From the NCBI GenBank assembly GCA_965372635.1, contig CBDVDA010000002.1, positions 1 to 50,134 on the forward strand: a DNA stretch of 50,134 bases. Reading direction: 5' to 3'. Under the pieces are notes generated by a model. The model ran no database searches, was not told the origin of the DNA, and saw only the letters and a list, made by a program, of their open reading frames with translations. Within the stretch, counting starts at the first letter, position 1, and every line of letters begins with the position of its first letter. This document shows, one piece after another, positions 1-50,134 of the stretch. Origin of the DNA: an uncultured bacterium (GTDB taxonomy: Bacteria; Desulfobacterota; JADFVX01). The translations under genes were made by a program, and so were the position numbers.

Positions 1-527
1 TCGTAATGCTTGCGGGCCAGCCTCTTTCTCAACTCCGGCTGGCCGATGAGAACCAGCGAAAAAAGGTTCTGGTCGTCGAGCTGGCAGTTCGTCAGCAGAC
101 GTATCTCGTCAAAGGTCCCTTTCCCAGGAATGAGTTGCGCTTCGTCAATGACGATGACGGGACAGATATTATTCTCGAAGTTCCTGAAGAGCAGATCGCT
201 TATCTCGTCCACGAGATCGGCCTTGAAGTAGCTCGGCCTCTCCACGCCGAGCCGTTTTGCCAGGAGCTTTAGAAACTGGGTCGGGCTGAGGCGCGGGTTG
301 ACAATCAAGACCGGTTTGAACTGCTCGTCGAGAGAATCGATGAGAGCCCGAGACAACGTCGTCTTTCCCGTCCCGATGTCGCCGGTTATCAAAACAAGCT
401 CCCTCTCCTCCACGCCGTACTGCATCCTCGCCAGCGCCTCGCTATGTTCCTTACTCATATAAAGGAAACGGGGGTCGGGCGTTTTCCTGAAAGGGCGTTC
501 CTCCAAACCGTAAAATTCTTCGTACAC
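1..527 (-). CDS. ExeA/GspA-like AAA+ (AAA_22-type) ATPase, N-terminal part only; the gene runs off the left window edge
   Basis: Absent from the ORF track because it has no in-window stop. Minus-strand translation from GTG at 527 gives VYEEFYGLEERPFRKTPDPRFLYMSKEHSEALARMQYGVEERELVLITGDIGTGKTTLSRAL...PVIVIDEAQLIP...LVLIGQPELRKRLARKHY. The FYGL..PF..PDPRFLY N-terminal motif, Walker A GDIGTGKTT and Walker B VIVIDEAQ fit the ExeA/MshM family. The start lies 6 nt after the cheA stop, with GGAG 11 nt upstream. Confidence 0.7.
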   Translation of the reverse strand, partial: MYEEFYGLEERPFRKTPDPRFLYMSKEHSEALARMQYGVEERELVLITGDIGTGKTTLSRALIDSLDEQFKPVLIVNPRLSPTQFLKLLAKRLGVERPSYFKADLVDEISDLLFRNFENNICPVIVIDEAQLIPGKGTFDEIRLLTNCQLDDQNLFSLVLIGQPELRKRLARKHY

Positions 528-533
528 GCTTAT

Positions 534-2549
534 TTACACTCCTGTCATTTCTTCGACGAGCGACGCCACATCGAGCACCAGCACCGTTTTATTATTGCCG
601 AGATCGGTGGCGCCCGCAACCCCCCTCACCCCGCTGAAGATATCCCCGATCGGCTTGATAACGATGTCCTGCTCGCCGATGAGCCTGTCGACAACGATGC
701 CGAACCGGATCTGAGCGATGGCCACAACGACGACATAAAGTTCTTCGCCCGACTCTTCCTTTTTTTCCAGGTCAAAAATCTCTTCCAGCCTCACCAGGGG
801 AAGGGTTGCATTCCTGTTCTGGATGACCTCTTTTTTCTCCACCGTCTCGATGTCGCCCCTGTTGACGAGCAGGCTTTCCTGGATGGAATTGAGCGGTATG
901 GCATAGGTTTTCGAGGCCGTCTCTACGATGAGCGCCTGGATAATGGCGAGAGTAATGGGGAGGGTGATCTTGTTTTTCGTCCCTTTCCCCTTTTCACTCT
1001 CGATATCGATATGGCCGCTGAGGCGAGTGAGGTTGTTTTTCACCACATCCATCCCCACGCCGCGTCCTGAGATTTCACTGATTTCGCTGCTCGTGCTGAA
1101 GCCCGGCATAAATACAAGGTCGATGATCTCGTCGTCGGAAAGCGTCTTTCCCTTGGCGATAAGCCCTTTTTGTGCCGCCTTTCGGAGTATTTTTTCCTTG
1201 TCGATCCCGGCGCCGTCATCTTCGATCTCCATGAGGACGTTGTTCCCCTGCTGGTAGGCATTCAAACGGATGATCCCTTTTTCCGGTTTCCCCGCCTCCT
1301 TCCTCAACTCCGGCGGCTCGATGCCATGATCGATGGCATTGCGGATGATGTGCATGAGGGGATCGCCTATTTCCTCAACGATGAGCTTGTCCAATTTCGT
1401 TTCCGCCCCACTGATGACAAGTTCCACCTTTTTATGGTGGCTCCGTGCGATTTTCCTCACCGTCATGGCGAGCCTGTCGAAAAGGCTGCTCAAGGAAACC
1501 ATCCTGATTTCCATCATCCCGCCCTGGAGTTCGGCAAGTTTTCTGCCGAGTTCCCTGTTCACCCGGTAAAGGGCCTTGGCCGTTCCCTGCTGGCCCGGCT
1601 GGGCCTTTACCTCTTCGGTAATCTGAGAAATGCTGCTCTTGGAAATGAGAAGCTCACCAACGAGGTTCATCAAAAAATCCATCTTGGAGATATCGACCCT
1701 GACCGTCCGGCTGATCCCTTTTACTGAAATCGATTCGGCAAGAGCCTCGTCCTTCTTTTCGTCCTCCTTTTCAGCCGCTTCCTTGTCGCTGCCGTCGCCG
1801 GAAACGAGAGTAAAGGTGACCCCACCTTTTTCGACCTTCTCTTTAACATACTCCGTACTTTTTTCCGTACTGACGAGAATGTTGAACTCAATCCCCCCCG
1901 CCTCGCCTCCGCCCGTACTCGGCAGCGTAGAGATCACCTCGCCGAAATCCTTTATTACCGCGTTGATCTCTCCGAGCCCCTGGTCGAAATCTTCGATACT
2001 GAAGGCCGCATGGATGAGGTAAATGTTCTTACCTGTCTTTATCCCTTCCAGCAGGCGATGCTCTTCGTATTCCGTGAGGACGGAAAGAATAGCGGGATCG
2101 ATGTTCATGGAATCGACGGGAGAGTTCCGCTGGAGCTCTTTTTCTTTGTTCAGCGCCCGGTCGAGGCTGGCAAGGAGGCCGTCGATCTTCCCTTCTTTTT
2201 TAAGTTCAGCTTCCTTTCCCCTGACGATATCGGTAATAATTTCAATGCTCTCGAAGAGAGCGTCCAGTATGCTGTCTGAGAGGGTAACCTTGCCGAGCCT
2301 GAGCGAATCGAGAAGGTTTTCCATGTTGTGGCTCACGTCGGTGAGGCTATCGAGGCCGAACATGCCGGCCAGCCCTTTTAGCGTATGGGCGGAGCGGAAA
2401 ATGCTGTTCAGGGTGTCCGGGTGGGCCTTTTCCTTTTCAGAACCGAGGGTCAGAAGTTCCGAATTGAGCTTGGCTATAATCTCTTCGGCCTCTGACTTGA
2501 ATTCTTCGAGGGCCTTGTCGTCTGCCCCGCCACTGTCGTTGTTTCCCAT
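534..2549 (-). CDS. cheA: Chemotaxis histidine kinase CheA (module 1)
   Basis: 671-aa ORF. HPt motif FRSAHTLKGLAGMFG, N-box LMHIIRNAIDHGIE, G1 DDGAGID, G2 SGRGVGMDVV and a C-terminal CheW-like domain. It starts 3 nt after the cheY stop. Confidence 0.95.
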   Translation of the reverse strand: MGNNDSGGADDKALEEFKSEAEEIIAKLNSELLTLGSEKEKAHPDTLNSIFRSAHTLKGLAGMFGLDSLTDVSHNMENLLDSLRLGKVTLSDSILDALFESIEIITDIVRGKEAELKKEGKIDGLLASLDRALNKEKELQRNSPVDSMNIDPAILSVLTEYEEHRLLEGIKTGKNIYLIHAAFSIEDFDQGLGEINAVIKDFGEVISTLPSTGGGEAGGIEFNILVSTEKSTEYVKEKVEKGGVTFTLVSGDGSDKEAAEKEDEKKDEALAESISVKGISRTVRVDISKMDFLMNLVGELLISKSSISQITEEVKAQPGQQGTAKALYRVNRELGRKLAELQGGMMEIRMVSLSSLFDRLAMTVRKIARSHHKKVELVISGAETKLDKLIVEEIGDPLMHIIRNAIDHGIEPPELRKEAGKPEKGIIRLNAYQQGNNVLMEIEDDGAGIDKEKILRKAAQKGLIAKGKTLSDDEIIDLVFMPGFSTSSEISEISGRGVGMDVVKNNLTRLSGHIDIESEKGKGTKNKITLPITLAIIQALIVETASKTYAIPLNSIQESLLVNRGDIETVEKKEVIQNRNATLPLVRLEEIFDLEKKEESGEELYVVVVAIAQIRFGIVVDRLIGEQDIVIKPIGDIFSGVRGVAGATDLGNNKTVLVLDVASLVEEMTGV

Positions 2550-2552
2550 CGA

Positions 2553-2924
2553 TTAAGCTTCCAGATATTTTTTTATCAGTTCCTGAACCTCTTCGGGTTT
2601 GAAGGGTTTTATCACGTATTCGTCCGCACCGAGATCCATCCCCCGTTTCCTGTCCCTTTCGCTCCCCTCCGTCGAAATAATAATGAGAGGGATGTTTTTA
2701 TATTCGGGGTTTGTTTTTACGAATTTGACCAGTTCCAGTCCGTTGATATCGGGCATGTTGATATCCGTCAGGATAAGGTCAAACTTCTCATGGGGAAGGA
2801 TTTTCAGCGCCTCGAACCCACTCGACGTCTCCCTAACGTCGATGTTGTCGAGCGCCTCCAGAGTGGAGACGATGAGCGACCGCATGGTGGGAGAATCTTC
2901 GACAACCAGAACTTTTTTTTCCAT
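2553..2924 (-). CDS. cheY: Single-domain CheY-like response regulator
   Basis: 123 aa. VLVVEDS, DLILTDINMPDINGLE and a conserved K in VIKPF. It lies directly upstream of cheA. Confidence 0.9.
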   Translation of the reverse strand: MEKKVLVVEDSPTMRSLIVSTLEALDNIDVRETSSGFEALKILPHEKFDLILTDINMPDINGLELVKFVKTNPEYKNIPLIIISTEGSERDRKRGMDLGADEYVIKPFKPEEVQELIKKYLEA

Positions 2925-2950
2925 TACAAATCCCTCATCATTTATAATTG

Positions 2951-4822
2951 TTAATTGGCAGCCATCTCGCTGACCCGCCTTTCGAGAAGAGCCCTTTCCA
3001 TGGCGACACCAGCCTGCATGAGGAAGATGTCGAGAGCCGACACATCGCCGATTTCCTTGTCTTCCGGCAGGTTATCGCAATAGACGATGACAGCCACCCT
3101 GTTGTTGGCAATAATGGGTGCCGCAAAGCACTCGAAGGGGCGCTGCCCGCCGAGCCGCTCAACGAGGTAGTTGTTCCCTTCGTTATCTTCCATCTTCTTC
3201 GTCACGCTCCGCTGCGAATCGAGGACGTCTTTCAAAATGCAAGGGACGTCCTTTGAAATCTTCGTGGCCCTCACCCGTTTGTCGGCCAACTCCCCTTCGA
3301 TCTCTATGCCGAACTGGCCGAGTCCCTCCACACCGTCGTTCTTGACGAGAAAGATGACTGCCCTGTTCATTAGCTCACTTGCAAATCGCAAGATGAGCAG
3401 GGTGATCTGCCGCCCCCCTTCAGGACCGTTCAATTCCTCGATCATTGATTTCAACATCGATATGCCGGGGCTGGAGACGGGCTGCGGCGCTGAGCTTTCC
3501 TCGGGCAGAATGTCCCCAACCGCCGCCACTTCATCGTGAAGGTCTGCCGCCAGGTCCACGAGGCCACCGGAATCTGCCGGTGCCGCCATTGACACGGACG
3601 CCTCTACCGGAATTTCCACTGACGATTCCGCCTCTGCCGGTGCCGCTACTGACACATTCTCGGACGCTTCGCCCTCAAAAAGAGGGGTAAGGATGCCGAC
3701 AATATTCTCTACAAAGGCGCCGATGGCGTCTTCATCAAAATCACTGCCGAACTGGGCCTTTTTAGGCTTATCTATATAGTCCGCAGCACCCAGTTCCGTT
3801 GAACGGCTTTCGGCCTCACGGTTTACATGGTCGGTCATAAGGACAACGGGGACTTCCGGGAAGCCCCCCCTGAGAATTTCCAGCATCTCGATCCCCCCGA
3901 GCATCCCCGTTCCATCCATCCTCGGCATAATCAGGTCGGCAACGACGACAACCGTTGCGCCCGATGATTTGACTTCGCTTATGCAGTGAAGCGCCGCTTC
4001 CGATTTCACCTTCGGAACGACGTGGAAGTCATGACCGGCAAGTTTTTCAACCATCACCTTGAGAACGTTCGGATCGTCATCGACAAGCAAAAGGGCACGC
4101 TTCACCCCTTCGAGAGACACCGTTTCCGTTGCTGAAGGAGGCGGCTCTGCATTTTGCTCTTCAACGGTTTCTTCGTGGAGCGCCTTTATTTCCTCGCCCG
4201 TCGCCTCCTCATCTACCGGCTCGGAGGGGAGGTCCGCAAAGGGGTCCTGCTGTTGGGGTTCCGCTGGCGCCGGAGCGGTTTCCTCTACCTCCCCGACCGC
4301 CTCTTCTGTGGGCTGGTCGCGCCGCAGTTCATCCTGGAGCCGCGTCCCCTCCATGGCAAGGAACTGGGGGTTCAATCCGTGAGCGTAGACGAAAAAATCG
4401 GCCTTATCGAGATAGTCATCCACATTCTTCAGTTCGAAGTTGAAATTTCCAGACGCCCACCCGAAGAGGGAATAGGCGGATTTCTCGATCTGGCCCTTTT
4501 TAGCTTCATCGAAAGAATCGGGAGGAAGACCGAATTTTTCGCACAGTATGGCGTCGAGTCCTTCTGCCCCGCCCTTTTCCTTAAAAATGCCGAGTCCTTC
4601 CTGCAACTGTTCGGCAGATACGACGCCGCTTCCGGCAACGATATATTCGAGGTCCTCGCCCACGTCGGTAGAAAAAGAGCGGACAACCTGCCCGTCCCGG
4701 AAAATAATCTTTCCCTCTCTTTCACCATTCGTGATGAAGAGGATTCCCGACTTCCTGCTGAGACTGACAATCTGGAGAATGTCCCCCAACCCCAGGTCTT
4801 CCAAATTTCCGACTAAACTCAT
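2951..4822 (-). CDS. PATAN(DUF4388)-REC-GAF-like multidomain signalling protein
   Basis: 623 aa. The N-terminus GNLEDLGLGDILQIVSLSRKSGILFITNGEREGKIIFRDGQVV matches the PATAN/DUF4388 pattern. The central receiver is LLLVDDDPNVL...VVADLIMPRMDG...DKPKK. The C-terminal ~150 aa looks GAF-like by eye. Acidic, Pro/Ala-rich linkers separate the domains. Confidence 0.7.
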   Translation of the reverse strand: MSLVGNLEDLGLGDILQIVSLSRKSGILFITNGEREGKIIFRDGQVVRSFSTDVGEDLEYIVAGSGVVSAEQLQEGLGIFKEKGGAEGLDAILCEKFGLPPDSFDEAKKGQIEKSAYSLFGWASGNFNFELKNVDDYLDKADFFVYAHGLNPQFLAMEGTRLQDELRRDQPTEEAVGEVEETAPAPAEPQQQDPFADLPSEPVDEEATGEEIKALHEETVEEQNAEPPPSATETVSLEGVKRALLLVDDDPNVLKVMVEKLAGHDFHVVPKVKSEAALHCISEVKSSGATVVVVADLIMPRMDGTGMLGGIEMLEILRGGFPEVPVVLMTDHVNREAESRSTELGAADYIDKPKKAQFGSDFDEDAIGAFVENIVGILTPLFEGEASENVSVAAPAEAESSVEIPVEASVSMAAPADSGGLVDLAADLHDEVAAVGDILPEESSAPQPVSSPGISMLKSMIEELNGPEGGRQITLLILRFASELMNRAVIFLVKNDGVEGLGQFGIEIEGELADKRVRATKISKDVPCILKDVLDSQRSVTKKMEDNEGNNYLVERLGGQRPFECFAAPIIANNRVAVIVYCDNLPEDKEIGDVSALDIFLMQAGVAMERALLERRVSEMAAN

Positions 4823-4880
4823 TTCAACTCCAAATCATTCTTTGTACCGATAGCGTGGGGACGACGCCCCATGATAAAAA

Positions 4881-5690
4881 TCAGCCAATAGCCTCGTTCA
4901 TGCTTCCCGTTCTATATCCTTCCATATCGAGGGAGACGTACTTAAATCCCTGTTCCTTAAAGCCGGAGACGACCACCTTCCTCACCTCCTCGGACAAGAG
5001 ACGATCAAAATCGTCTTCACCCACCTCAATCCTTGCCACATCATCATGATAGCGAACCCGAAACTGGCTGAAGGAAAAGCGCCGCAAAATGTTTTCACAG
5101 GAGTCTACCCGTTTCACCCTGTCGAGAGTGATGTCCGTCCCGTAGGGGAACCTCGATGAAAGACAGGCAAAAGCGGGCTTATTCCACGTGGGGAGTCCGA
5201 GGTCCCTGCTGAGTTGCCTGATCTCTTCCTTGTTCATTCCCGCCTCGACGAGGGGGCTCCTGACCCCCGTCTCCTCCGAGGCCTTCCTGCCGGGTCTGAA
5301 ATCATTCAGGTCGTCACAGTTCGTCCCGTCGGCTACGAAAGAGAGGCCCAACTCTTTCGCCTTACCGATCAGGAGGCCAAAAAGCTCGCTTTTACAGAAA
5401 TAGCACCGTTCCGTACTGTTTTCGGAAAACCCGGGGATCTCAAGTTCATTCGATTCCATGATAATATGCCTGCACCCGAAAGAGGCTGCAAGTTCCTTCG
5501 CCTCCAGGAATTCATGCTCCGGGTAGGTGGGCGACGTTGCCGTAACACCGACTGCGTTGTCGCCAAGAATATCGACGCAAACTTTTAAAAGAAAGGTAGA
5601 GTCCACCCCGCCCGAAAAGGCAACGGCAACGGAACCCATGCCGTGAACGATCTCTTCGAGATCTTTTAGTTTTTCTTTCGCTTCAGTCAT
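4881..5690 (-). CDS. larE: LarE-like PP-loop ATP-dependent sulfur transferase
   Basis: 269 aa. PP-loop AFSGGVDSTFLLKV, plus cysteines in ERCYFCKSE and PAFACLSSRFPYG as in the LarE/TIGR00268-type family. Confidence 0.7.
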   Translation of the reverse strand: MTEAKEKLKDLEEIVHGMGSVAVAFSGGVDSTFLLKVCVDILGDNAVGVTATSPTYPEHEFLEAKELAASFGCRHIIMESNELEIPGFSENSTERCYFCKSELFGLLIGKAKELGLSFVADGTNCDDLNDFRPGRKASEETGVRSPLVEAGMNKEEIRQLSRDLGLPTWNKPAFACLSSRFPYGTDITLDRVKRVDSCENILRRFSFSQFRVRYHDDVARIEVGEDDFDRLLSEEVRKVVVSGFKEQGFKYVSLDMEGYRTGSMNEAIG

Positions 5691-5696
5691 AGAGGT

Positions 5697-6704
5697 TCAC
5701 CGGACCCACATGGTTTCGATCTCCGTCTCCGACAGGGTAGTCCTTGCCATGAAAGAACCCTCTTCGTCGGTCGATGCGTAGATTACTTCCCGGTCGGCAG
5801 ATTCATCGGTTTTACTGAAGTTCAGGATAAGACTTCCCGCGCCCTCCAGGACTTCTTTTCCTGCTTTTCCCTCCACATAGGCGGTGGGCCCACTGAAGTT
5901 ATTCGGCGTAAGGAGCAGGCCTTTCTGCCCGAGAACGGCGATCCGCCTGTTTTCATCTTCATTCCGGCCGAGTACGACCTTCGTTCCATCTTTGAGTCGA
6001 AAGTGGCGTCCCATGGTGAGCATCTTGACTTCGGTCCAACTCTGTTTTTCCTTATAGTTAAAGTCATCCTTCAGGCGGGCGCTGAAATGCTTATCCGTCA
6101 GCAGGCATCCCCCCGAAGCACAGGGGTAATCCTCTATCCGGTAATCGTCGGCCACCTTTATCTGCTCTTTTCTCGAACGCCCCTCGATAGCGAGAAGCTT
6201 CTCCCTGTCCAGGATGCCCTCTTTCTCCGGGATCGTCGGGGGGAGGCGTTTGGCCGACAGGGGACGGACGATAAGCCCTTCCAGCCCGCTCTCTCTCTCG
6301 ATGAGGAACATGGGGTCCTTTCTCTGCGACATGGGGCGCTGCCCGAGCACTTCACCGGTCACGATGAAGGAAGCGCCCACTTCTTCCATATAGCGCTTTG
6401 CACTTTTAAAAGTGTAAATCCTGCAATCGACACAGGGGTTTATGGCGCTCCCGTAGCCATGGCGGGGGGCCCGGATTACGTCCATGTAGTCGAGCCCCTT
6501 ATGAATGACCTTCACCTCTATACCGAGTTGCTCAGCCGCATTTTTCGCATGCGATTTGCACCCCTCGGTTGCCTTGCCGTCACAGAGGCAAAAAGGGCTT
6601 TTGAAGTTGAGCGCCGTCACTTCTATCCCTTGTTCTATCATCAGCCTGACGGCGAGCGTGCTGTCCAACCCTCCCGACATCAGTGCAATTGCTTTTTTCT
6701 TCAT
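5697..6704 (-). CDS. PP-loop ATPase, ThiI/TtuA/MnmA-like putative tRNA thiolation enzyme; family not resolved
   Basis: 335 aa. N-terminal PP-loop LMSGGLDST. Conserved cysteines in NPCVDCR and ASGGCLLTD. Lies 6 nt upstream of larE on the same strand. Confidence 0.55.
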   Translation of the reverse strand: MKKKAIALMSGGLDSTLAVRLMIEQGIEVTALNFKSPFCLCDGKATEGCKSHAKNAAEQLGIEVKVIHKGLDYMDVIRAPRHGYGSAINPCVDCRIYTFKSAKRYMEEVGASFIVTGEVLGQRPMSQRKDPMFLIERESGLEGLIVRPLSAKRLPPTIPEKEGILDREKLLAIEGRSRKEQIKVADDYRIEDYPCASGGCLLTDKHFSARLKDDFNYKEKQSWTEVKMLTMGRHFRLKDGTKVVLGRNEDENRRIAVLGQKGLLLTPNNFSGPTAYVEGKAGKEVLEGAGSLILNFSKTDESADREVIYASTDEEGSFMARTTLSETEIETMWVR

Positions 6705-6839
6705 CGCTCCTTACGCCTGCAATCCATGGAAAGCAGACCCCGGTTTAATCATAAACGCATATAATATTTGATTTTTACAGTGGTGTCAAAAGATTTATGG
6801 CCGCCAAAGGCCCATAGGCGGCAAAAAAAGAAGTCGCGT

Positions 6840-6910
6840 AGGATGGGTGAAAACCCATCAAAATGCCTTTTGCTGATTACTGATGGGCTTCACGACCTTC
6901 CACCCATCCT
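6840..6910. repeat. Nested imperfect hairpin, REP-like intergenic element
   Basis: The outer arms aggatgggtg (6840-6849) and cacccatcct (6901-6910) are perfect complements. The inner arms aaacccatca (6851-6860) and tgatgggctt (6881-6890) match at 9 of 10 positions. Confidence 0.5.
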
Positions 6911-6949
6911 GCTCTAATTCTTGAACCTTCGTGACCTTTGTGGATTAAT

Positions 6950-7002
6950 CTTTGATGTTTCAGCCCGACCTCACGCCGAAACAGTACCTGTGTATGTTTA
7001 AT
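6950..7002. repeat. Copy A of a ~53-nt intergenic repeat; copy B is at 12188-12240
   Basis: Hand alignment of ctttgatgtttcagcccgacctcacgccgaaacagtacctgtgtatgtttaat against ctttgatgtttcggcgtgtcctcacgccggaaacaggacctgcgtattttttat gives about 45 of 54 matches. Confidence 0.6.
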
Positions 7003-7068
7003 ATTCCCCACTTAAGATTAAGAGGGAGCGCCGAAGGCGGGGGCCTTTGATCTTTAGGCAGTCCCTGC

Positions 7069-7162
7069 TTACTCAACAAGAGCCACAAGGTGGCCCGCCA
7101 CCCCGTCGAGAGGAAGGACGGCATCGGCAAACCCGGCGTCTATCACGGCACGAGGCATGCCG
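7069..7162 (-). pseudogene. cheB: Orphan 3'-terminal fragment of a cheB gene (last 30 codons plus stop)
   Basis: The minus-strand translation is GMPRAVIDAGFADAVLPLDGVAGHLVALVE*. The intact CheB C-terminus is GMPRAVIDAGLADAVLPLDGVAGHLVALVE*. In a hand alignment, 84 of 94 nt are identical to 13860-13953. No upstream cheB-like reading frame is present. Confidence 0.8.
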
Positions 7163-7306
7163 GAATTGATAATGGAATAATCCGGGGAATGTCCCTTAAT
7201 TTCCCATATTTATTCTTGTGGCACAAAGTCAATGGATGGTTGTATAGTGCATATGGTAACAATCAAGGCTATGAATCCGTTACGTGTTACTCGTTATAAC
7301 ATCAAC

Positions 7307-8569
7307 CTAGTCTATACCTTGTAGTCCCCCATAATATTTAATCTCTCTGTTCAATTCATGCAACACTAAAAGATTTTTTTTCTCATAAAGCTTCATCTTT
7401 TGCCTCTCTGCAGAAAAGTACTCTCTCAATGTCAAACCAGCATGCGAACCTGCCACGGCAAAGGTGCACAGATTTCTGATCGATGAGATTGATTTTTCAT
7501 TTGAACCATACAGAATATTCAAGATGATCGAGCCAAATTTCGGAGTATAATGAAAGCTGTCCAAATAGTATTGCATTACTATGCCTGTTTTAATGTCATG
7601 GCGAGGTAAACTTTCAGTTGTAAGTTCATTAACAGTGGCAAAATCCCATACAGGAAATGTTTCTTTTGAAAATTTAATAGCTTCTTCTTTAACTATTGCA
7701 GCCAGTGTTTCCTTCCAGTTCTCATATGTGCTCCATAAATCATACGCCTTAATTGTTTCCAACAATATGATGTGTTGCGGTGAAATGAACAGCTTCAAAT
7801 TTATGTTATTTTCATAGGAAAATGATATTAGTTCACGATAAACATCAAATATTGATTCGTCCTTATCCACAAAACCAAAAACCCTTTCTTGCCCTCCTGC
7901 AAGCTGATTTATGTAAGTACGTGTCGCTGAATAGTACATAACACTCCTTTGTCCATCCAAACGTTCTATGCCTTCTTCCATAGAAAACAGATATCTTTTA
8001 CCTGTTTGAATGTCATATTCCAGTCTTTCAACGTTTCTTTGTCTCAGGATTGTTGAAAAGCTGTCGTTAATGGCATCGACAGAAAATAGAGTTTCCAGTT
8101 TTTCTTTAATTATGTTTTGCTTATTGTAGCCAAAACCTTTCTCCATGAAATCACGGTTAGCTCTATAAATGTTAAAACTAAAGAAGTCCAGGCCAATAAC
8201 TACTTCTTTTAATGGTGCGACCGAATGAACATATTTTAAAAGAGCCAACGTTTCACGCAGGCTGTTGCCTCCTATCGCATAATTATAGCGAGGCGCTGTT
8301 TCTTTTGGCCAAGCCGGGTCATTCATGTCAATGCCGTAATCTGCCGGAGATGCACCCAATACTATGGTCTTTGGTTTTATCTTATAGACCTGATGCGCTT
8401 TTACCATATGAATTCGGCGATAGGCTTCCGTTTTTATTCCATTAAGGCCCTTCACTGTAACTAGTCCATAGATACTGTAAGGATCTACAATGGCAATGAA
8501 AGCGGCAGGGACAAGCATTGCTGCCAAAGTTAAAACGAAAGACTTTATGAGCCAGCGTTTATATTCCAT
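7307..8569 (-). CDS. Membrane-anchored hypothetical protein, possible SGNH/DltD-like partner of the MBOAT acyltransferase
   Basis: 420 aa with one N-terminal TM helix (FVLTLAAMLVPAAFIAIV). A block-I-like VLGASPADYG and a block-V-like DSFH motif are visible. It lies 14 nt downstream of the MBOAT gene. The function is inferred from position and motifs only. Confidence 0.45.
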   Translation of the reverse strand: MEYKRWLIKSFVLTLAAMLVPAAFIAIVDPYSIYGLVTVKGLNGIKTEAYRRIHMVKAHQVYKIKPKTIVLGASPADYGIDMNDPAWPKETAPRYNYAIGGNSLRETLALLKYVHSVAPLKEVVIGLDFFSFNIYRANRDFMEKGFGYNKQNIIKEKLETLFSVDAINDSFSTILRQRNVERLEYDIQTGKRYLFSMEEGIERLDGQRSVMYYSATRTYINQLAGGQERVFGFVDKDESIFDVYRELISFSYENNINLKLFISPQHIILLETIKAYDLWSTYENWKETLAAIVKEEAIKFSKETFPVWDFATVNELTTESLPRHDIKTGIVMQYYLDSFHYTPKFGSIILNILYGSNEKSISSIRNLCTFAVAGSHAGLTLREYFSAERQKMKLYEKKNLLVLHELNREIKYYGGLQGID

Positions 8570-8583
8570 TTAAATTAACAGCC

Positions 8584-10062
8584 TCAAAAATTAAAATAGA
8601 TAAACTCGCTCAAGCGGGTCATAAGATATGTGCTCGTTGTTATCAATGCTGCAACAAATAGAGCGGATTTCAGATTCGGTCTGAACGATTCCCTTATTTC
8701 CATCGAGTTTTTTGCAAAAAGTGTAAGCATGAGAACAACCAACAGGGCAAAGAAGGTTTCATTGCCTCCCTTAACAGAAGCAAATACGTTTTCCGAAAAT
8801 GACACTTTCAGGTCAAGCGCATTGAAATATTCCTTTGTCCAAAGAGGCAATTGCATGCCGTTCAAGCCAAGCATTCCCTTGTAAACCTTAACTGCATCAG
8901 CAATCGTATTTGCCCGAAACATAACCCATGCAAAATGAATAAAGAGAAAGGTCAGCGCCCACCTGAGCGATTGGGGGAGTCCAATATTCAGTTTGCTGAA
9001 CCACCGGTGAATAATGCTTCCTACCCCATGCATTACACCCCATAATACAAAGGTCCATCCGGCGCCGTGCCACAAACCGCCGAGGAAGAAAGTAATAAAA
9101 ATATTCGCATACATCGATATATTTCTTTTTCGATTGCCTCCAAGTGGTATGTAAACATAATCCCGCAGCCAACGGCTTAATGTCATGTGCCATCTGCGCC
9201 AGAAATCTCTTATATTGAGTGCCTTGTAAGGTGAATTGAAATTCAAAGGCAACTTGATATTGAAACAGTAGGCTGTGCCTATCGCCATGTCCGTATAGCC
9301 GCTGAAATCAAAATATATCTGGAATGTGTAACTGAGCGAAGCTGCCCAGGCGTCTATAAAATGGAGCGTTGTTGTATGGTCGAAGCCGGCAGTGGCCCAC
9401 TTCGCAAAGGTATCCGCAATAACTACTTTTTTAAATAAGCCGATGGACAGAAGGAGAATGCCCGATGCCATGTTCTGCCAATTGATGAGCTGGTTTCTTA
9501 ATGAGTGAAATTGCGGCATCATTTCCTTGTGGTGCACAATGGGTCCTGCAATCAACTGCGGAAAAAAGGAAACAAAGAGGCAGTATTTTAGAAAGTCATA
9601 TTCTTTTGAAATTGTTTTGTAACTATCTACCAGGTAGGCAATTTGCTGAAAAGTAAAAAAGCTGATGGCAAGAGGAAGGGCCAGAGATAACAAGCTAAAC
9701 TCTGAACCGGAAAGCATATTTACGTTATGAATAAAGAAATCGGCATATTTGTAAAAGCCAAGGAATCCGAGATTAAAGAGGATTCCTGCTGCCAGCAATT
9801 TTTTGGGTGACATTATGACATTCTGATTTTTACCGGACCCTGAAACCATCTTCGTGAGGGTTGTACCGATCCCATAATTTACAAGGATTGACGAAAGCAA
9901 AAGGGGGAGATATATAGGATTCCAGTAGGCATAAAAAAAGAAGGACGATAAAACCAGCCATACCCTGCCCGCCAGGGCAAGGCGAAATTTGGTCAGGTTA
10001 AAATAAACAATTATGACTATAGGAAGAAAACAGTAGAGATAAACATATGAGTTGAAAAGCAA
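8584..10062 (-). CDS. MBOAT-family membrane O-acyltransferase (AlgI/DltB-like)
   Basis: 492 aa and polytopic. It has the signature FWRRWHMTLSRWLRDYVYIPLGGNR and the conserved His region GGLWHGAGWTFVLWGVMHG. Confidence 0.85.
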   Translation of the reverse strand: MLFNSYVYLYCFLPIVIIVYFNLTKFRLALAGRVWLVLSSFFFYAYWNPIYLPLLLSSILVNYGIGTTLTKMVSGSGKNQNVIMSPKKLLAAGILFNLGFLGFYKYADFFIHNVNMLSGSEFSLLSLALPLAISFFTFQQIAYLVDSYKTISKEYDFLKYCLFVSFFPQLIAGPIVHHKEMMPQFHSLRNQLINWQNMASGILLLSIGLFKKVVIADTFAKWATAGFDHTTTLHFIDAWAASLSYTFQIYFDFSGYTDMAIGTAYCFNIKLPLNFNSPYKALNIRDFWRRWHMTLSRWLRDYVYIPLGGNRKRNISMYANIFITFFLGGLWHGAGWTFVLWGVMHGVGSIIHRWFSKLNIGLPQSLRWALTFLFIHFAWVMFRANTIADAVKVYKGMLGLNGMQLPLWTKEYFNALDLKVSFSENVFASVKGGNETFFALLVVLMLTLFAKNSMEIRESFRPNLKSALFVAALITTSTYLMTRLSEFIYFNF

Positions 10063-10395
10063 TCAATTACCCCTAAACGTTGATAGCAGCAGTCACCCCA
10101 TATATATGGTAATGGCCAATGAAAGATTTAAAAAAACTATATGGTTTATGGCTAACTGCAAAACGGGTATTATATGACTATTTAGTTGATAAGCAATAAA
10201 AAAACTATGGTGTTGTGCTGAAGTCGTTGAATACTTTTAATGTGCCTATTTTTTCAATAATGTCTCTTTGATTCGATGAGACCCCTAATCTTCAATATCC
10301 ATGACAACACTATCTTTTAATAAATCTCATCGTTGCAGTTCTAACACCTTTAAAGCTTGTTTACTATTTATTTTAAAAATAATGCGTTTCAAGAT

Positions 10396-10425
10396 AGGTG
10401 GAGGCTTAATTTTAAGCCTCCACCT
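10396..10425 (-). terminator. Strong GC hairpin immediately downstream of the secreted-protein gene
   Basis: aggtggaggcttaa / ttaagcctccacct forms a 13-14 bp perfect palindromic stem 23 nt after the stop at 10448. There is no clean U-run, so the assignment as an intrinsic terminator is tentative. Confidence 0.45.
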
Positions 10426-10447
10426 CAATAAAATAATTGATAAAAAA

Positions 10448-11383
10448 TTATGGACAGGTGACGGATGCCGTACTCAAGGTACCGGAATTGTCTACAGTGA
10501 GCCGGTAGCAGTTTGAACCGTCCGTTGCTCTGAGTATTACACCCTTGCCTTGCGTCGTCACCGAGGCGTCACCCCCCTCAACTTCCAGAGCGCTGCCGGG
10601 ATTCGTGGTGCCGATACCAACCCTACCCCTGTTTGTTACCGTCATGGCGTCACCATAGTAAGTATCCCTTATTTCAAGAAGAGGGAAGAGGACATTATTA
10701 TATATTCCTCCATCATCATTCACACCCTCGATAATTACCGATGCTTTCTTCGCCGTCTGGGTGCCATAATCATCCTGAATATATAAGGCCGGTTGATTGT
10801 TCCAGTCGTTGGTAGACGGGTGGACACTTGTTATCTTCACGTCCGCTTTGTCCTCATCTGCGCCAAGGCTACCAGTTCTCTTAACTTCCAAACGCGAATC
10901 GGTAGTTGAAGTCCCGATGCCCATTGTACCGGTGAGGGCATCATAATAGATATCATCTGCAATCGTCAGTGATCCTGAATTTTCTAAAATAAGCGAATCA
11001 CCAAAATAATCGTCTGTTAGATAAAGGTGAGGGAAAATATCTGGACTAAAACTAGAATGCACACTTTTTATCATAAAGGTTGGGTGCTTCTCCTGGTTGC
11101 CGTAATCATCCTCTATATACAGCGCAGTCTGGTTGTTCCAATCGTCATCAGCAGATCTTTTGCTTGTTATCTTCACGTCTGCAGCGTCCGCACCACCGCC
11201 AAAGCCTTGATCTCTCTTAATCTCCACCCCGTAACCATCATGCCCGCTGGAATAATTCGAGTATGAACCTGCGGTTATGTCCGCACCATCGGCATGTACG
11301 GTGGAATGACTCAACAAAAGACAGACTACTAAAAGAACCGATAAAAAAAATGATTTGCATTTCCATTTGTACGCAGTTTTCAT
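10448..11383 (-). CDS. Secreted protein with two ~95-aa internal repeats
   Basis: 311 aa. Signal peptide KSFFLSVLLVVCLLLSHSTVHA. Repeat 1 is ADVKITSKRSADDDWNNQTALYIEDDYGNQ...MGIGTSTTDSRLEVK. Repeat 2 is ADVKITSVHPSTNDWNNQPALYIQDDYGTQ...VGIGTTNPGSALEVE. The C-terminal Cys pair is NCYRLTVDNSGTLSTASVTCP. Confidence 0.6.
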   Translation of the reverse strand: MKTAYKWKCKSFFLSVLLVVCLLLSHSTVHADGADITAGSYSNYSSGHDGYGVEIKRDQGFGGGADAADVKITSKRSADDDWNNQTALYIEDDYGNQEKHPTFMIKSVHSSFSPDIFPHLYLTDDYFGDSLILENSGSLTIADDIYYDALTGTMGIGTSTTDSRLEVKRTGSLGADEDKADVKITSVHPSTNDWNNQPALYIQDDYGTQTAKKASVIIEGVNDDGGIYNNVLFPLLEIRDTYYGDAMTVTNRGRVGIGTTNPGSALEVEGGDASVTTQGKGVILRATDGSNCYRLTVDNSGTLSTASVTCP

Positions 11384-12187
11384 AATATTTAAACACCTCC
11401 ATTAATTTTTTAATCAATTAAAATGGTTTGACCTGCTTGAAAGCCAAAACAGATTACCAAAGTAGTCTTCTCCCTCCCTTCCCAAGCAAAATACAAAAAT
11501 AATTACACCTTCATGCTTAATGTAAGTTTCCATTAAATCAGGTCTCTATATTATGTACTCCTATAAGGCGACAACTTTGCGGCAAAACCTTAGCACAAAC
11601 GTTACATTTACAGGGCGAATGTACACACTAAACACTAAGCCCTAACTACATGTCAAGGACAAACCACACAAATACCCACTAATCCACCAATATACAAATT
11701 CCTACCCAATAGTTACGACACTATTCCCCTAAAAATACCCCTAAATTAGCCAAATACACCCTTGAGACACCCCAAAATACCCCAGAGTAGCACAATAATA
11801 TCACCACAAAACAGCCTGAAACAGTCAAATTAACACAAAAACCAGCATGCTGCCAATATCAGTCAACACTTAACACTTAATAAAGCCGTCTGACTATTAA
11901 AAGCGCATCAAGGTATGAAATTGCGGCAGAATACGTTTTAAATGTTGGGCAAAATCTTGTCGGGTAGGGCCAAAGCAAATAGCTGACATGTAAGAACAAT
12001 GTCCTAAAAAAAGCCATCTTACTACCCTTAGAGGCTTTTTTAGGGTGAAATGGCGGTTTAAGAAACATCTAAAGCCCTGGATTCCACATCGGGCTTGGTT
12101 TATCCAGGTCAATAGCCGGGGGAATGGCAAGCAGGGAAATGCAGGTTAACTTGTTTACTCGTTTTTATGTTCGAGATGGAAAAGGGG

Positions 12188-12240
12188 CTTTGATGTTTCG
12201 GCGTGTCCTCACGCCGGAAACAGGACCTGCGTATTTTTTA
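12188..12240. repeat. Copy B of the ~53-nt intergenic repeat; copy A is at 6950-7002
   Basis: See copy A. This copy contains the hairpin gtttcggcgtg-tcct-cacgccggaaac (12195-12221). Confidence 0.6.
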
Positions 12241-12299
12241 TTTCGGTGTGAGGACACACCGAAATATCTGAGGAGGTTAAAAAAATAAGAATAGCCTCT

Positions 12300-13848
12300 C
12301 GGGGTGTTGAAAAACCCCTCTTTTAGAATCTAAAATTGGCTGACCAAATTAGTTTTTGCTATTCCCTTTAATGGGAGAAACCTTTTATCCATAACCATCT
12401 TATCCATCATGTGCTGTATAGTGGTAAATATTGGACGTATTAATAATAAAAGTTGGGACTTAAAGGTAGCCAGTCTCTTTAAATTGATTACTGCCGCTGT
12501 CAGGTAAACCTGAATGGCAACATTAGACAAACCTCTCCGCACTGCCCGCCGCAATCCATGCTGTGTTTTGGCCTCGCCATGTATACCTTCAACCATCCAT
12601 CGGTGCCGACTGTAACACTCCCTTGTTTCCCTGTCCCAATTCCGCTTTCTTCGTCTTGCCCTCAACAATGCCTCATATCCGTCTACTATCAAAACGGTAC
12701 GTACCTTCGCGCTGGGTGGAATACAACGAGCCTTTAATAAACAACTACCGCAGTCCCTAGCCTTGGCTCGGTATACCCAACCCTTTGGAACCTTGCTTGC
12801 ACGTTTCATATGCTTACTAGCCGGACACGTCACTCTCTGGTGCCTGCCATCATATTTGAAACGTCTTAGAGGGAGCCTCTCGGCTTTGCTCCTTTCCCTT
12901 TGAGGAGGAATAACGGCGTCCGTCCCTCGCTCTTCCAATTCCTTGTAATTCCCGTGGTGTGCATAAGATGCATCGGCGCTTAAACATTTAACTTTCTTAC
13001 CGGTAATCGTCTCTATTCTATTAACCCCGTCCATTAACAAAGTACCTTCATTAACTTCACCTGTTGTCAGGTCAATATCTACAATTATCCCGGCCTCGTC
13101 GTCTACCGTTGTATGCTGTTTATAGGTCGGCTCCAGCCGGTTCTTCTTGTTTGACGTGGCCATTGTAGCATCGGGATCGGTGGTGCTTCGCTTCTTCGGA
13201 TAACGACGCTGAGCCCTTGGCCTGCCGCGCTTGACCGGGTTCTCTTCATCTTCGATACTGTTCTCTTCCAGAACTTTATCGGCGTACTCCGTTGTCAGGC
13301 TTTCCCATGAAACGTCGGCACGAATAAGAGTAGCGTCAGTATGAATCGTATCGCCATCAACCAACCCTGCATCAATACATGACTTTATCGTATTTTCGAA
13401 GATTGCCTTAAACCGATCAGCCCCCCAGCGCTGACGTATCTTTGTTAAGCTGCTATGGTCAGGCAGCTTCTCCTCCAGACGATACTCTGCAAACCAGCGA
13501 ATGGCCAGGTTGACCTGTGCCTCCCGCATAAGCTTTCGGTCATGGACTATATTGTGAAAAAACCCGGCCAACATAAGCCTGACAGCCGCCTCTGGATCAA
13601 TGCCTGGACGCCCGTTGTTTTCGCAATAACAATCTTTTACCTCATCATGCAGCCAAGCAAGATCAAGTATTTTGTCCACCTTCTTTAATATATGATCCTT
13701 AGGGATCAGATCATCTAAAGAGCCATGAATAAAAAGTGTGCCCTGCCAGCGGTCCTGTTTGCCTATCATTCAGGTATCTGCCTCCTTGCAATTAGATACC
13801 TGCAATTATATACTTTCTCTCGCTATTTGGGGGTTTTTCAACACCCCG
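12300..13848 (-). mobile_element. Intact insertion sequence, IS5/IS1182-type, 1549 bp
   Basis: Perfect 19-bp terminal inverted repeats, cggggtgttgaaaaacccc (12300-12318) and ggggtttttcaacaccccg (13830-13848), bracket a single transposase ORF. No clear target-site duplication is visible. Confidence 0.8.
12330..13769 (-). CDS. DDE transposase (IS5/IS1182 group, InsH/DUF772-like N-terminus)
   Basis: 479 aa. N-terminal GRPGIDPEAAVRLMLAGFF...HSSLTKIRQRW. Candidate DDE residues lie in IHTDATLIRAD, LSADASYAHH and MVEGIHGEAK. Confidence 0.85.
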   Translation of the reverse strand: MIGKQDRWQGTLFIHGSLDDLIPKDHILKKVDKILDLAWLHDEVKDCYCENNGRPGIDPEAAVRLMLAGFFHNIVHDRKLMREAQVNLAIRWFAEYRLEEKLPDHSSLTKIRQRWGADRFKAIFENTIKSCIDAGLVDGDTIHTDATLIRADVSWESLTTEYADKVLEENSIEDEENPVKRGRPRAQRRYPKKRSTTDPDATMATSNKKNRLEPTYKQHTTVDDEAGIIVDIDLTTGEVNEGTLLMDGVNRIETITGKKVKCLSADASYAHHGNYKELEERGTDAVIPPQRERSKAERLPLRRFKYDGRHQRVTCPASKHMKRASKVPKGWVYRAKARDCGSCLLKARCIPPSAKVRTVLIVDGYEALLRARRRKRNWDRETRECYSRHRWMVEGIHGEAKTQHGLRRAVRRGLSNVAIQVYLTAAVINLKRLATFKSQLLLLIRPIFTTIQHMMDKMVMDKRFLPLKGIAKTNLVSQF

Positions 13849-13859
13849 GCTGAGCCTGA

Positions 13860-14906
13860 TTACTCAACAAGAGCCACAAGATGGCCCGCTACCCCGTCGA
13901 GAGGAAGAACGGCATCGGCAAGTCCGGCGTCAATTACAGCGCGGGGCATGCCGAAGAGGGTAGACGTCTCCTTGTCCTGGGCAAAGACCATCCCCCCTTT
14001 TCCCTTAATCAATCCCGCCCCTTTCGTCCCGTCATCACCCATACCGGTAAGAATAACGGCGACGGCGTCGCTTCCATAGTTCTCGGCAATGGACGCCATG
14101 GAAATATCGGCCGATGGCTTGAGTGTCACCTCTTCGGGCCCTTTATCGAGCCTGATTTTCATTTCTTTCCCGTACTTAAAGACCTTCGTCTGCCAACCGC
14201 CGGGAGCGATATAGACATTCCCCGGCGTCAGTGTATCGCCGTCGGCGGCCTCCTTCACAGAGAGTTTACTCATGGCGTCGAGACTTTGAGAGAGCGATTT
14301 CGTAAAAAGGGGAGGCATATGCTGGACGATGAGGACCGGCATGGGATAACCGGCCGGCAAGAAAGGAACGACCCTGTTTAGCGCCTGAACGCCCCCCGTG
14401 GACGACGCGATGAAAAGAATCGACTTTTCGGGAGACTTGACCGTTTCTACCTCCCGACGGGGAACGGCCAGCGGCCGCGCCTCTGTCCCCTTGTTACGGA
14501 GTCTTTTACCCGCAGAGGCAGCCGTAACGATTTTCCCGATCAAGTCCCCCTGCACCTTTCCGAGATCGAGGGATATGGCGCCCGAGGGTTTCTCGATAAA
14601 ATCGATGGCGCCCGCTTCGAGCGCCCGAAGAGTAAGATCAGCCCCTTTCTTCGTGTAGGCGCTGAACATGACAACCGGTGTGGGGGCACTCTCCATGATG
14701 CGGTTCAGCGTGTCGAGTCCGTTCATCCCCGGAAGTTCCCAGTCGAGGGTAATCACATCGGGAGCGACGGTGGGAATGCTTTTCAACGCCTCTTCCCCGC
14801 TTCCGAGGAGAGAGACGACCTCGATCCTGTGGTCGGAAGAGATGAGGGTGGAAATCGCCTTCCTCATAAAGTTCGAATCGTCCACCACCATCACTCTGAT
14901 TGCCAT
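13860..14906 (-). CDS. cheB: Protein-glutamate methylesterase/deamidase CheB (REC plus methylesterase)
   Basis: 348 aa. REC region VMVVDDSNFMRK...VITLDWELPGMNG. Esterase motifs IASSTGG, LIVQHMP and LTGMGDDG. Confidence 0.92.
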   Translation of the reverse strand: MAIRVMVVDDSNFMRKAISTLISSDHRIEVVSLLGSGEEALKSIPTVAPDVITLDWELPGMNGLDTLNRIMESAPTPVVMFSAYTKKGADLTLRALEAGAIDFIEKPSGAISLDLGKVQGDLIGKIVTAASAGKRLRNKGTEARPLAVPRREVETVKSPEKSILFIASSTGGVQALNRVVPFLPAGYPMPVLIVQHMPPLFTKSLSQSLDAMSKLSVKEAADGDTLTPGNVYIAPGGWQTKVFKYGKEMKIRLDKGPEEVTLKPSADISMASIAENYGSDAVAVILTGMGDDGTKGAGLIKGKGGMVFAQDKETSTLFGMPRAVIDAGLADAVLPLDGVAGHLVALVE

Positions 14907-14981
14907 TTTCTACCTTTGCTTTACCTTTCTTTTACTTGCCACAACAAAACTCTTATACAAACAGGCACTTCGAGGAGAGCG

Positions 14982-16613
14982 CTAACCTTCCGCCTGATCC
15001 GTCCCGGCAGGCAGGCAAAAGAAAAATCGGCTCCCACCGCCTTCCCTTTTTTCGAGCCCTATACTCCCTCCATGGGCCGCTACAAATTTCTTGCAAATGT
15101 AGAGACCGAGCCCCCGGCCTTCCTTTTTTTTGCCCGAAGTAAAGTAATCATCGAAGATATTGGGGATTTCGTCCTCCCCGATCCCCTTGCCGTCGTCTTC
15201 CACGAAAACGGTGTACTCCCCGTCACTCCTCTTCCCCCGAAGGGTGACAGAGCACCCTTTATCGTTATGCAAAAGGGCGTTCGTTATGAGATTCTCCAAA
15301 ACCCGGACGACCTTGCCGGCATCGATGAGAAGGGTGGCGTCATCGGACTCCCCGGAGAGAGAGAGCGCTATCCCTTCCTTCCTGGCGAGGGGGGCCATCT
15401 TCTCCACTGCCGAGCGGAGGATCCCTCCCATATCTTCCGGCTGTAGTTTCAGATCGAGTTTGCCCGACTCCAGATGCGAAATTTCCTGCAAGTCCCTCGC
15501 AAAAGCGATCAACTGTTCGCAGCTGTCGAGGGACATAGTCAACATGGTCCGCTGGGCCTCGTTGAGCTCGCCGAGCGCGTCATCGAGAAGCGCCTCCGTT
15601 CCGGAACAGATGACCGACAGAGGCGCCCTCAGATCATGGGCCGTCATGGCAAAGAACTCCGCCCTTAAGTCATGAAGCTGCTGCAGGCTCTCGTTGGCGC
15701 TCTCCAGTTCGGCCTTTTTATCTCTCAGCCGGGCGATGAATGATGCGTTTTTTATGGCATTGCTCGCCGCTGCGGCAATAATTTTCGCCAGACGGATATC
15801 CTCGTCGTCAAAGACCTCCTTTTTCCCCCTGGCTCTCAAAAAGAGGGTCCCCATCACTTCATCGTAAAAAACGAGGGGAATAACCGCCATGGACGTAATA
15901 TTGAGTTCAGCAAAGGTCTTCGCCATCCCTTTCAATCGCTGGTCGTTATGGACGTCCCTGATAATCACATCTTTTTTTGAATCGAAGGCATGCATGATCT
16001 CCGGGTATTTGTCGAGATCGATTTCTATTTCTTCTTCATCCCCTATGTCGCTACAGGCGATTATCCTTCCTCTTTTTTTCTTTTCATCCACCACGATGAC
16101 CGTGACCCGCCCGTCCACCTGTTTGGATGCCTTCTCAGCCAAGACCTGGAGTACCCTCTTTACGTCGAGATCGGAGGTTATCTCGATCATGATATCCATG
16201 ATGGCCGACTGGTCTCTCTTAATCCTGTCGACCCTGTCGTAGAGAGCCTTCGATCTTAAATGTGCACCTACCCTGGCGAGGATGATTTTCGGTGACGCCG
16301 ATTTTGTGATAAAATCGTCGGCCCCCACGGCAAGCGCCTTCAAGGCATGTTCGTCCGCATCGAGGGCGGTGAGCATCAATATGGGGACGGCGCTCAACTC
16401 TTTTCGTTCCCTGATCCGCCTGCAGGTTTCGATCCCGTCGATACCGGGCATCATCACGTCGAGAAGAATGAGATCGGGGGCCCTATCGTCTAAAATCTTT
16501 AACGCCTCTTCTCCCGTCGCCGCATGACTGATTTTATGGAACTGAACCTCCAGGAGATCGGAGATCAATTCTCTTTGCATATTGTCGTCATCGACAAGGA
16601 GGATGTTTGCCAT
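14982..16613 (-). CDS. REC-GAF-HisKA-HATPase sensor histidine kinase
   Basis: 543 aa. REC is ILLVDDD...LILLDVMMPGIDG. A central GAF-like region follows. The H-box is FFAMTAHDLRAPL. The ATPase motifs are NALLHN, DDGKGI and GRGLGL. Confidence 0.85.
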   Translation of the reverse strand: MANILLVDDDNMQRELISDLLEVQFHKISHAATGEEALKILDDRAPDLILLDVMMPGIDGIETCRRIRERKELSAVPILMLTALDADEHALKALAVGADDFITKSASPKIILARVGAHLRSKALYDRVDRIKRDQSAIMDIMIEITSDLDVKRVLQVLAEKASKQVDGRVTVIVVDEKKKRGRIIACSDIGDEEEIEIDLDKYPEIMHAFDSKKDVIIRDVHNDQRLKGMAKTFAELNITSMAVIPLVFYDEVMGTLFLRARGKKEVFDDEDIRLAKIIAAAASNAIKNASFIARLRDKKAELESANESLQQLHDLRAEFFAMTAHDLRAPLSVICSGTEALLDDALGELNEAQRTMLTMSLDSCEQLIAFARDLQEISHLESGKLDLKLQPEDMGGILRSAVEKMAPLARKEGIALSLSGESDDATLLIDAGKVVRVLENLITNALLHNDKGCSVTLRGKRSDGEYTVFVEDDGKGIGEDEIPNIFDDYFTSGKKKEGRGLGLYICKKFVAAHGGSIGLEKREGGGSRFFFCLPAGTDQAEG

Positions 16614-16791
16614 AAGGGATTAAATTCGTTTCTTTTTTTATGCTGGAAAAAGCGCCGGGCCTTCACGGGAAACCGGCCGATTTATTTGGAACAACCGCCT
16701 GAGAAAAGAGTCCGGTTGTTTGTAATCACTGATAAAAAACTCTATGAATGCAGGTATTCCTGTTAATCCCGCTGAGACGTCGAAGCTCCGG

Positions 16792-18366
16792 CTAGGCGGA
16801 AGGGAGAGAGACGATAAAGGTGGTCCCTTCCTCCTCCTTGCTCAAAACATTGATCCTCCCCCTGTGGATCTCGGCAACCTTCTTCACCAGCGCCAGACCG
16901 AGACCCACCCCCTCGTAGCCCCGCGTAAGCGAGCTGTCGAGTTGCAAAAAGGGCTCGAAAATCTTGTTTATCTTCTCTTCGCTTATCCCGATACCGGAAT
17001 CACGTATGGTAAATTCGATGGCGCCCTCTTCGAGTTGATTCACGGTAAAAGTCACATCGCCCCCTTCATGGGTAAATTTGACGGCGTTTTTGAGGATATG
17101 GTTCAGCATGAGGATGATCTTCTTCTTTGCGCCGTTGATGGAAGGGAGGTTCTCCGGGCAGTCGACCTTCAGGCTTAGTCCCTTTTCTTTTGCCTCCATG
17201 GCGGATTGCTCCCCGAGTTCTTTCACGATATCGGCAACGTCGAAGAGTTCGAATTTCTCTGTCGGATAATCTTCCTGAAGAGAAACCATCTCAAGGAGAG
17301 AATCGATGATGAAGGCGAGCCGCTTGCAGCACTGGTGCATATCGGTCATGATCTCCAACTGGGTGGGGGAGAGGTTCCCCAGGTCTTTATTAAGAAAGAG
17401 TTCGAGGTAGCCCGCCACCGGCGTGAGCGGCGTCCGGAGTTCATGGGAAACGTTCTGCATAAATTCGTTCTTCAGCCGGTCGATACTTTTCAGATCCTCG
17501 CCGGCGTCGGAGAGTTCCTGTGATTTTTCTTCCAGTTCCGTCGTCAGTTCCTCCAGATTGGTGTAGGAGTTCTGCAATTCCTCGTTGGAGACCTTCAACT
17601 CCTCGTAGTTGCATTTCAACTCTTCATCCCATCTCCCCAGGTTTTCCATCATTTCGTTGAACCGCCGGGCGAGCAGCGCCAGGTCGTGATCGGCAGGCAC
17701 TTCCGTCCTCGAGTTGAAATCCCCCTCCTCCGAGACCTTCTCTACAAAATTAATCAGCTTTATGAAGGGGCGAAGCACGGTCGTCCGGATATGGAGATAG
17801 ACCACGAGGGCGAAGAAAAAGACAAGGACGACGGTAACGGCAACCACCCGCTGGGAGGTTCGGACTTTGGCGGCATTCAGAGCGTTTATCTCATCCAGCC
17901 TCTTTTCAGACATCTCCTCGGCGGCAGCCAATACACCGGCAATTTTCTTACCGATGCGCGCCGCCTCATGTACAGCCTTCTCTTTTTCCGACTCCCGGGA
18001 GATGGTCACCGTTTGGCTCACACTTGCCTTATAGTCTCTGAAATCCTCTGCAAGCGCCCCTATCATTTCAACCAGGTTGCGGTCAGTCTCCCTTTTGGCA
18101 AGAGAGTCGAGATCTTCCTCCACCTCCTCCACGGAGGCCACCAGTGCATCGAGGTCCGGGCTGTAACCCGCTTCATAACGGTAAAGCTCCATCAGAGAAG
18201 TCTCTAAATTCATCACCAGGTGATGATAGGAACTGTGCCTCTCCTGCTCCAAAGCCATAATACGGAAATTTTCTATATAGGCCGACGAGTTCCAGAGCAG
18301 GGTGCCGCTTGTCGCAACAACGAAAAGCAGGGAAACAACGAGATATTTCTTTACTTTGCTTCTCAT
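16792..18366 (-). CDS. Membrane sensor histidine kinase (2 TM, periplasmic helical domain, HAMP, HisKA, HATPase)
   Basis: 524 aa. TM helices at YLVVSLLFVVATSG and VVAVTVVLVFFFALVVYLHI. HAMP region LRPFIKLINFVEKV...RRFNEMMENL. H-box FMQNVSHELRTPL. G2 motif GVGLGLALV. Confidence 0.85.
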   Translation of the reverse strand: MRSKVKKYLVVSLLFVVATSGTLLWNSSAYIENFRIMALEQERHSSYHHLVMNLETSLMELYRYEAGYSPDLDALVASVEEVEEDLDSLAKRETDRNLVEMIGALAEDFRDYKASVSQTVTISRESEKEKAVHEAARIGKKIAGVLAAAEEMSEKRLDEINALNAAKVRTSQRVVAVTVVLVFFFALVVYLHIRTTVLRPFIKLINFVEKVSEEGDFNSRTEVPADHDLALLARRFNEMMENLGRWDEELKCNYEELKVSNEELQNSYTNLEELTTELEEKSQELSDAGEDLKSIDRLKNEFMQNVSHELRTPLTPVAGYLELFLNKDLGNLSPTQLEIMTDMHQCCKRLAFIIDSLLEMVSLQEDYPTEKFELFDVADIVKELGEQSAMEAKEKGLSLKVDCPENLPSINGAKKKIILMLNHILKNAVKFTHEGGDVTFTVNQLEEGAIEFTIRDSGIGISEEKINKIFEPFLQLDSSLTRGYEGVGLGLALVKKVAEIHRGRINVLSKEEEGTTFIVSLPSA

Positions 18367-19304
18367 AAACCGTTCTTTTCTACATATCCGTTAAAGAGTT
18401 GAGCGTTGTCGATTTTTGCCTTTTCAAGCATCTTACGAACGACGTCATAATCGGAGTCTGCCGTTTCTATAAACCGCTCCGCTTCGAAGGTTTGAAACAC
18501 CCCTTTCCCCTCAGGGCTCTCGTGGAGACCGAGGAGAGCGGCCTTCAGCCGCTTTTTCATCTCTCCATCCACCGATTTCGAAAGGACGAGTCCGTTCGAC
18601 GGAACGGGGAGAGACTCGGCCAGGACCGTCATGGCGTCGCCGAACTTTGGATCATTGCGGACAAGCCTATCAAAGACGAGGTCCTTTCCGCAACCGATAT
18701 CGGCCTTCCCGGAATATACCGCCTTCATGGAGGCGTCATGGCTGCCGTAATAAACGGTTTCGCCGAAAAACCCCTGCAAATCCGGGACGGCCCTGGCCGC
18801 CAGATAGGCGCGCGGGAAAATATCGCCCGCCGTTGTAAAGGGATGCACCATGGCCATTTTTTTCCCTTTCCATGTAGAGAAATCGGAGGTAATACCGCTC
18901 CCCCGGCGGGTAAAAATATAGCCCTTGTAGTTGGAACGCCCGTCTTTCCATTTCGGTCTCGCCACCACCTCCCCGCCGGCGAAGGCGTTGATAAGGACAT
19001 AATCGAGACTCCCCACAAAGGCCATCTCGAGGATCCCCTCCTTAAAGGCATGGGCAACCTTACCGTAACTCGCCATGATCTTCATCTCGATGGTCGCCCC
19101 CGCCTGCGCCGACAGATAATCGACGAGCGGCCGGTAGCGCTTTCTCTGTTTGAAGATATTGATCTCCGGCACGAGCCCGAGCCTCAAGACCTTTTCGGGA
19201 GACGCCTTTTTCACCTCGCCGCCCGGTTTCGCTCCCTCGTCCTTGCAAGCGGAGAAAAAGATGAGAAGGAGAAGAAGAAAGGGTGTGAAACACCTTCTAT
19301 TCAT
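18363..19304 (-). CDS. PhnD-like (phosphonate-binding family) periplasmic substrate-binding lipoprotein
   Basis: 313 aa. Lipobox LLIFFSAC. LRLGLVPEINIF...YGKVAHAFKEGILEMAF...HPFTTAGDIFPRAYL is typical of the PhnD/Phosphonate-bd fold. Its stop overlaps the HK start by 4 nt. Confidence 0.75.
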   Translation of the reverse strand: MNRRCFTPFLLLLLIFFSACKDEGAKPGGEVKKASPEKVLRLGLVPEINIFKQRKRYRPLVDYLSAQAGATIEMKIMASYGKVAHAFKEGILEMAFVGSLDYVLINAFAGGEVVARPKWKDGRSNYKGYIFTRRGSGITSDFSTWKGKKMAMVHPFTTAGDIFPRAYLAARAVPDLQGFFGETVYYGSHDASMKAVYSGKADIGCGKDLVFDRLVRNDPKFGDAMTVLAESLPVPSNGLVLSKSVDGEMKKRLKAALLGLHESPEGKGVFQTFEAERFIETADSDYDVVRKMLEKAKIDNAQLFNGYVEKNGL

Positions 19305-20688
19305 TGTAGGCCTCCTTAAATTGTCCCGGCTCTTTTGCGAGGCGCAGGAAAACGTCCACCACGACAGGATCGAGTTGAAAACCGGCTTCTCTTTCGATCT
19401 CTTCGAGGACAGGCCTCATCTTCATCTTCTTCCTGTAGGAACGGGTCGATCTCATGGCGTCGTAGGTATCGACAACGGCAATGATCCTCGATTCCATTGG
19501 GATGCCGTCTTCTTTAAGTCCGTCGGGATAACCCTTCCCGTCATACCGCTCATGGTGATGCCGTATGGGAGGAAGAAGGGCCGCCAGGTGCTTGACGGGC
19601 TTTATAATATTTTCACCCACAACGGGATGGTTCTTCATAACCGTATACTCATCGTCCGTCAATCTCCCCGGTTTCCTCAAAATACTGTCATCGATCCCTA
19701 TTTTCCCGATGTCGTGCAGCCGCGATGCATGCCTCAGACGGTCAATAAAATCCTTTTTCATGCCCATTGCAGAAGCGACGTCCACGGCAAACCGGGTCAC
19801 CCGTTCCGAATGTCCCCGCGTATATTTGTCTCTCGCCTCAAGCGCAAAGATCATCGATTCCACAATCCCCACCACGTAATCGACCTGTTCCTTGCTCTTT
19901 ATCAGTTCTCTTTCAAACCTCTTTTTCAGGCTTTCGATATCCCTTCTCCGCCGCTTATCAAGGAGAGTCCCGAGGGCATCTTGAACCACCTTTGCATCTA
20001 CAGGCTTGGTAATGCAGTCGAAGGCTCCTTCGCGAATGGCGTCCTTGATGAAGACGATGTCCTTGGATTCGGAGAGCAGCATGATATCCGTATGGGGGCT
20101 CCCGACGGCAAGTTTTCTTAGAAGATCGAAGATATTGATCTCCACGCCCGAAATATCGGCCAGGAAAACATCGGTATCGTGCGTCGAGATGTGCGAATAG
20201 GCCCGCCTGAGCGGGAGAGTCGCCACAGTCTCAAAACTCTCCGTCACCTCTTTCAGGAAAACCATGTCTTTCCTGTTTTCGGACGCCAGGAGAATCTTCG
20301 GCTGATACTCCTCCTTTGAGACCGTTTTCCTGGCATAAAGGGAACTCTTTACGGCACGGACGAGGTCGTCGCGGCTGAAAGGTTTTACAAGATAATCGCT
20401 CGCTCCTTTTTTCAGGAGTTCTGCCGCATGAACGTCTGTCCCGTAACTCGCCATAATAATAATTTCTATGCTCTGATCGGTCGCCTTGATCTCCGAGATG
20501 ATCGATTTCTTTTCCATCCACTCGATGAGATGGTCGAGCAAAACGACGTCCGGGTTTTCCTTTTCGAGAAGCTTCGGTATTTCGTCGGAGGCTGCCGCCG
20601 TCACTACATTATACCCCTCCAGATCGAGCATGAGGGAAACCATCTTCAGTATTTGCCTGTCCTTGTCGGCAACGAGAATCTTTTCCAA
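19297..20688 (-). CDS. Response regulator with two receiver-like domains and an HD-GYP phosphodiesterase domain (RpfG-type)
   Basis: 463 aa. REC1 is ILVADKD...VVLLDHL...LVKPF. REC-like 2 is ILLASEN...VFLADISG...ITKPV. The HD-GYP motifs are HSERV, LHDIGKIGI and HHERYDGKGYPDGL. Confidence 0.85.
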   Translation of the reverse strand: MEKILVADKDRQILKMVSLMLDLEGYNVVTAAASDEIPKLLEKENPDVVLLDHLIEWMEKKSIISEIKATDQSIEIIIMASYGTDVHAAELLKKGASDYLVKPFSRDDLVRAVKSSLYARKTVSKEEYQPKILLASENRKDMVFLKEVTESFETVATLPLRRAYSHISTHDTDVFLADISGVEINIFDLLRKLAVGSPHTDIMLLSESKDIVFIKDAIREGAFDCITKPVDAKVVQDALGTLLDKRRRRDIESLKKRFERELIKSKEQVDYVVGIVESMIFALEARDKYTRGHSERVTRFAVDVASAMGMKKDFIDRLRHASRLHDIGKIGIDDSILRKPGRLTDDEYTVMKNHPVVGENIIKPVKHLAALLPPIRHHHERYDGKGYPDGLKEDGIPMESRIIAVVDTYDAMRSTRSYRKKMKMRPVLEEIEREAGFQLDPVVVDVFLRLAKEPGQFKEAYNE

Positions 20689-20689
20689 G

Positions 20690-21070
20690 CTAGTCTTCCT
20701 GCAGGTATTTCCTCAAAACGTCGAGCAGGTTCTTCGCATTAAAAGGCTTCTTGATATATTCCGTGCATCCCGCCTCAAACCCCGCCTCCTCGTCTTTGTC
20801 CATGGCGAAGGCGGTGAGCGCAACAATGGGCGTCTCCTTGAAAGCCGCCATTTCCCTGAGCTTTCTCGTCACTTCAAGACCGTCCATCTTGGGGATCTGG
20901 ATATCCATGAGGATAAGATGGGGATTGTTCTCTTCCGCCACCTTCAGCGCTTCGGCCCCATCGATCGCCTCCAGCAGTTCGCAATCGACCGCCTCGAGGA
21001 TAAACCGGAACAGCTTCATATTGGAGGGGTTGTCCTCCACGATCAGAATTTTCTTTCTTCCTTCTTTCAT
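20690..21070 (-). CDS. Single-domain response regulator
   Basis: 126 aa. ILIVEDNPSN, LILMDIQIPKMDGLE and YIKKPF. Its stop lies 1 nt from the next gene's start. Confidence 0.9.
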   Translation of the reverse strand: MKEGRKKILIVEDNPSNMKLFRFILEAVDCELLEAIDGAEALKVAEENNPHLILMDIQIPKMDGLEVTRKLREMAAFKETPIVALTAFAMDKDEEAGFEAGCTEYIKKPFNAKNLLDVLRKYLQED

Positions 21071-21089
21071 CTTATCTCTCTTTCACTCA

Positions 21090-23222
21090 TTAATTTCCGT
21101 TTGCCATGAACCTGATGTTTTTTATCGCCGTATCTCCAATCTTCATAATCCGGGCCACCTGCCCCGTAAAAAGATCCTCATTCTCCTTCGGCTCTCCCTC
21201 TGTCAGGACGAGCAGAGGAATCTCTGACATGAGTTGTTCGCTTCCGAGGCGTTTTATCAACCTTTTGCCGTCATAACCGGGATGTAGAAAATTGAGGGTC
21301 ACATTGTCGGGCTGCAAGAGTCCGGTGGCCCTGAGGAGGTCTTTCTCATGATTAAAGGAGATCACCTCAAAGCCCCCGTCCTTCAACTGGCGGCAGAGTT
21401 CGGTCGCTTCCTTGTGGCCGTTCTCGAAGACGAGAACGAGCTTTGACGGCATGGTAGAGTCGAGCCTGCCCGCCCGTATTTCCTCTTCCAGTTTGGAAAA
21501 AAAGGTGTTGTCCTTTACACGCTCCTTCCCTTCCAGCAGTCCGGGCTCCGACTCCGTAAGAAAGGTAAAGAAAAAGGTGCTGCCCTCTCCCGGCAGGGAA
21601 TCTACCCATATAGTCCCTCCCAGCACCTCCACCAGTTTTTTGCAGATAACGAGGCCCAGTCCCGTCCCTTCGTAATTCCTGGCGTGAGAACTGTCGGCCT
21701 GAACAAAGGGTTTGAAAAGTCTTGCAATATCCTTTTCTTCAATGCCGATTCCCTGGTCTTTTATGGCAATCTCTACCATTGCTCCCCGTTTGTTCAGGCT
21801 CACTTCAACGGTAGAATTTTCAGGGCTGAATTTAAGCCCGTTGCTGATAAGGTTTAAAAGCACCTGGCTCAATTTTCCGCCATCCGAAACGGCGCCACCC
21901 ACTCCGTCGCCAGCGGTAACGTCGATCTTCTGGCTCTTCTTGGAGGCCATGGGCGTCATCGTCTTTACCGCCGCTTCAACCTCCTCTTTCACGTCGAATT
22001 CCCTCACTTCGATCTCCAGGTAACCGGCCTCTATCTTTGAAAGGTCGAGAATGTCGTTAACGATCTGCAAAAGATGGAGTCCGCTGCCGAGGATATCCTG
22101 AACGCACTCCTTTTGCCTGTCCAGAAGTTCTCCTGCAATCGAATCGAGAAGGATTTCTGAAAACCCGATAATCGAATTGAGGGGCGTCCTCAGTTCGTGA
22201 GAAACAAGGGAGATGAACTCCGACCTCAGCCTGTCGATCTCGAGAAGTTCATCGTTTTTCTGGAGCAGCATCTCCCCCTTGATTCTCAAATCGGTGGCCA
22301 TCTGTTTCAGCTTCTTTTCGGCCTCCACCTTGTCGAGACCCATTCCGAGCACGAAAGAGGCGAAGTTGGCGAACTCAATGTCCGGCTCCGAAAAGGCTTC
22401 CCCCCAGAAGAGCATAGCGCCCTTCACTTTAATGTCAGACCCGACGACAGGCGCACAGATGAGTTCCCCGGAGAAAGCCGGATCGGAGGCGCTGTAGAGA
22501 TCGGCAAACTCACTTTTGAAATCGTTTCTGCGGAAGAGAAGACTCTTCTTTGTCTTTTCCAGTTCGCCCATAAGTCCCTTCACCCCAGCCAGCGTAGAGG
22601 CATCTGAATTTATACCTTTGGCGGCGAGCTCGGTTATCTCCCGGCTTTCCGAATCATAGAGATAAACGGCACCCGCTAAAGAAGGCCTGTACTCGGAAAA
22701 TTTATTCAGGAAACCCTCGCCGAGGGCCGAAAGGGAGGACGATTGCAGAATGAGGTAGAGAAGATCATTGTGGGCCGAAAGGGTATGCCCCTGGCCTATA
22801 AGAAGTTTATTGTTTTCTTCAAGCTTGAGATTGGTTTCGTTCAGTTCTTTTTCCCTCTGGTTCAACCGTTCGAAGACAGTAGAGATCGTCTTTTCAAGCA
22901 GGCCTATCTCATCGGTCGATCCCAACGACTCGACTTCCTGCATCACGTCGTCCGGCACGGAAGCGCCTACAAGAGCGAGCATTTTTTTAAGGGGAGTTGT
23001 AATAGACCGGGAGATGACGAGGCCGAGAATTGCAAACCCGAAGATTCCCGCAGTAATAAAACCGAAGAAGAGGAGATCCAGCCTTTCGAGTAACGCGCCC
23101 TGATCGAAAGATTCCACGGAAATAGTATGACTGACGATACTGTGGGTCAACAGGCCACTGATGATGTGAGGGACAACACCTAAGAAAAGAAGGGCAATAA
23201 TCAGTTTTGTTTTGGCACTCAT
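21090..23222 (-). CDS. Membrane hybrid-type sensor histidine kinase with a C-terminal pseudo-receiver
   Basis: 710 aa. Two TM helices, a HAMP-like linker and a GAF-like region. H-box FISLVSHELRTPL. ATPase motifs NGLKFS, DQGIGI and GTGLGL. The C-terminal ~120 aa look receiver-like, but the acceptor region reads NFLHPGYDG. Confidence 0.8.
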   Translation of the reverse strand: MSAKTKLIIALLFLGVVPHIISGLLTHSIVSHTISVESFDQGALLERLDLLFFGFITAGIFGFAILGLVISRSITTPLKKMLALVGASVPDDVMQEVESLGSTDEIGLLEKTISTVFERLNQREKELNETNLKLEENNKLLIGQGHTLSAHNDLLYLILQSSSLSALGEGFLNKFSEYRPSLAGAVYLYDSESREITELAAKGINSDASTLAGVKGLMGELEKTKKSLLFRRNDFKSEFADLYSASDPAFSGELICAPVVGSDIKVKGAMLFWGEAFSEPDIEFANFASFVLGMGLDKVEAEKKLKQMATDLRIKGEMLLQKNDELLEIDRLRSEFISLVSHELRTPLNSIIGFSEILLDSIAGELLDRQKECVQDILGSGLHLLQIVNDILDLSKIEAGYLEIEVREFDVKEEVEAAVKTMTPMASKKSQKIDVTAGDGVGGAVSDGGKLSQVLLNLISNGLKFSPENSTVEVSLNKRGAMVEIAIKDQGIGIEEKDIARLFKPFVQADSSHARNYEGTGLGLVICKKLVEVLGGTIWVDSLPGEGSTFFFTFLTESEPGLLEGKERVKDNTFFSKLEEEIRAGRLDSTMPSKLVLVFENGHKEATELCRQLKDGGFEVISFNHEKDLLRATGLLQPDNVTLNFLHPGYDGKRLIKRLGSEQLMSEIPLLVLTEGEPKENEDLFTGQVARIMKIGDTAIKNIRFMANGN

Positions 23223-23317
23223 TTTTTAAACTCTCAAAGGGTGTCTAATCAATCCCGAAATAAACGCTTGGCAGGCCGCGAATTCATCCAAAAAAATCAT
23301 GCCTCAAGTGAATCCCC

Positions 23318-23346
23318 ATTGTATCACAGGCAACATCGTTTTTAAA
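23318..23346 (-). promoter_or_regulatory. Candidate extended -10 sigma70-type promoter for the HK-RR-HD-GYP operon
   Basis: The minus strand reads TTTAAA-N17-TACAAT, with TGA immediately upstream of the -10 element. It lies about 95 nt upstream of the ATG at 23222. This is a pattern match only. Confidence 0.25.
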
Positions 23347-23370
23347 AACAGAGGCCTCCCACTGCCTCCC
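23340..23370 (-). terminator. Candidate intrinsic terminator after the parA-partner gene
   Basis: The minus strand reads GGAGGC-AGTGGGAG-GCCTCT followed by GTTTTT, about 30 nt after the stop at 23401. The stem is short (6 bp, including a G-U pair). Confidence 0.35.
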
Positions 23371-23400
23371 CCTTGGCAGTAAAAGAGAACCCCGGCAGAG

Positions 23401-23883
23401 CTATATCTCGATCCACTCAAAAAAATCAGGAAGGGAGACAAATTTGATGAACTGCTCCTCTGCGATAACGTTCACACCCTTCACCCGTCCCTCTATCGAC
23501 TCAAGGGCGTGCTCCTTACCGAAGGCGGAAAGGGATGACTCGTCCCAGGTCACTTCAACGCACGCGTCCGCCTCTCCCAAGGCGGCAAAAACCCTGTAGC
23601 CGCTCCCACCCGCCGCCGTCTCAAGCACCAGGAATTCCGCAGGGCCAGACAAAGAAAAAACGACCTGAAAACGACCCTCTCCAAGAAGTTCTCCCGCCTT
23701 TTTCATCACCTCTTGCAGCAGGGAACTTTTCTCCTCCCGGCCTCCCTTTTCTTCAACCATTTCTTTCTTTCGCCGCTCAAATACAGGCGGCGGCTCGAGC
23801 GTCTCAGAGAGATGAAACCGGATCGGTTTCGTCAGGTCCTCGATGAGTGAGGTCTTTCCTAAACCGCCCTTTACCTTTGCCAT
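23401..23883 (-). CDS. Hypothetical 160-aa protein with a ParB/Spo0J-like N-terminal peptide; putative ParA partner
   Basis: The start overlaps the parA-like stop by 13 nt. The N-terminus MAKVKGGLGKTSLIEDL resembles ParB N-terminal peptides (Spo0J begins MAKGLGKGINALF from memory). A charged linker and a ~100-aa C-terminal domain of unknown fold follow. Confidence 0.55.
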   Translation of the reverse strand: MAKVKGGLGKTSLIEDLTKPIRFHLSETLEPPPVFERRKKEMVEEKGGREEKSSLLQEVMKKAGELLGEGRFQVVFSLSGPAEFLVLETAAGGSGYRVFAALGEADACVEVTWDESSLSAFGKEHALESIEGRVKGVNVIAEEQFIKFVSLPDFFEWIEI

Positions 23884-24629
23884 TGAATCACCTCTTTCGC
23901 CATCCTGTAGTAATCCTCCGAGCCGTGGCTGGTCCGGTCGTGCTCGAAGATCGTTTTCTGATAACTCGGGGCCTCTGCCAAGCGGATATTGGGACGGATA
24001 CAGACATTAAAGACCCGACCCGGAAAAGAATCCTTCAGTTTTTCGAGCACCTGCAAGGATAAAGTATTTCTCGGATCATACCTGACCACGAGAAAACCCA
24101 TGATCTCCAGTTCGGAGTTAAAGCGCTTCACCTCTTCGATCTTCGCTAATATCTGCCTTAAGCCCACGAGGGAATAAAAACCGACATCGACGGGCACGAT
24201 GATCCACCGGCTCGCCATAAGCGCGTTAGAGACGAGCAGGCCGATCTGCGGTGGGCAGTCAATAATAACGTAGTCGTAATAGTCCCGCACCTGGTCAAGC
24301 TTGATTTTGAGCCGCTCTTCATGCCTGTCTTCCTCCAGGAGGATTACTTCCGCTCTGTGAAGGGAGAGCGTGGAGGGCGCAATATGGATGTTCCCTTTTT
24401 TAAAGATGTTATATTTAAATTCCACCTCATCGTCGAGGAGGACGTCAGCCATGGAAATAACGATATCCTCGATGTTTATCCCGAAGGTGAGCGATGAACT
24501 CCCCTGGGGGTCCATATCGATGAGAAGTACCTTTTTCCCGTTCAGGGCGAGGGCGGCTGAAAGGTTGACGGCCGTCGTCGTCTTTCCGCAGCCCCCTTTC
24601 TGGTTCGCTATTGAAATAACTTCCGCCAT
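23871..24629 (-). CDS. ParA/Soj/MinD-family ATPase encoded within a chemotaxis cluster (PpfA/ParC-like by context)
   Basis: 252 aa. Deviant Walker A NQKGGCGKTTTAVNLS, Walker A' LLIDMDPQGS and Walker B YVIIDCPP. Confidence 0.88.
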   Translation of the reverse strand: MAEVISIANQKGGCGKTTTAVNLSAALALNGKKVLLIDMDPQGSSSLTFGINIEDIVISMADVLLDDEVEFKYNIFKKGNIHIAPSTLSLHRAEVILLEEDRHEERLKIKLDQVRDYYDYVIIDCPPQIGLLVSNALMASRWIIVPVDVGFYSLVGLRQILAKIEEVKRFNSELEIMGFLVVRYDPRNTLSLQVLEKLKDSFPGRVFNVCIRPNIRLAEAPSYQKTIFEHDRTSHGSEDYYRMAKEVIQWQR

Positions 24630-24640
24630 ATGAAGAGCGT

Positions 24641-25372
24641 CTAGAGGCTGAACTCCTTTATCTTTTCATTGCCAAAATAAACGAAAACGGCGCCACCTGC
24701 CTCCCTCACGGAGACCTCTCTCTCCTTATACTTCCTCCCGATATAATAATCCTTCCCCCGTATATTTATCTGCCCTGATTCGGAAACCTTGCAGGCAACA
24801 CCGCTCTCTTCCTGCCTGACAGACGACCTCTCATCAGTTCTCGGTTCTTCGACGGTCTCGGCACCCTCCCCTTCCCGGTCGAGCGTCTCCTTCATCATGA
24901 TTTTCTCGGTGCTGGAGAAAATCTCTTCCAGGTTGAGAATGATGGTCAGTTTTTTATTCACTTCGGCAACGCCTGCGAGATAGTCTGCTTTCAGCCCCGC
25001 CACCAGCTTCGGCGGCGCATCGATGTCGCTTTCGGCGAGTTTCAGCACCTCATAGACCTTGTCCACCTGCACACCGACGGAAAAGTCCTTCATTTCCAGC
25101 ACGATGATTCTCGTCTCTTCGTCTCCCGGACTCCGTTCCATGTCAAAACGCCGCCTCATCTCCACGATGGGGATGATGTCTCCCCGGAGGCTAATAATCC
25201 CTTCGATAAATTCCGGCGCCTTCGGAAGCGGAACGATCTCGTAAGCGGCGATGATCTCCCGCACCTGCTCGATGGGGATGCCGAACCGCTCACGGTCCAG
25301 CCCGAAGGTTATAAATTTACACATCTTTCTCAAAGTGACGTCTCGTTTGCTATCTTCCTGTTCCATCGTCAT
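24641..25372 (-). CDS. cheW: CheW-domain coupling protein with a ~90-aa C-terminal extension
   Basis: 243 aa. The CheW core is FITFGLDRERFGIPIEQVREI...PEFIEGIISLRGDIIPIVEMRRRF...VGVQVDKVYEVL. An acidic linker and a small beta-rich tail, INIRGKDYYIGRKYKEREVSVREAGGAVFVYFGNEKI, follow. Confidence 0.85.
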   Translation of the reverse strand: MTMEQEDSKRDVTLRKMCKFITFGLDRERFGIPIEQVREIIAAYEIVPLPKAPEFIEGIISLRGDIIPIVEMRRRFDMERSPGDEETRIIVLEMKDFSVGVQVDKVYEVLKLAESDIDAPPKLVAGLKADYLAGVAEVNKKLTIILNLEEIFSSTEKIMMKETLDREGEGAETVEEPRTDERSSVRQEESGVACKVSESGQINIRGKDYYIGRKYKEREVSVREAGGAVFVYFGNEKIKEFSL

Positions 25373-25378
25373 CCCTCG

Positions 25379-27310
25379 CTATACCTTAAAGCGTTCCGTA
25401 ATGCGCCGGAGGTCGTCCCCCAGACGCGCAAGTTCCTGGGCCGTATTGGCGATCTCTTCGGCGCTGGCGGCGGACTCCTTCACTACCGACGAGATACTCT
25501 CCATGGACGCCGCCACCTCGTCCGATACGGCCGCCTGCTGCCGCGAGGCCTCGGTTACCATTTCGATAGAATTGACCGTCTCCTTCACCTGCCGGATGAT
25601 CTCTCCAAGCGCCTCGCCCGTATCGTTCGACAGGGTAGTCCCCTCTTCCACCTCACGGGTCACATCGGACATGGAATCGACGGCGAAAGAGGTCTCCGAC
25701 TGTATTTCTCCCACGATCTCCGTAATCTGAAGCGTCGAATCGGCCGATTTCTCGGCAAGCTTCCTGATCTCCTCGGCCACCACCTCGAAGCCCCGGCCAT
25801 GCTCGCCTGCGCGGGACGCCTCGATTGCTGCGTTTAGCGCCAGCAAGTTCGTCTGTGCGGCAATCTCCTTGATTACCTCCACTATCTGTCCGATATGTTT
25901 CGACCGCTCGCCGAGACGCTGGATCTTGGCGGCAGAATCGGACACGGACTGCTCGATGCGGGCCATGCCCGACATGGTCCGGGAAATGATTTCTCCTCCC
26001 TGGGACGCCGTTTCCGACGTCTTTTTTGAAACCTTGAGAGACCGCTCGGCATTGGTGAAGGTGCCCTGAACGGAGGTGGCCATCTCTTCCATGGCGGAGG
26101 CGACTTCTCCCGTCTGCCTGTACTGGTTATCCGTCCCGGCGGCCAACTGCTCCGTCGTGCTCGATATCTCTTCCGAAGCCGAAGCGATGCTGTTTGAGGA
26201 TTCCATGATGTTGGAGATGATCTCCCTCAAGTTCTTCGCCATATCGGCGAGAGAGGTGGCCATGTCCCCGATCTCGTCTTTTGAAGTTATCTGCAAATTC
26301 GCCGTCAGGTCGCCGTCGCCAAACTGTTTGGCAAACTCGGCCACCTTGACAAGCGGCGAGACGATGAGTCGGCTTAAAATTATACTCCCCCCCACGGCGG
26401 CGATGACGGCAAGGAGGAGAAATACGAGTTGCATCGTCTTTAACCGGCCCACACCCTTGGTCGCCTCTTTTTCATACATGCCGACGGCGGCATTCATGTT
26501 TTTCAGGAGTTTCAGGTTGTTATTTTTGAGATAATTGATGGCGCTGTTGATAACGGCAGACCCTTCCACGACGGACTCGACGCTCTCCTTAAAAGCGCCC
26601 CAAAGGGTCTCCACTTCCCCCAGCTTCGCGCGAATGGCCTTCTCTTTAATGGCTTCGACTCCGAGCTTCCGGTTACCTCGGAGAAGGGCCTTGTGCGTAC
26701 GGTCAAAGGAGTTTAGAGTTGCGGAAAGGACTTTCTTGTCCAACTTCCCCTGGCTTAGAAGGAGCGCCTCTTTCGTCATTTTCTGGGAAAGCATCCTCTG
26801 CCGTCCCGCCAGGTTGATCACCTTGGCCGGGAGTTTTGCCCTCTCCATAAGGAGGACCGCTTCGTTCAATTTCTTTAAAAGATCGACATTGTTGCTGTTA
26901 ATATAGGCGAGGGAAACATTGCGATCATAGGCATTTGCGGCCACCACATCGAGGTTTTTCTTGAATCCCTTCCAGATGCCGGAGATGGCATTCAACTGCG
27001 TAAGGATATGGGGGGCCTTCGTCGGCGGCAGGCCCAGTCCTGAGTCGCCGGAGATCAGCCCCTTAAGGGTCTTGTCGAAGAGTGCACTGGTTTTCTTCAG
27101 GCTCTCCACCTTTTCAATATCCTGGCTGACGCCGAGCGCCTCTTTGGTCATTTTCTGGGAAAGCATCCGTTGCTTCCCGGCCAGATTGATTACGACGCCG
27201 TCGCTCTTTTGCGCATTGAGCGTCAAAAATGTAGCCATAATGGCAAGCCCCATGAGCAAAAGGAGCCCGAGAAATACGGCAAATAGTTTTAGATTGATCC
27301 CCACTCTCAT
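25379..27310 (-). CDS. Methyl-accepting chemotaxis protein with two PilJ/NarX-P-box-type periplasmic modules
   Basis: 643 aa. [19 protein letters not shown] and [19 protein letters not shown] occur in the periplasmic region. HAMP region [10 protein letters not shown]. The signalling-domain core is [35 protein letters not shown]. Confidence 0.88.
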
Positions 27311-27324
27311 AATTCCTGCCTCCT

Positions 27325-29322
27325 CTAAGTTTTAAATCGTTCCGTTAAACGTTGCAGGTTGTCGCCAAGCCGGGCAAGTTCCTGCGCTGTATTTGAAATC
27401 TCTTCAGAGGCGGCAGCTGTCTCCTTCGTAATGGTGGATATACTCTCCACCGATGCCGCCACTTCATCGGAAACGGAGGCCTGCTGTTTGGATGCCTCTG
27501 CCACCATTTCAATAGAATCGACGGTCTCCTTTACCTGCCGGATGATCTCCTGGAGCGCCTCGCCCGTCTGGTTGGAGAGCTTCGTCCCTTCCGAAACCTC
27601 GGCAGTCGCCTCTTTCATGGACGTAACGGTCAAGGCCGTATCACCCTGTATCTCTCCAACGATCTCCGTAATCTGCAGGGTGGATTCCGCCGATTTTTCG
27701 GCAAGCTTCCTGATCTCCTCGGCTACCACCTCGAAGCCGCGCCCATGCTCCCCGGCGCGCGAAGCCTCGATTGCGGCATTGAGAGCCAGGAGGTTCGTCT
27801 GGGCGGCAATCTCCTTGATCACCTCCACGATCTTTCCGATCTGGTTCGAGCGGTCTCCAAGGGCCTGCACCTTCGCACTCGACTGGGAAACGACGTCTTC
27901 GATGCGAGCCATGCCGCTCATGGTGTTGCTCACGATGTCGCCCCCCTTCGATGCCGTCTCCGACGTTTTCTTGGAAACATCGAGGGATTTCTGGGAATTG
28001 ATGAAGGTGGCCTGTACCGAATTGGCCATCTCTTCCATGGCGGAGGCCACTTCCGTCGACTGTCTCGCCTGGTTGTCGGCGCCGGCGGCCAACTCCTCCG
28101 TCGAACTCGATATCTCTTCCGAAGCACTGGCGATACTGGTGGACGCCTCCTTAATATCTTTAATCATCTCCTGGAGACCGTCCATGAATTTATTGAAGGC
28201 CGTCGAGGACTCGGCAACTTCGTCCTTTCCTATTACATCCAGCCTGAGCGTCAGGTCGCCGCCGCCGGAAGCGAGGTCCTCCATCGATTTCCTCTGTAAA
28301 ACAATTGGACCCGTAATGCCCCGGTTGATGGAAAAGGAAACGACAACGGCAAAAAGAAAGGAAAGGACTGTCACTCCCAGGTACTGTATCAGGTCGCGCC
28401 GGGCGCTATCCTTAAAATTAGCCGCCTTCGATTTCAACTCCTGCGACAGCTTGTCCTCCACCTCTTTAAGCAGGTTGATCTTCCCCGTAATCGTCTTAAA
28501 CCAGTAGGAGGCATCGACCTCAAAACCTCCGGAGGCGGCCTTCCCGAAGGCAATTCCCCGCATCCGGTCCACTTCATCCACATACTCCCCCTGCACCTTG
28601 GTCTTGTAATAGGTCTTCTCAGAAGGAGAAGCAAAGCCCATAAAAACCCTCATGTAGGTACGCTGCGCCTCGACGAGAAAAGCGAACTTGTTATACATGC
28701 CGGGGCCAAACCTGTCCGCCGCAAAGGTGTTGCTGAGCACTGCCCGTTCGATACCGGCCCGTTCCTTTCCTTGCAAGAAGTTGACATAGGCGGCAATCGT
28801 AGTGGAGAGTTCCGCATTGCTGCTTATCTTTCCGATGAAGGCGATCGTCTCCAGAAAGGAGGCGTTCATCCTCGTATAATAACCGATCGCCTCAGCCACA
28901 GAAAGCTTGAGGGCGGTGATTTCGCCCCTCATCTTTTCGACCTTACTCAGATCGGCCAGGCTCCTGTCGAGGACTCCCTTGAATTCACTCCCGTAACGGT
29001 TGTCGTCGAAACCTCGCAGGAAACCGCTGAGGTCGGCCCGCTTTTTGTCCGTCGATTTCCTCTGCGCCGGCAATTCTTGGGCAAACTTCTTCCCTTTTCC
29101 ACCGATGTAGCCGGCGGTACGTCCTCTTTCCTTCTGCGTTTCATGAACGAGGGCGCTTATCTTGACGGCCAGGTCGGAGAGCCGCTCCAGGTCCTTCATG
29201 TCTTCAGACACCGTGTATTTGTCCAGCACGCTGTCGGCGGAAAAATAAAGCAGCCCGGCAAGCGGAAAAAACATCATTAAAATGAGCTTGTTCCTGATTC
29301 TAAGATTGTTTAAAAACGTCAT
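27325..29322 (-). CDS. Methyl-accepting chemotaxis protein with an NIT (nitrate/nitrite-sensing type) periplasmic domain
   Basis: 665 aa. The NIT-like signature is [23 protein letters not shown]...QRKSTD. HAMP region GGGDLTLRL. The signalling-domain core is identical to that of the neighbouring MCP. Confidence 0.85.
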
Positions 29323-29416
29323 AACGCTCCTCCTTATCCCTTAGGTCTTAAAATTGTTTCCCGTCCATTAATGGCGTTTCCGCCTCCATTCATTTTTGTG
29401 AAAAAGCCGGATTTTT

Positions 29417-31084
29417 TCATATCCCCTGCCAGAGGGTAGGCACATCCAAAACGAGGACGATCTCCCCCGTCCCGAGGATACTGGCGCCCGAGATGCCGTC
29501 GAGCGGCGTCTCCAGCCTTTCTATAAAAGGCCCTAGCGGTTTGATTACCGTTTCCACCTTCCCCAGGAATTCATCGATGACGATGCCCGCCTTCATCCCC
29601 ATCTGGTTGAGGACCACCGTATTCATCCTCCCGGTCAGCTGCCTTTCCACCTCGCCCTGTTCGAGGTTAAAGAGCGTCGAGAGACGGTGGATAGGGACCG
29701 CCTTGTGCCGGACCATATAAACCATCTGGCCTTTCATATATTCCACCTTGTCTTCATAAATCATGATCGTCTCATCCACGTAGGGCATGGGAATACCGAA
29801 AACGAGGTTCCCCTCCCGGACGAGGAATAGCTGCACAATGGCGAGAGTCAGCGGGACCCTGACGGTGACTGTCGTCCCTTTTCTCTCTTCCCATTCAAGC
29901 CCCACATCCCCTCCCACCTTTTCGATGTTGGATTTCACCACGTCCATGCCGACCCCTCGCCCGGAGACAGAACTTATTTCGCTCGCCGTACTAAAACCGG
30001 TATGGAATATGTAGCGGGCCGCCTCATCGTCGGAGAGCTCCCGCATGTCGTCGGCGCTTACGATTCCCTTTTCCACCGCTTTTCTTCTGATTTCAGGAAT
30101 ATTCAAACCGCGTCCGTCGTCTTTGATCTGAATGAAGATGCTGTTGTGCTCGTGGTAGGCATTAAGGATGATCGTCCCCGACTGCGGTTTGCCGATTTTC
30201 ACCCGTTCACTCTTTTCCTCGATGGCATGGCCGATACAGTTCCGGACAAGGTGGACCAGCGGGTCGTAGAGGATTTCGATGACACTCTTGTCGAGTTCCG
30301 TGTCTTCCCCCTGGATATCGAGGCGCACCTCTTTCCCAAGGGAACGAGCCGTATCCCTCACGAGACGGTAAAAACGGTTAAAAAGGTCCTGCACCGGCAC
30401 CATCCTGATGCCGAGGACTTCACTTTGAAGCTGGGATGAGATATTGTTGATGTAGGAGGCGATTTCGATCAGATCGTCGTTTTTGATCTCATTGCTGATC
30501 TGGAGCAGCCTGCTCCTGCCCGCTGCAAGTTCCCCCACAAGGTTGACCATTTTGTCGAGACGAAGGGTGCTCACCCGCATGAAAGCGGTGTCTCTCACAT
30601 CCTGCGGTTCTGTTTCCTTGGTGACTTCCTTTTCCAATGTCACCTTTTTGGCCTCGCTCACTTGTCCCTGCGGCGCACCCTGGCGAGGCCCGACAAGAAG
30701 GGATTCGAGGTCGCTCACGATGCCGGTCAGGTCCCGGTCGGACTCGTTTCCGGCGATGAAATCTTCAAGCAGGAGGGAGGCGATATCAATGGCGCGAAAA
30801 AAAACGTCGTTGATCTCGGGGAAGAAGTCTAATTCATTGTCCCTCAATTTATCGAGAACGTTTTCTATTTTATGGGCAACCGTACTTAGCGTGGTAAGGC
30901 CGATAAAACCGGCATTACCCTTCAGGGTATGGGCGGATCTGAAAAGGCTGTTGATAACCTCCTCATCGCCGGGCGATTTTTCTAAACTGACGAGTTCCCG
31001 GGAAAGTTTTTCCAGTATATCCTTGTTTTCGGATATAAATTCCCCGTAGAGTTCCCTCAGATCAGGTCCTTCGTTATCGGTCAT
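29417..31084 (-). CDS. cheA: Chemotaxis histidine kinase CheA (module 2, short form)
   Basis: 555 aa. HPt FRSAHTLKGNAGFIG, N-box LVHLVRNCIGHAIE, G1 DDGRGL, G2 SGRGVGMDVV and a C-terminal CheW-like domain. Confidence 0.93.
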   Translation of the reverse strand: MTDNEGPDLRELYGEFISENKDILEKLSRELVSLEKSPGDEEVINSLFRSAHTLKGNAGFIGLTTLSTVAHKIENVLDKLRDNELDFFPEINDVFFRAIDIASLLLEDFIAGNESDRDLTGIVSDLESLLVGPRQGAPQGQVSEAKKVTLEKEVTKETEPQDVRDTAFMRVSTLRLDKMVNLVGELAAGRSRLLQISNEIKNDDLIEIASYINNISSQLQSEVLGIRMVPVQDLFNRFYRLVRDTARSLGKEVRLDIQGEDTELDKSVIEILYDPLVHLVRNCIGHAIEEKSERVKIGKPQSGTIILNAYHEHNSIFIQIKDDGRGLNIPEIRRKAVEKGIVSADDMRELSDDEAARYIFHTGFSTASEISSVSGRGVGMDVVKSNIEKVGGDVGLEWEERKGTTVTVRVPLTLAIVQLFLVREGNLVFGIPMPYVDETIMIYEDKVEYMKGQMVYMVRHKAVPIHRLSTLFNLEQGEVERQLTGRMNTVVLNQMGMKAGIVIDEFLGKVETVIKPLGPFIERLETPLDGISGASILGTGEIVLVLDVPTLWQGI

Positions 31085-31098
31085 TCAGACCACCTTTT

Positions 31099-31464
31099 CT
31101 ATCCTATAACCTTTGTAACAGCTTCCAGCAGTTCGGGCGGCTGGAAAGGTTTATTCAGGAAATTTTCCGCCCCAAGGTCCATGGCCGCCTGCCTGTCCTC
31201 CTCCCCTTTTTCGCTCGACAGCATGATAACGGGCGTCTTGGAAAACTCGGGATTGGACTTGACCTCCTTCAGTACCTCAAGGCCGTTCATCCTCGGCATC
31301 ATGATGTCGAGGATAATGAGATCGAAGGTATCGTTGGACACCTTCTCCATCCCTTCAATACCATCGTTCGCCGTGACAACATCGTACCCCTTGTACTTGA
31401 GTGTAAAGGAGATAAACTTCTGCGTTGCCGGCGAATCTTCAACACACAGGATCTTCTTTGCCAT
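31099..31464 (-). CDS. cheY: CheY-like response regulator (module 2)
   Basis: 121 aa. ILCVEDSPAT, LIILDIMMPRMNGLE and FLNKPF. Confidence 0.9.
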   Translation of the reverse strand: MAKKILCVEDSPATQKFISFTLKYKGYDVVTANDGIEGMEKVSNDTFDLIILDIMMPRMNGLEVLKEVKSNPEFSKTPVIMLSSEKGEEDRQAAMDLGAENFLNKPFQPPELLEAVTKVIG

Positions 31465-31488
31465 TTTTCATTCCTCCATGAAATTCCA

Positions 31489-32355
31489 TTATACTTTAAG
31501 GTAAACAGGGCCTCCTCGGTGAAACTCGAGTTTAAAGGGAATCTTTTTCACATCGATAATCTCTGCATTCCCGAGGATGAGCGCCCCTCCCCGGCTCAGC
31601 AGTTCGTAAAACTTCTCCGCAATCATATGCTTCACCTCATCGGGGAAATAAATAAATACGTTCCGGCAAAGGATGACATCCATCCCCTGGTAAAGAGAGA
31701 GCGAATCGACCTCTTTCAGGTTAACCCGCCGGTAGGTGATCATATCCTTTATTCCACTCTCCGCCCGGTACGACTTGTCGTCTTTCGTAAAATATTTCTT
31801 TTTAATATCGTCTAAGGGTATGCGGAAAGAATTCTCGCCAAAAACCCCCTTTCCCGCCTTTTCAAGCGCCCGTGTGGAAATGTCGGAGGCGAGAATGGAG
31901 ATGTTCCACCCTTTCAAGTGAGGGAATTTCTCTTTCAGTATCATCGCTAGGGTGAGCGGCTCTTCCCCGGTGGAACAGACGGCGCTCCAGATTTTCAACC
32001 TGTTGTCGCGCACCTTCTCCTTGTCTTCGATGATCTTTTTCAGAACCACGTCGCTCAGAGTGTCGAGCTGATCGGGGTGCCTGAAAAAGCTCGTTTCGTG
32101 AACCGTGATAAGGTTGATCAACTCCTGCAGTTCGCTGCTCGCGCCGCCGTCGTCATATTTCAGCTTGTAGTAATACTCCCTGTAATCGGTGAGGCTGTTC
32201 ACCATCATCCGCTCTTTCACGCGGTATTCCAGGTAATCGATGCGGTTGTCCCTGATCCTGATCCCCGCTTTCTCGCTGATAAAATCCCTGAAGATCGCGA
32301 AGAATTCAGCATTCAGCTTTTCGATGGCATGGTCATCGCCGAAATCAAAGAGCAT
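31489..32355 (-). CDS. cheR: Chemotaxis protein methyltransferase CheR
   Basis: 288 aa. The N-terminal helical domain contains TSFFRHP. The SAM-binding region is LKIWSAVCSTGEEPLTLAM. VILCRNVFIYF is also present. Confidence 0.9.
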   Translation of the reverse strand: MLFDFGDDHAIEKLNAEFFAIFRDFISEKAGIRIRDNRIDYLEYRVKERMMVNSLTDYREYYYKLKYDDGGASSELQELINLITVHETSFFRHPDQLDTLSDVVLKKIIEDKEKVRDNRLKIWSAVCSTGEEPLTLAMILKEKFPHLKGWNISILASDISTRALEKAGKGVFGENSFRIPLDDIKKKYFTKDDKSYRAESGIKDMITYRRVNLKEVDSLSLYQGMDVILCRNVFIYFPDEVKHMIAEKFYELLSRGGALILGNAEIIDVKKIPFKLEFHRGGPVYLKV

Positions 32356-34349
32356 CAGTTTTCCTTCTGTTCAAGCATTCTCTTCGCCGCTTCCTTGACA
32401 AAAAGGTTGTTATCTTCAGTCATCTTTTTAATCTGTTCAAGGCTTTCCTCGTCATCATATTTTCCAAGCCCTCTAACAGCGCTCTCACGCACTTTCCAGG
32501 AGACATCCTTCACCCCTTCGAGGAAGACCGCTTTATCTATCTTATTTTCCGAGAGGGACAGCACTTCAATGAAGGCCTGCCTTACGTCTTCATCCTCTTC
32601 TTCGCTGAAGGAAATCAACTCTTCATCGATTTCATCGGGCGCGATGTCGAGAAGCGCTTTTAGGGTTACGATCCTGACTGCGCCGAGGGGATCTTCCACC
32701 GTCTTTTTCAAAACGGTAAGCGCCCGCGTGTCTTTGAGGCTGCGGAGGGACTGAACGGAGTGATACCTGACCCAGGGATCGCTATCCTGCGCCGTCAGCA
32801 GAAGCGGCTGGACGCCCCGCTGATCGGCGAGTTTACCGAGTACGATGGCCGCCGATTTCCTGAGCACCGGGTCATCGCTGCCGAGCAGCATGATCGGAAT
32901 CGATCCAATGCCCTCCCTCCCCTCAATCTCGGCCAGCGCGAAAACAGTGGCCTGTTTGACGTTGCTGTCACTGTCGAGGAGAAGCTTCTCCATCTCCTCC
33001 TTCGCCTCTTCCACTTTTAAAAGCCCCATAATTTCAGCAATGGAACGCTTCAGCATGGGATTTGCATCGACCAATGAATCGAGAAGCTGACCGCACTGCC
33101 CCTTATCGGGTTTGATCCCCACAATCGCCTTTACGGCAGCCGACCGGATCAATTCGGAATAATCCTCCAAAAAATCTCTCAGGCGTTCAAAAACCCCGTC
33201 GCCGCCGATCTTCCCAAGCAGGTTGATAGAGGCGATTTTCAGGTCCTCATCGTCCTCTTCCAGGGTACGCATGACAAATTTAAGCGCCCTGTCGTCGTCG
33301 ATCTCTTCCAGTGCCTTTATGGCAAGAAGTTTGGCCCGCTTTTCCGGAATATCGATAAAGCTGCTAAGCGAATCGACGGACGCCGGTCCAAGTTCGGCAA
33401 GGGTCTCGCCCGCCTGCTTGCTTACGTCATAATCTTCATCGCCGAGGAGCTTGGTCAGCGGCTTGACGGCGCCCTCCGCCTTCAGCCAGCCGAGCAGCAC
33501 GGCTGCCGCTCCCCTCGCCTCCGAATCTTCGCTGGCGAGCGTGGAAATCAATCGTTCGGAAACAACCTCCCCGTTTATGCCGAGCGATGAAAAACCGCTC
33601 ACGTCGAAGTCGCTGTTCTTCTCCTTGATGCTGACGAGCGCTTTTGCACTGGACGCCACGATCTCGTCGTTGTCATTTTCCAGGTTGGCAAGCAGCACCG
33701 GGATGGCCTGGACATCGCCGATTTTGCCGAGCGCGTCACTGGCTGGCGAGACGACGAAAAACTCCTTTTCCATTACCTCGAGGATTTTATCGACGGCCTT
33801 ACTGTCGCCGATATCGCCGAGCGCTTCCAGGGCCGCCGTCTGGATCCACATATCTTCATCGAGACAAGGGAGCAGCGCATCGATAGCGCTGCTCTCTTTC
33901 ATCTTGCCGAGAGCGAGGATGATGTAATACCTCGAATCGCCTTTCGAACGCGCCAGCGCGCCGAGAAGAGGTTTCAACCCCTTTTTGTTCCCAATGTCCC
34001 CGATGCAGTCCGCCGAATACCTGACCGTGTTGTCGTCCTCGTCTTCCAGTGATTTCGAGAGCGCATCGAGGGCGAGGTCTCCAAGGCCCGTCAGTATCTT
34101 GACGGCCGAGTTTCTCACCCTGGCGTCGGTGTCCTTCAGTACCGTAAGGAACATGGCGACCCCCGACTCGTCGCCGATCGTAAGGATAGACTCGACGGCC
34201 ATCTCCCGAACCAGCCAGCTTTCATCACTGAAGGCGTCAATGAGCGCACGGAGACCCTTGTCGGACTTTATGGAACCGAGTTTGTGGGCCGCCTCCCGGC
34301 GTCTCACCTCGTCTCCGTTCTTTAATGTTTCAATTAACTCATCCACCAT
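32355..34349 (-). CDS. HEAT-repeat (PBS-lyase-like) protein, 664 aa, Cpc7-like by context
   Basis: About 30-aa repeat units of the form D.D..VR..A..ALG.IGD..A...L recur throughout the protein. The stop shares 1 nt with the cheR start (TGATG). Confidence 0.8.
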   Translation of the reverse strand: MVDELIETLKNGDEVRRREAAHKLGSIKSDKGLRALIDAFSDESWLVREMAVESILTIGDESGVAMFLTVLKDTDARVRNSAVKILTGLGDLALDALSKSLEDEDDNTVRYSADCIGDIGNKKGLKPLLGALARSKGDSRYYIILALGKMKESSAIDALLPCLDEDMWIQTAALEALGDIGDSKAVDKILEVMEKEFFVVSPASDALGKIGDVQAIPVLLANLENDNDEIVASSAKALVSIKEKNSDFDVSGFSSLGINGEVVSERLISTLASEDSEARGAAAVLLGWLKAEGAVKPLTKLLGDEDYDVSKQAGETLAELGPASVDSLSSFIDIPEKRAKLLAIKALEEIDDDRALKFVMRTLEEDDEDLKIASINLLGKIGGDGVFERLRDFLEDYSELIRSAAVKAIVGIKPDKGQCGQLLDSLVDANPMLKRSIAEIMGLLKVEEAKEEMEKLLLDSDSNVKQATVFALAEIEGREGIGSIPIMLLGSDDPVLRKSAAIVLGKLADQRGVQPLLLTAQDSDPWVRYHSVQSLRSLKDTRALTVLKKTVEDPLGAVRIVTLKALLDIAPDEIDEELISFSEEEDEDVRQAFIEVLSLSENKIDKAVFLEGVKDVSWKVRESAVRGLGKYDDEESLEQIKKMTEDNNLFVKEAAKRMLEQKEN

Positions 34350-34402
34350 AAATAAATTCCTCAGGCTCTAATCCCGTATTACCACCCCCTAAATGGAACA
34401 GA

Positions 34403-35971
34403 CTAGTTTAGAAAAGGTTTCGACGCCTCATCAAAATCGTTTTTCACCGTCTCCACCGTATCGGCCAGGTCCTTGATGGCGTTGATATTCTCAGTGGAGA
34501 TAAAATTGATGATCTCCGTCGCCTGCTTGATCTGCTCGCTGTCGTGCTCCTGCTCGTTTGTAAGGTTCGTCAGGTCTTCCACCACGGTAATCACTTCACT
34601 GATTACGTCGGCAATCTGTATGGACGACTGGTGCTGTTTCTCCGTCGCCTCCTTCACCTCTTTCGTTAGCTCGATGATGCGGGTGGCCGACTCGTCGACG
34701 GAACGGTTGATGTTCACGTGTGATTCAATCGATTTTCCGGCGATATCGAGGTTGGTCGCCTCTTCCTGGATGGCGGAGAGAACGTCGTCGGCCATCTTCA
34801 CCTGCTGGCTCGTAGCGGAAAGGATGCTTTCCGACATCTCCACCGACGCCCTGGAACTCGATTGAATCTTCTTTAGAATTTCACCCGCCTTGTTGGCGAG
34901 AGAAACGCCTTCCTCCACGCCCCACATGCCGACTTCGTTCGCCTGCACCGTGCTTTGCACCATGTTCTGGATGGCGTCGATCAACTGCGATATCTCGACG
35001 GTAGAAGTCGACGTCTGGCTGGCGAGTTTTTCCATTTCGCCCGCCACGACGGCGAAAGGTTTTCCATGCTCCCCCGCCTGTGAGGCAATAATGGAGGCGT
35101 TCAGAGCCAGGAGGTTAATCCTCGTTGCCACGCTGTCGATAAACTTAATAATATTGCCGATCTCACCCGACCGGTCTCCGAGGGTCTTGATAACGGAAGA
35201 GGATTCGGAAACGATACTCTTCAAGTTCTCCATACTCTCGATGGTCTTCCTCACCGAATCGGCGCCATGCTCCGACTCTCTTGCCACGTCTTCCGACATT
35301 TTGAAAGAATCGCCGGCGCTCTTCTCGATATTCTTCGCAAAGGTATTGATTTCCTTTATGCCCCGCGTGCTCTCCACCGAAGAGCGGCTGAGAACGGTGA
35401 AGTTCTCACTAATCATCCTGACGGACGTGCTCATCTCCTGGATATCGTCAATCGACTTCTCAAGCACCCGAATCACCTCGCGGTTATGGTTGCTAATGTC
35501 CCCGATGGCATCCACCAGACCGACAACTGAGCGTGAGGCCTTTTCCGCCGAGGGAGAAAGCCGATCGATCATGGTCACCGTCTTGCGGATGGAATCGCTG
35601 ATGCCGCCGATAGACGTTGTCGTCTCCTCCAGAGAAAAAACCTGGGCGTCGGTGCCGAGCCTCATCTTCGTCGCCCTGTCGCAAAGGCCGTAAATCGAAT
35701 CCCTGGTTGAAGTAAGAAAAGCTCGCCTTTCTTCATCCCCTGCGACCGCCGATCCCGGCACGTCCCCGTCAGGAATAGCACCCGCCCGCCCCTCCCCCTC
35801 TTTCAACGCTTCGGCAAGAGAATAAAAGGCAACGATGGAGACGAGCACCACGAGGATAGTAATCACTGCCGAGCCCAGAAAAAACTGGTTCAGGACGAGA
35901 AGATAGAGAAGCCCTAGCGTCGTATAGAAAGCGAAGGGTTGGGGGATGATGATTTTCTTTAAGAAATCCAT
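34403..35971 (-). CDS. Methyl-accepting chemotaxis protein without a recognisable sensor or HAMP domain
   Basis: 522 aa. An N-terminal hydrophobic hairpin (two TM helices with almost no loop) is followed by a long helical region. The signalling core is [36 protein letters not shown]. Confidence 0.8.
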
Positions 35972-36029
35972 TTACTAATGGGTACCGTTACTTAGACTTT
36001 AGCGTTGTAAAATAAGTCGTTTTGCCGGT

Positions 36030-36404
36030 TCACTTTTCCACACCGAGCGCCTCGAGCGCCTTTTCCACCAAATCGGCCGATTTGAAAGGTTTCTCAAAAT
36101 AGTGATAAGCGCCGATGGAGAGGATTTTCTCACGGCTTTGAGACGAGGGCAGTGCAGAGAGAACGATGACCGGGATGTCTTTCAAGTCAGGGTCTTCCTT
36201 GCACCTCCGGCAGACCTCGAAACCATCCATCCCCGGCATCATGATGTCGAGAATAATGATGGCCGGTTTTATGGTGTTCAGCAAGCCGATCGCCTCGTCT
36301 CCGCTTTTCGCATAATCAACCTTAAACCCCTTCGCCATGAAGAGAAAACCGAGCATCTTACTCAGTTTATCATCATCGTCTATAATCAAAATCGTCTTTT
36401 CCAC
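36030..36404 (-). CDS. Single-domain CheY-like response regulator; first gene of Che module 2
   Basis: 124 aa. ILIIDDDDKL, IIILDIMMPGMDGFE and YFEKPF. Confidence 0.88.
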   Translation of the reverse strand: MEKTILIIDDDDKLSKMLGFLFMAKGFKVDYAKSGDEAIGLLNTIKPAIIILDIMMPGMDGFEVCRRCKEDPDLKDIPVIVLSALPSSQSREKILSIGAYHYFEKPFKSADLVEKALEALGVEK

Positions 36405-36483
36405 AGGACCTCCTCATACAGAGTATACTTAGAGTTGCTAAACGTTCAAAGGATTCAATTTTAAAAAATAATTTGAGTTTTAA

Positions 36484-36512
36484 AATCTAACATTCCACCC
36501 GGTCAATGTCAA
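36484..36512 (-). promoter_or_regulatory. Candidate sigma70-type promoter for Che module 2
   Basis: The minus strand reads TTGACA (36512-36507), a 17-nt spacer, then TAGATT (36489-36484). It lies about 80 nt upstream of the ATG at 36404. This is a pattern match only. Confidence 0.35.
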
Positions 36513-36572
36513 TCATCAAATCCCCTTTATCCCCCCCCTCACATAGGGGTGACTGACTGCACTCCGGCAGGA

Positions 36573-37190
36573 CTATTCTTCGATCCCAAGGGAGCTGTAA
36601 TCGCCTGCCCCTTTTCTTAGCAGTTCCGGCAGGTCTCCCGTCAGATCAATCACCGTCGAGGCATCTCCCACAAGAATTCCCCCGTCGATGGTCACATCGA
36701 GGTGTTTACCGAAGAAAGTTTCAATATCCAGGGGGTCGCAAAGCACCTCCCCGCCCGAGAGATTAGCGCTTGTACTCACGATGGGGTTTTCGAGCGCCTT
36801 TACGAGAGCGAGAGCGATGGGATTGTCGGGTACCCGGATACCCACCGTCTTCCGTTTCGGCATGAGCGATTTCGGCACATAGCTGGACGCCTCCAGCACG
36901 AAGGTATAGGGACCGGGCAGGAGACGTTTCATTATCCTGTAGGCCGAGTTGGAAACCTTGGCGAAACGGCTGATATGGCTGAGATCGGCACAGACGAAAC
37001 TGAGCGGCTTTTTGGGGTCCCGCCCTTTAAGCGCATAGATACGATCGAGCGCCTTTTTGTTGAAGATATCGCAGCCGACCCCGTAAATCGTGTCGGTGGG
37101 GTAGGCGACTACTCCACCCTTTTTAAGGAGGTCGGCCACCTTCCGGATGAGCCTCTCCTGTGGGTTTTCAGAATTGATATGGAGCAACAT
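36573..37190 (-). CDS. tsaC: L-threonylcarbamoyladenylate synthase (TsaC/YrdC family)
   Basis: 205 aa. VVAYPTDTIYGVGCD, LKGRDPKKPLS and STSANLSG are characteristic of the family. Confidence 0.85.
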   Translation of the reverse strand: MLLHINSENPQERLIRKVADLLKKGGVVAYPTDTIYGVGCDIFNKKALDRIYALKGRDPKKPLSFVCADLSHISRFAKVSNSAYRIMKRLLPGPYTFVLEASSYVPKSLMPKRKTVGIRVPDNPIALALVKALENPIVSTSANLSGGEVLCDPLDIETFFGKHLDVTIDGGILVGDASTVIDLTGDLPELLRKGAGDYSSLGIEE

Positions 37191-37344
37191 TTGTCCGTCT
37201 CCTGCAAACGGGCCGGGAAAGATACTCCAACTCCCGGCAGCCTGATTTTAGAAAAATGAGATTATATGTTGAACGGCGCTATTTTACAAGTGCAGAGGGG
37301 GGATAATACAGGGACTTTCGTATTTAGCCTGGACTTTGATTTAT

Positions 37345-37454
37345 ACCACAGAGGCACGGAGCCACAGAGAAAAGACATGAAATTCTCTTTATCAGAAAAA
37401 AAACATCTGTTTGAGATGATATATAGATTCTCTGTGTCTCTGTGTCTCTGTGGT
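37345..37454. repeat. 110-bp element with 27-bp imperfect terminal inverted repeats
   Basis: The arms are accacagaggcacggagccacagagaa (37345-37371) and ttctctgtgtctctgtgtctctgtggt (37428-37454). They are complementary at 24 of 27 positions. Confidence 0.6.
37396..37418 (-). terminator. Candidate intrinsic terminator of the sdh operon, inside the inverted-repeat element
   Basis: The minus strand reads CATCT-CAAAC-AGATG followed by TTTTTTTT. The stem is short, but the U-run is clean. It lies about 80 nt after the stop at 37496. Confidence 0.4.
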
Positions 37455-37495
37455 TAGAAAAGAACTTTATTTGGCGACAAAATAATTTTACTATC

Positions 37496-38374
37496 CTACC
37501 CGGCGAGCACGGCCTCGACGACCGCCTGGGGAGAAACAAGATGCTTTTTGAAACTCAGTTTTCCCACCTCCACACCGAGAGCGAGGGCAACCAACTGGGC
37601 CACGTTGAATATTGGAAGCTGGGTCTTTCTTTTAAAAAGTTTTTCCGCCTCCCCCTGGTAGGCATCGAGAGAAATATCGCAGAGCGTGCAGGGCGTCACC
37701 ATGCAATCTGCCCCTCTCTCCTTCGCCTCCTGGACCCGTTTCCCAGTCGACTTGAGCGACGCCCGTTCATTGACGAGAAGGGTGTGAAATCCGCAACAGC
37801 GAGTCTTTCCCCGGTATTCGACGGGCGTTCCCCCGAGCGCCTTGATGAGAAGGTCCAGCGATTTAGGATTTCGCGGGTCTTCGAAACCGAGGATCTCGCC
37901 CGGCCTTAAGGTATGACACCCGTAAAAGGCGGCCACGTTCAGCATATCGAGGGGCCGTTTCACATACCCTTTTACCTTTTCCAGCCCATAATCCTTCACG
38001 AGCACCCAGAGAAGGTGGGTCATCTTCACCCCTCCTTTATACTCCATGCCTACCTCTCTCAAAACCAGGTTGGTCCGCTCCAGAAGAGCCGGGTCGGATT
38101 GAAGATCGTGGTTGATCTTGGCCATCGTCTGGAGACAGGTGCTGCAAATGGTCATGATATCGAGGCCCATCTCCTCGGCGATGGCGAATATGCGCGCATT
38201 AATGACGTAGCTCAACTCCTCGTTCGCCTCATCGAGACATCCCGCGCCGCAGCAGGTGGCGTTTTTCATCTCCACCAGTTCGATGCCGAGAATACCGGAC
38301 ACGAGCCGGGTCGCCTCGTCGGCCTCCTTCATGATCGCCTCTGCAGCGCAGCCGGGGTAATAGGCGTACTTCAT
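37496..38374 (-). CDS. CCG-domain (HdrB-like) subunit of succinate dehydrogenase/fumarate reductase (SdhE/type E third subunit)
   Basis: 292 aa. The first Cys-rich region is YYPGC...ATCCGAG. The second is FYGCH...KTRCCGFH...PCTLC. The start overlaps the sdhB stop by 4 nt. Confidence 0.75.
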   Translation of the reverse strand: MKYAYYPGCAAEAIMKEADEATRLVSGILGIELVEMKNATCCGAGCLDEANEELSYVINARIFAIAEEMGLDIMTICSTCLQTMAKINHDLQSDPALLERTNLVLREVGMEYKGGVKMTHLLWVLVKDYGLEKVKGYVKRPLDMLNVAAFYGCHTLRPGEILGFEDPRNPKSLDLLIKALGGTPVEYRGKTRCCGFHTLLVNERASLKSTGKRVQEAKERGADCMVTPCTLCDISLDAYQGEAEKLFKRKTQLPIFNVAQLVALALGVEVGKLSFKKHLVSPQAVVEAVLAG

Positions 38375-39309
38375 TTCTTTATCCCCATTAGTTTGTAGAT
38401 CTTTTCGATCTCCTCCTGCCCTTGAATGTCCTTCAGTATAGGGAAGGGAACCTTCCCCTTCATCTGCATTCGAAGCGCCATCGGTATCATTCCGAGAGAA
38501 CGGAGTACGCCCACCGTTTTGAGCGGTATCGTCGCCTCGTTCAATTTACCGTGACTTTTGATGTCCGACTGGAAGGCCATCACGTGCCTCACGCCCGGAT
38601 TATCCACCACACCCGCTTTGATCGCCTCCTGCCGGATGCGGACGATCTGATCGAGGGGACGCACATCCTTGGGGCACCTGTCGATGCATAAGTTGCATCG
38701 CGTGCAGTCCCAGACATTGGCGTCTTCGCTGAGGAGTTCGAGCCTCTCCTGCCGGATGGAATCTCTCCCGTCAGCCACGAACTTCCACCCCTTGGCGAGC
38801 GCCGCAGGGCCCATGAAATTATCGTCCGTCTCACGTATGGTGCAGTCGCCGAAACAACTGCCGCACATGATGCAGTTGGAGGATTCATCCAGTTTCTGTA
38901 CCTCTTCGGCGGAAACAACGTTTTCCTTTTCCCCTTCCGGCTCCTTCGGTTCCAGCCAGGGGATCGTCTTTTCAATCTCGTACCAGAAAGGGGAGAAATT
39001 CACAACCAGGTCTTTCACAACGGGCATATTGCCGAGGGGCTCCACGTGGAGTTCCTTATCGCCCCACTTGATGTCGGAGAGGGGGGTCTTGCAGGCGAGT
39101 ATGGCCGTGCCGTTTACGGTGACGGCGCAGGAGCCGCAGATGGCGCTCCGGCAGGACCGCCTAAAGGTGAGCGTGCCGTCCTGCTCTTCCTTTATCTTAA
39201 TAAGGGCGTCGAGGATGGTGGCGTTCTCGCCGATATCGAGGTTGAATGCCTGCATGTAGGCATCGTCCATCGACTCGGGATCGAAACGCTGTATAAATAT
39301 TTTCTTCAT
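38371..39309 (-). CDS. sdhB: Succinate dehydrogenase/fumarate reductase iron-sulfur subunit
   Basis: 312 aa. The 2Fe-2S motif is RRSCRSAICGSCAV. The ferredoxin-type clusters are CIMCGSCFGDC and CTRCNLCIDRCP. Confidence 0.88.
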   Translation of the reverse strand: MKKIFIQRFDPESMDDAYMQAFNLDIGENATILDALIKIKEEQDGTLTFRRSCRSAICGSCAVTVNGTAILACKTPLSDIKWGDKELHVEPLGNMPVVKDLVVNFSPFWYEIEKTIPWLEPKEPEGEKENVVSAEEVQKLDESSNCIMCGSCFGDCTIRETDDNFMGPAALAKGWKFVADGRDSIRQERLELLSEDANVWDCTRCNLCIDRCPKDVRPLDQIVRIRQEAIKAGVVDNPGVRHVMAFQSDIKSHGKLNEATIPLKTVGVLRSLGMIPMALRMQMKGKVPFPILKDIQGQEEIEKIYKLMGIKK

Positions 39310-39318
39310 TTCACAACC

Positions 39319-40998
39319 TCAGTACTTTCGCTCGGTTGGTTCATATTTGGTAAAAGATACGTCGCTGTAGTCGAGGCGGACGCCCTCCCCGTCTTTTGTA
39401 GCCACCGTATGCTTCATCCACTTCTCATCGTCCCGGCCTGGGAAATCTATCCGCCAGTGTGCGCCGCGGCACTCCTCTCTCGCCAGCGCCCCCTCGACGA
39501 TCACTCCGGCAAGGGAGAGCAGGTTTCCTACTTCCAGTGCCTCGATGAGGTCCGTATTGAAGGTTTTTCCTTTATCCTGGATGGCGACCTTTTTGTATCT
39601 CTCTTTAAGCTTCGCCACCTCTTCCTGTGCATTTTCGAGTTTTGCCTTTTCCCTGTAGACGCCCACGTCGCGGTTCATAAGAACTTGCAGTTCCAACCGG
39701 ATTTTCGGGTAGGACTCGCCGTCCGTCCGGTTCAGGAGATTTCCCACGTCGAAGGCGGCGTCTTCGAGGGCCTCTTCGTCCCACGCTTGAAGTTTCTTTT
39801 CACGCGCATATCTCGCCGCTGCCGCACCGACGCGACGACCGAAAACAACCGCTTCGAGGAGAGAATTGCCGCCGAGACGGTTCGCGCCATGCACACTGAC
39901 GCAGGCCGACTCGCCTGCCGCAAAAAAACCGTCTACGGTAGATGCGCCGTTTACGTCCGCCTTGATTCCTCCCATGGAATAGTGGGCTCCGGGCCGGATC
40001 GGGATAGGCGCTTCGATGGGATCCACTCCTTCGAACTGGATGCTCAGTTCCCTGATCTGGGGGAGCAGTTCGAGAATTTTCTCTTTGCCGAGATGGCGGA
40101 TGTCGAGATGGACGCAGCCGTCGATCCCACGCCCTTCGTTGATTTCCGTCTGCTCCGACCGGGAGACTACGTCACGGCTCGCCAGTTCCATGGCGTTTGG
40201 CGCATATTTTTTCATGAACCGCTCGCCGTCGGAATTGAGGAGGTAGCCCCCTTCACCGCGCGCCGCTTCGGAGATAAGGACGCCCGTACTTTTCAGAGTG
40301 GTTGGATGAAATTGGACAAACTCCATATCCATGAGCGGCACCCCGGCGTGATAGGCGAGCGCCATGCCGTCGCCCGTATTGGCGTGGGCGTTGGAGGAAT
40401 TGAAAAAGACCCGGCCATAGCCCCCGGTGGCGAAGATGACCGCCTTCGCCCGAATCCGGTGGAGCTTGCCGCTTAGCAGGTTGATAGCGACAACCCCGCG
40501 CGTAACCCCCTCTTCAACGACGAGTTTCACTACGTGCCACTCATCGTAGACCATCACCCCTCGCTTCATGATCTGCTCGTAGAGGAGGTGGAGGATGGCG
40601 TGCCCCGTCCGGTCTGCCGCATAGCAGGCCCTCGGGTGGGACGCGCCGCCGAAGGGGCGTTGGGCTATCCGGCCTTTGTCGTCCCGCGAAAAGATCGCCC
40701 CCATCCGCTCCAGTTCGTAGATGTCGTCCGGCGCCTCGCGGCACATGATCTCGATCGCCTCCTGGTCGCCGATATAGTCGCTCCCCTTCACCGTATCGAA
40801 GGTATGGCTCTCAATCGAATCTTCGGCGGCATTGCCGAGCGCCGCATTGATCCCCCCCTGGGCAGCTCCGGAGTGGCTCCGCACGGGATGCACCTTGCTC
40901 ACAATCGCCACATTGAGGCCCTCTTCCTTCGTCGCCTCGATGGCGGCCCGCATTCCCGCAAGCCCGGCACCGACAATAATCAGATCGTGGACAACCAT
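39319..40998 (-). CDS. sdhA: Succinate dehydrogenase/fumarate reductase flavoprotein subunit
   Basis: 559 aa. FAD-binding [14 protein letters not shown], then [11 protein letters not shown] with the His that takes covalent FAD. HPT, GEGG and VHGANRLG are also present. Confidence 0.92.
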
Positions 40999-41446
40999 TA
41001 ATTTAAAACCTCTTTTTCATTATAAGTTAAGTTTATCAAGAACTGATTCCAAGTCAAGAGATATCTGGGATTAGACTGTTGACAGTCAAATATGTGAAGA
41101 GTTAGAGCTGCTACAGAGCAAGTGTCACAAGAGTTACAGCCCAAGATGTTGGGCGCAATGCCCTCCAGTTATTGCACCCTACCTGGCTAACACTTTCTTC
41201 TTCTGGTGCAATATACGATTATTAGCTGAAAGTGTGATTTTCTTAACCATTCCAAAATGTGAAGATTACACTCCGTAATCGTCAAAAAACCCTTGCAATC
41301 AACAAAGCATATCGTATTATCATAGGGTGACTATCCTCCCGTAAGTGCGGTTTATTAGTAAGCCTTAACGGTTTGTATGTTCTCTGGCGACAATCTATGA
41401 TATATTTTTTTGACATCATCTTCTACAAAGTTGATTGAGGTGACAC

Positions 41447-42820
41447 TTGACTGCAAGAAATGAAAAAAGCTACTCCATGCCAATGCGTAATCTTGTTGTT
41501 ATGGTGGTTTCAATATTTGTCATTGAACTCATTCTAATGTTTTTTCTGAGCTTAGGTGGCTTCCCTCCAATTATTGAAGCTCTGCTTGATGCTGTCCTTC
41601 TTATCGTGTTGGCATCACCCTTTCTTTACTTTTTATTGTATCATCCTTTAATAATTCATATAAATGAACGCAAGAAGGCTGAAGAATACTTAGAATCAGC
41701 TCATGCTTTTTTACAAGACTTGATTAACACCATACCGAATCCAATTTTCTATAAAGATGCATCGGGCCACTATCTTGGATGTAATGAAGCCTTTGAGAAG
41801 TATCTTGGCAAGACAAAAAGTGAAATAGTTGGAAACACTGTGTATGATGTGGCCCCTATAGACTTGGCAGATAAAAACGGGCAGATCGATGATGACTTGT
41901 TTCAAGAGGAAGGGATTCAGGTATACGAAAGTCAATTTTTGCATTCTGATGGAAGCAGACGCAACGTTATCATCAATAAAGCCACTCTTAATAATGCCGA
42001 TGGATCTTTAGGAGGACTCGTTGGCGTAATAATTGACATTACAGATCGCAAACGTATAGAGGTTGATCTTAAAAAATCAAAAAAGGATGCCGATACTGCA
42101 AACAAGGCTAAATCGGATTTTCTTTCTAATATGTCTCACGAGCTGAGAACACCCCTGAATGTCAGTACCGGTTTTTCTGAAATGTTAAAAGATGGCATAG
42201 TCGGGGATATGCCTGAACAACAAAGAGAATTTATCCAGGATATTTACGACAGCTCTTACCATCTCCTTGCCTTAATAAATGACATACTTGATCTTAGCAA
42301 GATAGAATCCGGTAATATGGAAATGAAAATCACAGAAGTGAATTTAAAAAAACTAATAGAAAAAAGTCATTTATTTATAAAAAATAAGCTTTTATCAGGA
42401 GACCTTGAACTGACAATGGAAATAGGTGAAAATGTTGGGGTCATATCTGCCGATAAAAGATTGCTCAAGCAGGTACTGATTAATCTACTTTCAAATGCCG
42501 CTAAATTTACGCCAAAGGGCGGCCAGATTACAGTTGGGGCAGAAAACATAAAAGACAACTCAGGAAATGATAATAGGATTGAAATATTTGTTGAGGACAC
42601 TGGAATAGGAATTAAAAAAGAAGATTTAGTTAAAGTTTTTGAGCCCTTTAAACAGATTGAGTCAGTGTTAACGAAAAAATATCAAGGGACTGGGCTCGGG
42701 CTATCCATCTGCAAAGATATTATTGAAATGCATGGGGGCAGGTTATGGGTTGAAAGCGAATGGGAAAAGGGAAGTAAGTTCATCATTAATCTGCCTGCAC
42801 CCAAAAATCTAAATCTATGA
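41447..42820 (+). CDS. Membrane PAS-domain sensor histidine kinase
   Basis: 457 aa. Two N-terminal TM helices and a PAS region (LINTIPNPIFYKDASGHYLGCNEAFEKYLG). H-box FLSNMSHELRTPL. ATPase motifs NAAKFT, DTGIGI and GTGLGL. A TTG start with GAGGTG upstream is plausible. The alternative in-frame ATG is at 41477. Confidence 0.82.
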   Translation: MTARNEKSYSMPMRNLVVMVVSIFVIELILMFFLSLGGFPPIIEALLDAVLLIVLASPFLYFLLYHPLIIHINERKKAEEYLESAHAFLQDLINTIPNPIFYKDASGHYLGCNEAFEKYLGKTKSEIVGNTVYDVAPIDLADKNGQIDDDLFQEEGIQVYESQFLHSDGSRRNVIINKATLNNADGSLGGLVGVIIDITDRKRIEVDLKKSKKDADTANKAKSDFLSNMSHELRTPLNVSTGFSEMLKDGIVGDMPEQQREFIQDIYDSSYHLLALINDILDLSKIESGNMEMKITEVNLKKLIEKSHLFIKNKLLSGDLELTMEIGENVGVISADKRLLKQVLINLLSNAAKFTPKGGQITVGAENIKDNSGNDNRIEIFVEDTGIGIKKEDLVKVFEPFKQIESVLTKKYQGTGLGLSICKDIIEMHGGRLWVESEWEKGSKFIINLPAPKNLNL

Positions 42821-43222
42821 AAAAACATACAATACTGCTAGTTAATAATGATAAGAATTGATCAGATTACACCATAGATATGGCGCCTGATGTGTTGAGT
42901 GAGTGTCATTTAATATTCAGTTTCAACTCTTTTTCCCGTGATCGTTATTTTTTGCTCATGAAAATTCTGTGCATTAGTAAGTGTGCTAGCTAGGTTGGAG
43001 TGAATTCACAAACCCCAACAAAATAAATTCCTTTCATCATATCCACAAAACTCTTTTTCCGATACTCCACGTTGGCCCCTCAATACCATGAATATGAATG
43101 TTTAAATGTTTGCCAACTCTTTTATCTTTGATTGAAGGGAATTGAATAAATTATTTTAGGATACAGCCTGTAATGTGTAATGATATACTAAGGCACATTA
43201 TGATAGGAGGTAATATTGGCTG

Positions 43223-44560
43223 ATGATTGGTCCCACAATAAAAACAATAATAATTTTAGTTGTCATCTTTATTGGTGCTGCCCTCTATCTCCATAAAGAC
43301 GTCAGCAAAAAATCCGGCTATATCTCATCAGAAGCGTGCAAAGACTGCCACAAACGCCACTATGACGGTTGGAGCAATACTCTCCATCCCAAGATGTTCA
43401 GACCGGTGAAAAGTTCTGACGACATTTTAGGCGATTTCAACTCAAAAGATCCAGCACTGACCTTCGAAAAAAAGGATGTAGAATACGTTGTCGGCAACAA
43501 ATGGGAGCAGGTCTACGTGAGGATGATAGACGGCGAATATTACCCCCTTACCGCCAAGTGGTATATTCAGTTAAACAAATGGGTGCCATTTAAGGTTAAG
43601 GACTGGAAAGAAACCCCCATGTCTCCAAAATGCAACGGTTGCCACACAACAGGGTTCGACCCGGAAACATTTGAGTTCAGTGAATTCGGAATCGGCTGTG
43701 AAGCGTGTCACGGTCCCGGAAACATTCACGTGCAAAACAGGCAAAAAACCGAATACCCTCTGTGCGCCCTATGTCACAGTTCCGACAAGCCCGAAGAAAC
43801 GGACATCATTAACTCTGTAAACAGCGCCGTCTGCGGACAGTGCCATTCGAGAGGGCAAAGCGTAAGAGAGGGTGAAGAAGGAAAGCCCGCCTTCAGCTTC
43901 CCCGTTAACGTAACGCCGGGAGAGGACATAAAAAAATATTTCAACCTCATGAAACCGGATAAGGGGAAGGAGAATAAATTCTGGTGGGGCAACGGCATAT
44001 CGAAAAACAGGCACCAGGAGTTCGCTGACTGGCAAAATTCAAAACATTCCGAATCACTAAGACTGATGAAGGAGAAAGATAATAAGGTACGGGGCAAAAT
44101 GAATGTCCGCTGTCTGAGATGCCACTCTACAGACTATCGCCTTTCCAAAAAAGACAATGTGCCTGATATTGAAACTGCCAGGTTTGGAGTAACCTGCGTA
44201 GCCTGCCATGACCCGCATGGTCTCGACAGGGGCACAAGCTTTAAAAAGGACGGCACCTATGTCTGCGCCGGATGCCATATAGACAGCATCTCTTTTCATT
44301 CCGGCCGCAAAGGGAAGCCCCACTATCCATGTCCGCCGAGCCAGGTTGCCTGCGCGGACTGCCATATGCCCTATATCGTAAAAACAGGAGGTTATTTCAG
44401 TATCAGGAGCCATGCATTCCAGATAATAAAACCTGCCGATGCGGAAGCGCTTGGGATGCCAAGTTCCTGCCAGAACGGAACTTGCCATAAAGACAGGACT
44501 ATAGACTGGGCAAAAATGGAGTTCGACAAATTTTATCCTTCCACGGATAAACCGCTTTAA
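43223..44560 (+). CDS. Membrane-anchored multihaem c-type cytochrome (9 CXXCH plus 1 CX4CH)
   Basis: 445 aa with an N-terminal signal-anchor helix. The canonical haem sites are CKDCH, CNGCH, CEACH, CALCH, CGQCH, CLRCH, CVACH, CAGCH and CADCH. A variant site, CQNGTCH, lies near the C-terminus. Confidence 0.85.
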   Translation: MIGPTIKTIIILVVIFIGAALYLHKDVSKKSGYISSEACKDCHKRHYDGWSNTLHPKMFRPVKSSDDILGDFNSKDPALTFEKKDVEYVVGNKWEQVYVRMIDGEYYPLTAKWYIQLNKWVPFKVKDWKETPMSPKCNGCHTTGFDPETFEFSEFGIGCEACHGPGNIHVQNRQKTEYPLCALCHSSDKPEETDIINSVNSAVCGQCHSRGQSVREGEEGKPAFSFPVNVTPGEDIKKYFNLMKPDKGKENKFWWGNGISKNRHQEFADWQNSKHSESLRLMKEKDNKVRGKMNVRCLRCHSTDYRLSKKDNVPDIETARFGVTCVACHDPHGLDRGTSFKKDGTYVCAGCHIDSISFHSGRKGKPHYPCPPSQVACADCHMPYIVKTGGYFSIRSHAFQIIKPADAEALGMPSSCQNGTCHKDRTIDWAKMEFDKFYPSTDKPL

Positions 44561-44576
44561 AAAGAAGGTCCTGGAT

Positions 44577-46382
44577 GTGAAAAAAATTCCTTTCTACAGG
44601 CGTTTACGGTTCAAGTTTATCTTAGCCTACAGCCTCATTATTTTACTCGGCTCCGTTACTACAGCTTATTTTGTCATTAATATTGTTGATACTGATTTCC
44701 GAAAACTACTATTGAAGCAGTTCAATACCACCATACAAACGACTGAGAACTTCATTGATTTTCTGGGACAGACATCACTTTCGACGGCAAATCATCTGAC
44801 AACAAATGACGACCTGCTGTCATTGGTTACTAAAGATCGCAGAGAGGAGATGGTCGATCATGTTGTCTATCTTATGGAGAGTATCTCGGCGGATACGATT
44901 GTATTGCTCGATCGTGATGGAACAGTTCTGGTCAGGGGACATGATCCGGAGAACTATGGAGACACTCTAAAGTCAATTAGCATTGTGAGGAAGGCGCTGG
45001 TAGAGAAGGTCCCATCCACATCGATTGTGCAGGAACTTCAAAACTTTATGGTCTTTTCCTCCGGCATAATATACGGAGAAGATTCGAAGGAGGTGCGTGG
45101 GGTCATACTGGTCGGCCATTTAATAAATGATGAATTTGTTGAAAATATTAAGAAGAATGTTAACCTGGATATCACCATAGTAAGGGACAGGGCCGTTATG
45201 GCATCAACCCTATATAAGGGAGAAGAACGTATCTCTCTGCTGCCCATACCCTACCTTGAATATCAAATGCTTCTAAGTAACCGCAGCAAAATTATCGAAA
45301 GGACAATAATCGGCACGGAATCTTTTATTGTTGCAAAAAATTTAAGCAGCATGGAGAAGAACATGTCCGGCTCCATACTCATTACCTATCCCCAGGATGA
45401 GCTTATTGCCATAAAGAAAAACATTAAAAGAAAGTTTATCCTCCTTTTCGTCATTGGATTCCTGATAATCCTGTTCCTGGAATATAAACTGTCCCAAAAA
45501 ATCCTGAGTCCCGTCAATGAACTTATCAATATGACAAAAAGAATATCCGAGGAAGAACTCGATGTGAATATCAATATCAATACAAAAGATGAATTCCAAC
45601 TGTTGGCTGATCACTTTAACCGGATGGTCGATTCACTGAAAAAAAAGGACAGGAGATTAAAAGACTATTACGAGAACCTTGAGGAGAAAGTGAAAGAAAG
45701 AACCTCGGCGCTTAAGGCGTCAAACGACCTCAAAGAACTCTTCATGGATATTATGAGCCATGATCTTTTGAATCCGGCCGGTGTTGTAAGAACGTCTTCG
45801 GAAATCCTGTTTGAAGAAGAAAATGAGCCCCATAAGGAGAGATTTCTGGGCCTGATCAGGGATTCATCTTCAGAAATGATACAAACAATCCAGAACCTGG
45901 CTGAATACTCGAAACTTCAATCCACAGATCAACTTGAAAGAAAAACGCGTGATCTCAATGAGGTATTAAAAAAGATTGTCAGTCATTTCGACCATGACAT
46001 AAGAAGCAAAAAATTGAAACTCGGAGACTTTCCAACAGGAGAGTTCAAAGCTGACCTGAATGTGACCATTGAAAATGTCTTTATGAACCTCCTATCAAAT
46101 GCAATCAAATACAGTCATGAGGGAGGTAAAATTGAAATTGACATTCACGGGGAAAGCGGAAACTATTTAGTTACCGTTAAAGACTTCGGATTAGGGGTAC
46201 CGGATAAAGATAAAATGAGGATATTTGAACGTTTCAAACGTTCGGAGACAGGTGGCAATAAAGGGTCCGGCTTGGGGCTTGCCATCGCGAAACGTATAGT
46301 GGACCTTCATGGTGGAAAAATATGGGTTGAAGACAACCCTGAAGGTGGAAGCATATTTTATGTGCGATTGCCAAAAGAGTGA
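44577..46382 (+). CDS. Sensor histidine kinase with a ~260-aa periplasmic (Cache-like?) domain and HAMP
   Basis: 601 aa, with a GTG start 16 nt after the cytochrome stop. TM helices at ILAYSLIILLGSVTTAYFVINIV and FILLFVIGFLIILFL. HAMP region LSPVNELINMTKRIS...HFNRMVDSL. H-box FMDIMSHDLLNP. ATPase motifs NAIKYS, DFGLGV and GSGLGL. Confidence 0.82.
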   Translation: MKKIPFYRRLRFKFILAYSLIILLGSVTTAYFVINIVDTDFRKLLLKQFNTTIQTTENFIDFLGQTSLSTANHLTTNDDLLSLVTKDRREEMVDHVVYLMESISADTIVLLDRDGTVLVRGHDPENYGDTLKSISIVRKALVEKVPSTSIVQELQNFMVFSSGIIYGEDSKEVRGVILVGHLINDEFVENIKKNVNLDITIVRDRAVMASTLYKGEERISLLPIPYLEYQMLLSNRSKIIERTIIGTESFIVAKNLSSMEKNMSGSILITYPQDELIAIKKNIKRKFILLFVIGFLIILFLEYKLSQKILSPVNELINMTKRISEEELDVNININTKDEFQLLADHFNRMVDSLKKKDRRLKDYYENLEEKVKERTSALKASNDLKELFMDIMSHDLLNPAGVVRTSSEILFEEENEPHKERFLGLIRDSSSEMIQTIQNLAEYSKLQSTDQLERKTRDLNEVLKKIVSHFDHDIRSKKLKLGDFPTGEFKADLNVTIENVFMNLLSNAIKYSHEGGKIEIDIHGESGNYLVTVKDFGLGVPDKDKMRIFERFKRSETGGNKGSGLGLAIAKRIVDLHGGKIWVEDNPEGGSIFYVRLPKE

Positions 46383-46502
46383 ACTTAATTTACAGCCGTT
46401 GTGAATTCTATTCTTGCATACACCCTTAATTCTTAAATCTTCTTCCATTAGAAACGCTTGCGAGGAGGTCTCTGGAATTAGTAAGTGCGTTACTGATGCT
46501 CT

Positions 46503-47507
46503 CTATATGTCTTTGTAAGAGATAGTCCTTTCAAACTCCTTAAACTGAACGCCATCCACCTCGATGTAGGGATCGGGGCCGAAATAATTCAGGCGATCGC
46601 CCCTCTGATTGGGCTCAAGAAGGATGTCTCTCCCCCGGCTGAACTTGACCCTGTTCTCGCAGATGGAGCCGAAGAAGTAGTCCGCCTTTTTAGGCGCTTT
46701 GTCGGCCTCCGAGATATCAACGGGAACCCACCCCTTGCCCGGCACGTAAAACTTCGCCCAGCAGTGATAGCCCCCCTTTTTTCCTTCGGGGAGGTCTTTC
46801 CCCGGCGTGAGGGGGAAACCCATCTCGAAAACCACCGGGATGCCTACGGAACGCATCATGGCTCCGAAGAAGGAATGAAAATCTGTACAGTTACCCGTCC
46901 CTTCCTTCCCTTCGTTAATGGTCAGGCAAATGCGGTTCACATCGCCCTTCCCCCATCCCGGCACCGTCTTGTTATAGGCCATCTTGTCCAGGATGTACTC
47001 ATAGGTTCCTCTCGCCTTGTCTACAATGCCTTTACGGCCCTCGGTCGCCTTGGCAGCAAATTTCCTTACCTTGTCATTGATGACGGCATACTTTGAGGGC
47101 GTAAGGTAGAGATAATAGGGATCGGACTTGCCAATGGAAGCATCGACATTCTTAAGTTTTTTGTTCCTGATCTCCGTCCTTTTCACGGTAAAGCTCATCT
47201 TCACCTCAAAATCACCGGCCCCCGCATCAGGTTTTACAAAGAGTATCCCATTACCGAACTCCTTGTCATAGTTGACCTTGGCCGGGTAAGGGCTCTCCAC
47301 CTTCATTTCGAGTATTTCCTGGGCCTCGTCATTTACCGGGTAAGGTATCCAGATGTCGACATTCCTGGCATCTGAAGGGATACCTCTTATCTTGGCGGTA
47401 TAGGTCATCTCGAAGGTACGGCTCTTCTCTTTTGCATAGAGAGAAAGAGGCCCAGAAAGCAGACAAAACAGGCCTGCAATCAACATTGTGATAAATCTTC
47501 TTTTCAA
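46503..47507 (-). CDS. Exported transglutaminase-like cysteine protease-fold protein
   Basis: The transglutaminase core Cys is in GTGNCTDFHSFFGAMMRSVGIPV, with a later His in GYHCW. I place the start at TTG 47507, giving MKRRFITMLIAGLFCLLSGPLSLYA, a typical signal peptide. AGGAG lies 8 nt upstream of it. The ORF-track start at 47570 would add 21 aa without an RBS. Confidence 0.7.
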   Translation of the reverse strand: MKRRFITMLIAGLFCLLSGPLSLYAKEKSRTFEMTYTAKIRGIPSDARNVDIWIPYPVNDEAQEILEMKVESPYPAKVNYDKEFGNGILFVKPDAGAGDFEVKMSFTVKRTEIRNKKLKNVDASIGKSDPYYLYLTPSKYAVINDKVRKFAAKATEGRKGIVDKARGTYEYILDKMAYNKTVPGWGKGDVNRICLTINEGKEGTGNCTDFHSFFGAMMRSVGIPVVFEMGFPLTPGKDLPEGKKGGYHCWAKFYVPGKGWVPVDISEADKAPKKADYFFGSICENRVKFSRGRDILLEPNQRGDRLNYFGPDPYIEVDGVQFKEFERTISYKDI

Positions 47508-47809
47508 ATTCACTTCTCCTTTTTTTAGATGGCGCAAAACCATAATGCAATCATTCCGTCGATATGTCAAATCGGTTATATCTATACCAAGTGCGCTTTG
47601 TATTCAGATTTTTTATGGGCGGTTGATTCAAATCCCAGGAACATCGTGTTCAACTATGAACAACCACGCTTAAAATGAGCTAAACTATTTCAATCACGTC
47701 CCCGTTAAGTTCCTTTTTAAATCAAGGAATATCTATTGTTTAGAATGCATAAAAGAGGTTGTATTTTTGTTCGTATCATGTAAAATTGTTACTATTTGAG
47801 GGAGATGCC

Positions 47810-49861
47810 ATGCCGAAAGTCCTCATAATCGAAGACCACGAGAAGCTCGCCCACTTCATCCAGCAATTTCTCCAGAAAAAAGGGGTCGAGGCGGATCTCT
47901 TCCTGGACGGATTCAGGGGGCTTGGCGCCTTTTCAAAAGGGGCCTACGATCTCCTCATTATCGACCTCGAACTCCCCCTCATGGACGGGAGAACGCTCTG
48001 CCAGGAGGTGCGGTCCAGCGAAAAGGGTAAAGACCTCCCCATAATAATGATGAGCGGGGCCGTCAAAGACCCTGCCGACATGGAAGCCCTTACGAAAGAA
48101 TTCAACCTCTCTGCATTTTTCACAAAACCGTTCCAGTTCGACCAGTTTGCCATCCCTGTCCGGGAGGCGCTAACCAAAAGGAAACCAGCCGCACCTCCGG
48201 CTGCGCCCTCCCCTGCACCGGAGGAGAATGCCCCGCAAGCAGTTCTAAAGGGCCGCCTAAGCGAGCGGCCCTTCGACATGGTCCTGAACCTGATCAATAA
48301 CAAAAAGCTCTCCGGCACGCTGTTGCTGAAAGGCAAAGCGAAGCGAAAAAAAATATTCTTCCTCGGCGGCGCGCCCCTCGACCTTCTCGCCTCACCGGAG
48401 GAAGAAAACTTCGGCAACTACCTCCTGCAAAAGGGGCTCGTCTCCATGGTGGAGTTGTCGGAATACGAGAGTTTGAGAAAGAAGGAGAGAGGAGACCCGC
48501 GAAACATCTTTATCCAGATGGGCTGCCTTTCGCCTGAAAAGTTTGCCGAAGAAAACAGGCACTACATCATAGACAACCTGGTGGACGCCTTTTCCTGGCA
48601 AGACGGTCTCTTTGCCTTCGAGCCGAAGCCGTCCTTCATCCCCTTCAACCATAACGCCGCCGCCGATCTCCCTCTCGTCTTCTTCACCGGTTTCGGAAAG
48701 CACGCCGCACCTGCACGGACAAACAGGTTCTTCGACGAAAAGAGCGGTTTCTTTTTAAGCAAGTCCCTCGCCTTCTACCAGTACCAGAGCCACCTCGCCG
48801 GAAACAGCCTGGCGGGAAAGCTCCTCGCCCTCATCGACGGCACGCGAACCTGTTCCGACATTATCGGCGCAGCAGGCGGAGAAGACCAGAAGGCGCTCGT
48901 CTTCCTCTTCACCCTCGACGCATTGAAGATGCTCTCCTTTTCGAAAGAGCCGAAGCAGGCGGAAAGTGCGCCCCCCTTCCCGATCCGGGAGAGGGAGGTG
49001 GTAGAAGCGGCAGCGGCCAAAGAAGACGAGTTCGAAGACCTCGGAGAGGAACTGAGCCTCCTCTCCGACGAACTGGAGGGGATCGAGACGATGCAGCAGC
49101 CCGGACCGGAGGCGGCGAGCGGCGGCGAGATGAATGCGTTGGAAGAGGAGTTAAAGGCCGAACTTGAGCGGGTCAAGGGGAAGAACTATTACGAAGTTTT
49201 CAGGATGACGCCAAACAGCTATTCCTTCAACAGCCTGAAAAAGACCTATTTCGAGATCACGCGGAAATTCAGCCCCGACAAGTTCTTCGCCAGTTCGGGT
49301 GAGATGATGAGTCTCGACGAGGAGCTCCTCTCCATCGTGGCCGAGGCCTACGAGACCCTCTCCAACGTCGTCTCCAAGGAGAGCTACGACGAGCATCTCG
49401 ACTCGCAGGAGGAGTCCTCTCTCAGTGGCGGAGAAGAAGACATAAAGATGAAGCTCCAGATCCAGTTCCAGTCGGGGAAGATCTTCCTCGAAGAGGGGCA
49501 GTACGACGGGGCGAAGAAGGCTTTTTCCAACTGCATAGAGATGGCGCCGAAGAAACCGGAATACCTCGCCTACATGGCCCTCGCCATTTACAACAACCCC
49601 GCCAACCGGGGGAGCAAGGCGACCACCACACAGGCGAAAGATCTCATCAACAAATCCCTCGCCCTCGGCAAGCTCTCCATCGCCTACGCCCTCAAAGGGG
49701 CCATCCTCTTCGACGATGGGAACCTGTCACTCGCCGAAGCGGAATTCAACAAAGCGCTCAAGATCAACCCGAACAACAGGACGTCCATGAAGAAGCTCGA
49801 AGAGATCAGGGAGAGGCGGGAGAAGGAGAAGGGCGGGCTCTTCAAGAGGATGTTCAAGTAA
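47810..49861 (+). CDS. REC-PATAN(DUF4388)-degenerate J-domain-TPR multidomain protein
   Basis: The start is taken at ATG 47810, with GGAG 5 nt upstream. REC is VLIIEDHE...LLIIDLELPLMDG...FTKPF. PATAN is LKGRLSERPFDMVLNLINNKKLSGTLLLKGKAKRKKIFFLGGAPL. The J-like segment is KNYYEVFRM...LKKTYFEITRKFSPDKF...AYETLSN..SYDEHL. TPR-like repeats sit at the C-terminus. Confidence 0.75.
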   Translation: MPKVLIIEDHEKLAHFIQQFLQKKGVEADLFLDGFRGLGAFSKGAYDLLIIDLELPLMDGRTLCQEVRSSEKGKDLPIIMMSGAVKDPADMEALTKEFNLSAFFTKPFQFDQFAIPVREALTKRKPAAPPAAPSPAPEENAPQAVLKGRLSERPFDMVLNLINNKKLSGTLLLKGKAKRKKIFFLGGAPLDLLASPEEENFGNYLLQKGLVSMVELSEYESLRKKERGDPRNIFIQMGCLSPEKFAEENRHYIIDNLVDAFSWQDGLFAFEPKPSFIPFNHNAAADLPLVFFTGFGKHAAPARTNRFFDEKSGFFLSKSLAFYQYQSHLAGNSLAGKLLALIDGTRTCSDIIGAAGGEDQKALVFLFTLDALKMLSFSKEPKQAESAPPFPIREREVVEAAAAKEDEFEDLGEELSLLSDELEGIETMQQPGPEAASGGEMNALEEELKAELERVKGKNYYEVFRMTPNSYSFNSLKKTYFEITRKFSPDKFFASSGEMMSLDEELLSIVAEAYETLSNVVSKESYDEHLDSQEESSLSGGEEDIKMKLQIQFQSGKIFLEEGQYDGAKKAFSNCIEMAPKKPEYLAYMALAIYNNPANRGSKATTTQAKDLINKSLALGKLSIAYALKGAILFDDGNLSLAEAEFNKALKINPNNRTSMKKLEEIRERREKEKGGLFKRMFK

Positions 49862-49939
49862 ATATTCTTCAGGAAATCTGATTAATAAACACTATCTCCT
49901 CCCCCACCAAGGGAGAGGGAGTGAAAAACAACAACCGGT

Positions 49940-50134
49940 TTACTCCTTGACATCTTCCTCACTCAAAGGAACCTCGATACAGAAGGTGTTTCCCTTTTCA
50001 GATGATTGTTCGAGATCGATGCAACCACCCATCAGTTCGATCAACTGCTTCGATATGGCGAGCCCAACCCCCATCCCCTGAAGCGCCGTGTCCGTCCCCC
50101 CTATCCGAACGAAGGGTTTAAAAAGACTTTCCCT
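49940..50134 (-). CDS. C-terminal end of a histidine kinase (HATPase_c); the 5' part lies outside the window
   Basis: The minus-strand translation is ...ESLFKPFVRIGGTDTALQGMGVGLAISKQLIELMGGCIDLEQSSEKGNTFCIEVPLSEEDVKE*. It contains the G2 box GMGVGLAI and a typical HK tail. Confidence 0.7.
   Translation of the reverse strand, partial: RESLFKPFVRIGGTDTALQGMGVGLAISKQLIELMGGCIDLEQSSEKGNTFCIEVPLSEEDVKE

Follow-up and report, generated by a model that had tools for sequence, protein, structure and literature searches.

An AT-rich island bracketed by two diverged copies of the cheB 3' end in an uncultured Desulfobacterota bacterium

How did a second 3' end of cheB, and a block of AT-rich DNA, come to lie between cheB and the gene that follows it in an uncultured bacterium of the Desulfobacterota? 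The question is raised by a window of 50,134 nt (the whole stretch of contig CBDVDA010000002.1 that was analysed), in which two collinear direct repeats, copy A (6950-7162) and copy B (12188-13953), bracket a 5.0-kb AT-rich block. Copy B is split by a 1,549-bp insertion sequence of the IS1182 family, and the features of the locus are listed in Table 1. The island is a clear instance of horizontal gene transfer, though not an unusual one, with a layout known from elements such as prophage e14 in E. coli.

Table 1. Features of the cheB locus and of the island behind it (window coordinates)
Feature	Position	Strand	Basis and remarks
ThiI-like / NFACT-R_2 gene	5697-6704	-	Pfam; directly after cheB in relatives
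Repeat copy A, downstream part	6950-7002		Sequence comparison; holds a degenerate single hairpin unit
Copy A spacer	7003-7068		GC 0.56
Stranded cheB 3' fragment (copy A)	7069-7162	-	30 codons plus stop
AT-rich island proper	7163-12187		5,025 nt, 40.1% GC
420-aa protein, N-terminal helix	7307-8569	-	No Pfam, PHROG or NCBIfam match
MBOAT-family membrane O-acyltransferase (AlgI/DltB/PatA type)	8584-10062	-	PF03062, E = 9.5e-36
311-aa secreted protein	10448-11383	-	Internal repeat, 336-nt spacing
Non-coding G-poor stretch, 0.8 kb	11384-12187		Upstream of the 311-aa gene
Repeat copy B downstream part (12188-12240) plus B spacer	12188-12299		B spacer GC 0.43
IS1182-family insertion sequence	12300-13848	-	Transposase at 12330-13769
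Repeat copy B, cheB side	13849-13953	-	11 nt past the stop codon plus last 94 nt of intact cheB
Intact cheB, 348 aa	13860-14906	-	Pfam: response-regulator receiver plus methylesterase domains

The two direct repeats align in register, with homology that is sharply bounded at both ends. The original prediction had described two collinear copies with spacers of about 66 and 70 nt, the second one cut by the insertion sequence, and the same coordinates are recovered here, with 66 nt in copy A (7003-7068) and 70 nt in copy B (12241-12299 plus 13849-13859). On the cheB side, 106 nt are matched between 7057-7162 and 13848-13953 with 87% identity, and the downstream parts, 6950-7002 and 12188-12240, are identical at 44 of 52 bases in an alignment with a single 1-nt indel. 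The segment 12188-12240 is the single best match of the window to the non-coding tail of copy A, and its local score of 62, against 26.0 +/- 1.7 with a maximum of 30 in the shuffle control, places the similarity that the prediction needed above background. The two spacers are non-alignable except for about 11 nt beside the stop codon, and the repeat, this non-homologous spacer included, extends 123 nt beyond the cheB stop codon. Within the cheB segment the copies share identical stretches of 21, 17, 13 and 9 nt, and the longest stretch in the downstream part measures 12 nt; none of them can be picked out as the core of the crossover.

The 94-nt cheB parts of the two copies (7069-7162 and 13860-13953) differ at 10 positions, nine of them at codon position 3 and one at position 1, and the 30 encoded residues differ only once, with Phe in copy A and Leu in copy B; the totals of 10 sites and one residue are those of the original prediction. 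Nine of the ten changes are synonymous, with dS of 0.49, dN/dS of 0.03 and a Fisher P of 2.4e-5. Since nine changes are synonymous and the remaining one exchanges Phe and Leu, the copies diverged as working alleles and not by decay of a local duplication. The dN/dS calculation, which had been proposed as a check of this claim, supports the view that purifying selection acted on both ends, as portions of functional genes, while they diverged. Copy A itself has an in-frame TAA 17 codons upstream and lacks a start codon, so that no gene is expressed from the fragment. Duplication can in principle produce direct repeats, and the copies might stem from a local tandem duplication that later decayed, or from an ancestral locus which relatives have lost; such an origin is opposed by the concentration of nine of ten changes at third codon positions (binomial P = 3.6e-4) along with the low dN/dS, and also by the foreign composition of the intervening DNA and by its distribution among relatives, both described below.

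The DNA between the repeats is compositionally foreign. Its GC content stands against 53.3% and 53.1% in the two flanks, and the tetranucleotide distance to the flanks peaks at 0.53 in the island and is 0.11-0.15 elsewhere. The windowed GC (0.40 vs 0.53) and k-mer calculations agree with the AT-rich island that had been estimated by eye, and only the earlier value for the flanks, about 55% or more, was slightly high.

The cargo is made up of three genes. The MBOAT protein matches TIGR04091 under its cut-off, and its closest homologues are just 61% identical. Mobile DNA is known to carry MBOAT genes, with examples on temperate phages of Pseudomonas (JBD44 among them) and on plasmids of Bacillus, and BLAST of the island against plasmids and phages matched only the conserved MBOAT core, with 65-72% identity. 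The 420-aa protein is a likely partner of the MBOAT protein, as judged from gene position. Only 8 homologues of it were found, the best 68% and the next 32% identical; the contig of the 68% homologue is 2.5 kb long and shows no cheB context, and PF07611 is found in one distant relative. Its structure model has a pLDDT of 61, and the fold search gave no PDB match at E <= 0.001. The arrangement of an MBOAT gene followed by the gene of a putative membrane-anchored partner resembles the AlgI-AlgJ/X, DltB-DltD and PatA-PatB modules; the island partner differs from these in that no SGNH, DltD or AlgX signature is detectable by Pfam, NCBIfam or fold search. The acyltransferase cargo which had been predicted is thus present as the MBOAT gene, and the second acyltransferase gene is not confirmed. 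The 311-aa protein has weak tail-fibre-like similarity, with PHROG matches at E of about 3e-4, and no relative in viral contigs. The non-coding stretch upstream of it (11384-12187) holds no recombinase gene remnant.

Related genomes had been suggested as the place to look for an empty site, and it is found there. In six related CheB lineages, which correspond to seven loci (L081, L083/L084, L086, L087, L088 and L089), cheB is followed directly by the ThiI-like, LarE and PatA_N genes, with a gap of 145-266 nt between cheB and the ThiI-like gene, and the island is absent from all seven loci. The CheB proteins of these lineages are 60-85% identical to the window CheB and none is from the same species, the closest being the one at 85%. 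The DNA alignment with L081 ends at window position 13873 and restarts at 6833, the best local match of copy A to the cheB end of L081 is 81% over 95 nt, and the promoter of the ThiI-like gene found by the promoter scan, TTGACA-17-TATTAT at 6761-6789, is conserved in relatives. Since cheB directly precedes the ThiI-like, LarE and PatA_N genes in the relatives, the block is an insertion, and its absence from all six syntenic lineages, added to the two points given above, makes a local duplication or a lost ancestral locus scarcely conceivable. A same-species empty site was not found; a CheB scan of one-per-species genomes gave best matches of 49-51% identity and no close genome, and exact-protein look-ups of the window CheB and transposase returned no identical record.

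Could the arrangement be an artefact, in which the sequences of two strains from the same sample, one with an A-type and one with a B-type cheB end, were fused in one contig? The window comes from one contig of metagenome style, of which no exact copy is recorded, and alleles about 11% apart could coexist in one sample. However, unrelated sequences meet at 7162|7163 and at 12187|12188, with no shared repeat through which an assembler could pass, and a switch between strains would be expected inside the repeat and not at its edges. Such an assembly chimera is very improbable.

In agreement with the original prediction, domain and profile searches detected no integrase, neither in any island ORF of at least 25 aa nor in the scanned large ORFs of the window, and no excisionase or transfer genes were found in the island or in the scanned 50-kb window. 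The window holds one pair of IS ends, both of which belong to the element at 12300-13848, and a composite transposon was rejected, as there is no second IS copy. There is no tRNA or tmRNA gene in the window, and a tRNA-gene-targeting genomic island was rejected as none lies at the border. An integron attC reading was considered and also rejected.

Recurrence was searched for beyond the window. None of 86 other cheB loci has a second cheB 3' end downstream, so that the idea of an element that targets cheB is not established. Island genes beside cheB homologues elsewhere had also been expected, and no related island was found; protein, metagenome, viral, plasmid and phage searches gave no donor, related island or circular form. 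Metagenome DNA scans with the cheB-end pattern and with the hairpin pattern gave 0 hits each, the viral-contig scan with the cheB-end pattern gave nothing, and no report of cheB as an island attachment locus was found in the literature.

The reading preferred here, to which a probability of about 0.45 is given, is a horizontally acquired island that arose by Campbell-type insertion of DNA with a congeneric cheB 3' end, through an agent of integrase type. A single crossover near codon -31 of cheB would have placed a circular DNA between cheB and the ThiI-like gene; at one end, this DNA would have had the final 94 nt of cheB from a congener, followed by about 120 nt of the sequence downstream of it. 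The agent would most likely have been a site-specific integrase from the kind of integrative element that e14 and phage 21 represent at icd. The element's own cheB end, copy B (13860-13953), would now complete the gene, and the native end, copy A (7069-7162), would be stranded 6.8 kb off as a dead fragment. The recombination genes may have been lost later or may never have been on the piece, which would leave a CIME-like island that is movable only with help in trans. The insertion, its foreign composition, the divergence of the repeats as selected alleles, the intact cheB and the lack of an integrase are observed; the circular intermediate, the integrase catalysis and the polarity, with B incoming and A native, are inferred.

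Prophage e14 and phage 21 at icd of E. coli are the closest known likeness. They insert in the 3' end of a protein gene, which remains whole, and leave at the far end a directly oriented 3' fragment, of 163 bp in their case and 94 nt here. The icd and icdC ends of e14 differ mostly synonymously, with one or two conservative substitutions in addition (PMC6379469; PMC13626634), as the two cheB ends do. The cheB locus has the intact target gene, the stranded direct fragment, the synonymous divergence and the unoccupied site of the icd type, and lacks an integrase near a putative att site. While e14 encodes both the integrase and the excisionase that it needs and leaves the chromosome when the SOS response is induced, no recombinase is present here; in addition, the cargo here is of 3 genes in 5 kb, and the repeat continues for 123 nt beyond the stop codon and includes a spacer that is not homologous. 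Neither this extension nor such a spacer is required for a pure replacement end, an observation that counts against the preferred reading.

Cis-mobilizable elements (CIMEs) are decayed remnants of ICEs or IMEs that were described in streptococci. The island has their structure, with att-like repeats, whose att role is putative, and no integration or transfer genes. It differs from them in that a cognate integrase-bearing element at the cheB site is found neither in the window nor in the 86 cheB loci nor among DNA and protein relatives, that there is no tandem accretion, and that the host lineage is unrelated and uncultivated.

The alternative named in the original prediction, in which homologous recombination captured foreign DNA with a cheB homologue, stays as a possible, if rather unlikely, rival. 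Here no cheB-specific element would be needed, and the DNA would have come in by RecA integration of a circle or by homology-facilitated illegitimate recombination. In the first route, a circle from a congener, which could be an aberrant excision product or a plasmid co-integrate, would integrate via the homeologous stretch of about 213 nt. In the second, a linear cheB'-hairpin'-island molecule would be anchored by homology inside cheB, and an illegitimate join would attach its far end to native position -94. The missing integrase fits such a capture, as does the non-coding downstream DNA in the repeat, which is expected for a captured chromosomal segment, and the fact that cheB-directed insertion does not recur in the 86 other loci. 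The A and B cheB ends are 89% identical and the nearest sampled relative is at 77-80%, which makes a congeneric donor with long cheB homology plausible. The identity between A and B is, however, too short and broken, with runs of no more than 21 nt within 94 + 53 nt of 84-89% identity, which argues against efficient RecA exchange; by the principle of minimal processing segments, short and diverged homology gives very inefficient exchange. Illegitimate joins of the homology-facilitated type usually delete recipient DNA and would not be expected to duplicate 213 nt of it, and a separate earlier event would be needed to put the island behind the donor cheB. A comparable case is lambda dgal, in which aberrant excision of the specialised-transducing type is followed by homologous (Campbell) integration. 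This would explain a mobile piece of a host gene with adjacent non-coding DNA and the homeologous flanking repeats; the island differs in having no phage genes, with just the weak tail-fibre-like signal of the 311-aa protein.

The downstream part of the repeat carries a hairpin motif. Copy B has twin inverted hairpin units, at 12192-12219 and 12241-12268 (unit TTTCGGYGTG-N4-CACRCCGAAA), and its DNA fold is strongly structured (z = -7.2), whereas that of the downstream part of copy A is not significant (z = -1.8). The motif, CTTTGATSTTTMRGC, recurs a third time, in partial form, in the spacer of copy A (7045-7059). The loops are unlike between copies A and B (TGAGGTCG vs TGAGGACA), so there is no identical overlap at the hairpins. 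The motif occurs neither in the rest of the 50-kb window nor in 87 fetched loci. REP/REPIN-type palindromes come as inverted pairs in many copies across a genome, together with a RAYT transposase; here the copies within 50 kb are limited to the island locus. Terminator and promoter scans at the repeat gave nothing above shuffle expectation, and the A and B spacers gave no alignment to the intergenic DNA of relatives above shuffles after multiple testing. No Rfam family was found over the window at gathering score, and a permissive threshold gave just meaningless miRNA-hairpin matches far under gathering scores. That the cheB 3' end and the twin hairpins form the dedicated site of an unsampled family of integrase-less islands, which would be moved by a trans-acting recombinase and carry their own selected cheB ends, is improbable.

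Which copy came in? The layout of an insertion at a gene 3' end with one copy completing the gene, as originally predicted, holds, and for the further claim that the incoming DNA supplied the present cheB end the tests only lean that way. The synonymous codons of copy A are closer to host usage (lnLR 3.27; codon preference P = 0.11, which is not significant), the spacer GC is 0.56 in A vs 0.43 in B, and L081 agrees with A at three of the A/B variable sites and with B at one; codon fit, spacer GC and L081 sites are weak hints that A may be native. L082 contradicts L081, as it agrees with B at four sites and with A at three. The reverse polarity would have cheB and copy B as native and copy A brought by the island as a relic of imprecise excision from an earlier congeneric host, with a crossover in the hairpin motif near GAAACATCAAAG (12188-12199 / 6950-6961). 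Exactly at the distal boundary of the repeat the copies share 12 identical nt, the well-formed twin palindromes of copy B could be a recombination or target site, the repeat reaches well beyond the gene end, and the L082 sites side with B. Codon preference and spacer GC nevertheless lean the opposite way, the differing loops leave no identical overlap, and the motif is absent from the rest of the window and from the fetched loci, so that this polarity is doubtful.

The insertion sequence that splits copy B is identified by its transposase (NF033551, 354 bits vs a cut-off of 270). It has perfect 19-nt terminal inverted repeats, lies 11 nt past the cheB stop codon and is without target-site duplication. 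IS1272, a member of the IS1182 family, replaces stem-loops without target duplication, and the present element resembles it in lying just 3' of a gene with no target-site duplication (PMC5678879). The two cases differ in that no uninterrupted copy B is at hand here to display the replaced stem-loop. On the preferred reading the IS landed after the island, probably in place of a stem-loop.

Insertion in the 3' end of a gene is a long-established principle, known from icd, fda, guaA and tRNA genes, and the conceptual gain from the cheB case is therefore small. The locus is a natural example of a gene 3' end that was exchanged for a homeologous one during the gain of an island with its function kept, and cheB as it now stands probably combines parts from two lineages. 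Divergence that is synonymous only, between a gene end and its stranded fragment, tells repeats borne by an insertion from local duplications. The MBOAT module is marked as recently acquired accessory DNA within a conserved chemotaxis/two-component cluster.

A segment of about 213 nt, made up of the end of the chemotaxis gene cheB and DNA behind it, is directly duplicated, with both boundaries sharp and foreign DNA between the two copies: copy B at the intact cheB and copy A on the far side of an AT-rich island. Every gene in the cheB-to-CheA part of the window is on the minus strand, and the table follows that reading order.

Features of the cheB-to-CheA region in minus-strand reading order
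Feature	Position	Strand	Remarks
Intact cheB	13860-14906	-	348 aa
Non-coding DNA			11 nt between cheB end and insertion sequence
IS1182-family insertion sequence	12300-13848		perfect 19-nt inverted repeats; transposase 12330-13769
Copy B spacer beyond insertion sequence			59 nt
Copy B, 53-nt segment	12188-12240		
AT-rich DNA	7163-12187		5,025 nt; genes for 311-aa secreted repeat protein, MBOAT O-acyltransferase and 420-aa protein
Copy A, extra cheB 3' end	7069-7162		94 nt
Copy A spacer			66 nt
Copy A, second copy of 53-nt segment	6950-7002		
Intergenic DNA with strong promoter			245 nt, between copy A and ThiI-like gene
ThiI-like gene	5697-6704	-	
LarE	4881-5690	-	
PatA_N response regulator	2951-4822	-	
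CheA		-	past PatA_N response regulator gene in reading direction

The original prediction of an AT-rich island, which had been judged by eye, agrees with windowed GC (40.1% against 53% in both flanks) and with a deviant k-mer signature, the tetranucleotide distance to the flanks being 0.53 against 0.11-0.15 in ordinary windows. Its coordinates and counts were all reproduced, and no recombinase was found in island ORFs of 25 aa or more or in the large ORFs scanned across the window, as it had stated for integrases; tRNA genes and Rfam families were not found in the window either. Upstream of the 311-aa gene, about 0.8 kb (11384-12187) is non-coding and strongly G-poor on the plus strand, with no Rfam match and no ORF with a family match. 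Another AT-rich block, at 41001-46480 (GC 0.36-0.41, tetranucleotide distance 0.50), carries plus-strand genes for a PAS histidine kinase, a multihaem cytochrome c and a CHASE4-HAMP histidine kinase, between a fumarate-reductase/succinate-dehydrogenase flavoprotein gene and a transglutaminase-like gene on the minus strand. It has no flanking direct repeats and is probably another acquired island.

CheB relatives were searched among 5.8 billion sequences, and the contigs of the nearest (85%, 77%, then at most 64% identical) were fetched. The proposed empty site is present in L081, the locus of the 85% relative, and in five lineages with 60-64% identity (L083/L084, L086, L087, L088 and L089), where cheB is followed by 145-266 nt and then by the ThiI-like, LarE and PatA_N genes, so the block is a gain in the lineage of the window. 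The DNA alignment of L081 to the window stops at 13873 and restarts at 6833. The promoter TTGACA-17-TATTAT before the ThiI-like gene is intact at 6761-6789 and is conserved in L081, L083, L086 and L087, the four relatives whose intergenic DNA was read; the insertion spares both cheB and this promoter. A long inverted repeat at 6828-6922 (25-nt arms, 80% complementary, with a T-run after it on the minus strand) occupies the same place as a short terminator hairpin directly 3' of cheB in L081. In L082, the locus of the 77% relative, other genes follow cheB, so the cheB 3' border is a synteny break there too. These genes (L082:1223-2605) are a Cys-rich 149-aa gene on the opposite strand and a 2-hydroxyacid dehydrogenase gene; the ThiI-like gene is not among them.

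Between the 94-nt cheB parts there are 10 differences: nine fall on third codon positions and one on a first position (F versus L). The Nei-Gojobori method counts 9 synonymous differences on 25 sites and 1 non-synonymous on 65 sites (dS 0.49, dN 0.016, dN/dS 0.03, Fisher P = 2.4e-5), and chance would place 9 or more of 10 changes at third positions with a probability of 3.6e-4. Since nearly all differences are synonymous, each end evolved inside a working gene of its own lineage and the two were united later, as had been predicted; this bias rules out a local duplication with subsequent decay. The time copy A has spent as a dead fragment has been too short for random changes to build up. Across the window, only 12188-12244 matches its non-coding tail significantly (score 62 against 26 +/- 1.7 for shuffles), and in the 53-nt parts 44 of the 52 bases that align are identical. 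Identity across the 94 nt is 89% between A and B and 77-80% between either of them and L081, so the second allele came from a relative that is closer than those sampled; GC is similar in the 94-nt ends (0.61-0.64). The cargo that follows it is far richer in AT, and probably already travelled with a piece of congeneric chromosome consisting of the cheB end and about 120 nt of the DNA beyond it.

Copy A has the codons preferred by host genes at the nine synonymous sites (lnLR 3.27) and copy B has codons that match island usage, which leans towards A being native, at P = 0.11 only in a sign-permutation test. The A spacer is GC-rich (0.56) and the B spacer AT-rich (0.43), and neither aligns with the intergenic DNA of relatives. 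Outgroup sites conflict: L081 agrees with A at 3 and B at 1, L082 with A at 3 and B at 4. The tail of copy B has a pair of oppositely oriented, well-formed palindromes (12192-12219 and 12241-12268; DNA fold z = -7.2) with a common asymmetric loop (TGAGGACA), and copy A has one degenerate unit (6954-6980, z = -1.8). These look like REP or REPIN elements or a recombinase binding site; neither the window nor the 87 fetched loci have further copies. A third, partial copy of the motif CTTTGATSTTTMRGC lies at 7045-7059 (within 7041-7068), directly behind the stop codon of the stranded cheB 3' end, and is similar to the junction at 12184-12202 where copy B meets the island. The reverse polarity, in which the island entered behind cheB at the hairpin motif, with copy A carried along as a relic of imprecise excision, seems improbable.

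The insertion sequence lies 11 nt past the cheB stop codon, lacks a target-site duplication and has a GC of 0.47, between the island and host values. IS1272, of the same family, inserts into stem-loops downstream of genes and replaces them without duplication (PMC5678879), a mode that fits this element. Such a replacement would explain why the spacers differ in content despite similar length. The element is regarded as having arrived later and independently of the island.

If a circle with the ~213-nt segment joined the chromosome through one crossover, foreign DNA flanked by such a direct duplication would result. Integrases of elements that insert into a gene 3' end and bring a replacement end are best known for this, and one of them may have been the agent here, the recombination genes being lost afterwards; this reading is tentatively preferred, with a probability of about 0.45. 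The elements e14 and phage 21 give the same picture in E. coli icd, where the changes in a stranded 163-bp icdC fragment are synonymous apart from two conservative substitutions (PMC6379469; PMC13626634). The island also fits the published definition of a CIME, a decayed remnant that keeps such flanking repeats and lacks integration genes (PMC5704250). The insertion is real and the original interpretation was largely right; the architecture is an already known one, of the e14, phage 21 and CIME sort.

The case against an integrase comes from the lack of any recombinase, from the 123 nt by which the repeat runs beyond the stop codon, unalignable spacer included, and from the other cheB loci, where a second cheB end lies downstream in 0 of 86. 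Nor was a related island, donor, or phage or plasmid copy found in the protein, metagenome, viral, plasmid and phage collections searched. There is no sign of a wider cheB-targeting family. Capture driven by homology is somewhat less likely than an integrase: for RecA the identity between A and B is short and broken (longest identical runs 21, 17, 13 and 12 nt), and when DNA is joined illegitimately during transformation, recipient sequence is usually deleted, whereas here it is duplicated.

Among the cargo, the secreted 311-aa protein has an internal duplication (10757-11226) with a spacing of 336 nt and 73-77% nucleotide identity, and its C-terminal part is weakly similar to phage tail-fibre families. 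The 420-aa protein is rare, with eight homologues (best 68%, next 32% identical), of which the only close one comes from the same ENA sample as L082 and occurs there as tandem paralogues (L085). One distant relative carries PF07611, and a PDB search with the AlphaFold model (pLDDT 61) gave no significant match; on these grounds, an acyltransferase label for this gene is unjustified. By its position, it is likely the partner of the MBOAT protein, which is a standard AlgI/DltB/PatA-type membrane O-acyltransferase, with closest homologues only 61% identical, in Desulfuromonadaceae-like and many other bacteria. MBOAT genes are found on temperate phages and plasmids, so such modules are common mobile cargo.

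Follow-up and report, generated by a model that had tools for sequence, protein, structure and literature searches.

A gene for a ParA-type ATPase within a chemotaxis (che) cluster overlaps a downstream gene for a 160-residue protein, and we regard this pair, with slightly better than even confidence, as a ParA-type positioning module for the chemosensory array of its own operon. Judging from the protein sequences and by analogy, the small protein probably serves ParA as adaptor or activator in positioning the receptor array, and it may represent a new partner family in an already known kind of system. ParA/MinD ATPases position many bacterial cargos, and the partner that specifies the cargo is often not known; such ATPases are termed 'orphan' ParAs. 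To our knowledge, only two types of partner are known for chemoreceptor arrays, ParP (CheW-like) and TlpT (a receptor). The locus would add a third, unrelated partner family for a chemoreceptor-array ParA.

We analyzed a window of 50,134 nucleotides, in which parA (23871-24629) and the small ORF (23401-23883) lie on the minus strand. The former encodes a ParA/Soj-like ATPase of 252 aa with a deviant Walker A motif, and the latter a 160-aa protein of unnamed family that begins MAKVKGGLGKTSLIEDL. As stated in the first-pass annotation, the two genes overlap by 13 nt (23871-23883, from the ORF list and the sequence) among che genes of the same strand, and this 13-nt overlap was kept in all eight loci of the window group. 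A Shine-Dalgarno (SD) site for the small ORF, AAGAGGTG, was read from the sequence at 23889-23896 (minus strand), inside parA at its 3' end. Most of the 11 loci carry a AAGAGGTG-type site 5-7 nt upstream of the small-ORF ATG; L012 and L013 have other purine-rich, GGAG-type sites instead. Because of the overlap and the internal SD site, translation of the small gene is coupled to that of parA. By consensus scan only, a terminator-like hairpin with a T-run was placed directly downstream of the small ORF (23350-23386, minus strand), and a promoter-like site past it, ahead of the next gene (23318-23346). No match came from scanning the window for Rfam families and tRNAs.

The small protein is laid out in three parts. 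Codons 1-40 (23764-23883, minus strand) encode a conserved, basic and disordered N-terminal peptide, MAKVKGGLGKTSLIEDLTKPIRFHLSETLEPPPVFERRKK, followed by an invariant PPP, as judged from family alignments and an AF2 model. Its consensus is MAKVKGGLGK..L..L.KP[IM]...PPP, its pI is about 10, and its roughly 38 residues have no secondary structure in the model (pLDDT 43-61). Codons 41-53 (23725-23763, minus strand) form a variable acidic linker; one subfamily (P0016, P0018, P0021 and P0022) has a long linker rich in Pro/Ala in its place. The remainder, codons 54-160 (23404-23724, minus strand), is an alpha/beta domain, acidic and about 105 aa long (pI 4.4; pLDDT 77-93), with the modeled order a-b4-a-b2-a and a near-invariant D-F-x-E-W-L-E at its end. 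Mean pairwise identity was 79% for the peptide and 80% for ParA, versus 20% for the linker and 39% for the C-terminal domain. This domain also occurs as stand-alone proteins (hhalign of the family with the domain-only relatives, 97.8%).

The earlier view that the small protein is previously uncharacterized, and is neither ParP nor ParB, was borne out. The ORF had no Pfam or NCBIfam match at E<=1, including none to CheW, ParBc or HTH; none of 25 family members matched Pfam, CheW (PF01584) was found in 0/25 at E<=1-5, and the MCP signaling domain (PF00015) had no match in the family. The family profile gave only chance matches among PDB sequences (E>=0.06), tblastn against plasmids gave none, and no member of the protein cluster carries a name. 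Foldseek of the AF2 model against PDB and viral structures returned nothing at E<=0.001 (TM<0.35; best E 0.2 in PDB and 0.03 in viral structures) and no CheW. Within these libraries (PDB and viral), we rejected the idea that the small protein is a known fold in divergent form, CheW and ParB included. With 17 matches among 1.84 billion representative proteins, the family is very rare, and it has so far been met only in uncultivated bacteria, which limits its practical value. A search of the large database with the N-terminal peptide profile alone was uninformative, as it returned no match at all, family members included.

ParA matched Pfam AAA_31 (3e-53), and also CbiA and MipZ; its best PDB match was M. 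xanthus (Mx) chromosomal ParA (8RAY, 1e-50), and T. thermophilus Soj matched at 3e-45. The deviant Walker A motif is NQKGGCGKT at residues 9-17, with signature Lys11 and Walker A Lys16, which align with Mx K31 and K36 in all orthologues. D38 and D40 of motif 2 align with Mx D58 and D60, and the Walker B residue D124 lies in IIDCPP, aligned with IIIDCPP of Mx ParA. R216 aligns with the DNA-binding arginine Mx R238, which we take to be the equivalent of Bs R189, and is R or K in 11/11 orthologues. A hydrophobicity scan for a membrane-targeting helix found no C-terminal amphipathic helix; the sole hydrophobic window is an internal core segment (129-147), and the C terminus extends six residues past the last aligned helix position. 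This ParA fits the nucleoid-binding type rather than the MinD-like membrane-binding type, and DNA binding is predicted. Since it retains the catalytic residues and the arginine for DNA binding, ParA would dimerize with ATP and bind the nucleoid non-specifically.

Upstream of the pair, the rest of the presumed operon (25379-35971, minus strand) has the same order in related loci. Counting away from the pair and beyond a cheW gene, it encodes an MCP with a PilJ-type sensor (25379-27310), a second MCP (27325-29322), CheA (29417-31084), CheY (31099-31464), CheR (31489-32355), a HEAT-repeat protein (32355-34349) and a third MCP (34403-35971), all on the minus strand; CheB is encoded further downstream of the pair. 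The suggestion that the array might be cytoplasmic fails, because transmembrane segments are present in each of the three MCPs that the cluster encodes.

The CheW protein encoded next to parA (24641-25372, minus strand; 243 aa; Pfam CheW, 9e-35) is extended: its CheW domain (residues 20-155) is followed by an acidic linker and a C-terminal tail of about residues 190-243 (24644-24805, minus strand), a small all-beta domain in AF2 and Foldseek analysis. Single-sequence AF2 gave the tail six strands at pLDDT 83-85, and it was conserved in 10/10 loci for which the cheW gene was available. Foldseek matched it to IstA (8b4h_C, 52 columns, rmsd 1.6, 25% identity; 8q4d_C, rmsd 1.2) and also to TnsB (7svw_B), with E values of 0.01-0.05. 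Pfam Mu-transpos_C_2 (PF22483) matched 9/10 orthologues of the tail (best E 6.6e-5), the best score of 18 bits lying below the family cut-off of 27, and tblastn of the tail against plasmids had istA as its sole match. On the strength of these models, the tail resembles domain II-beta, the beta-barrel, of the IS21 transposase IstA and of Mu/TnsB transposases, and is a candidate docking site for ParA and its partner. IS21, Mu and Tn7-like transposases use such a barrel to engage partner ATPases.

The same tail lends itself to a different division of labor, which we consider unlikely: the small protein would be only an ATPase activator, as MinE is, and not bound to cargo, and the barrel tail of CheW would link the array to ParA. 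CheW with its tail would then be the analogue of ParP, leaving the small protein to tune the turnover or release of ParA. Consistent with this, the tail is present with the pair in all loci and matches the IstA/TnsB barrel, and the C-terminal domain of the small protein has stand-alone relatives in non-che contexts. There is also precedent, as the IS21 barrel docks onto and stimulates its partner ATPase (PMC11208146), and ParP itself joins a CheW-like domain to a ParC-binding module (PMC5706961). However, IstB and TnsC are AAA+ ATPases rather than ParA-type ones, so the analogy is loose, and a pure activator would not need a conserved, folded 105-aa domain and an invariant PPP.

Conservation of the small ORF beside parA, which the first-pass annotation had left to be checked, was seen in 11/11 distinct loci: the motif-bearing small gene lies directly downstream of the parA clade, within a che cluster, in all three subfamilies. 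These subfamilies are deeply diverged (about 26-30% identity between them) and align over the N-terminal peptide as well (hhalign, 99.6%). A truncated parA in L001 proved to be a gene-calling artefact, the full-length frame being present with an alternative start; the split parA of L012 appears interrupted, on a low-quality contig with ambiguous bases. Domain-only relatives without the peptide were adjacent to parA in 0/3 contexts; instead of CheW, their neighbors are response regulators or genes of the flagellar hook. The family thus offers clean modules and a natural control, since the paralogues that have no peptide are not linked to parA. On the grounds of conservation, gene coupling and analogy, the 160-aa protein would be the cognate partner of ParA.

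What follows the pair also bears on its cargo. In the window group, the genes downstream of the pair encode a sensor kinase, a response regulator and an RR-HD protein. The pair might position or regulate a cargo other than the array, for example this histidine kinase/HD-domain response-regulator network, with the che linkage reflecting co-regulation, and the response regulators beside the domain-only relatives and the terminator-like site after the small ORF can be read in the same way. We judge this quite improbable: the gene downstream of the pair varies (window group, the kinase; L006, cheB; L013, RR-HD), whereas the upstream order of cheW/MCP, parA and small gene, and membership of a che cluster, are kept in all subfamilies.

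We then compared the N-terminal peptide with ParB, as its likeness to Spo0J had been proposed. ParB has the ParA-binding motif L-G-R/K-G-L-x-x-L-I (PMC12462528). The likeness held for the core, K-x-K-G-G-L-G-K, in which L8-G9-K10 and the preceding K3/K5 match; it did not extend to the following T-S-L-I-E-D-L, whose hydrophobic residues are spaced differently, and the peptide profile retrieved no ParB from PDB sequences. K10 is itself lost in two subfamilies (GLGAGG and GLSSAA). The receiving surface differs as well. In chromosomal ParA that reads the ParB GLGRGL peptide, a surface of Y81/E82/D110/E117 and a pocket of L150/L152/L155/L192 are conserved (PMC12462528). When mapped onto Mx ParA, Y81 (to A/T/S), D110 (to S/A/T), L155 (to S/T/G) and E176 (to V/I) were replaced in all orthologues, and E117 also in the window copy. 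Y81 and D110, along with E117, read ParB R13 in chromosomal ParA. Positions L150, G151, L152 and L192 are mostly still hydrophobic or Gly, with the exceptions of T at 150 (L001), R at 152 (L006) and T at 192 (L012). The hydrophobic pocket is partly kept (I129, G130, L131, V95 and F170) and partly clade-specific, and by residue mapping the clade does not carry the residue set of a chromosomal ParA that reads the GLGRGL peptide.

The peptide is presumed to be a ParA-binding, ATPase-activating module. It fits this role because it is disordered, basic, conserved like ParA, and missing in relatives away from parA. Divergence of both pocket and peptide from the chromosomal versions would insulate the pair from the ParAB of the cell, and these paired changes offer a concrete case for studying insulation between ParA systems. 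One could instead suppose that the peptide binds not ParA but a different partner (for example the CheW barrel, CheA, or the HEAT protein via PPP) and that its ParB-like core is coincidental. The conserved stretch of 38 residues exceeds a typical ParA-activating peptide, and the loss of K10, the failure of the profile to retrieve ParB and a ParA without the Y81/D110 pocket are in line with such a target. This too seems improbable to us, as the peptide is found only in members adjacent to parA, is conserved to the same degree as ParA, and belongs to a gene whose translational coupling to parA is conserved. The reading of the small ORF as a spurious, overlapping frame, favored by nothing except its absent annotation, is refuted with near certainty by full-length homologues (160-172 aa, 36-73% identity) with invariant motifs, a dN/dS of 0.2-0.3 in unsaturated pairs, the conserved SD site and a confident AF2 domain.

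In the positioning module that we favor, the small protein would be tied to the membrane-bound array by its PPP motif, its acidic C-terminal domain or both. The most likely contact on the array would be the IstA-like barrel tail of CheW, which is the most speculative step of the scheme. The outcome would be a coupling of array to ParA like that of ParP or TlpT, built from an unrelated protein. A bolder version, which we consider unlikely, is a previously undescribed three-part array-positioning machine, comprising a ParA clade with a re-specified pocket, an adaptor of a new family whose 'luggage-tag' peptide derives from ParB, and a CheW with a captured transposase barrel. If so, the adaptor (for example through its PPP motif or acidic C-terminal domain) or ParA would dock to the array at this barrel, and a module that couples transposase to ATPase would have been domesticated to position a signaling complex. 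The fusion of CheW to a transposase barrel offers a testable idea on array recognition.

Among known systems, the barrels of IstA, MuA and TnsB share with the CheW tail a beta-barrel of about 50 residues (rmsd 1.2-1.6 A over 51-52 residues); that of CheW is without DDE or HTH domains and is fused to CheW instead. We also compared the pairs McdA/McdB, PomZ/PomX and MinD/MinE. McdB, PomX and MinE have no sequence or fold relation to the small protein (no Pfam matches), and their cargo differs. With chromosomal ParA/ParB (Soj/Spo0J), the pair has in common the ParA fold and catalytic set, and the disordered, basic K-x-K-G-G-L-G-K resembles K/R-x-x-G-L-G-R/K of ParB. Unlike ParB, the small protein has no ParB/Srx (CTP-binding) domain, HTH or dimerization domain by Pfam, NCBIfam, PDB and Foldseek searches, and no parS is implied here.

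PpfA/TlpT of R. sphaeroides is alike in that its che operon includes a gene for a ParA-like ATPase, and nucleoid binding is likely here as well, given the DNA-binding arginine. The N-terminal region of TlpT contacts its ATPase, and a counterpart contact may exist here. TlpT is a cytoplasmic chemoreceptor and an array component, whereas the partner here is a 160-aa non-MCP protein and the receptors are all transmembrane.

Compared with ParC/ParP of Vibrio and Pseudomonas, the system here shows no evident polar anchor of the HubP/FimV type, and its ParA is closest to chromosomal ParA/Soj among PDB sequences. The C-terminal domain of ParP is a CheW-like SH3 domain (AIF), whereas that of the small protein has a different alpha/beta fold. 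Both systems have a ParA-like ATPase in a che cluster, an adjacent partner gene and membrane-bound arrays. In ParP, a Pro-rich linker joins an N-terminal binder of ParC to a domain that binds the array (PMC5706961), and this modular layout matches that of the small protein: each has an N-terminal region, putatively ATPase-binding here, and a C-terminal domain, joined by a flexible linker that in one of our subfamilies is rich in Pro.

Examination of the ORF list and Pfam annotation of the neighboring genes confirmed that a 160-aa ORF (23401-23883, minus strand) lies inside a che cluster, 3′ of a gene for a 252-aa ParA/Soj-type ATPase (23871-24629, minus strand) that it overlaps by 13 nt. The N-terminal sequence that the first-pass annotation had given for the small product, MAKVKGGLGKTSLIEDL, was also found. 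ParA matched Pfam AAA_31 (3e-53) as well as CbiA and MipZ, and every specific NCBIfam equivalog scored under its cut-off. Its closest relatives in the PDB were chromosomal ParAs, namely M. xanthus 8RAY (1e-50), T. thermophilus Soj (3e-45) and H. pylori Soj (5e-40). For the small ORF, neither Pfam nor NCBIfam gave a match, even with the threshold relaxed to E ≤ 1. The co-directional cluster encodes an MCP, a HEAT-repeat protein, CheR, CheY, CheA, two further MCPs, a 243-aa CheW, ParA and the small protein, with the pair at the cluster end. Within 23318-23386 (minus strand), a consensus scan found a terminator-like hairpin with a T-run directly 3′ of the small ORF and then a promoter-like site of the extended -10 type before a histidine kinase gene; this arrangement suggests that the small gene is the last of the che operon.

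The small-protein family is genuine yet very rare. Among 5.8 billion clustered proteins, nine full-length relatives of 160-166 aa were found (36-73% identity), and a profile run against 1.84 billion representatives gave just 17 matches at E ≤ 0.001. No member carries a name, and the family has so far been seen only in metagenomes. Pairs without saturation at synonymous sites had dN/dS values of 0.2-0.3. Most of the 11 loci had a Shine-Dalgarno sequence of the AAGAGGTG type 5-7 nt 5′ of the ATG, and two loci (L012 and L013) had different purine-rich, GGAG-type sites.

With the distant members brought in by the profile search, the family splits into four groups: the window group (i), proteins with long Pro/Ala-rich linkers (ii; P0016, P0018, P0021 and P0022), short proteins (iii; P0017, P0019, P0020 and P0024), and proteins consisting of the C-terminal domain only (iv; P0023, P0025 and P0027-P0030). 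Groups ii and iii aligned with the window group over the full length (hhalign probability 99.6%), and the N-termini of groups i-iii follow a common pattern, [KR]-x-[KR]-x-G-L-G-K-x4-[LIM]-x-L-x-[KR]-[PA]-[MI]-x3-[LI]-S-x2-[LV]-x-P-P-P; the alignment of group iv was confined to residues 52-161 (97.8%). Conservation of the small ORF beside parA homologs had been set beforehand as the main refutation test, and this adjacency held in 11 of 11 distinct loci, the motif-bearing gene lying directly 3′ of a same-clade parA within a che cluster each time. Contexts were obtained for the window group (L001, L002, which is identical to L003 and L004, L005 and L014-L017), for group ii (L006, also L007 and L008; HEAT-CheR-CheY-CheA-CheW-MCP-ParA-small-CheB, with a 22-nt overlap) and for group iii (L012 and L013; MCP-MCP-CheW-ParA-small, with a 25-nt overlap in L013). 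In L001 (9244-10013), parA had been shortened to 165 aa by the gene caller; the locus has the complete frame, which begins at a non-ATG start (..VAKIISIANHKGGCGKT..).

In two cases (L009-11 and L019), the group iv gene had PAS kinase genes around it and lay 3′ of a LuxR-type response regulator gene; in one (L018), it lay between flgD and flgE. None in these contexts was beside parA. Thus, across the loci examined, presence of the N-terminal peptide coincides exactly with coupling of the gene to parA. From this co-distribution, the strongest available argument, we infer that the peptide is the part of the protein that faces ParA. Judging from the group iv contexts, the C-terminal domain may be a general module tied to signaling or motility.

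In an AlphaFold2 (AF2) model built on a 10-sequence alignment, residues 1-53 of the small protein were disordered (pLDDT 43-61), whereas residues 54-160 formed a confident alpha/beta domain (pLDDT 77-93) of order a-b4-a-b2-a. Charge is split similarly, the N-terminal 40 residues being basic (pI about 10) and the C-terminal domain acidic (pI 4.4). Within the window subfamily, mean pairwise identity was 79% for residues 1-38, 20% for the linker (residues 39-53) and 39% for the C-terminal domain, compared with 80% for ParA and 66% for CheW from the same loci. Foldseek found no recognizable match to the model (best E 0.2 in the PDB and 0.03 in a viral structure library; TM < 0.35), and none of 25 family members had a Pfam match.

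The ParB motif of M. xanthus is defined as L11-G-R13-G-L15-x-x-L18-I19, in which R13 contacts Y81, E82, D110 and E117 of ParA (PMC12462528). The earlier description of the peptide as Spo0J-like stood for a short core: L8-G9-K10 of the small protein matches the ParB core, with K3 and K5 ahead of it. The likeness did not extend further, as the following T-S-L13-I14-E-D-L17 has a spacing unlike that of the ParB motif, a peptide profile detected no ParB among PDB sequences, and the ParA pocket has co-diverged. K10 itself is lost in two subfamilies (GLGAGG and GLSSAA). When M. xanthus ParA residues were mapped onto ParA of the window and 10 orthologous loci, the catalytic set was intact, and the DNA-binding arginine was retained (R238 = R216; R or K in all members). 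The pocket was partly retained (I129, G130, L131, V95 and F170), but Y81 was replaced by A/T/S, D110 by S/A/T, L155 by S/T/G and E176 by V/I in every member. The peptide therefore probably uses the same ParA site with re-specified contacts, as expected if a further ParA system has to be kept from cross-talk with the chromosomal one; avoidance of cross-talk has likewise been argued for plasmid ParAs (PMC12462528). In the Pro-rich L006 (ParA 9261-10022, small 10001-10672), the small protein has GLGAGG with no lysine after G-L-G, and its ParA has Arg where M. xanthus has L152, a position that is hydrophobic in the other orthologs. In this single case, the Arg could be a compensatory change for the lost lysine.

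We then considered the CheW encoded next to parA (24641-25372). CheW could be read in ten loci; in each it is 240-267 aa long and has an acidic linker followed by a conserved C-terminal extension (tail) of some 50 aa (24644-24805, minus strand, in the window; consensus ..SGQI.IRGK.YY[IV]GKKY.G..V.v.E.......g.KIKEF in 10/10 loci). Nine of the ten tails matched Pfam Mu-transpos_C_2, all below threshold (best E 6.6e-5). Single-sequence AF2 was confident for the tail, not for the CheW core, and predicted a six-stranded beta domain (pLDDT 83-85), whose top Foldseek matches were the IS21 transposase IstA (8b4h_C, 52 columns, rmsd 1.6 Å, 25% identity; 8q4d_C, rmsd 1.2 Å) and TnsB. The sole match in a tblastn search of plasmids with the tail was an istA gene. 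Given the fold match and the weak sequence match, the tail looks like a transposase beta-barrel (IS21 IstA/Mu/TnsB) co-opted by a chemotaxis coupling protein. In IS21, the IstB ATPase is the docking partner of the barrel and is stimulated by it; the barrel makes further contacts with DNA and with other subunits (PMC11208146). The CheW tail is therefore a plausible candidate for the element on the array side to which the ParA/partner pair would dock, on the basis of co-occurrence. Alternatively, the tail would be the true link to the cargo, in place of the small protein. We favor the small protein as a putative ParA activator and array adaptor.

Transmembrane segments were detected in all three MCPs of the cluster (two in the 643-aa protein, two in the 665-aa protein and at least one in the 522-aa protein), so the array is predicted to be membrane-bound, and not cytoplasmic as had been thought possible. 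Beyond the histidine kinase gene, the region 3′ of the pair encodes two response regulators, of which one has an HD domain, as well as a periplasmic binding protein, additional kinases and CheB. The conserved genes here (14982-23222, including 19297-20688 on the minus strand) specify a sensor kinase, a response regulator with a single domain, an RR-RR-HD (HD_5) protein, a periplasmic binding protein of the phosphonate type and additional kinases. The conserved HD-domain response regulator and the several kinases hint that the chemosensory pathway may feed an output other than the flagellar motor.

Between cheB and a ThiI-like gene (7307-13769, minus strand) are an IS transposase (DDE_Tnp_1/DUF772, 12330-13769), an MBOAT acyltransferase (8584-10062) and two ORFs without Pfam matches; this content looks like an insertion, since the ThiI-like gene directly follows cheB in L002, L014 and L015. 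A second CheA (534-2549, minus strand) adjoins a DUF4388/PatA_N response regulator (2951-4822, minus strand), a pair syntenic with related loci, and a further response regulator has DUF4388 and TPR repeats (47759-49861, plus strand). A succinate dehydrogenase/fumarate reductase-like operon (37496-40998, minus strand; flavoprotein, Fe-S subunit and CCG-domain subunit) and a multiheme cytochrome c (43223-44560, plus strand) fit an anaerobic metal- or sulfur-respiring lineage.

Taken together, the initial interpretation was largely borne out on computationally testable points, with the ParB likeness now limited to a short core and the array placed at the membrane. A literature search found no description of the small protein; che-cluster ParA-like genes of uncharacterized function are already recorded, such as G. 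sulfurreducens GSU2221 between cheW and cheA (PMC5585712). Partners of ParA/MinD generally combine a short charged N-terminal peptide with a cargo-binding remainder (PMC10241942, PMC7993993, PMC11407121), and ParP consists of an N-terminal part that binds ParC, a Pro-rich linker and a domain that binds the array (PMC5706961). The small protein resembles these partners in layout, ParP in particular. It is, as proposed, neither ParP nor ParB, because Pfam, AF2 and Foldseek revealed no CheW-like, ParB/Srx or HTH domain, and it differs from TlpT in having no MCP domain. The small protein represents a new and rare family of putative ParA partners, serving a kind of system that is already known.

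Follow-up and report, generated by a model that had tools for sequence, protein, structure and literature searches.

The main result of this analysis is that a membrane-anchored decahaem cytochrome is followed, in every orthologous locus with enough downstream sequence, by a gene for a receptor carrying the same type of periplasmic dCache sensor domain. We consider it rather probable that the two proteins, here the cytochrome and the histidine kinase HK2, form a co-sensor pair resembling LuxP/LuxQ, in which the cytochrome provides the input. The pattern suggests a two-protein, haem-based sensor of the periplasmic redox state or of a small redox-active molecule. The pair lies in a window of 50,134 nt (the whole stretch of DNA that was analysed), with the following features:

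39319 to 40998, minus strand: sdhA (TIGR01812, E 1.4e-241), the left flank, of native composition.
41001 to 41446, no strand: AT-rich non-coding left border of the putatively inserted segment; GC drops from 0.62 to 0.38 at 41000.
41447 to 42820, plus strand: HK1, a membrane-anchored PAS histidine kinase (Pfam PAS_4, HisKA, HATPase_c).
42821 to 43222, no strand: intergenic region upstream of the cytochrome gene, with three repeat copies and AGGAGG.
43223 to 44560, plus strand: signal-anchored, OcwA-like decahaem c-type cytochrome (ten haem motifs; OcwA profile and Foldseek matches).
44561 to 44576, plus strand: 16-nt spacer with a GAAGG ribosome-binding site for HK2, read from the sequence.
44577 to 45479, plus strand: HK2 residues 1–301, TM1, periplasmic dCache domain and TM2 (homology in 37/37 loci; AF2; Foldseek).
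45489 to 45641, plus strand: HAMP domain of HK2, residues 305–355 (PF00672, E 5.3e-11).
45732 to 46376, plus strand: kinase core of HK2, HisKA at residues 386–449 and HATPase_c at 497–600 (Pfam PF00512, PF02518).
46503 to 47570, minus strand: transglutaminase-like gene (PF01841, E 8.8e-20), of native composition, within the segment that parts sdhA from the REC-PATAN gene.
47759 to 49861, plus strand: REC-DUF4388(PATAN)-J-like-TPR response regulator (Pfam; synteny in relatives G005 and G086).

Linkage was surveyed in 40 metagenome or genome loci with a cytochrome orthologue at least 40% identical, 37 of which offered at least 300 nt of downstream sequence. In all 37 the next gene downstream encodes an HK2-type sensor domain, with the match covering about the first 300 residues (blastp E 1e-8 to 1e-67, the two weakest being contig-end fragments or truncated genes), and the junction between the two genes is mostly a 4-nt overlap. 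The pair is also present in genomes G214 and G529; in the latter, a member of the Nitrospirota, the genes overlap by 8 nt and the orthologous kinase gene is followed by a gene for a REC-DUF3369-GGDEF protein. Cytochrome paralogues that are at most 36% identical have no sensor gene, and among the 401 genomes of the window's phylum sensor matches with E at or below 1e-94 are confined to the two cytochrome-bearing genomes, the weaker dCache relatives lacking a cytochrome upstream. No other neighbour of the pair is conserved, be it a response regulator, a quinol dehydrogenase, a porin or any further redox partner. The first-pass annotation had asked about kinase linkage in other genomes: the linkage proved strict, but it is the dCache domain that is conserved and not the kinase as such. 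The loci come largely from metagenomes of few habitats, and several are close relatives. Receptor genes are truncated in two lineages, to 236 and 84 aa, and the cytochrome may therefore persist without an intact receptor. No cytochrome–receptor fusion was found among the longer homologues, which is weak evidence. Proteins of about 530 aa with a related C-terminal Cache domain (P0222 and others) were discarded as fusion candidates, their N-termini being polytopic and devoid of CXXCH.

What follows the sensor domain varies. Eighteen of the 33 adjacent partners have a GGDEF output (4 with EAL) and 12 a HisKA/HATPase output (2 with REC, 1 with Hpt), the kinds encountered being histidine kinase, hybrid kinase, GGDEF and GGDEF-EAL, and at least five switches between kinase and GGDEF output can be placed on the cytochrome tree. 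Among 62 representatives of the sensor domain drawn from the whole library there are 39 histidine kinases, 18 GGDEF proteins and 17 proteins with REC. Cytochrome and sensor distances are correlated (r = 0.88; Mantel test, 0 of 5000). At 70% identity, the 25 full pairs fall into 16 clusters; they lie on contigs of 30–59% GC. Gene order and overlap hold down to about 45% identity of the cytochrome and about 15–25% of the sensor.

The genes and coordinates given earlier for HK1, the cytochrome and HK2 were all recovered. HK2 (44577–46382, plus strand) starts with GTG, exactly 16 nt past the TAA of the cytochrome gene and with GAAGG 8 nt upstream, and is laid out as a TM helix, a periplasmic domain of about 250 aa, a second TM helix, HAMP, HisKA and HATPase. 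It is a classical histidine kinase, with a phospho-accepting His in HisKA (H-box MSHDLLNP) and the N (NLLSNAIKY), G1 (DFGLGV) and G2 (GSGLGL) boxes in HATPase_c. The AF2 model of the sensor part (pLDDT 96) has a helix at 10–74, strands at 107–183 and 198–272 and a helix at 274–300, and predicts a dCache fold, that is, a long helix and then two PAS-like modules between the TM helices. Foldseek matches include the sensor domains of Tlp3, PctA, DctB and LuxQ (E 1e-10 to 1e-7) as well as vpHK1S-Z8 and KinD. The domain also matches Pfam CHASE4 just above threshold (27.6 bits against a cut-off of 26.2), and dCache_3 (PF14827) is matched by 18 of the 33 downstream partners and 27 of the 62 sensor representatives. 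Few positions are conserved: F49, D106, G115, F157 and G180 in the distal module, and A206, P223, Y229, L232 and S266 in the proximal one. A 29-sequence alignment of the domain (A3) contains neither a conserved Cys or His nor a haem motif, and the haems are on a separate protein; the earlier proposal had set such a device apart from haem-PAS receptors, in which the haem is inside the sensor. Cache_heme or sCache_heme domains (DUF3365, Tll0287-like) belong to periplasmic Cache receptors that sense by a c-type haem and have kinase or c-di-GMP outputs (bioRxiv 10.64898/2026.02.01.703092). There the CXXCH haem is inside the Cache domain, whereas here the haems are on a ten-haem partner, and a Cache_heme reading of HK2 was rejected because the domain has no CXXCH motif.

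The block contains no cognate response regulator for HK2. That no regulator is adjacent to either kinase, as had been remarked, is strictly true, but one is encoded 1.4 kb past HK2, at 47759–49861 on the plus strand, with a single convergent gene between; nothing was found that would make it the partner of HK2. For the REC-DUF3369-GGDEF protein of G529, the present genome (G000) offers no clear orthologue, the best candidate being a GAF-GGDEF protein.

The cytochrome has 445 aa, an N-terminal hydrophobic helix, and nine CXXCH motifs plus one CX4CH (CQNGTCH), all ten being invariant across 38 homologues. Its profile (A1), run against the PDB with hmmsearch, shows homology to OcwA of Thermincola over almost the full length (6i5b, E 1.9e-60, query residues 26–441 against chain residues 10–437), ahead of 6qvm (E 1.1e-20), and Foldseek also recovers OcwA (E 2e-22, TM 0.63), which is thus the closest solved relative. 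OcwA is a nonahaem surface cytochrome of Thermincola potens (6I5B), a terminal reductase in which two five-coordinate haems reduce nitrite and react with hydroxylamine (PMC6703420). All nine haem motifs of OcwA align with the cytochrome in the same order, and seven non-motif His residues are common to both, which we take to be six distal ligands and H281, the latter equivalent to the invariant H264 (profile alignment, constant chain offset of +29). Unlike OcwA, the present family has an additional haem (CALCH, C181–H185), a CX4CH form of the last motif and an N-terminal membrane anchor, and it lacks the region of the C-terminal three-helix bundle, the protein stopping at residue 445, around OcwA chain residue 437 of 526. 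In the OcwA/OmhA proteins H282 and H381 are conserved throughout, and the His–His pairs H281/H282 and H380/H381 lie over the five-coordinate haems (bioRxiv 10.1101/2022.02.24.481543). As we read the profile alignment, H282 corresponds to Q265, an invariant Gln, and H381 to K365, a variable position; since these two 'catalytic' His residues are not conserved, an open ligand-binding haem in the cytochrome is putative. With respect to the OcwA/OmhA clade of the NrfA-c554-MccA multihaem superfamily, the cytochrome thus shares the homology and the nine motifs but has neither the His pairs nor the helix bundle. The pocket equivalent to that of haem 2 is polar and near-invariant (K261, R263, H264, Q265, E266). 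The AF2 model, with an N-terminal helix at 2–24 and one short terminal helix at 427–437, is of moderate quality only (pLDDT 69.8), and is worst around both pockets. The closest homologues are P0001 (94%) and P0002 (80%); named ones come from Magnetococcus, a Solemya gill symbiont, Gallionella, SAR324 and Nitrospirota, gene context having been examined in the Nitrospirota genome only. A search of genome contigs with a single-protein query gave distant paralogues only, and the search for plasmid carriage yielded nothing beyond a 29%-identical paralogue in Granulicella. No literature linking OcwA to a receptor was found.

The relationship to OcwA raises the alternative, which we regard as unlikely, that the cytochrome is a periplasmic reductase or detoxifier of the NrfA/MccA/OcwA family, acting on nitrite, hydroxylamine or sulfite, and that the dCache protein senses the substrate alone, the two sharing an operon without mutual signalling. 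An enzyme accompanied by an independent sensor has a precedent in the mcc genes and the MccRS two-component system. The chemistry of OcwA and the conservation of the polar pocket from K261 to E266 speak for such an enzyme, and a dCache domain usually binds its small ligand directly, the best fold matches of the HK2 domain being the ligand-bound Tlp3, PctA and DctB. However, no DNA-binding response regulator is conserved with the pair. In the metagenome sample, c-di-GMP synthesis, and not phosphorylation of a regulator, is the output of over half of the adjacent partners, and the G529 kinase gene has a REC-GGDEF gene behind it. Nor is an electron donor such as NrfH or CymA conserved nearby, and translational coupling to the receptor would be more expected of a signalling component kept at low copy than of an enzyme.

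A co-sensor pair made up of cytochrome and receptor, which remains our preferred reading, has parallels among known systems. As in LuxP/LuxQ of Vibrio, and also TorT/TorS, the gene for a periplasmic partner lies beside that for a membrane receptor, and here the pair is conserved; the periplasmic part of LuxQ is likewise double PAS-like (dCache-type) and is matched by the HK2 domain (3c38 and 2hj9, E 3e-8 to 2e-7). In those systems the state of the partner is relayed to the receptor by contact, which for the cytochrome and HK2 is a proposal. Unlike LuxP, a soluble type-I solute-binding protein, the cytochrome is anchored in the membrane and carries ten haems, and the outputs include GGDEF and EAL besides kinases. 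A separate haem protein encoded beside a kinase or a GGDEF/EAL protein, and providing its input in trans, is found in H-NOX with HahK or HaCE and in NosP/NahK. These resemble the present module in combining one haem partner with interchangeable outputs, but they are cytoplasmic gas sensors with a single b-type haem, in contrast to a periplasmic protein with ten covalent c-type haems and a transmembrane dCache receptor. In the HbpS-SenS-SenR system of Streptomyces, redox stress acts on a membrane sensor kinase through an accessory protein that binds haem outside the cytoplasm (PMC4991794). HbpS differs in being secreted and not a multihaem c-type protein, and SenR gives that system a response regulator of its own; no relationship in sequence to the cytochrome module was seen. 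In a literature search that covered subscription journals poorly, no account of a dCache receptor with a multihaem cytochrome as its partner came to light, so that novelty is unproven.

The pair was probably gained here by insertion. Every real gene of 1–41000 is on the minus strand, and the plus-strand block stands out against it as the first-pass annotation had described. Its impression of AT-richness was also confirmed: 41001–46400 has 40.5% GC against 50.4% for the genome, among the lowest 0.6% of 5-kb windows, with 34–42% in HK1 and HK2 and 44–52% in the cytochrome gene between them, compared with 58–64% in sdhA and native composition in the transglutaminase-like gene. Low GC by itself is weak evidence of foreign origin, a break in synteny stronger. 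In relatives G005 and G086, gaps of 79 and 144 nt separate sdhA from the orthologue of the REC-PATAN gene, which thus appears to be the ancestral divergent neighbour of sdhA; since the two adjoin directly there, the segment 41001–47758 is best read as an insertion or rearrangement. Orthologues of the transglutaminase-like gene in relatives (67–75% identity) are on contigs other than those with sdhA. The segment borders show no convincing flanking repeats, IS end or Rfam match. It could also be that the adjacency of cytochrome and receptor reflects co-mobilisation or assembly only, with the receptor domain as a scaffold or maturation partner, or the pair as a mobile unit, and no information passed. 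The patchy distribution of the pair (2/401 and 1/401 genomes in two phyla), its location here within an inserted low-GC segment, and RelB antitoxin and family-B polymerase genes near the G529 pair would fit. We nevertheless judge this quite improbable, as it leaves unexplained both the repeated replacement of the output with a fixed sensor beside the cytochrome and the retention of order and overlap at such low identities.

HK1, of 457 aa, consists of two N-terminal hydrophobic helices, PAS, HisKA and HATPase. In the gap behind it, a 19-nt AACTCTTTTT-type repeat occurs three times (at 42924, 43048 and 43114), and AGGAGG stands at 43206–43211, ahead of the cytochrome gene. A single three-protein device, in which the PAS domain of HK1 would monitor the cytoplasm or the membrane and HK2 the periplasm, is highly implausible and HK1 was rejected as a component: all three genes share a strand and a low-GC block, and no terminator-like site was found on the plus strand between HK1 and the cytochrome gene, but that gap measures 402 nt, the nearest relative of HK1 is a 76%-identical paralogue elsewhere in the same genome (G000:C15:15777-16922), and an HK1-like gene recurs beside the module in none of the orthologous loci with upstream sequence, L046 alone having any kinase fragment upstream. 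The 'sandwich' of the cytochrome between two kinases, remarked on at first, is therefore incidental, as HK1 lies outside the conserved module. A second low-GC stretch of the genome holds the HK1 paralogue together with another kinase gene.

The cytochrome and HK2 would accordingly make up a self-contained two-gene sensory module. The decahaem cytochrome, tethered to the inner membrane by its uncleaved N-terminal helix and facing the periplasm, would act on the dCache domain of the receptor whose gene adjoins its own, providing the input as LuxP does for LuxQ. The trigger might be a change in the redox state of its haem chain, or NO, nitrite, hydroxylamine, sulfite or O2 might bind to a haem whose axial site is open. 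The change would pass by protein–protein contact to the dCache domain and from there via TM2 and HAMP to the output, which would be autophosphorylation of HK2 here and synthesis or turnover of c-di-GMP in other lineages. From the gene arrangement we infer co-transcription and physical contact; the direction of information flow and the nature of the signal, be it redox poise or a haem ligand, are part of the proposal. Arguments for a co-sensor pair are the strict linkage, its specificity to close orthologues, output swapping, co-inheritance and the lack of further conserved genes, together with the haem-free sensor of LuxQ/DctB/Tlp3 fold, the OcwA homology and the near-invariant haem-2-equivalent pocket. 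Against it count the lack of fusions, the lost OcwA His residues, the moderate AF2 model, the truncated partners, the absence of an identifiable cognate regulator for HK2 in this genome and the narrow sample of loci. Of the redox device coupling cytochrome and kinase that had been suggested at first, sensing by a cytochrome plus receptor, with the haem in a separate protein, is thus supported by the linkage, but the partner is not a kinase as such.

A bolder version, offered tentatively, is that the ten haems act as a dedicated 'antenna' through which c-di-GMP and phosphorelay signalling is wired, via dCache, directly to the redox potential of the periplasm, and possibly also to that of the quinone pool or of extracellular acceptors; this would be a widespread, hitherto undescribed class of receptor that senses electrons and not chemicals. 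To our knowledge, it is largely unknown how bacteria at oxic–anoxic interfaces gauge redox conditions in the periplasm or outside the cell and base biofilm or motility decisions on them. In known haem sensors a single haem is part of the receptor (haem-PAS, Cache_heme), or the haem protein is a cytoplasmic partner (H-NOX, NosP). If true, a multihaem wire feeding a dCache receptor would be a new type of input for two-component and c-di-GMP signalling, and multihaem cytochromes would gain a signalling role besides respiration. For bioelectronic strains, the two-gene module might also provide a part that converts redox state into transcription or into c-di-GMP.

The decahaem cytochrome gene of the window is one half of a module, the other being the gene that follows it, which encodes a receptor with a periplasmic dCache sensor domain of the HK2 type. 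Genes were called from the ORF listing and Pfam/NCBIfam scans; all real genes at positions 1-41000 are on the minus strand, and the block and its neighbours are as follows.

37496-40998, minus strand: type-E succinate dehydrogenase, flanking the block
41447-42820, plus strand: HK1, with two N-terminal hydrophobic helices joined almost without a loop, followed by PAS, HisKA and HATPase_c
43223-44560, plus strand: cytochrome, 445 aa, with a hydrophobic helix at the N terminus and ten haem motifs, nine of them CXXCH and the last CQNGTCH
44577-46382, plus strand: HK2, with a GTG start, TM, periplasmic domain of ~250 aa, TM, HAMP, HisKA and HATPase_c
46503-47570, minus strand: transglutaminase-like gene, flanking the block
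47759-49861, plus strand: REC-DUF4388(PATAN)-J-like-TPR response regulator, beyond the transglutaminase-like gene

The spacing of 16 nt between the cytochrome stop and the HK2 start, reported in the first-pass annotation, is exact, and the HK2 start codon is preceded by a GAAGG ribosome-binding site. HK2 has a complete set of kinase boxes, and its periplasmic domain matches CHASE4 at 27.6 bits (cut-off 26.2). That no response regulator adjoins either kinase is strictly true, but the gene of the REC-PATAN regulator lies close by. The 402-nt region 5′ of the cytochrome gene holds three direct copies of a 19-nt (C/A)AACTCTTTT-type repeat (42924-42942, 43048-43066 and 43114-43132, spaced by 124 and 66 nt), possibly an array of sites for a regulator.

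Searching metagenome contigs with the cytochrome alignment gave 66 loci, to which G214, another genome of the window's phylum, was added from the phylum search. Forty mostly metagenomic loci, G214 included, reached the orthologue criterion of at least 40% identity, and 37 were informative, with 300 nt or more of downstream sequence. In every one of these 37, the gene that follows opens with a homologue of HK2 residues 1-300 (blastp E 1e-8 to 1e-67, identity 24-42%), the two weakest matches coming from a truncated gene (L047) and from a gene fragment where a contig ends (L056), and the same partner gene comes next on three more contigs that start within the last residues of the cytochrome. The junction is mostly a 4-nt ATGA overlap. 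The linkage of cytochrome homologues to kinases in other genomes, on which the first-pass proposal turned, is thus a linkage to the sensor domain, with outputs that vary: among 33 cytochrome-adjacent partners, 18 carry GGDEF (four with EAL) and 12 are kinases (two hybrid, one with Hpt). The sandwich of two kinases around the cytochrome does not hold beyond the window, as all-against-all clustering of all other ORFs of the loci revealed no HK1-like kinase, response regulator, quinol dehydrogenase, porin or other conserved neighbour. The partner gene is absent beside cytochrome paralogues that are more remote (at most 36% identical). In two lineages it is shortened, to 236 aa (L039 9322-10032; L064 1034-1744) or 84 aa (L047 1792-2046; L078 451-705), with no continuation in the other frames, and these loci are modules in decay or else cytochromes without a receptor.

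Pairwise distances of cytochrome and sensor are correlated (r = 0.88, Mantel 0/5000; r = 0.41 among distant pairs), which argues that the pair is inherited as a unit. The cytochrome evolves far slower than the sensor (median identity 48% versus 23%). Clustering at 70% identity groups the 25 complete pairs into 16 clusters, and their contigs range from 30 to 59% GC. Among the matches listed, the closest named homologue is in the Nitrospirota genome G529 (cytochrome 63%, sensor 51% identity), where the order is cytochrome, dCache-HAMP-kinase (8-nt overlap) and REC-DUF3369-GGDEF. The genome of the window has no clear orthologue of this last protein, and to judge from gene content HK2 would there either have lost such a partner or never had one. 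Upstream of the G529 module are family-B DNA polymerase and RelB antitoxin genes and a DUF1848 fragment (L123, G529:C4, 2684-6636 and 10347-11981), a hint of a mobile or defence-island setting. A second, independent cytochrome-kinase pairing may exist on two contigs (L084 1032-4400; L085 1-3177), where a 618-aa NrfA-like multihaem cytochrome, 25% identical, is encoded 45 nt ahead of a HAMP histidine kinase whose N-terminal region of ~190 aa matched no Pfam family.

The block is compositionally distinct, as had been noted from the sequence. In windowed GC, values drop at position 41000, from ~0.62 to 0.38, and recover at about 46500; 41001-46400 has 40.5% GC, whereas the 3.33-Mb genome has 50.4% and shows equally low values in just 0.6% of its 5-kb windows, and the cytochrome gene is intermediate (44-52%). 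Low GC by itself is not decisive for the origin of the block, because an HK1 paralogue, a 674-aa kinase 76% identical over residues 71-452, sits in another stretch of 37-45% GC in the same genome (G000:C15:15777-16922; L128 3769-5793, minus strand). There it is adjoined by the gene of an 880-aa kinase, so that kinase-bearing low-GC stretches recur in this genome. Within the window, a second low-GC island (7001-12000, 39-43% GC over about 5 kb) contains the minus-strand genes 7307-8569, 8584-10062 and 10448-11383. Synteny is stronger evidence than GC. In two other genera of the window's own family, sdhA and the REC-PATAN-J-like-TPR orthologue are divergent neighbours, 79 nt apart in G005 (L107, G005:C104, 4520-8350) and 144 nt apart in G086 (L109, G086:C248, 920-4752), which indicates that 41001-47758 was inserted or rearranged between them here. 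The transglutaminase-like orthologue lies on contigs other than that of sdhA, elsewhere in all three relatives checked, and thus it has moved in the window's genome. All four family genomes lack both the cytochrome and any hit to the sensor domain of E 1e-10 or better, and a search of the segment borders for repeats, IS ends and RNA families found none marking them.

The cytochrome matched Cytochrome_C554, Paired_CXXCH and c7/c3 models, reaching no NCBIfam cut-off. A 90%-clustered database holds 820 homologues, the best 120 of which are 49-94% identical; among the matches listed, those that carry an organism name belong to Nitrospirota, Latescibacteria, Magnetococcus, a Solemya gill symbiont, Pontibacterium, SAR324, Gallionella and other Proteobacteria. 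They include Magnetococcus massalia MO-1, Magnetococcus sp. PR-3 and Pontibacterium sp. None of the ten haem motifs varies across an alignment of 38 sequences. The profile built from it has one strong match among solved structures, OcwA of Thermincola potens (6I5B, E 1.9e-60, nearly full length), ahead of OmhA (6QVM), and Foldseek with the AF2 model (pLDDT 69.8) agrees (OcwA, E 2e-22, TM 0.63). OcwA has nine haems, of which haems 2 and 5 are five-coordinate with a His-His pair over each, and it reduces nitrite and also reacts with hydroxylamine (PMC6703420). Residues were matched through the HMMER alignment, with chain and paper numbering taken to differ by 29 throughout. Seven non-motif histidines are common to both proteins: H55, H169, H275, H332, H367 and H397, taken to be the six distal haem ligands on the basis of the alignment, and H264 (= H281). 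In contrast to OcwA, the position of H282 holds an invariant Gln (Q265) and that of H381 is variable, a tenth haem is added (C181-H185), the last haem motif is CX4CH, and the protein stops where the C-terminal region of OcwA, which houses the three-helix bundle, starts. K261, R263, H264, Q265 and E266 show little or no variation, which fits a conserved polar pocket at the haem-2 equivalent. Any open haem in this family is putative.

The HK2 sensor domain is modelled with high confidence (pLDDT 96) as a long helix and two PAS-like modules, its best structural matches being the dCache sensors Tlp3, PctA, DctB, vpHK1S-Z8, LuxQ and KinD, and Pfam dCache_3 is found in 18 of the 33 partners. No Cys or His is conserved in the sensor alignment, and the domain itself therefore lacks a haem site. 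With 66 representatives at E 1e-30 or better, the subfamily is a small one. Across 62 representatives drawn from 1.84 billion clustered proteins, the outputs are 39 kinases and 18 GGDEF proteins, with REC in 17, and output type changed at least five times on the cytochrome tree. A strong sensor match (E 1e-94 or better) occurs in only two of 401 genomes of the window's phylum, both of which have the cytochrome; the weaker dCache relatives lack an upstream cytochrome. Six proteins of ~500-550 aa (P0222, P0223, P0235, P0243, P0251 and P0261) have a polytopic N-terminal membrane domain of ~200 aa, then a distantly related dCache domain and after it one more TM helix, and are without a cytoplasmic output domain.

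A fixed input domain with freely exchangeable outputs, tied strictly to a single neighbour gene and to no other, is what marks an input module that has its own accessory protein. The same pattern is known from LuxP/LuxQ, TorT/TorS, and H-NOX or NosP with kinases and c-di-GMP enzymes, and by analogy the cytochrome is probably a co-sensor and the dCache protein its transducer. The main alternative is that the cytochrome is an enzyme whose substrate the receptor senses independently, as with the mcc genes and MccRS, but this is rather unlikely given that no DNA-binding regulator is conserved and that c-di-GMP outputs are prevalent. A bulk respiratory role is disfavoured by the translational coupling to the receptor and by the lack of a conserved electron donor or acceptor gene. 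For a co-sensor, the signal would be either the redox poise of the haem chain or, as the OcwA/NrfA ancestry suggests, a small molecule bound where a haem is open, and the data do not favour either.

Full-text literature searches found no description of a dCache receptor with a multihaem cytochrome as its partner, and the papers on OcwA and on multihaem evolution say nothing of sensors. In Cache_heme the haem is inside the Cache domain itself (bioRxiv 10.64898/2026.02.01.703092), and HbpS-SenS-SenR provides an earlier example of a kinase with an extracytoplasmic haem accessory protein (PMC4991794). With the cytochrome read as the accessory protein of its receptor, the module would belong to the accessory-protein-dependent receptors, a known kind, in which the accessory protein itself is unprecedented.
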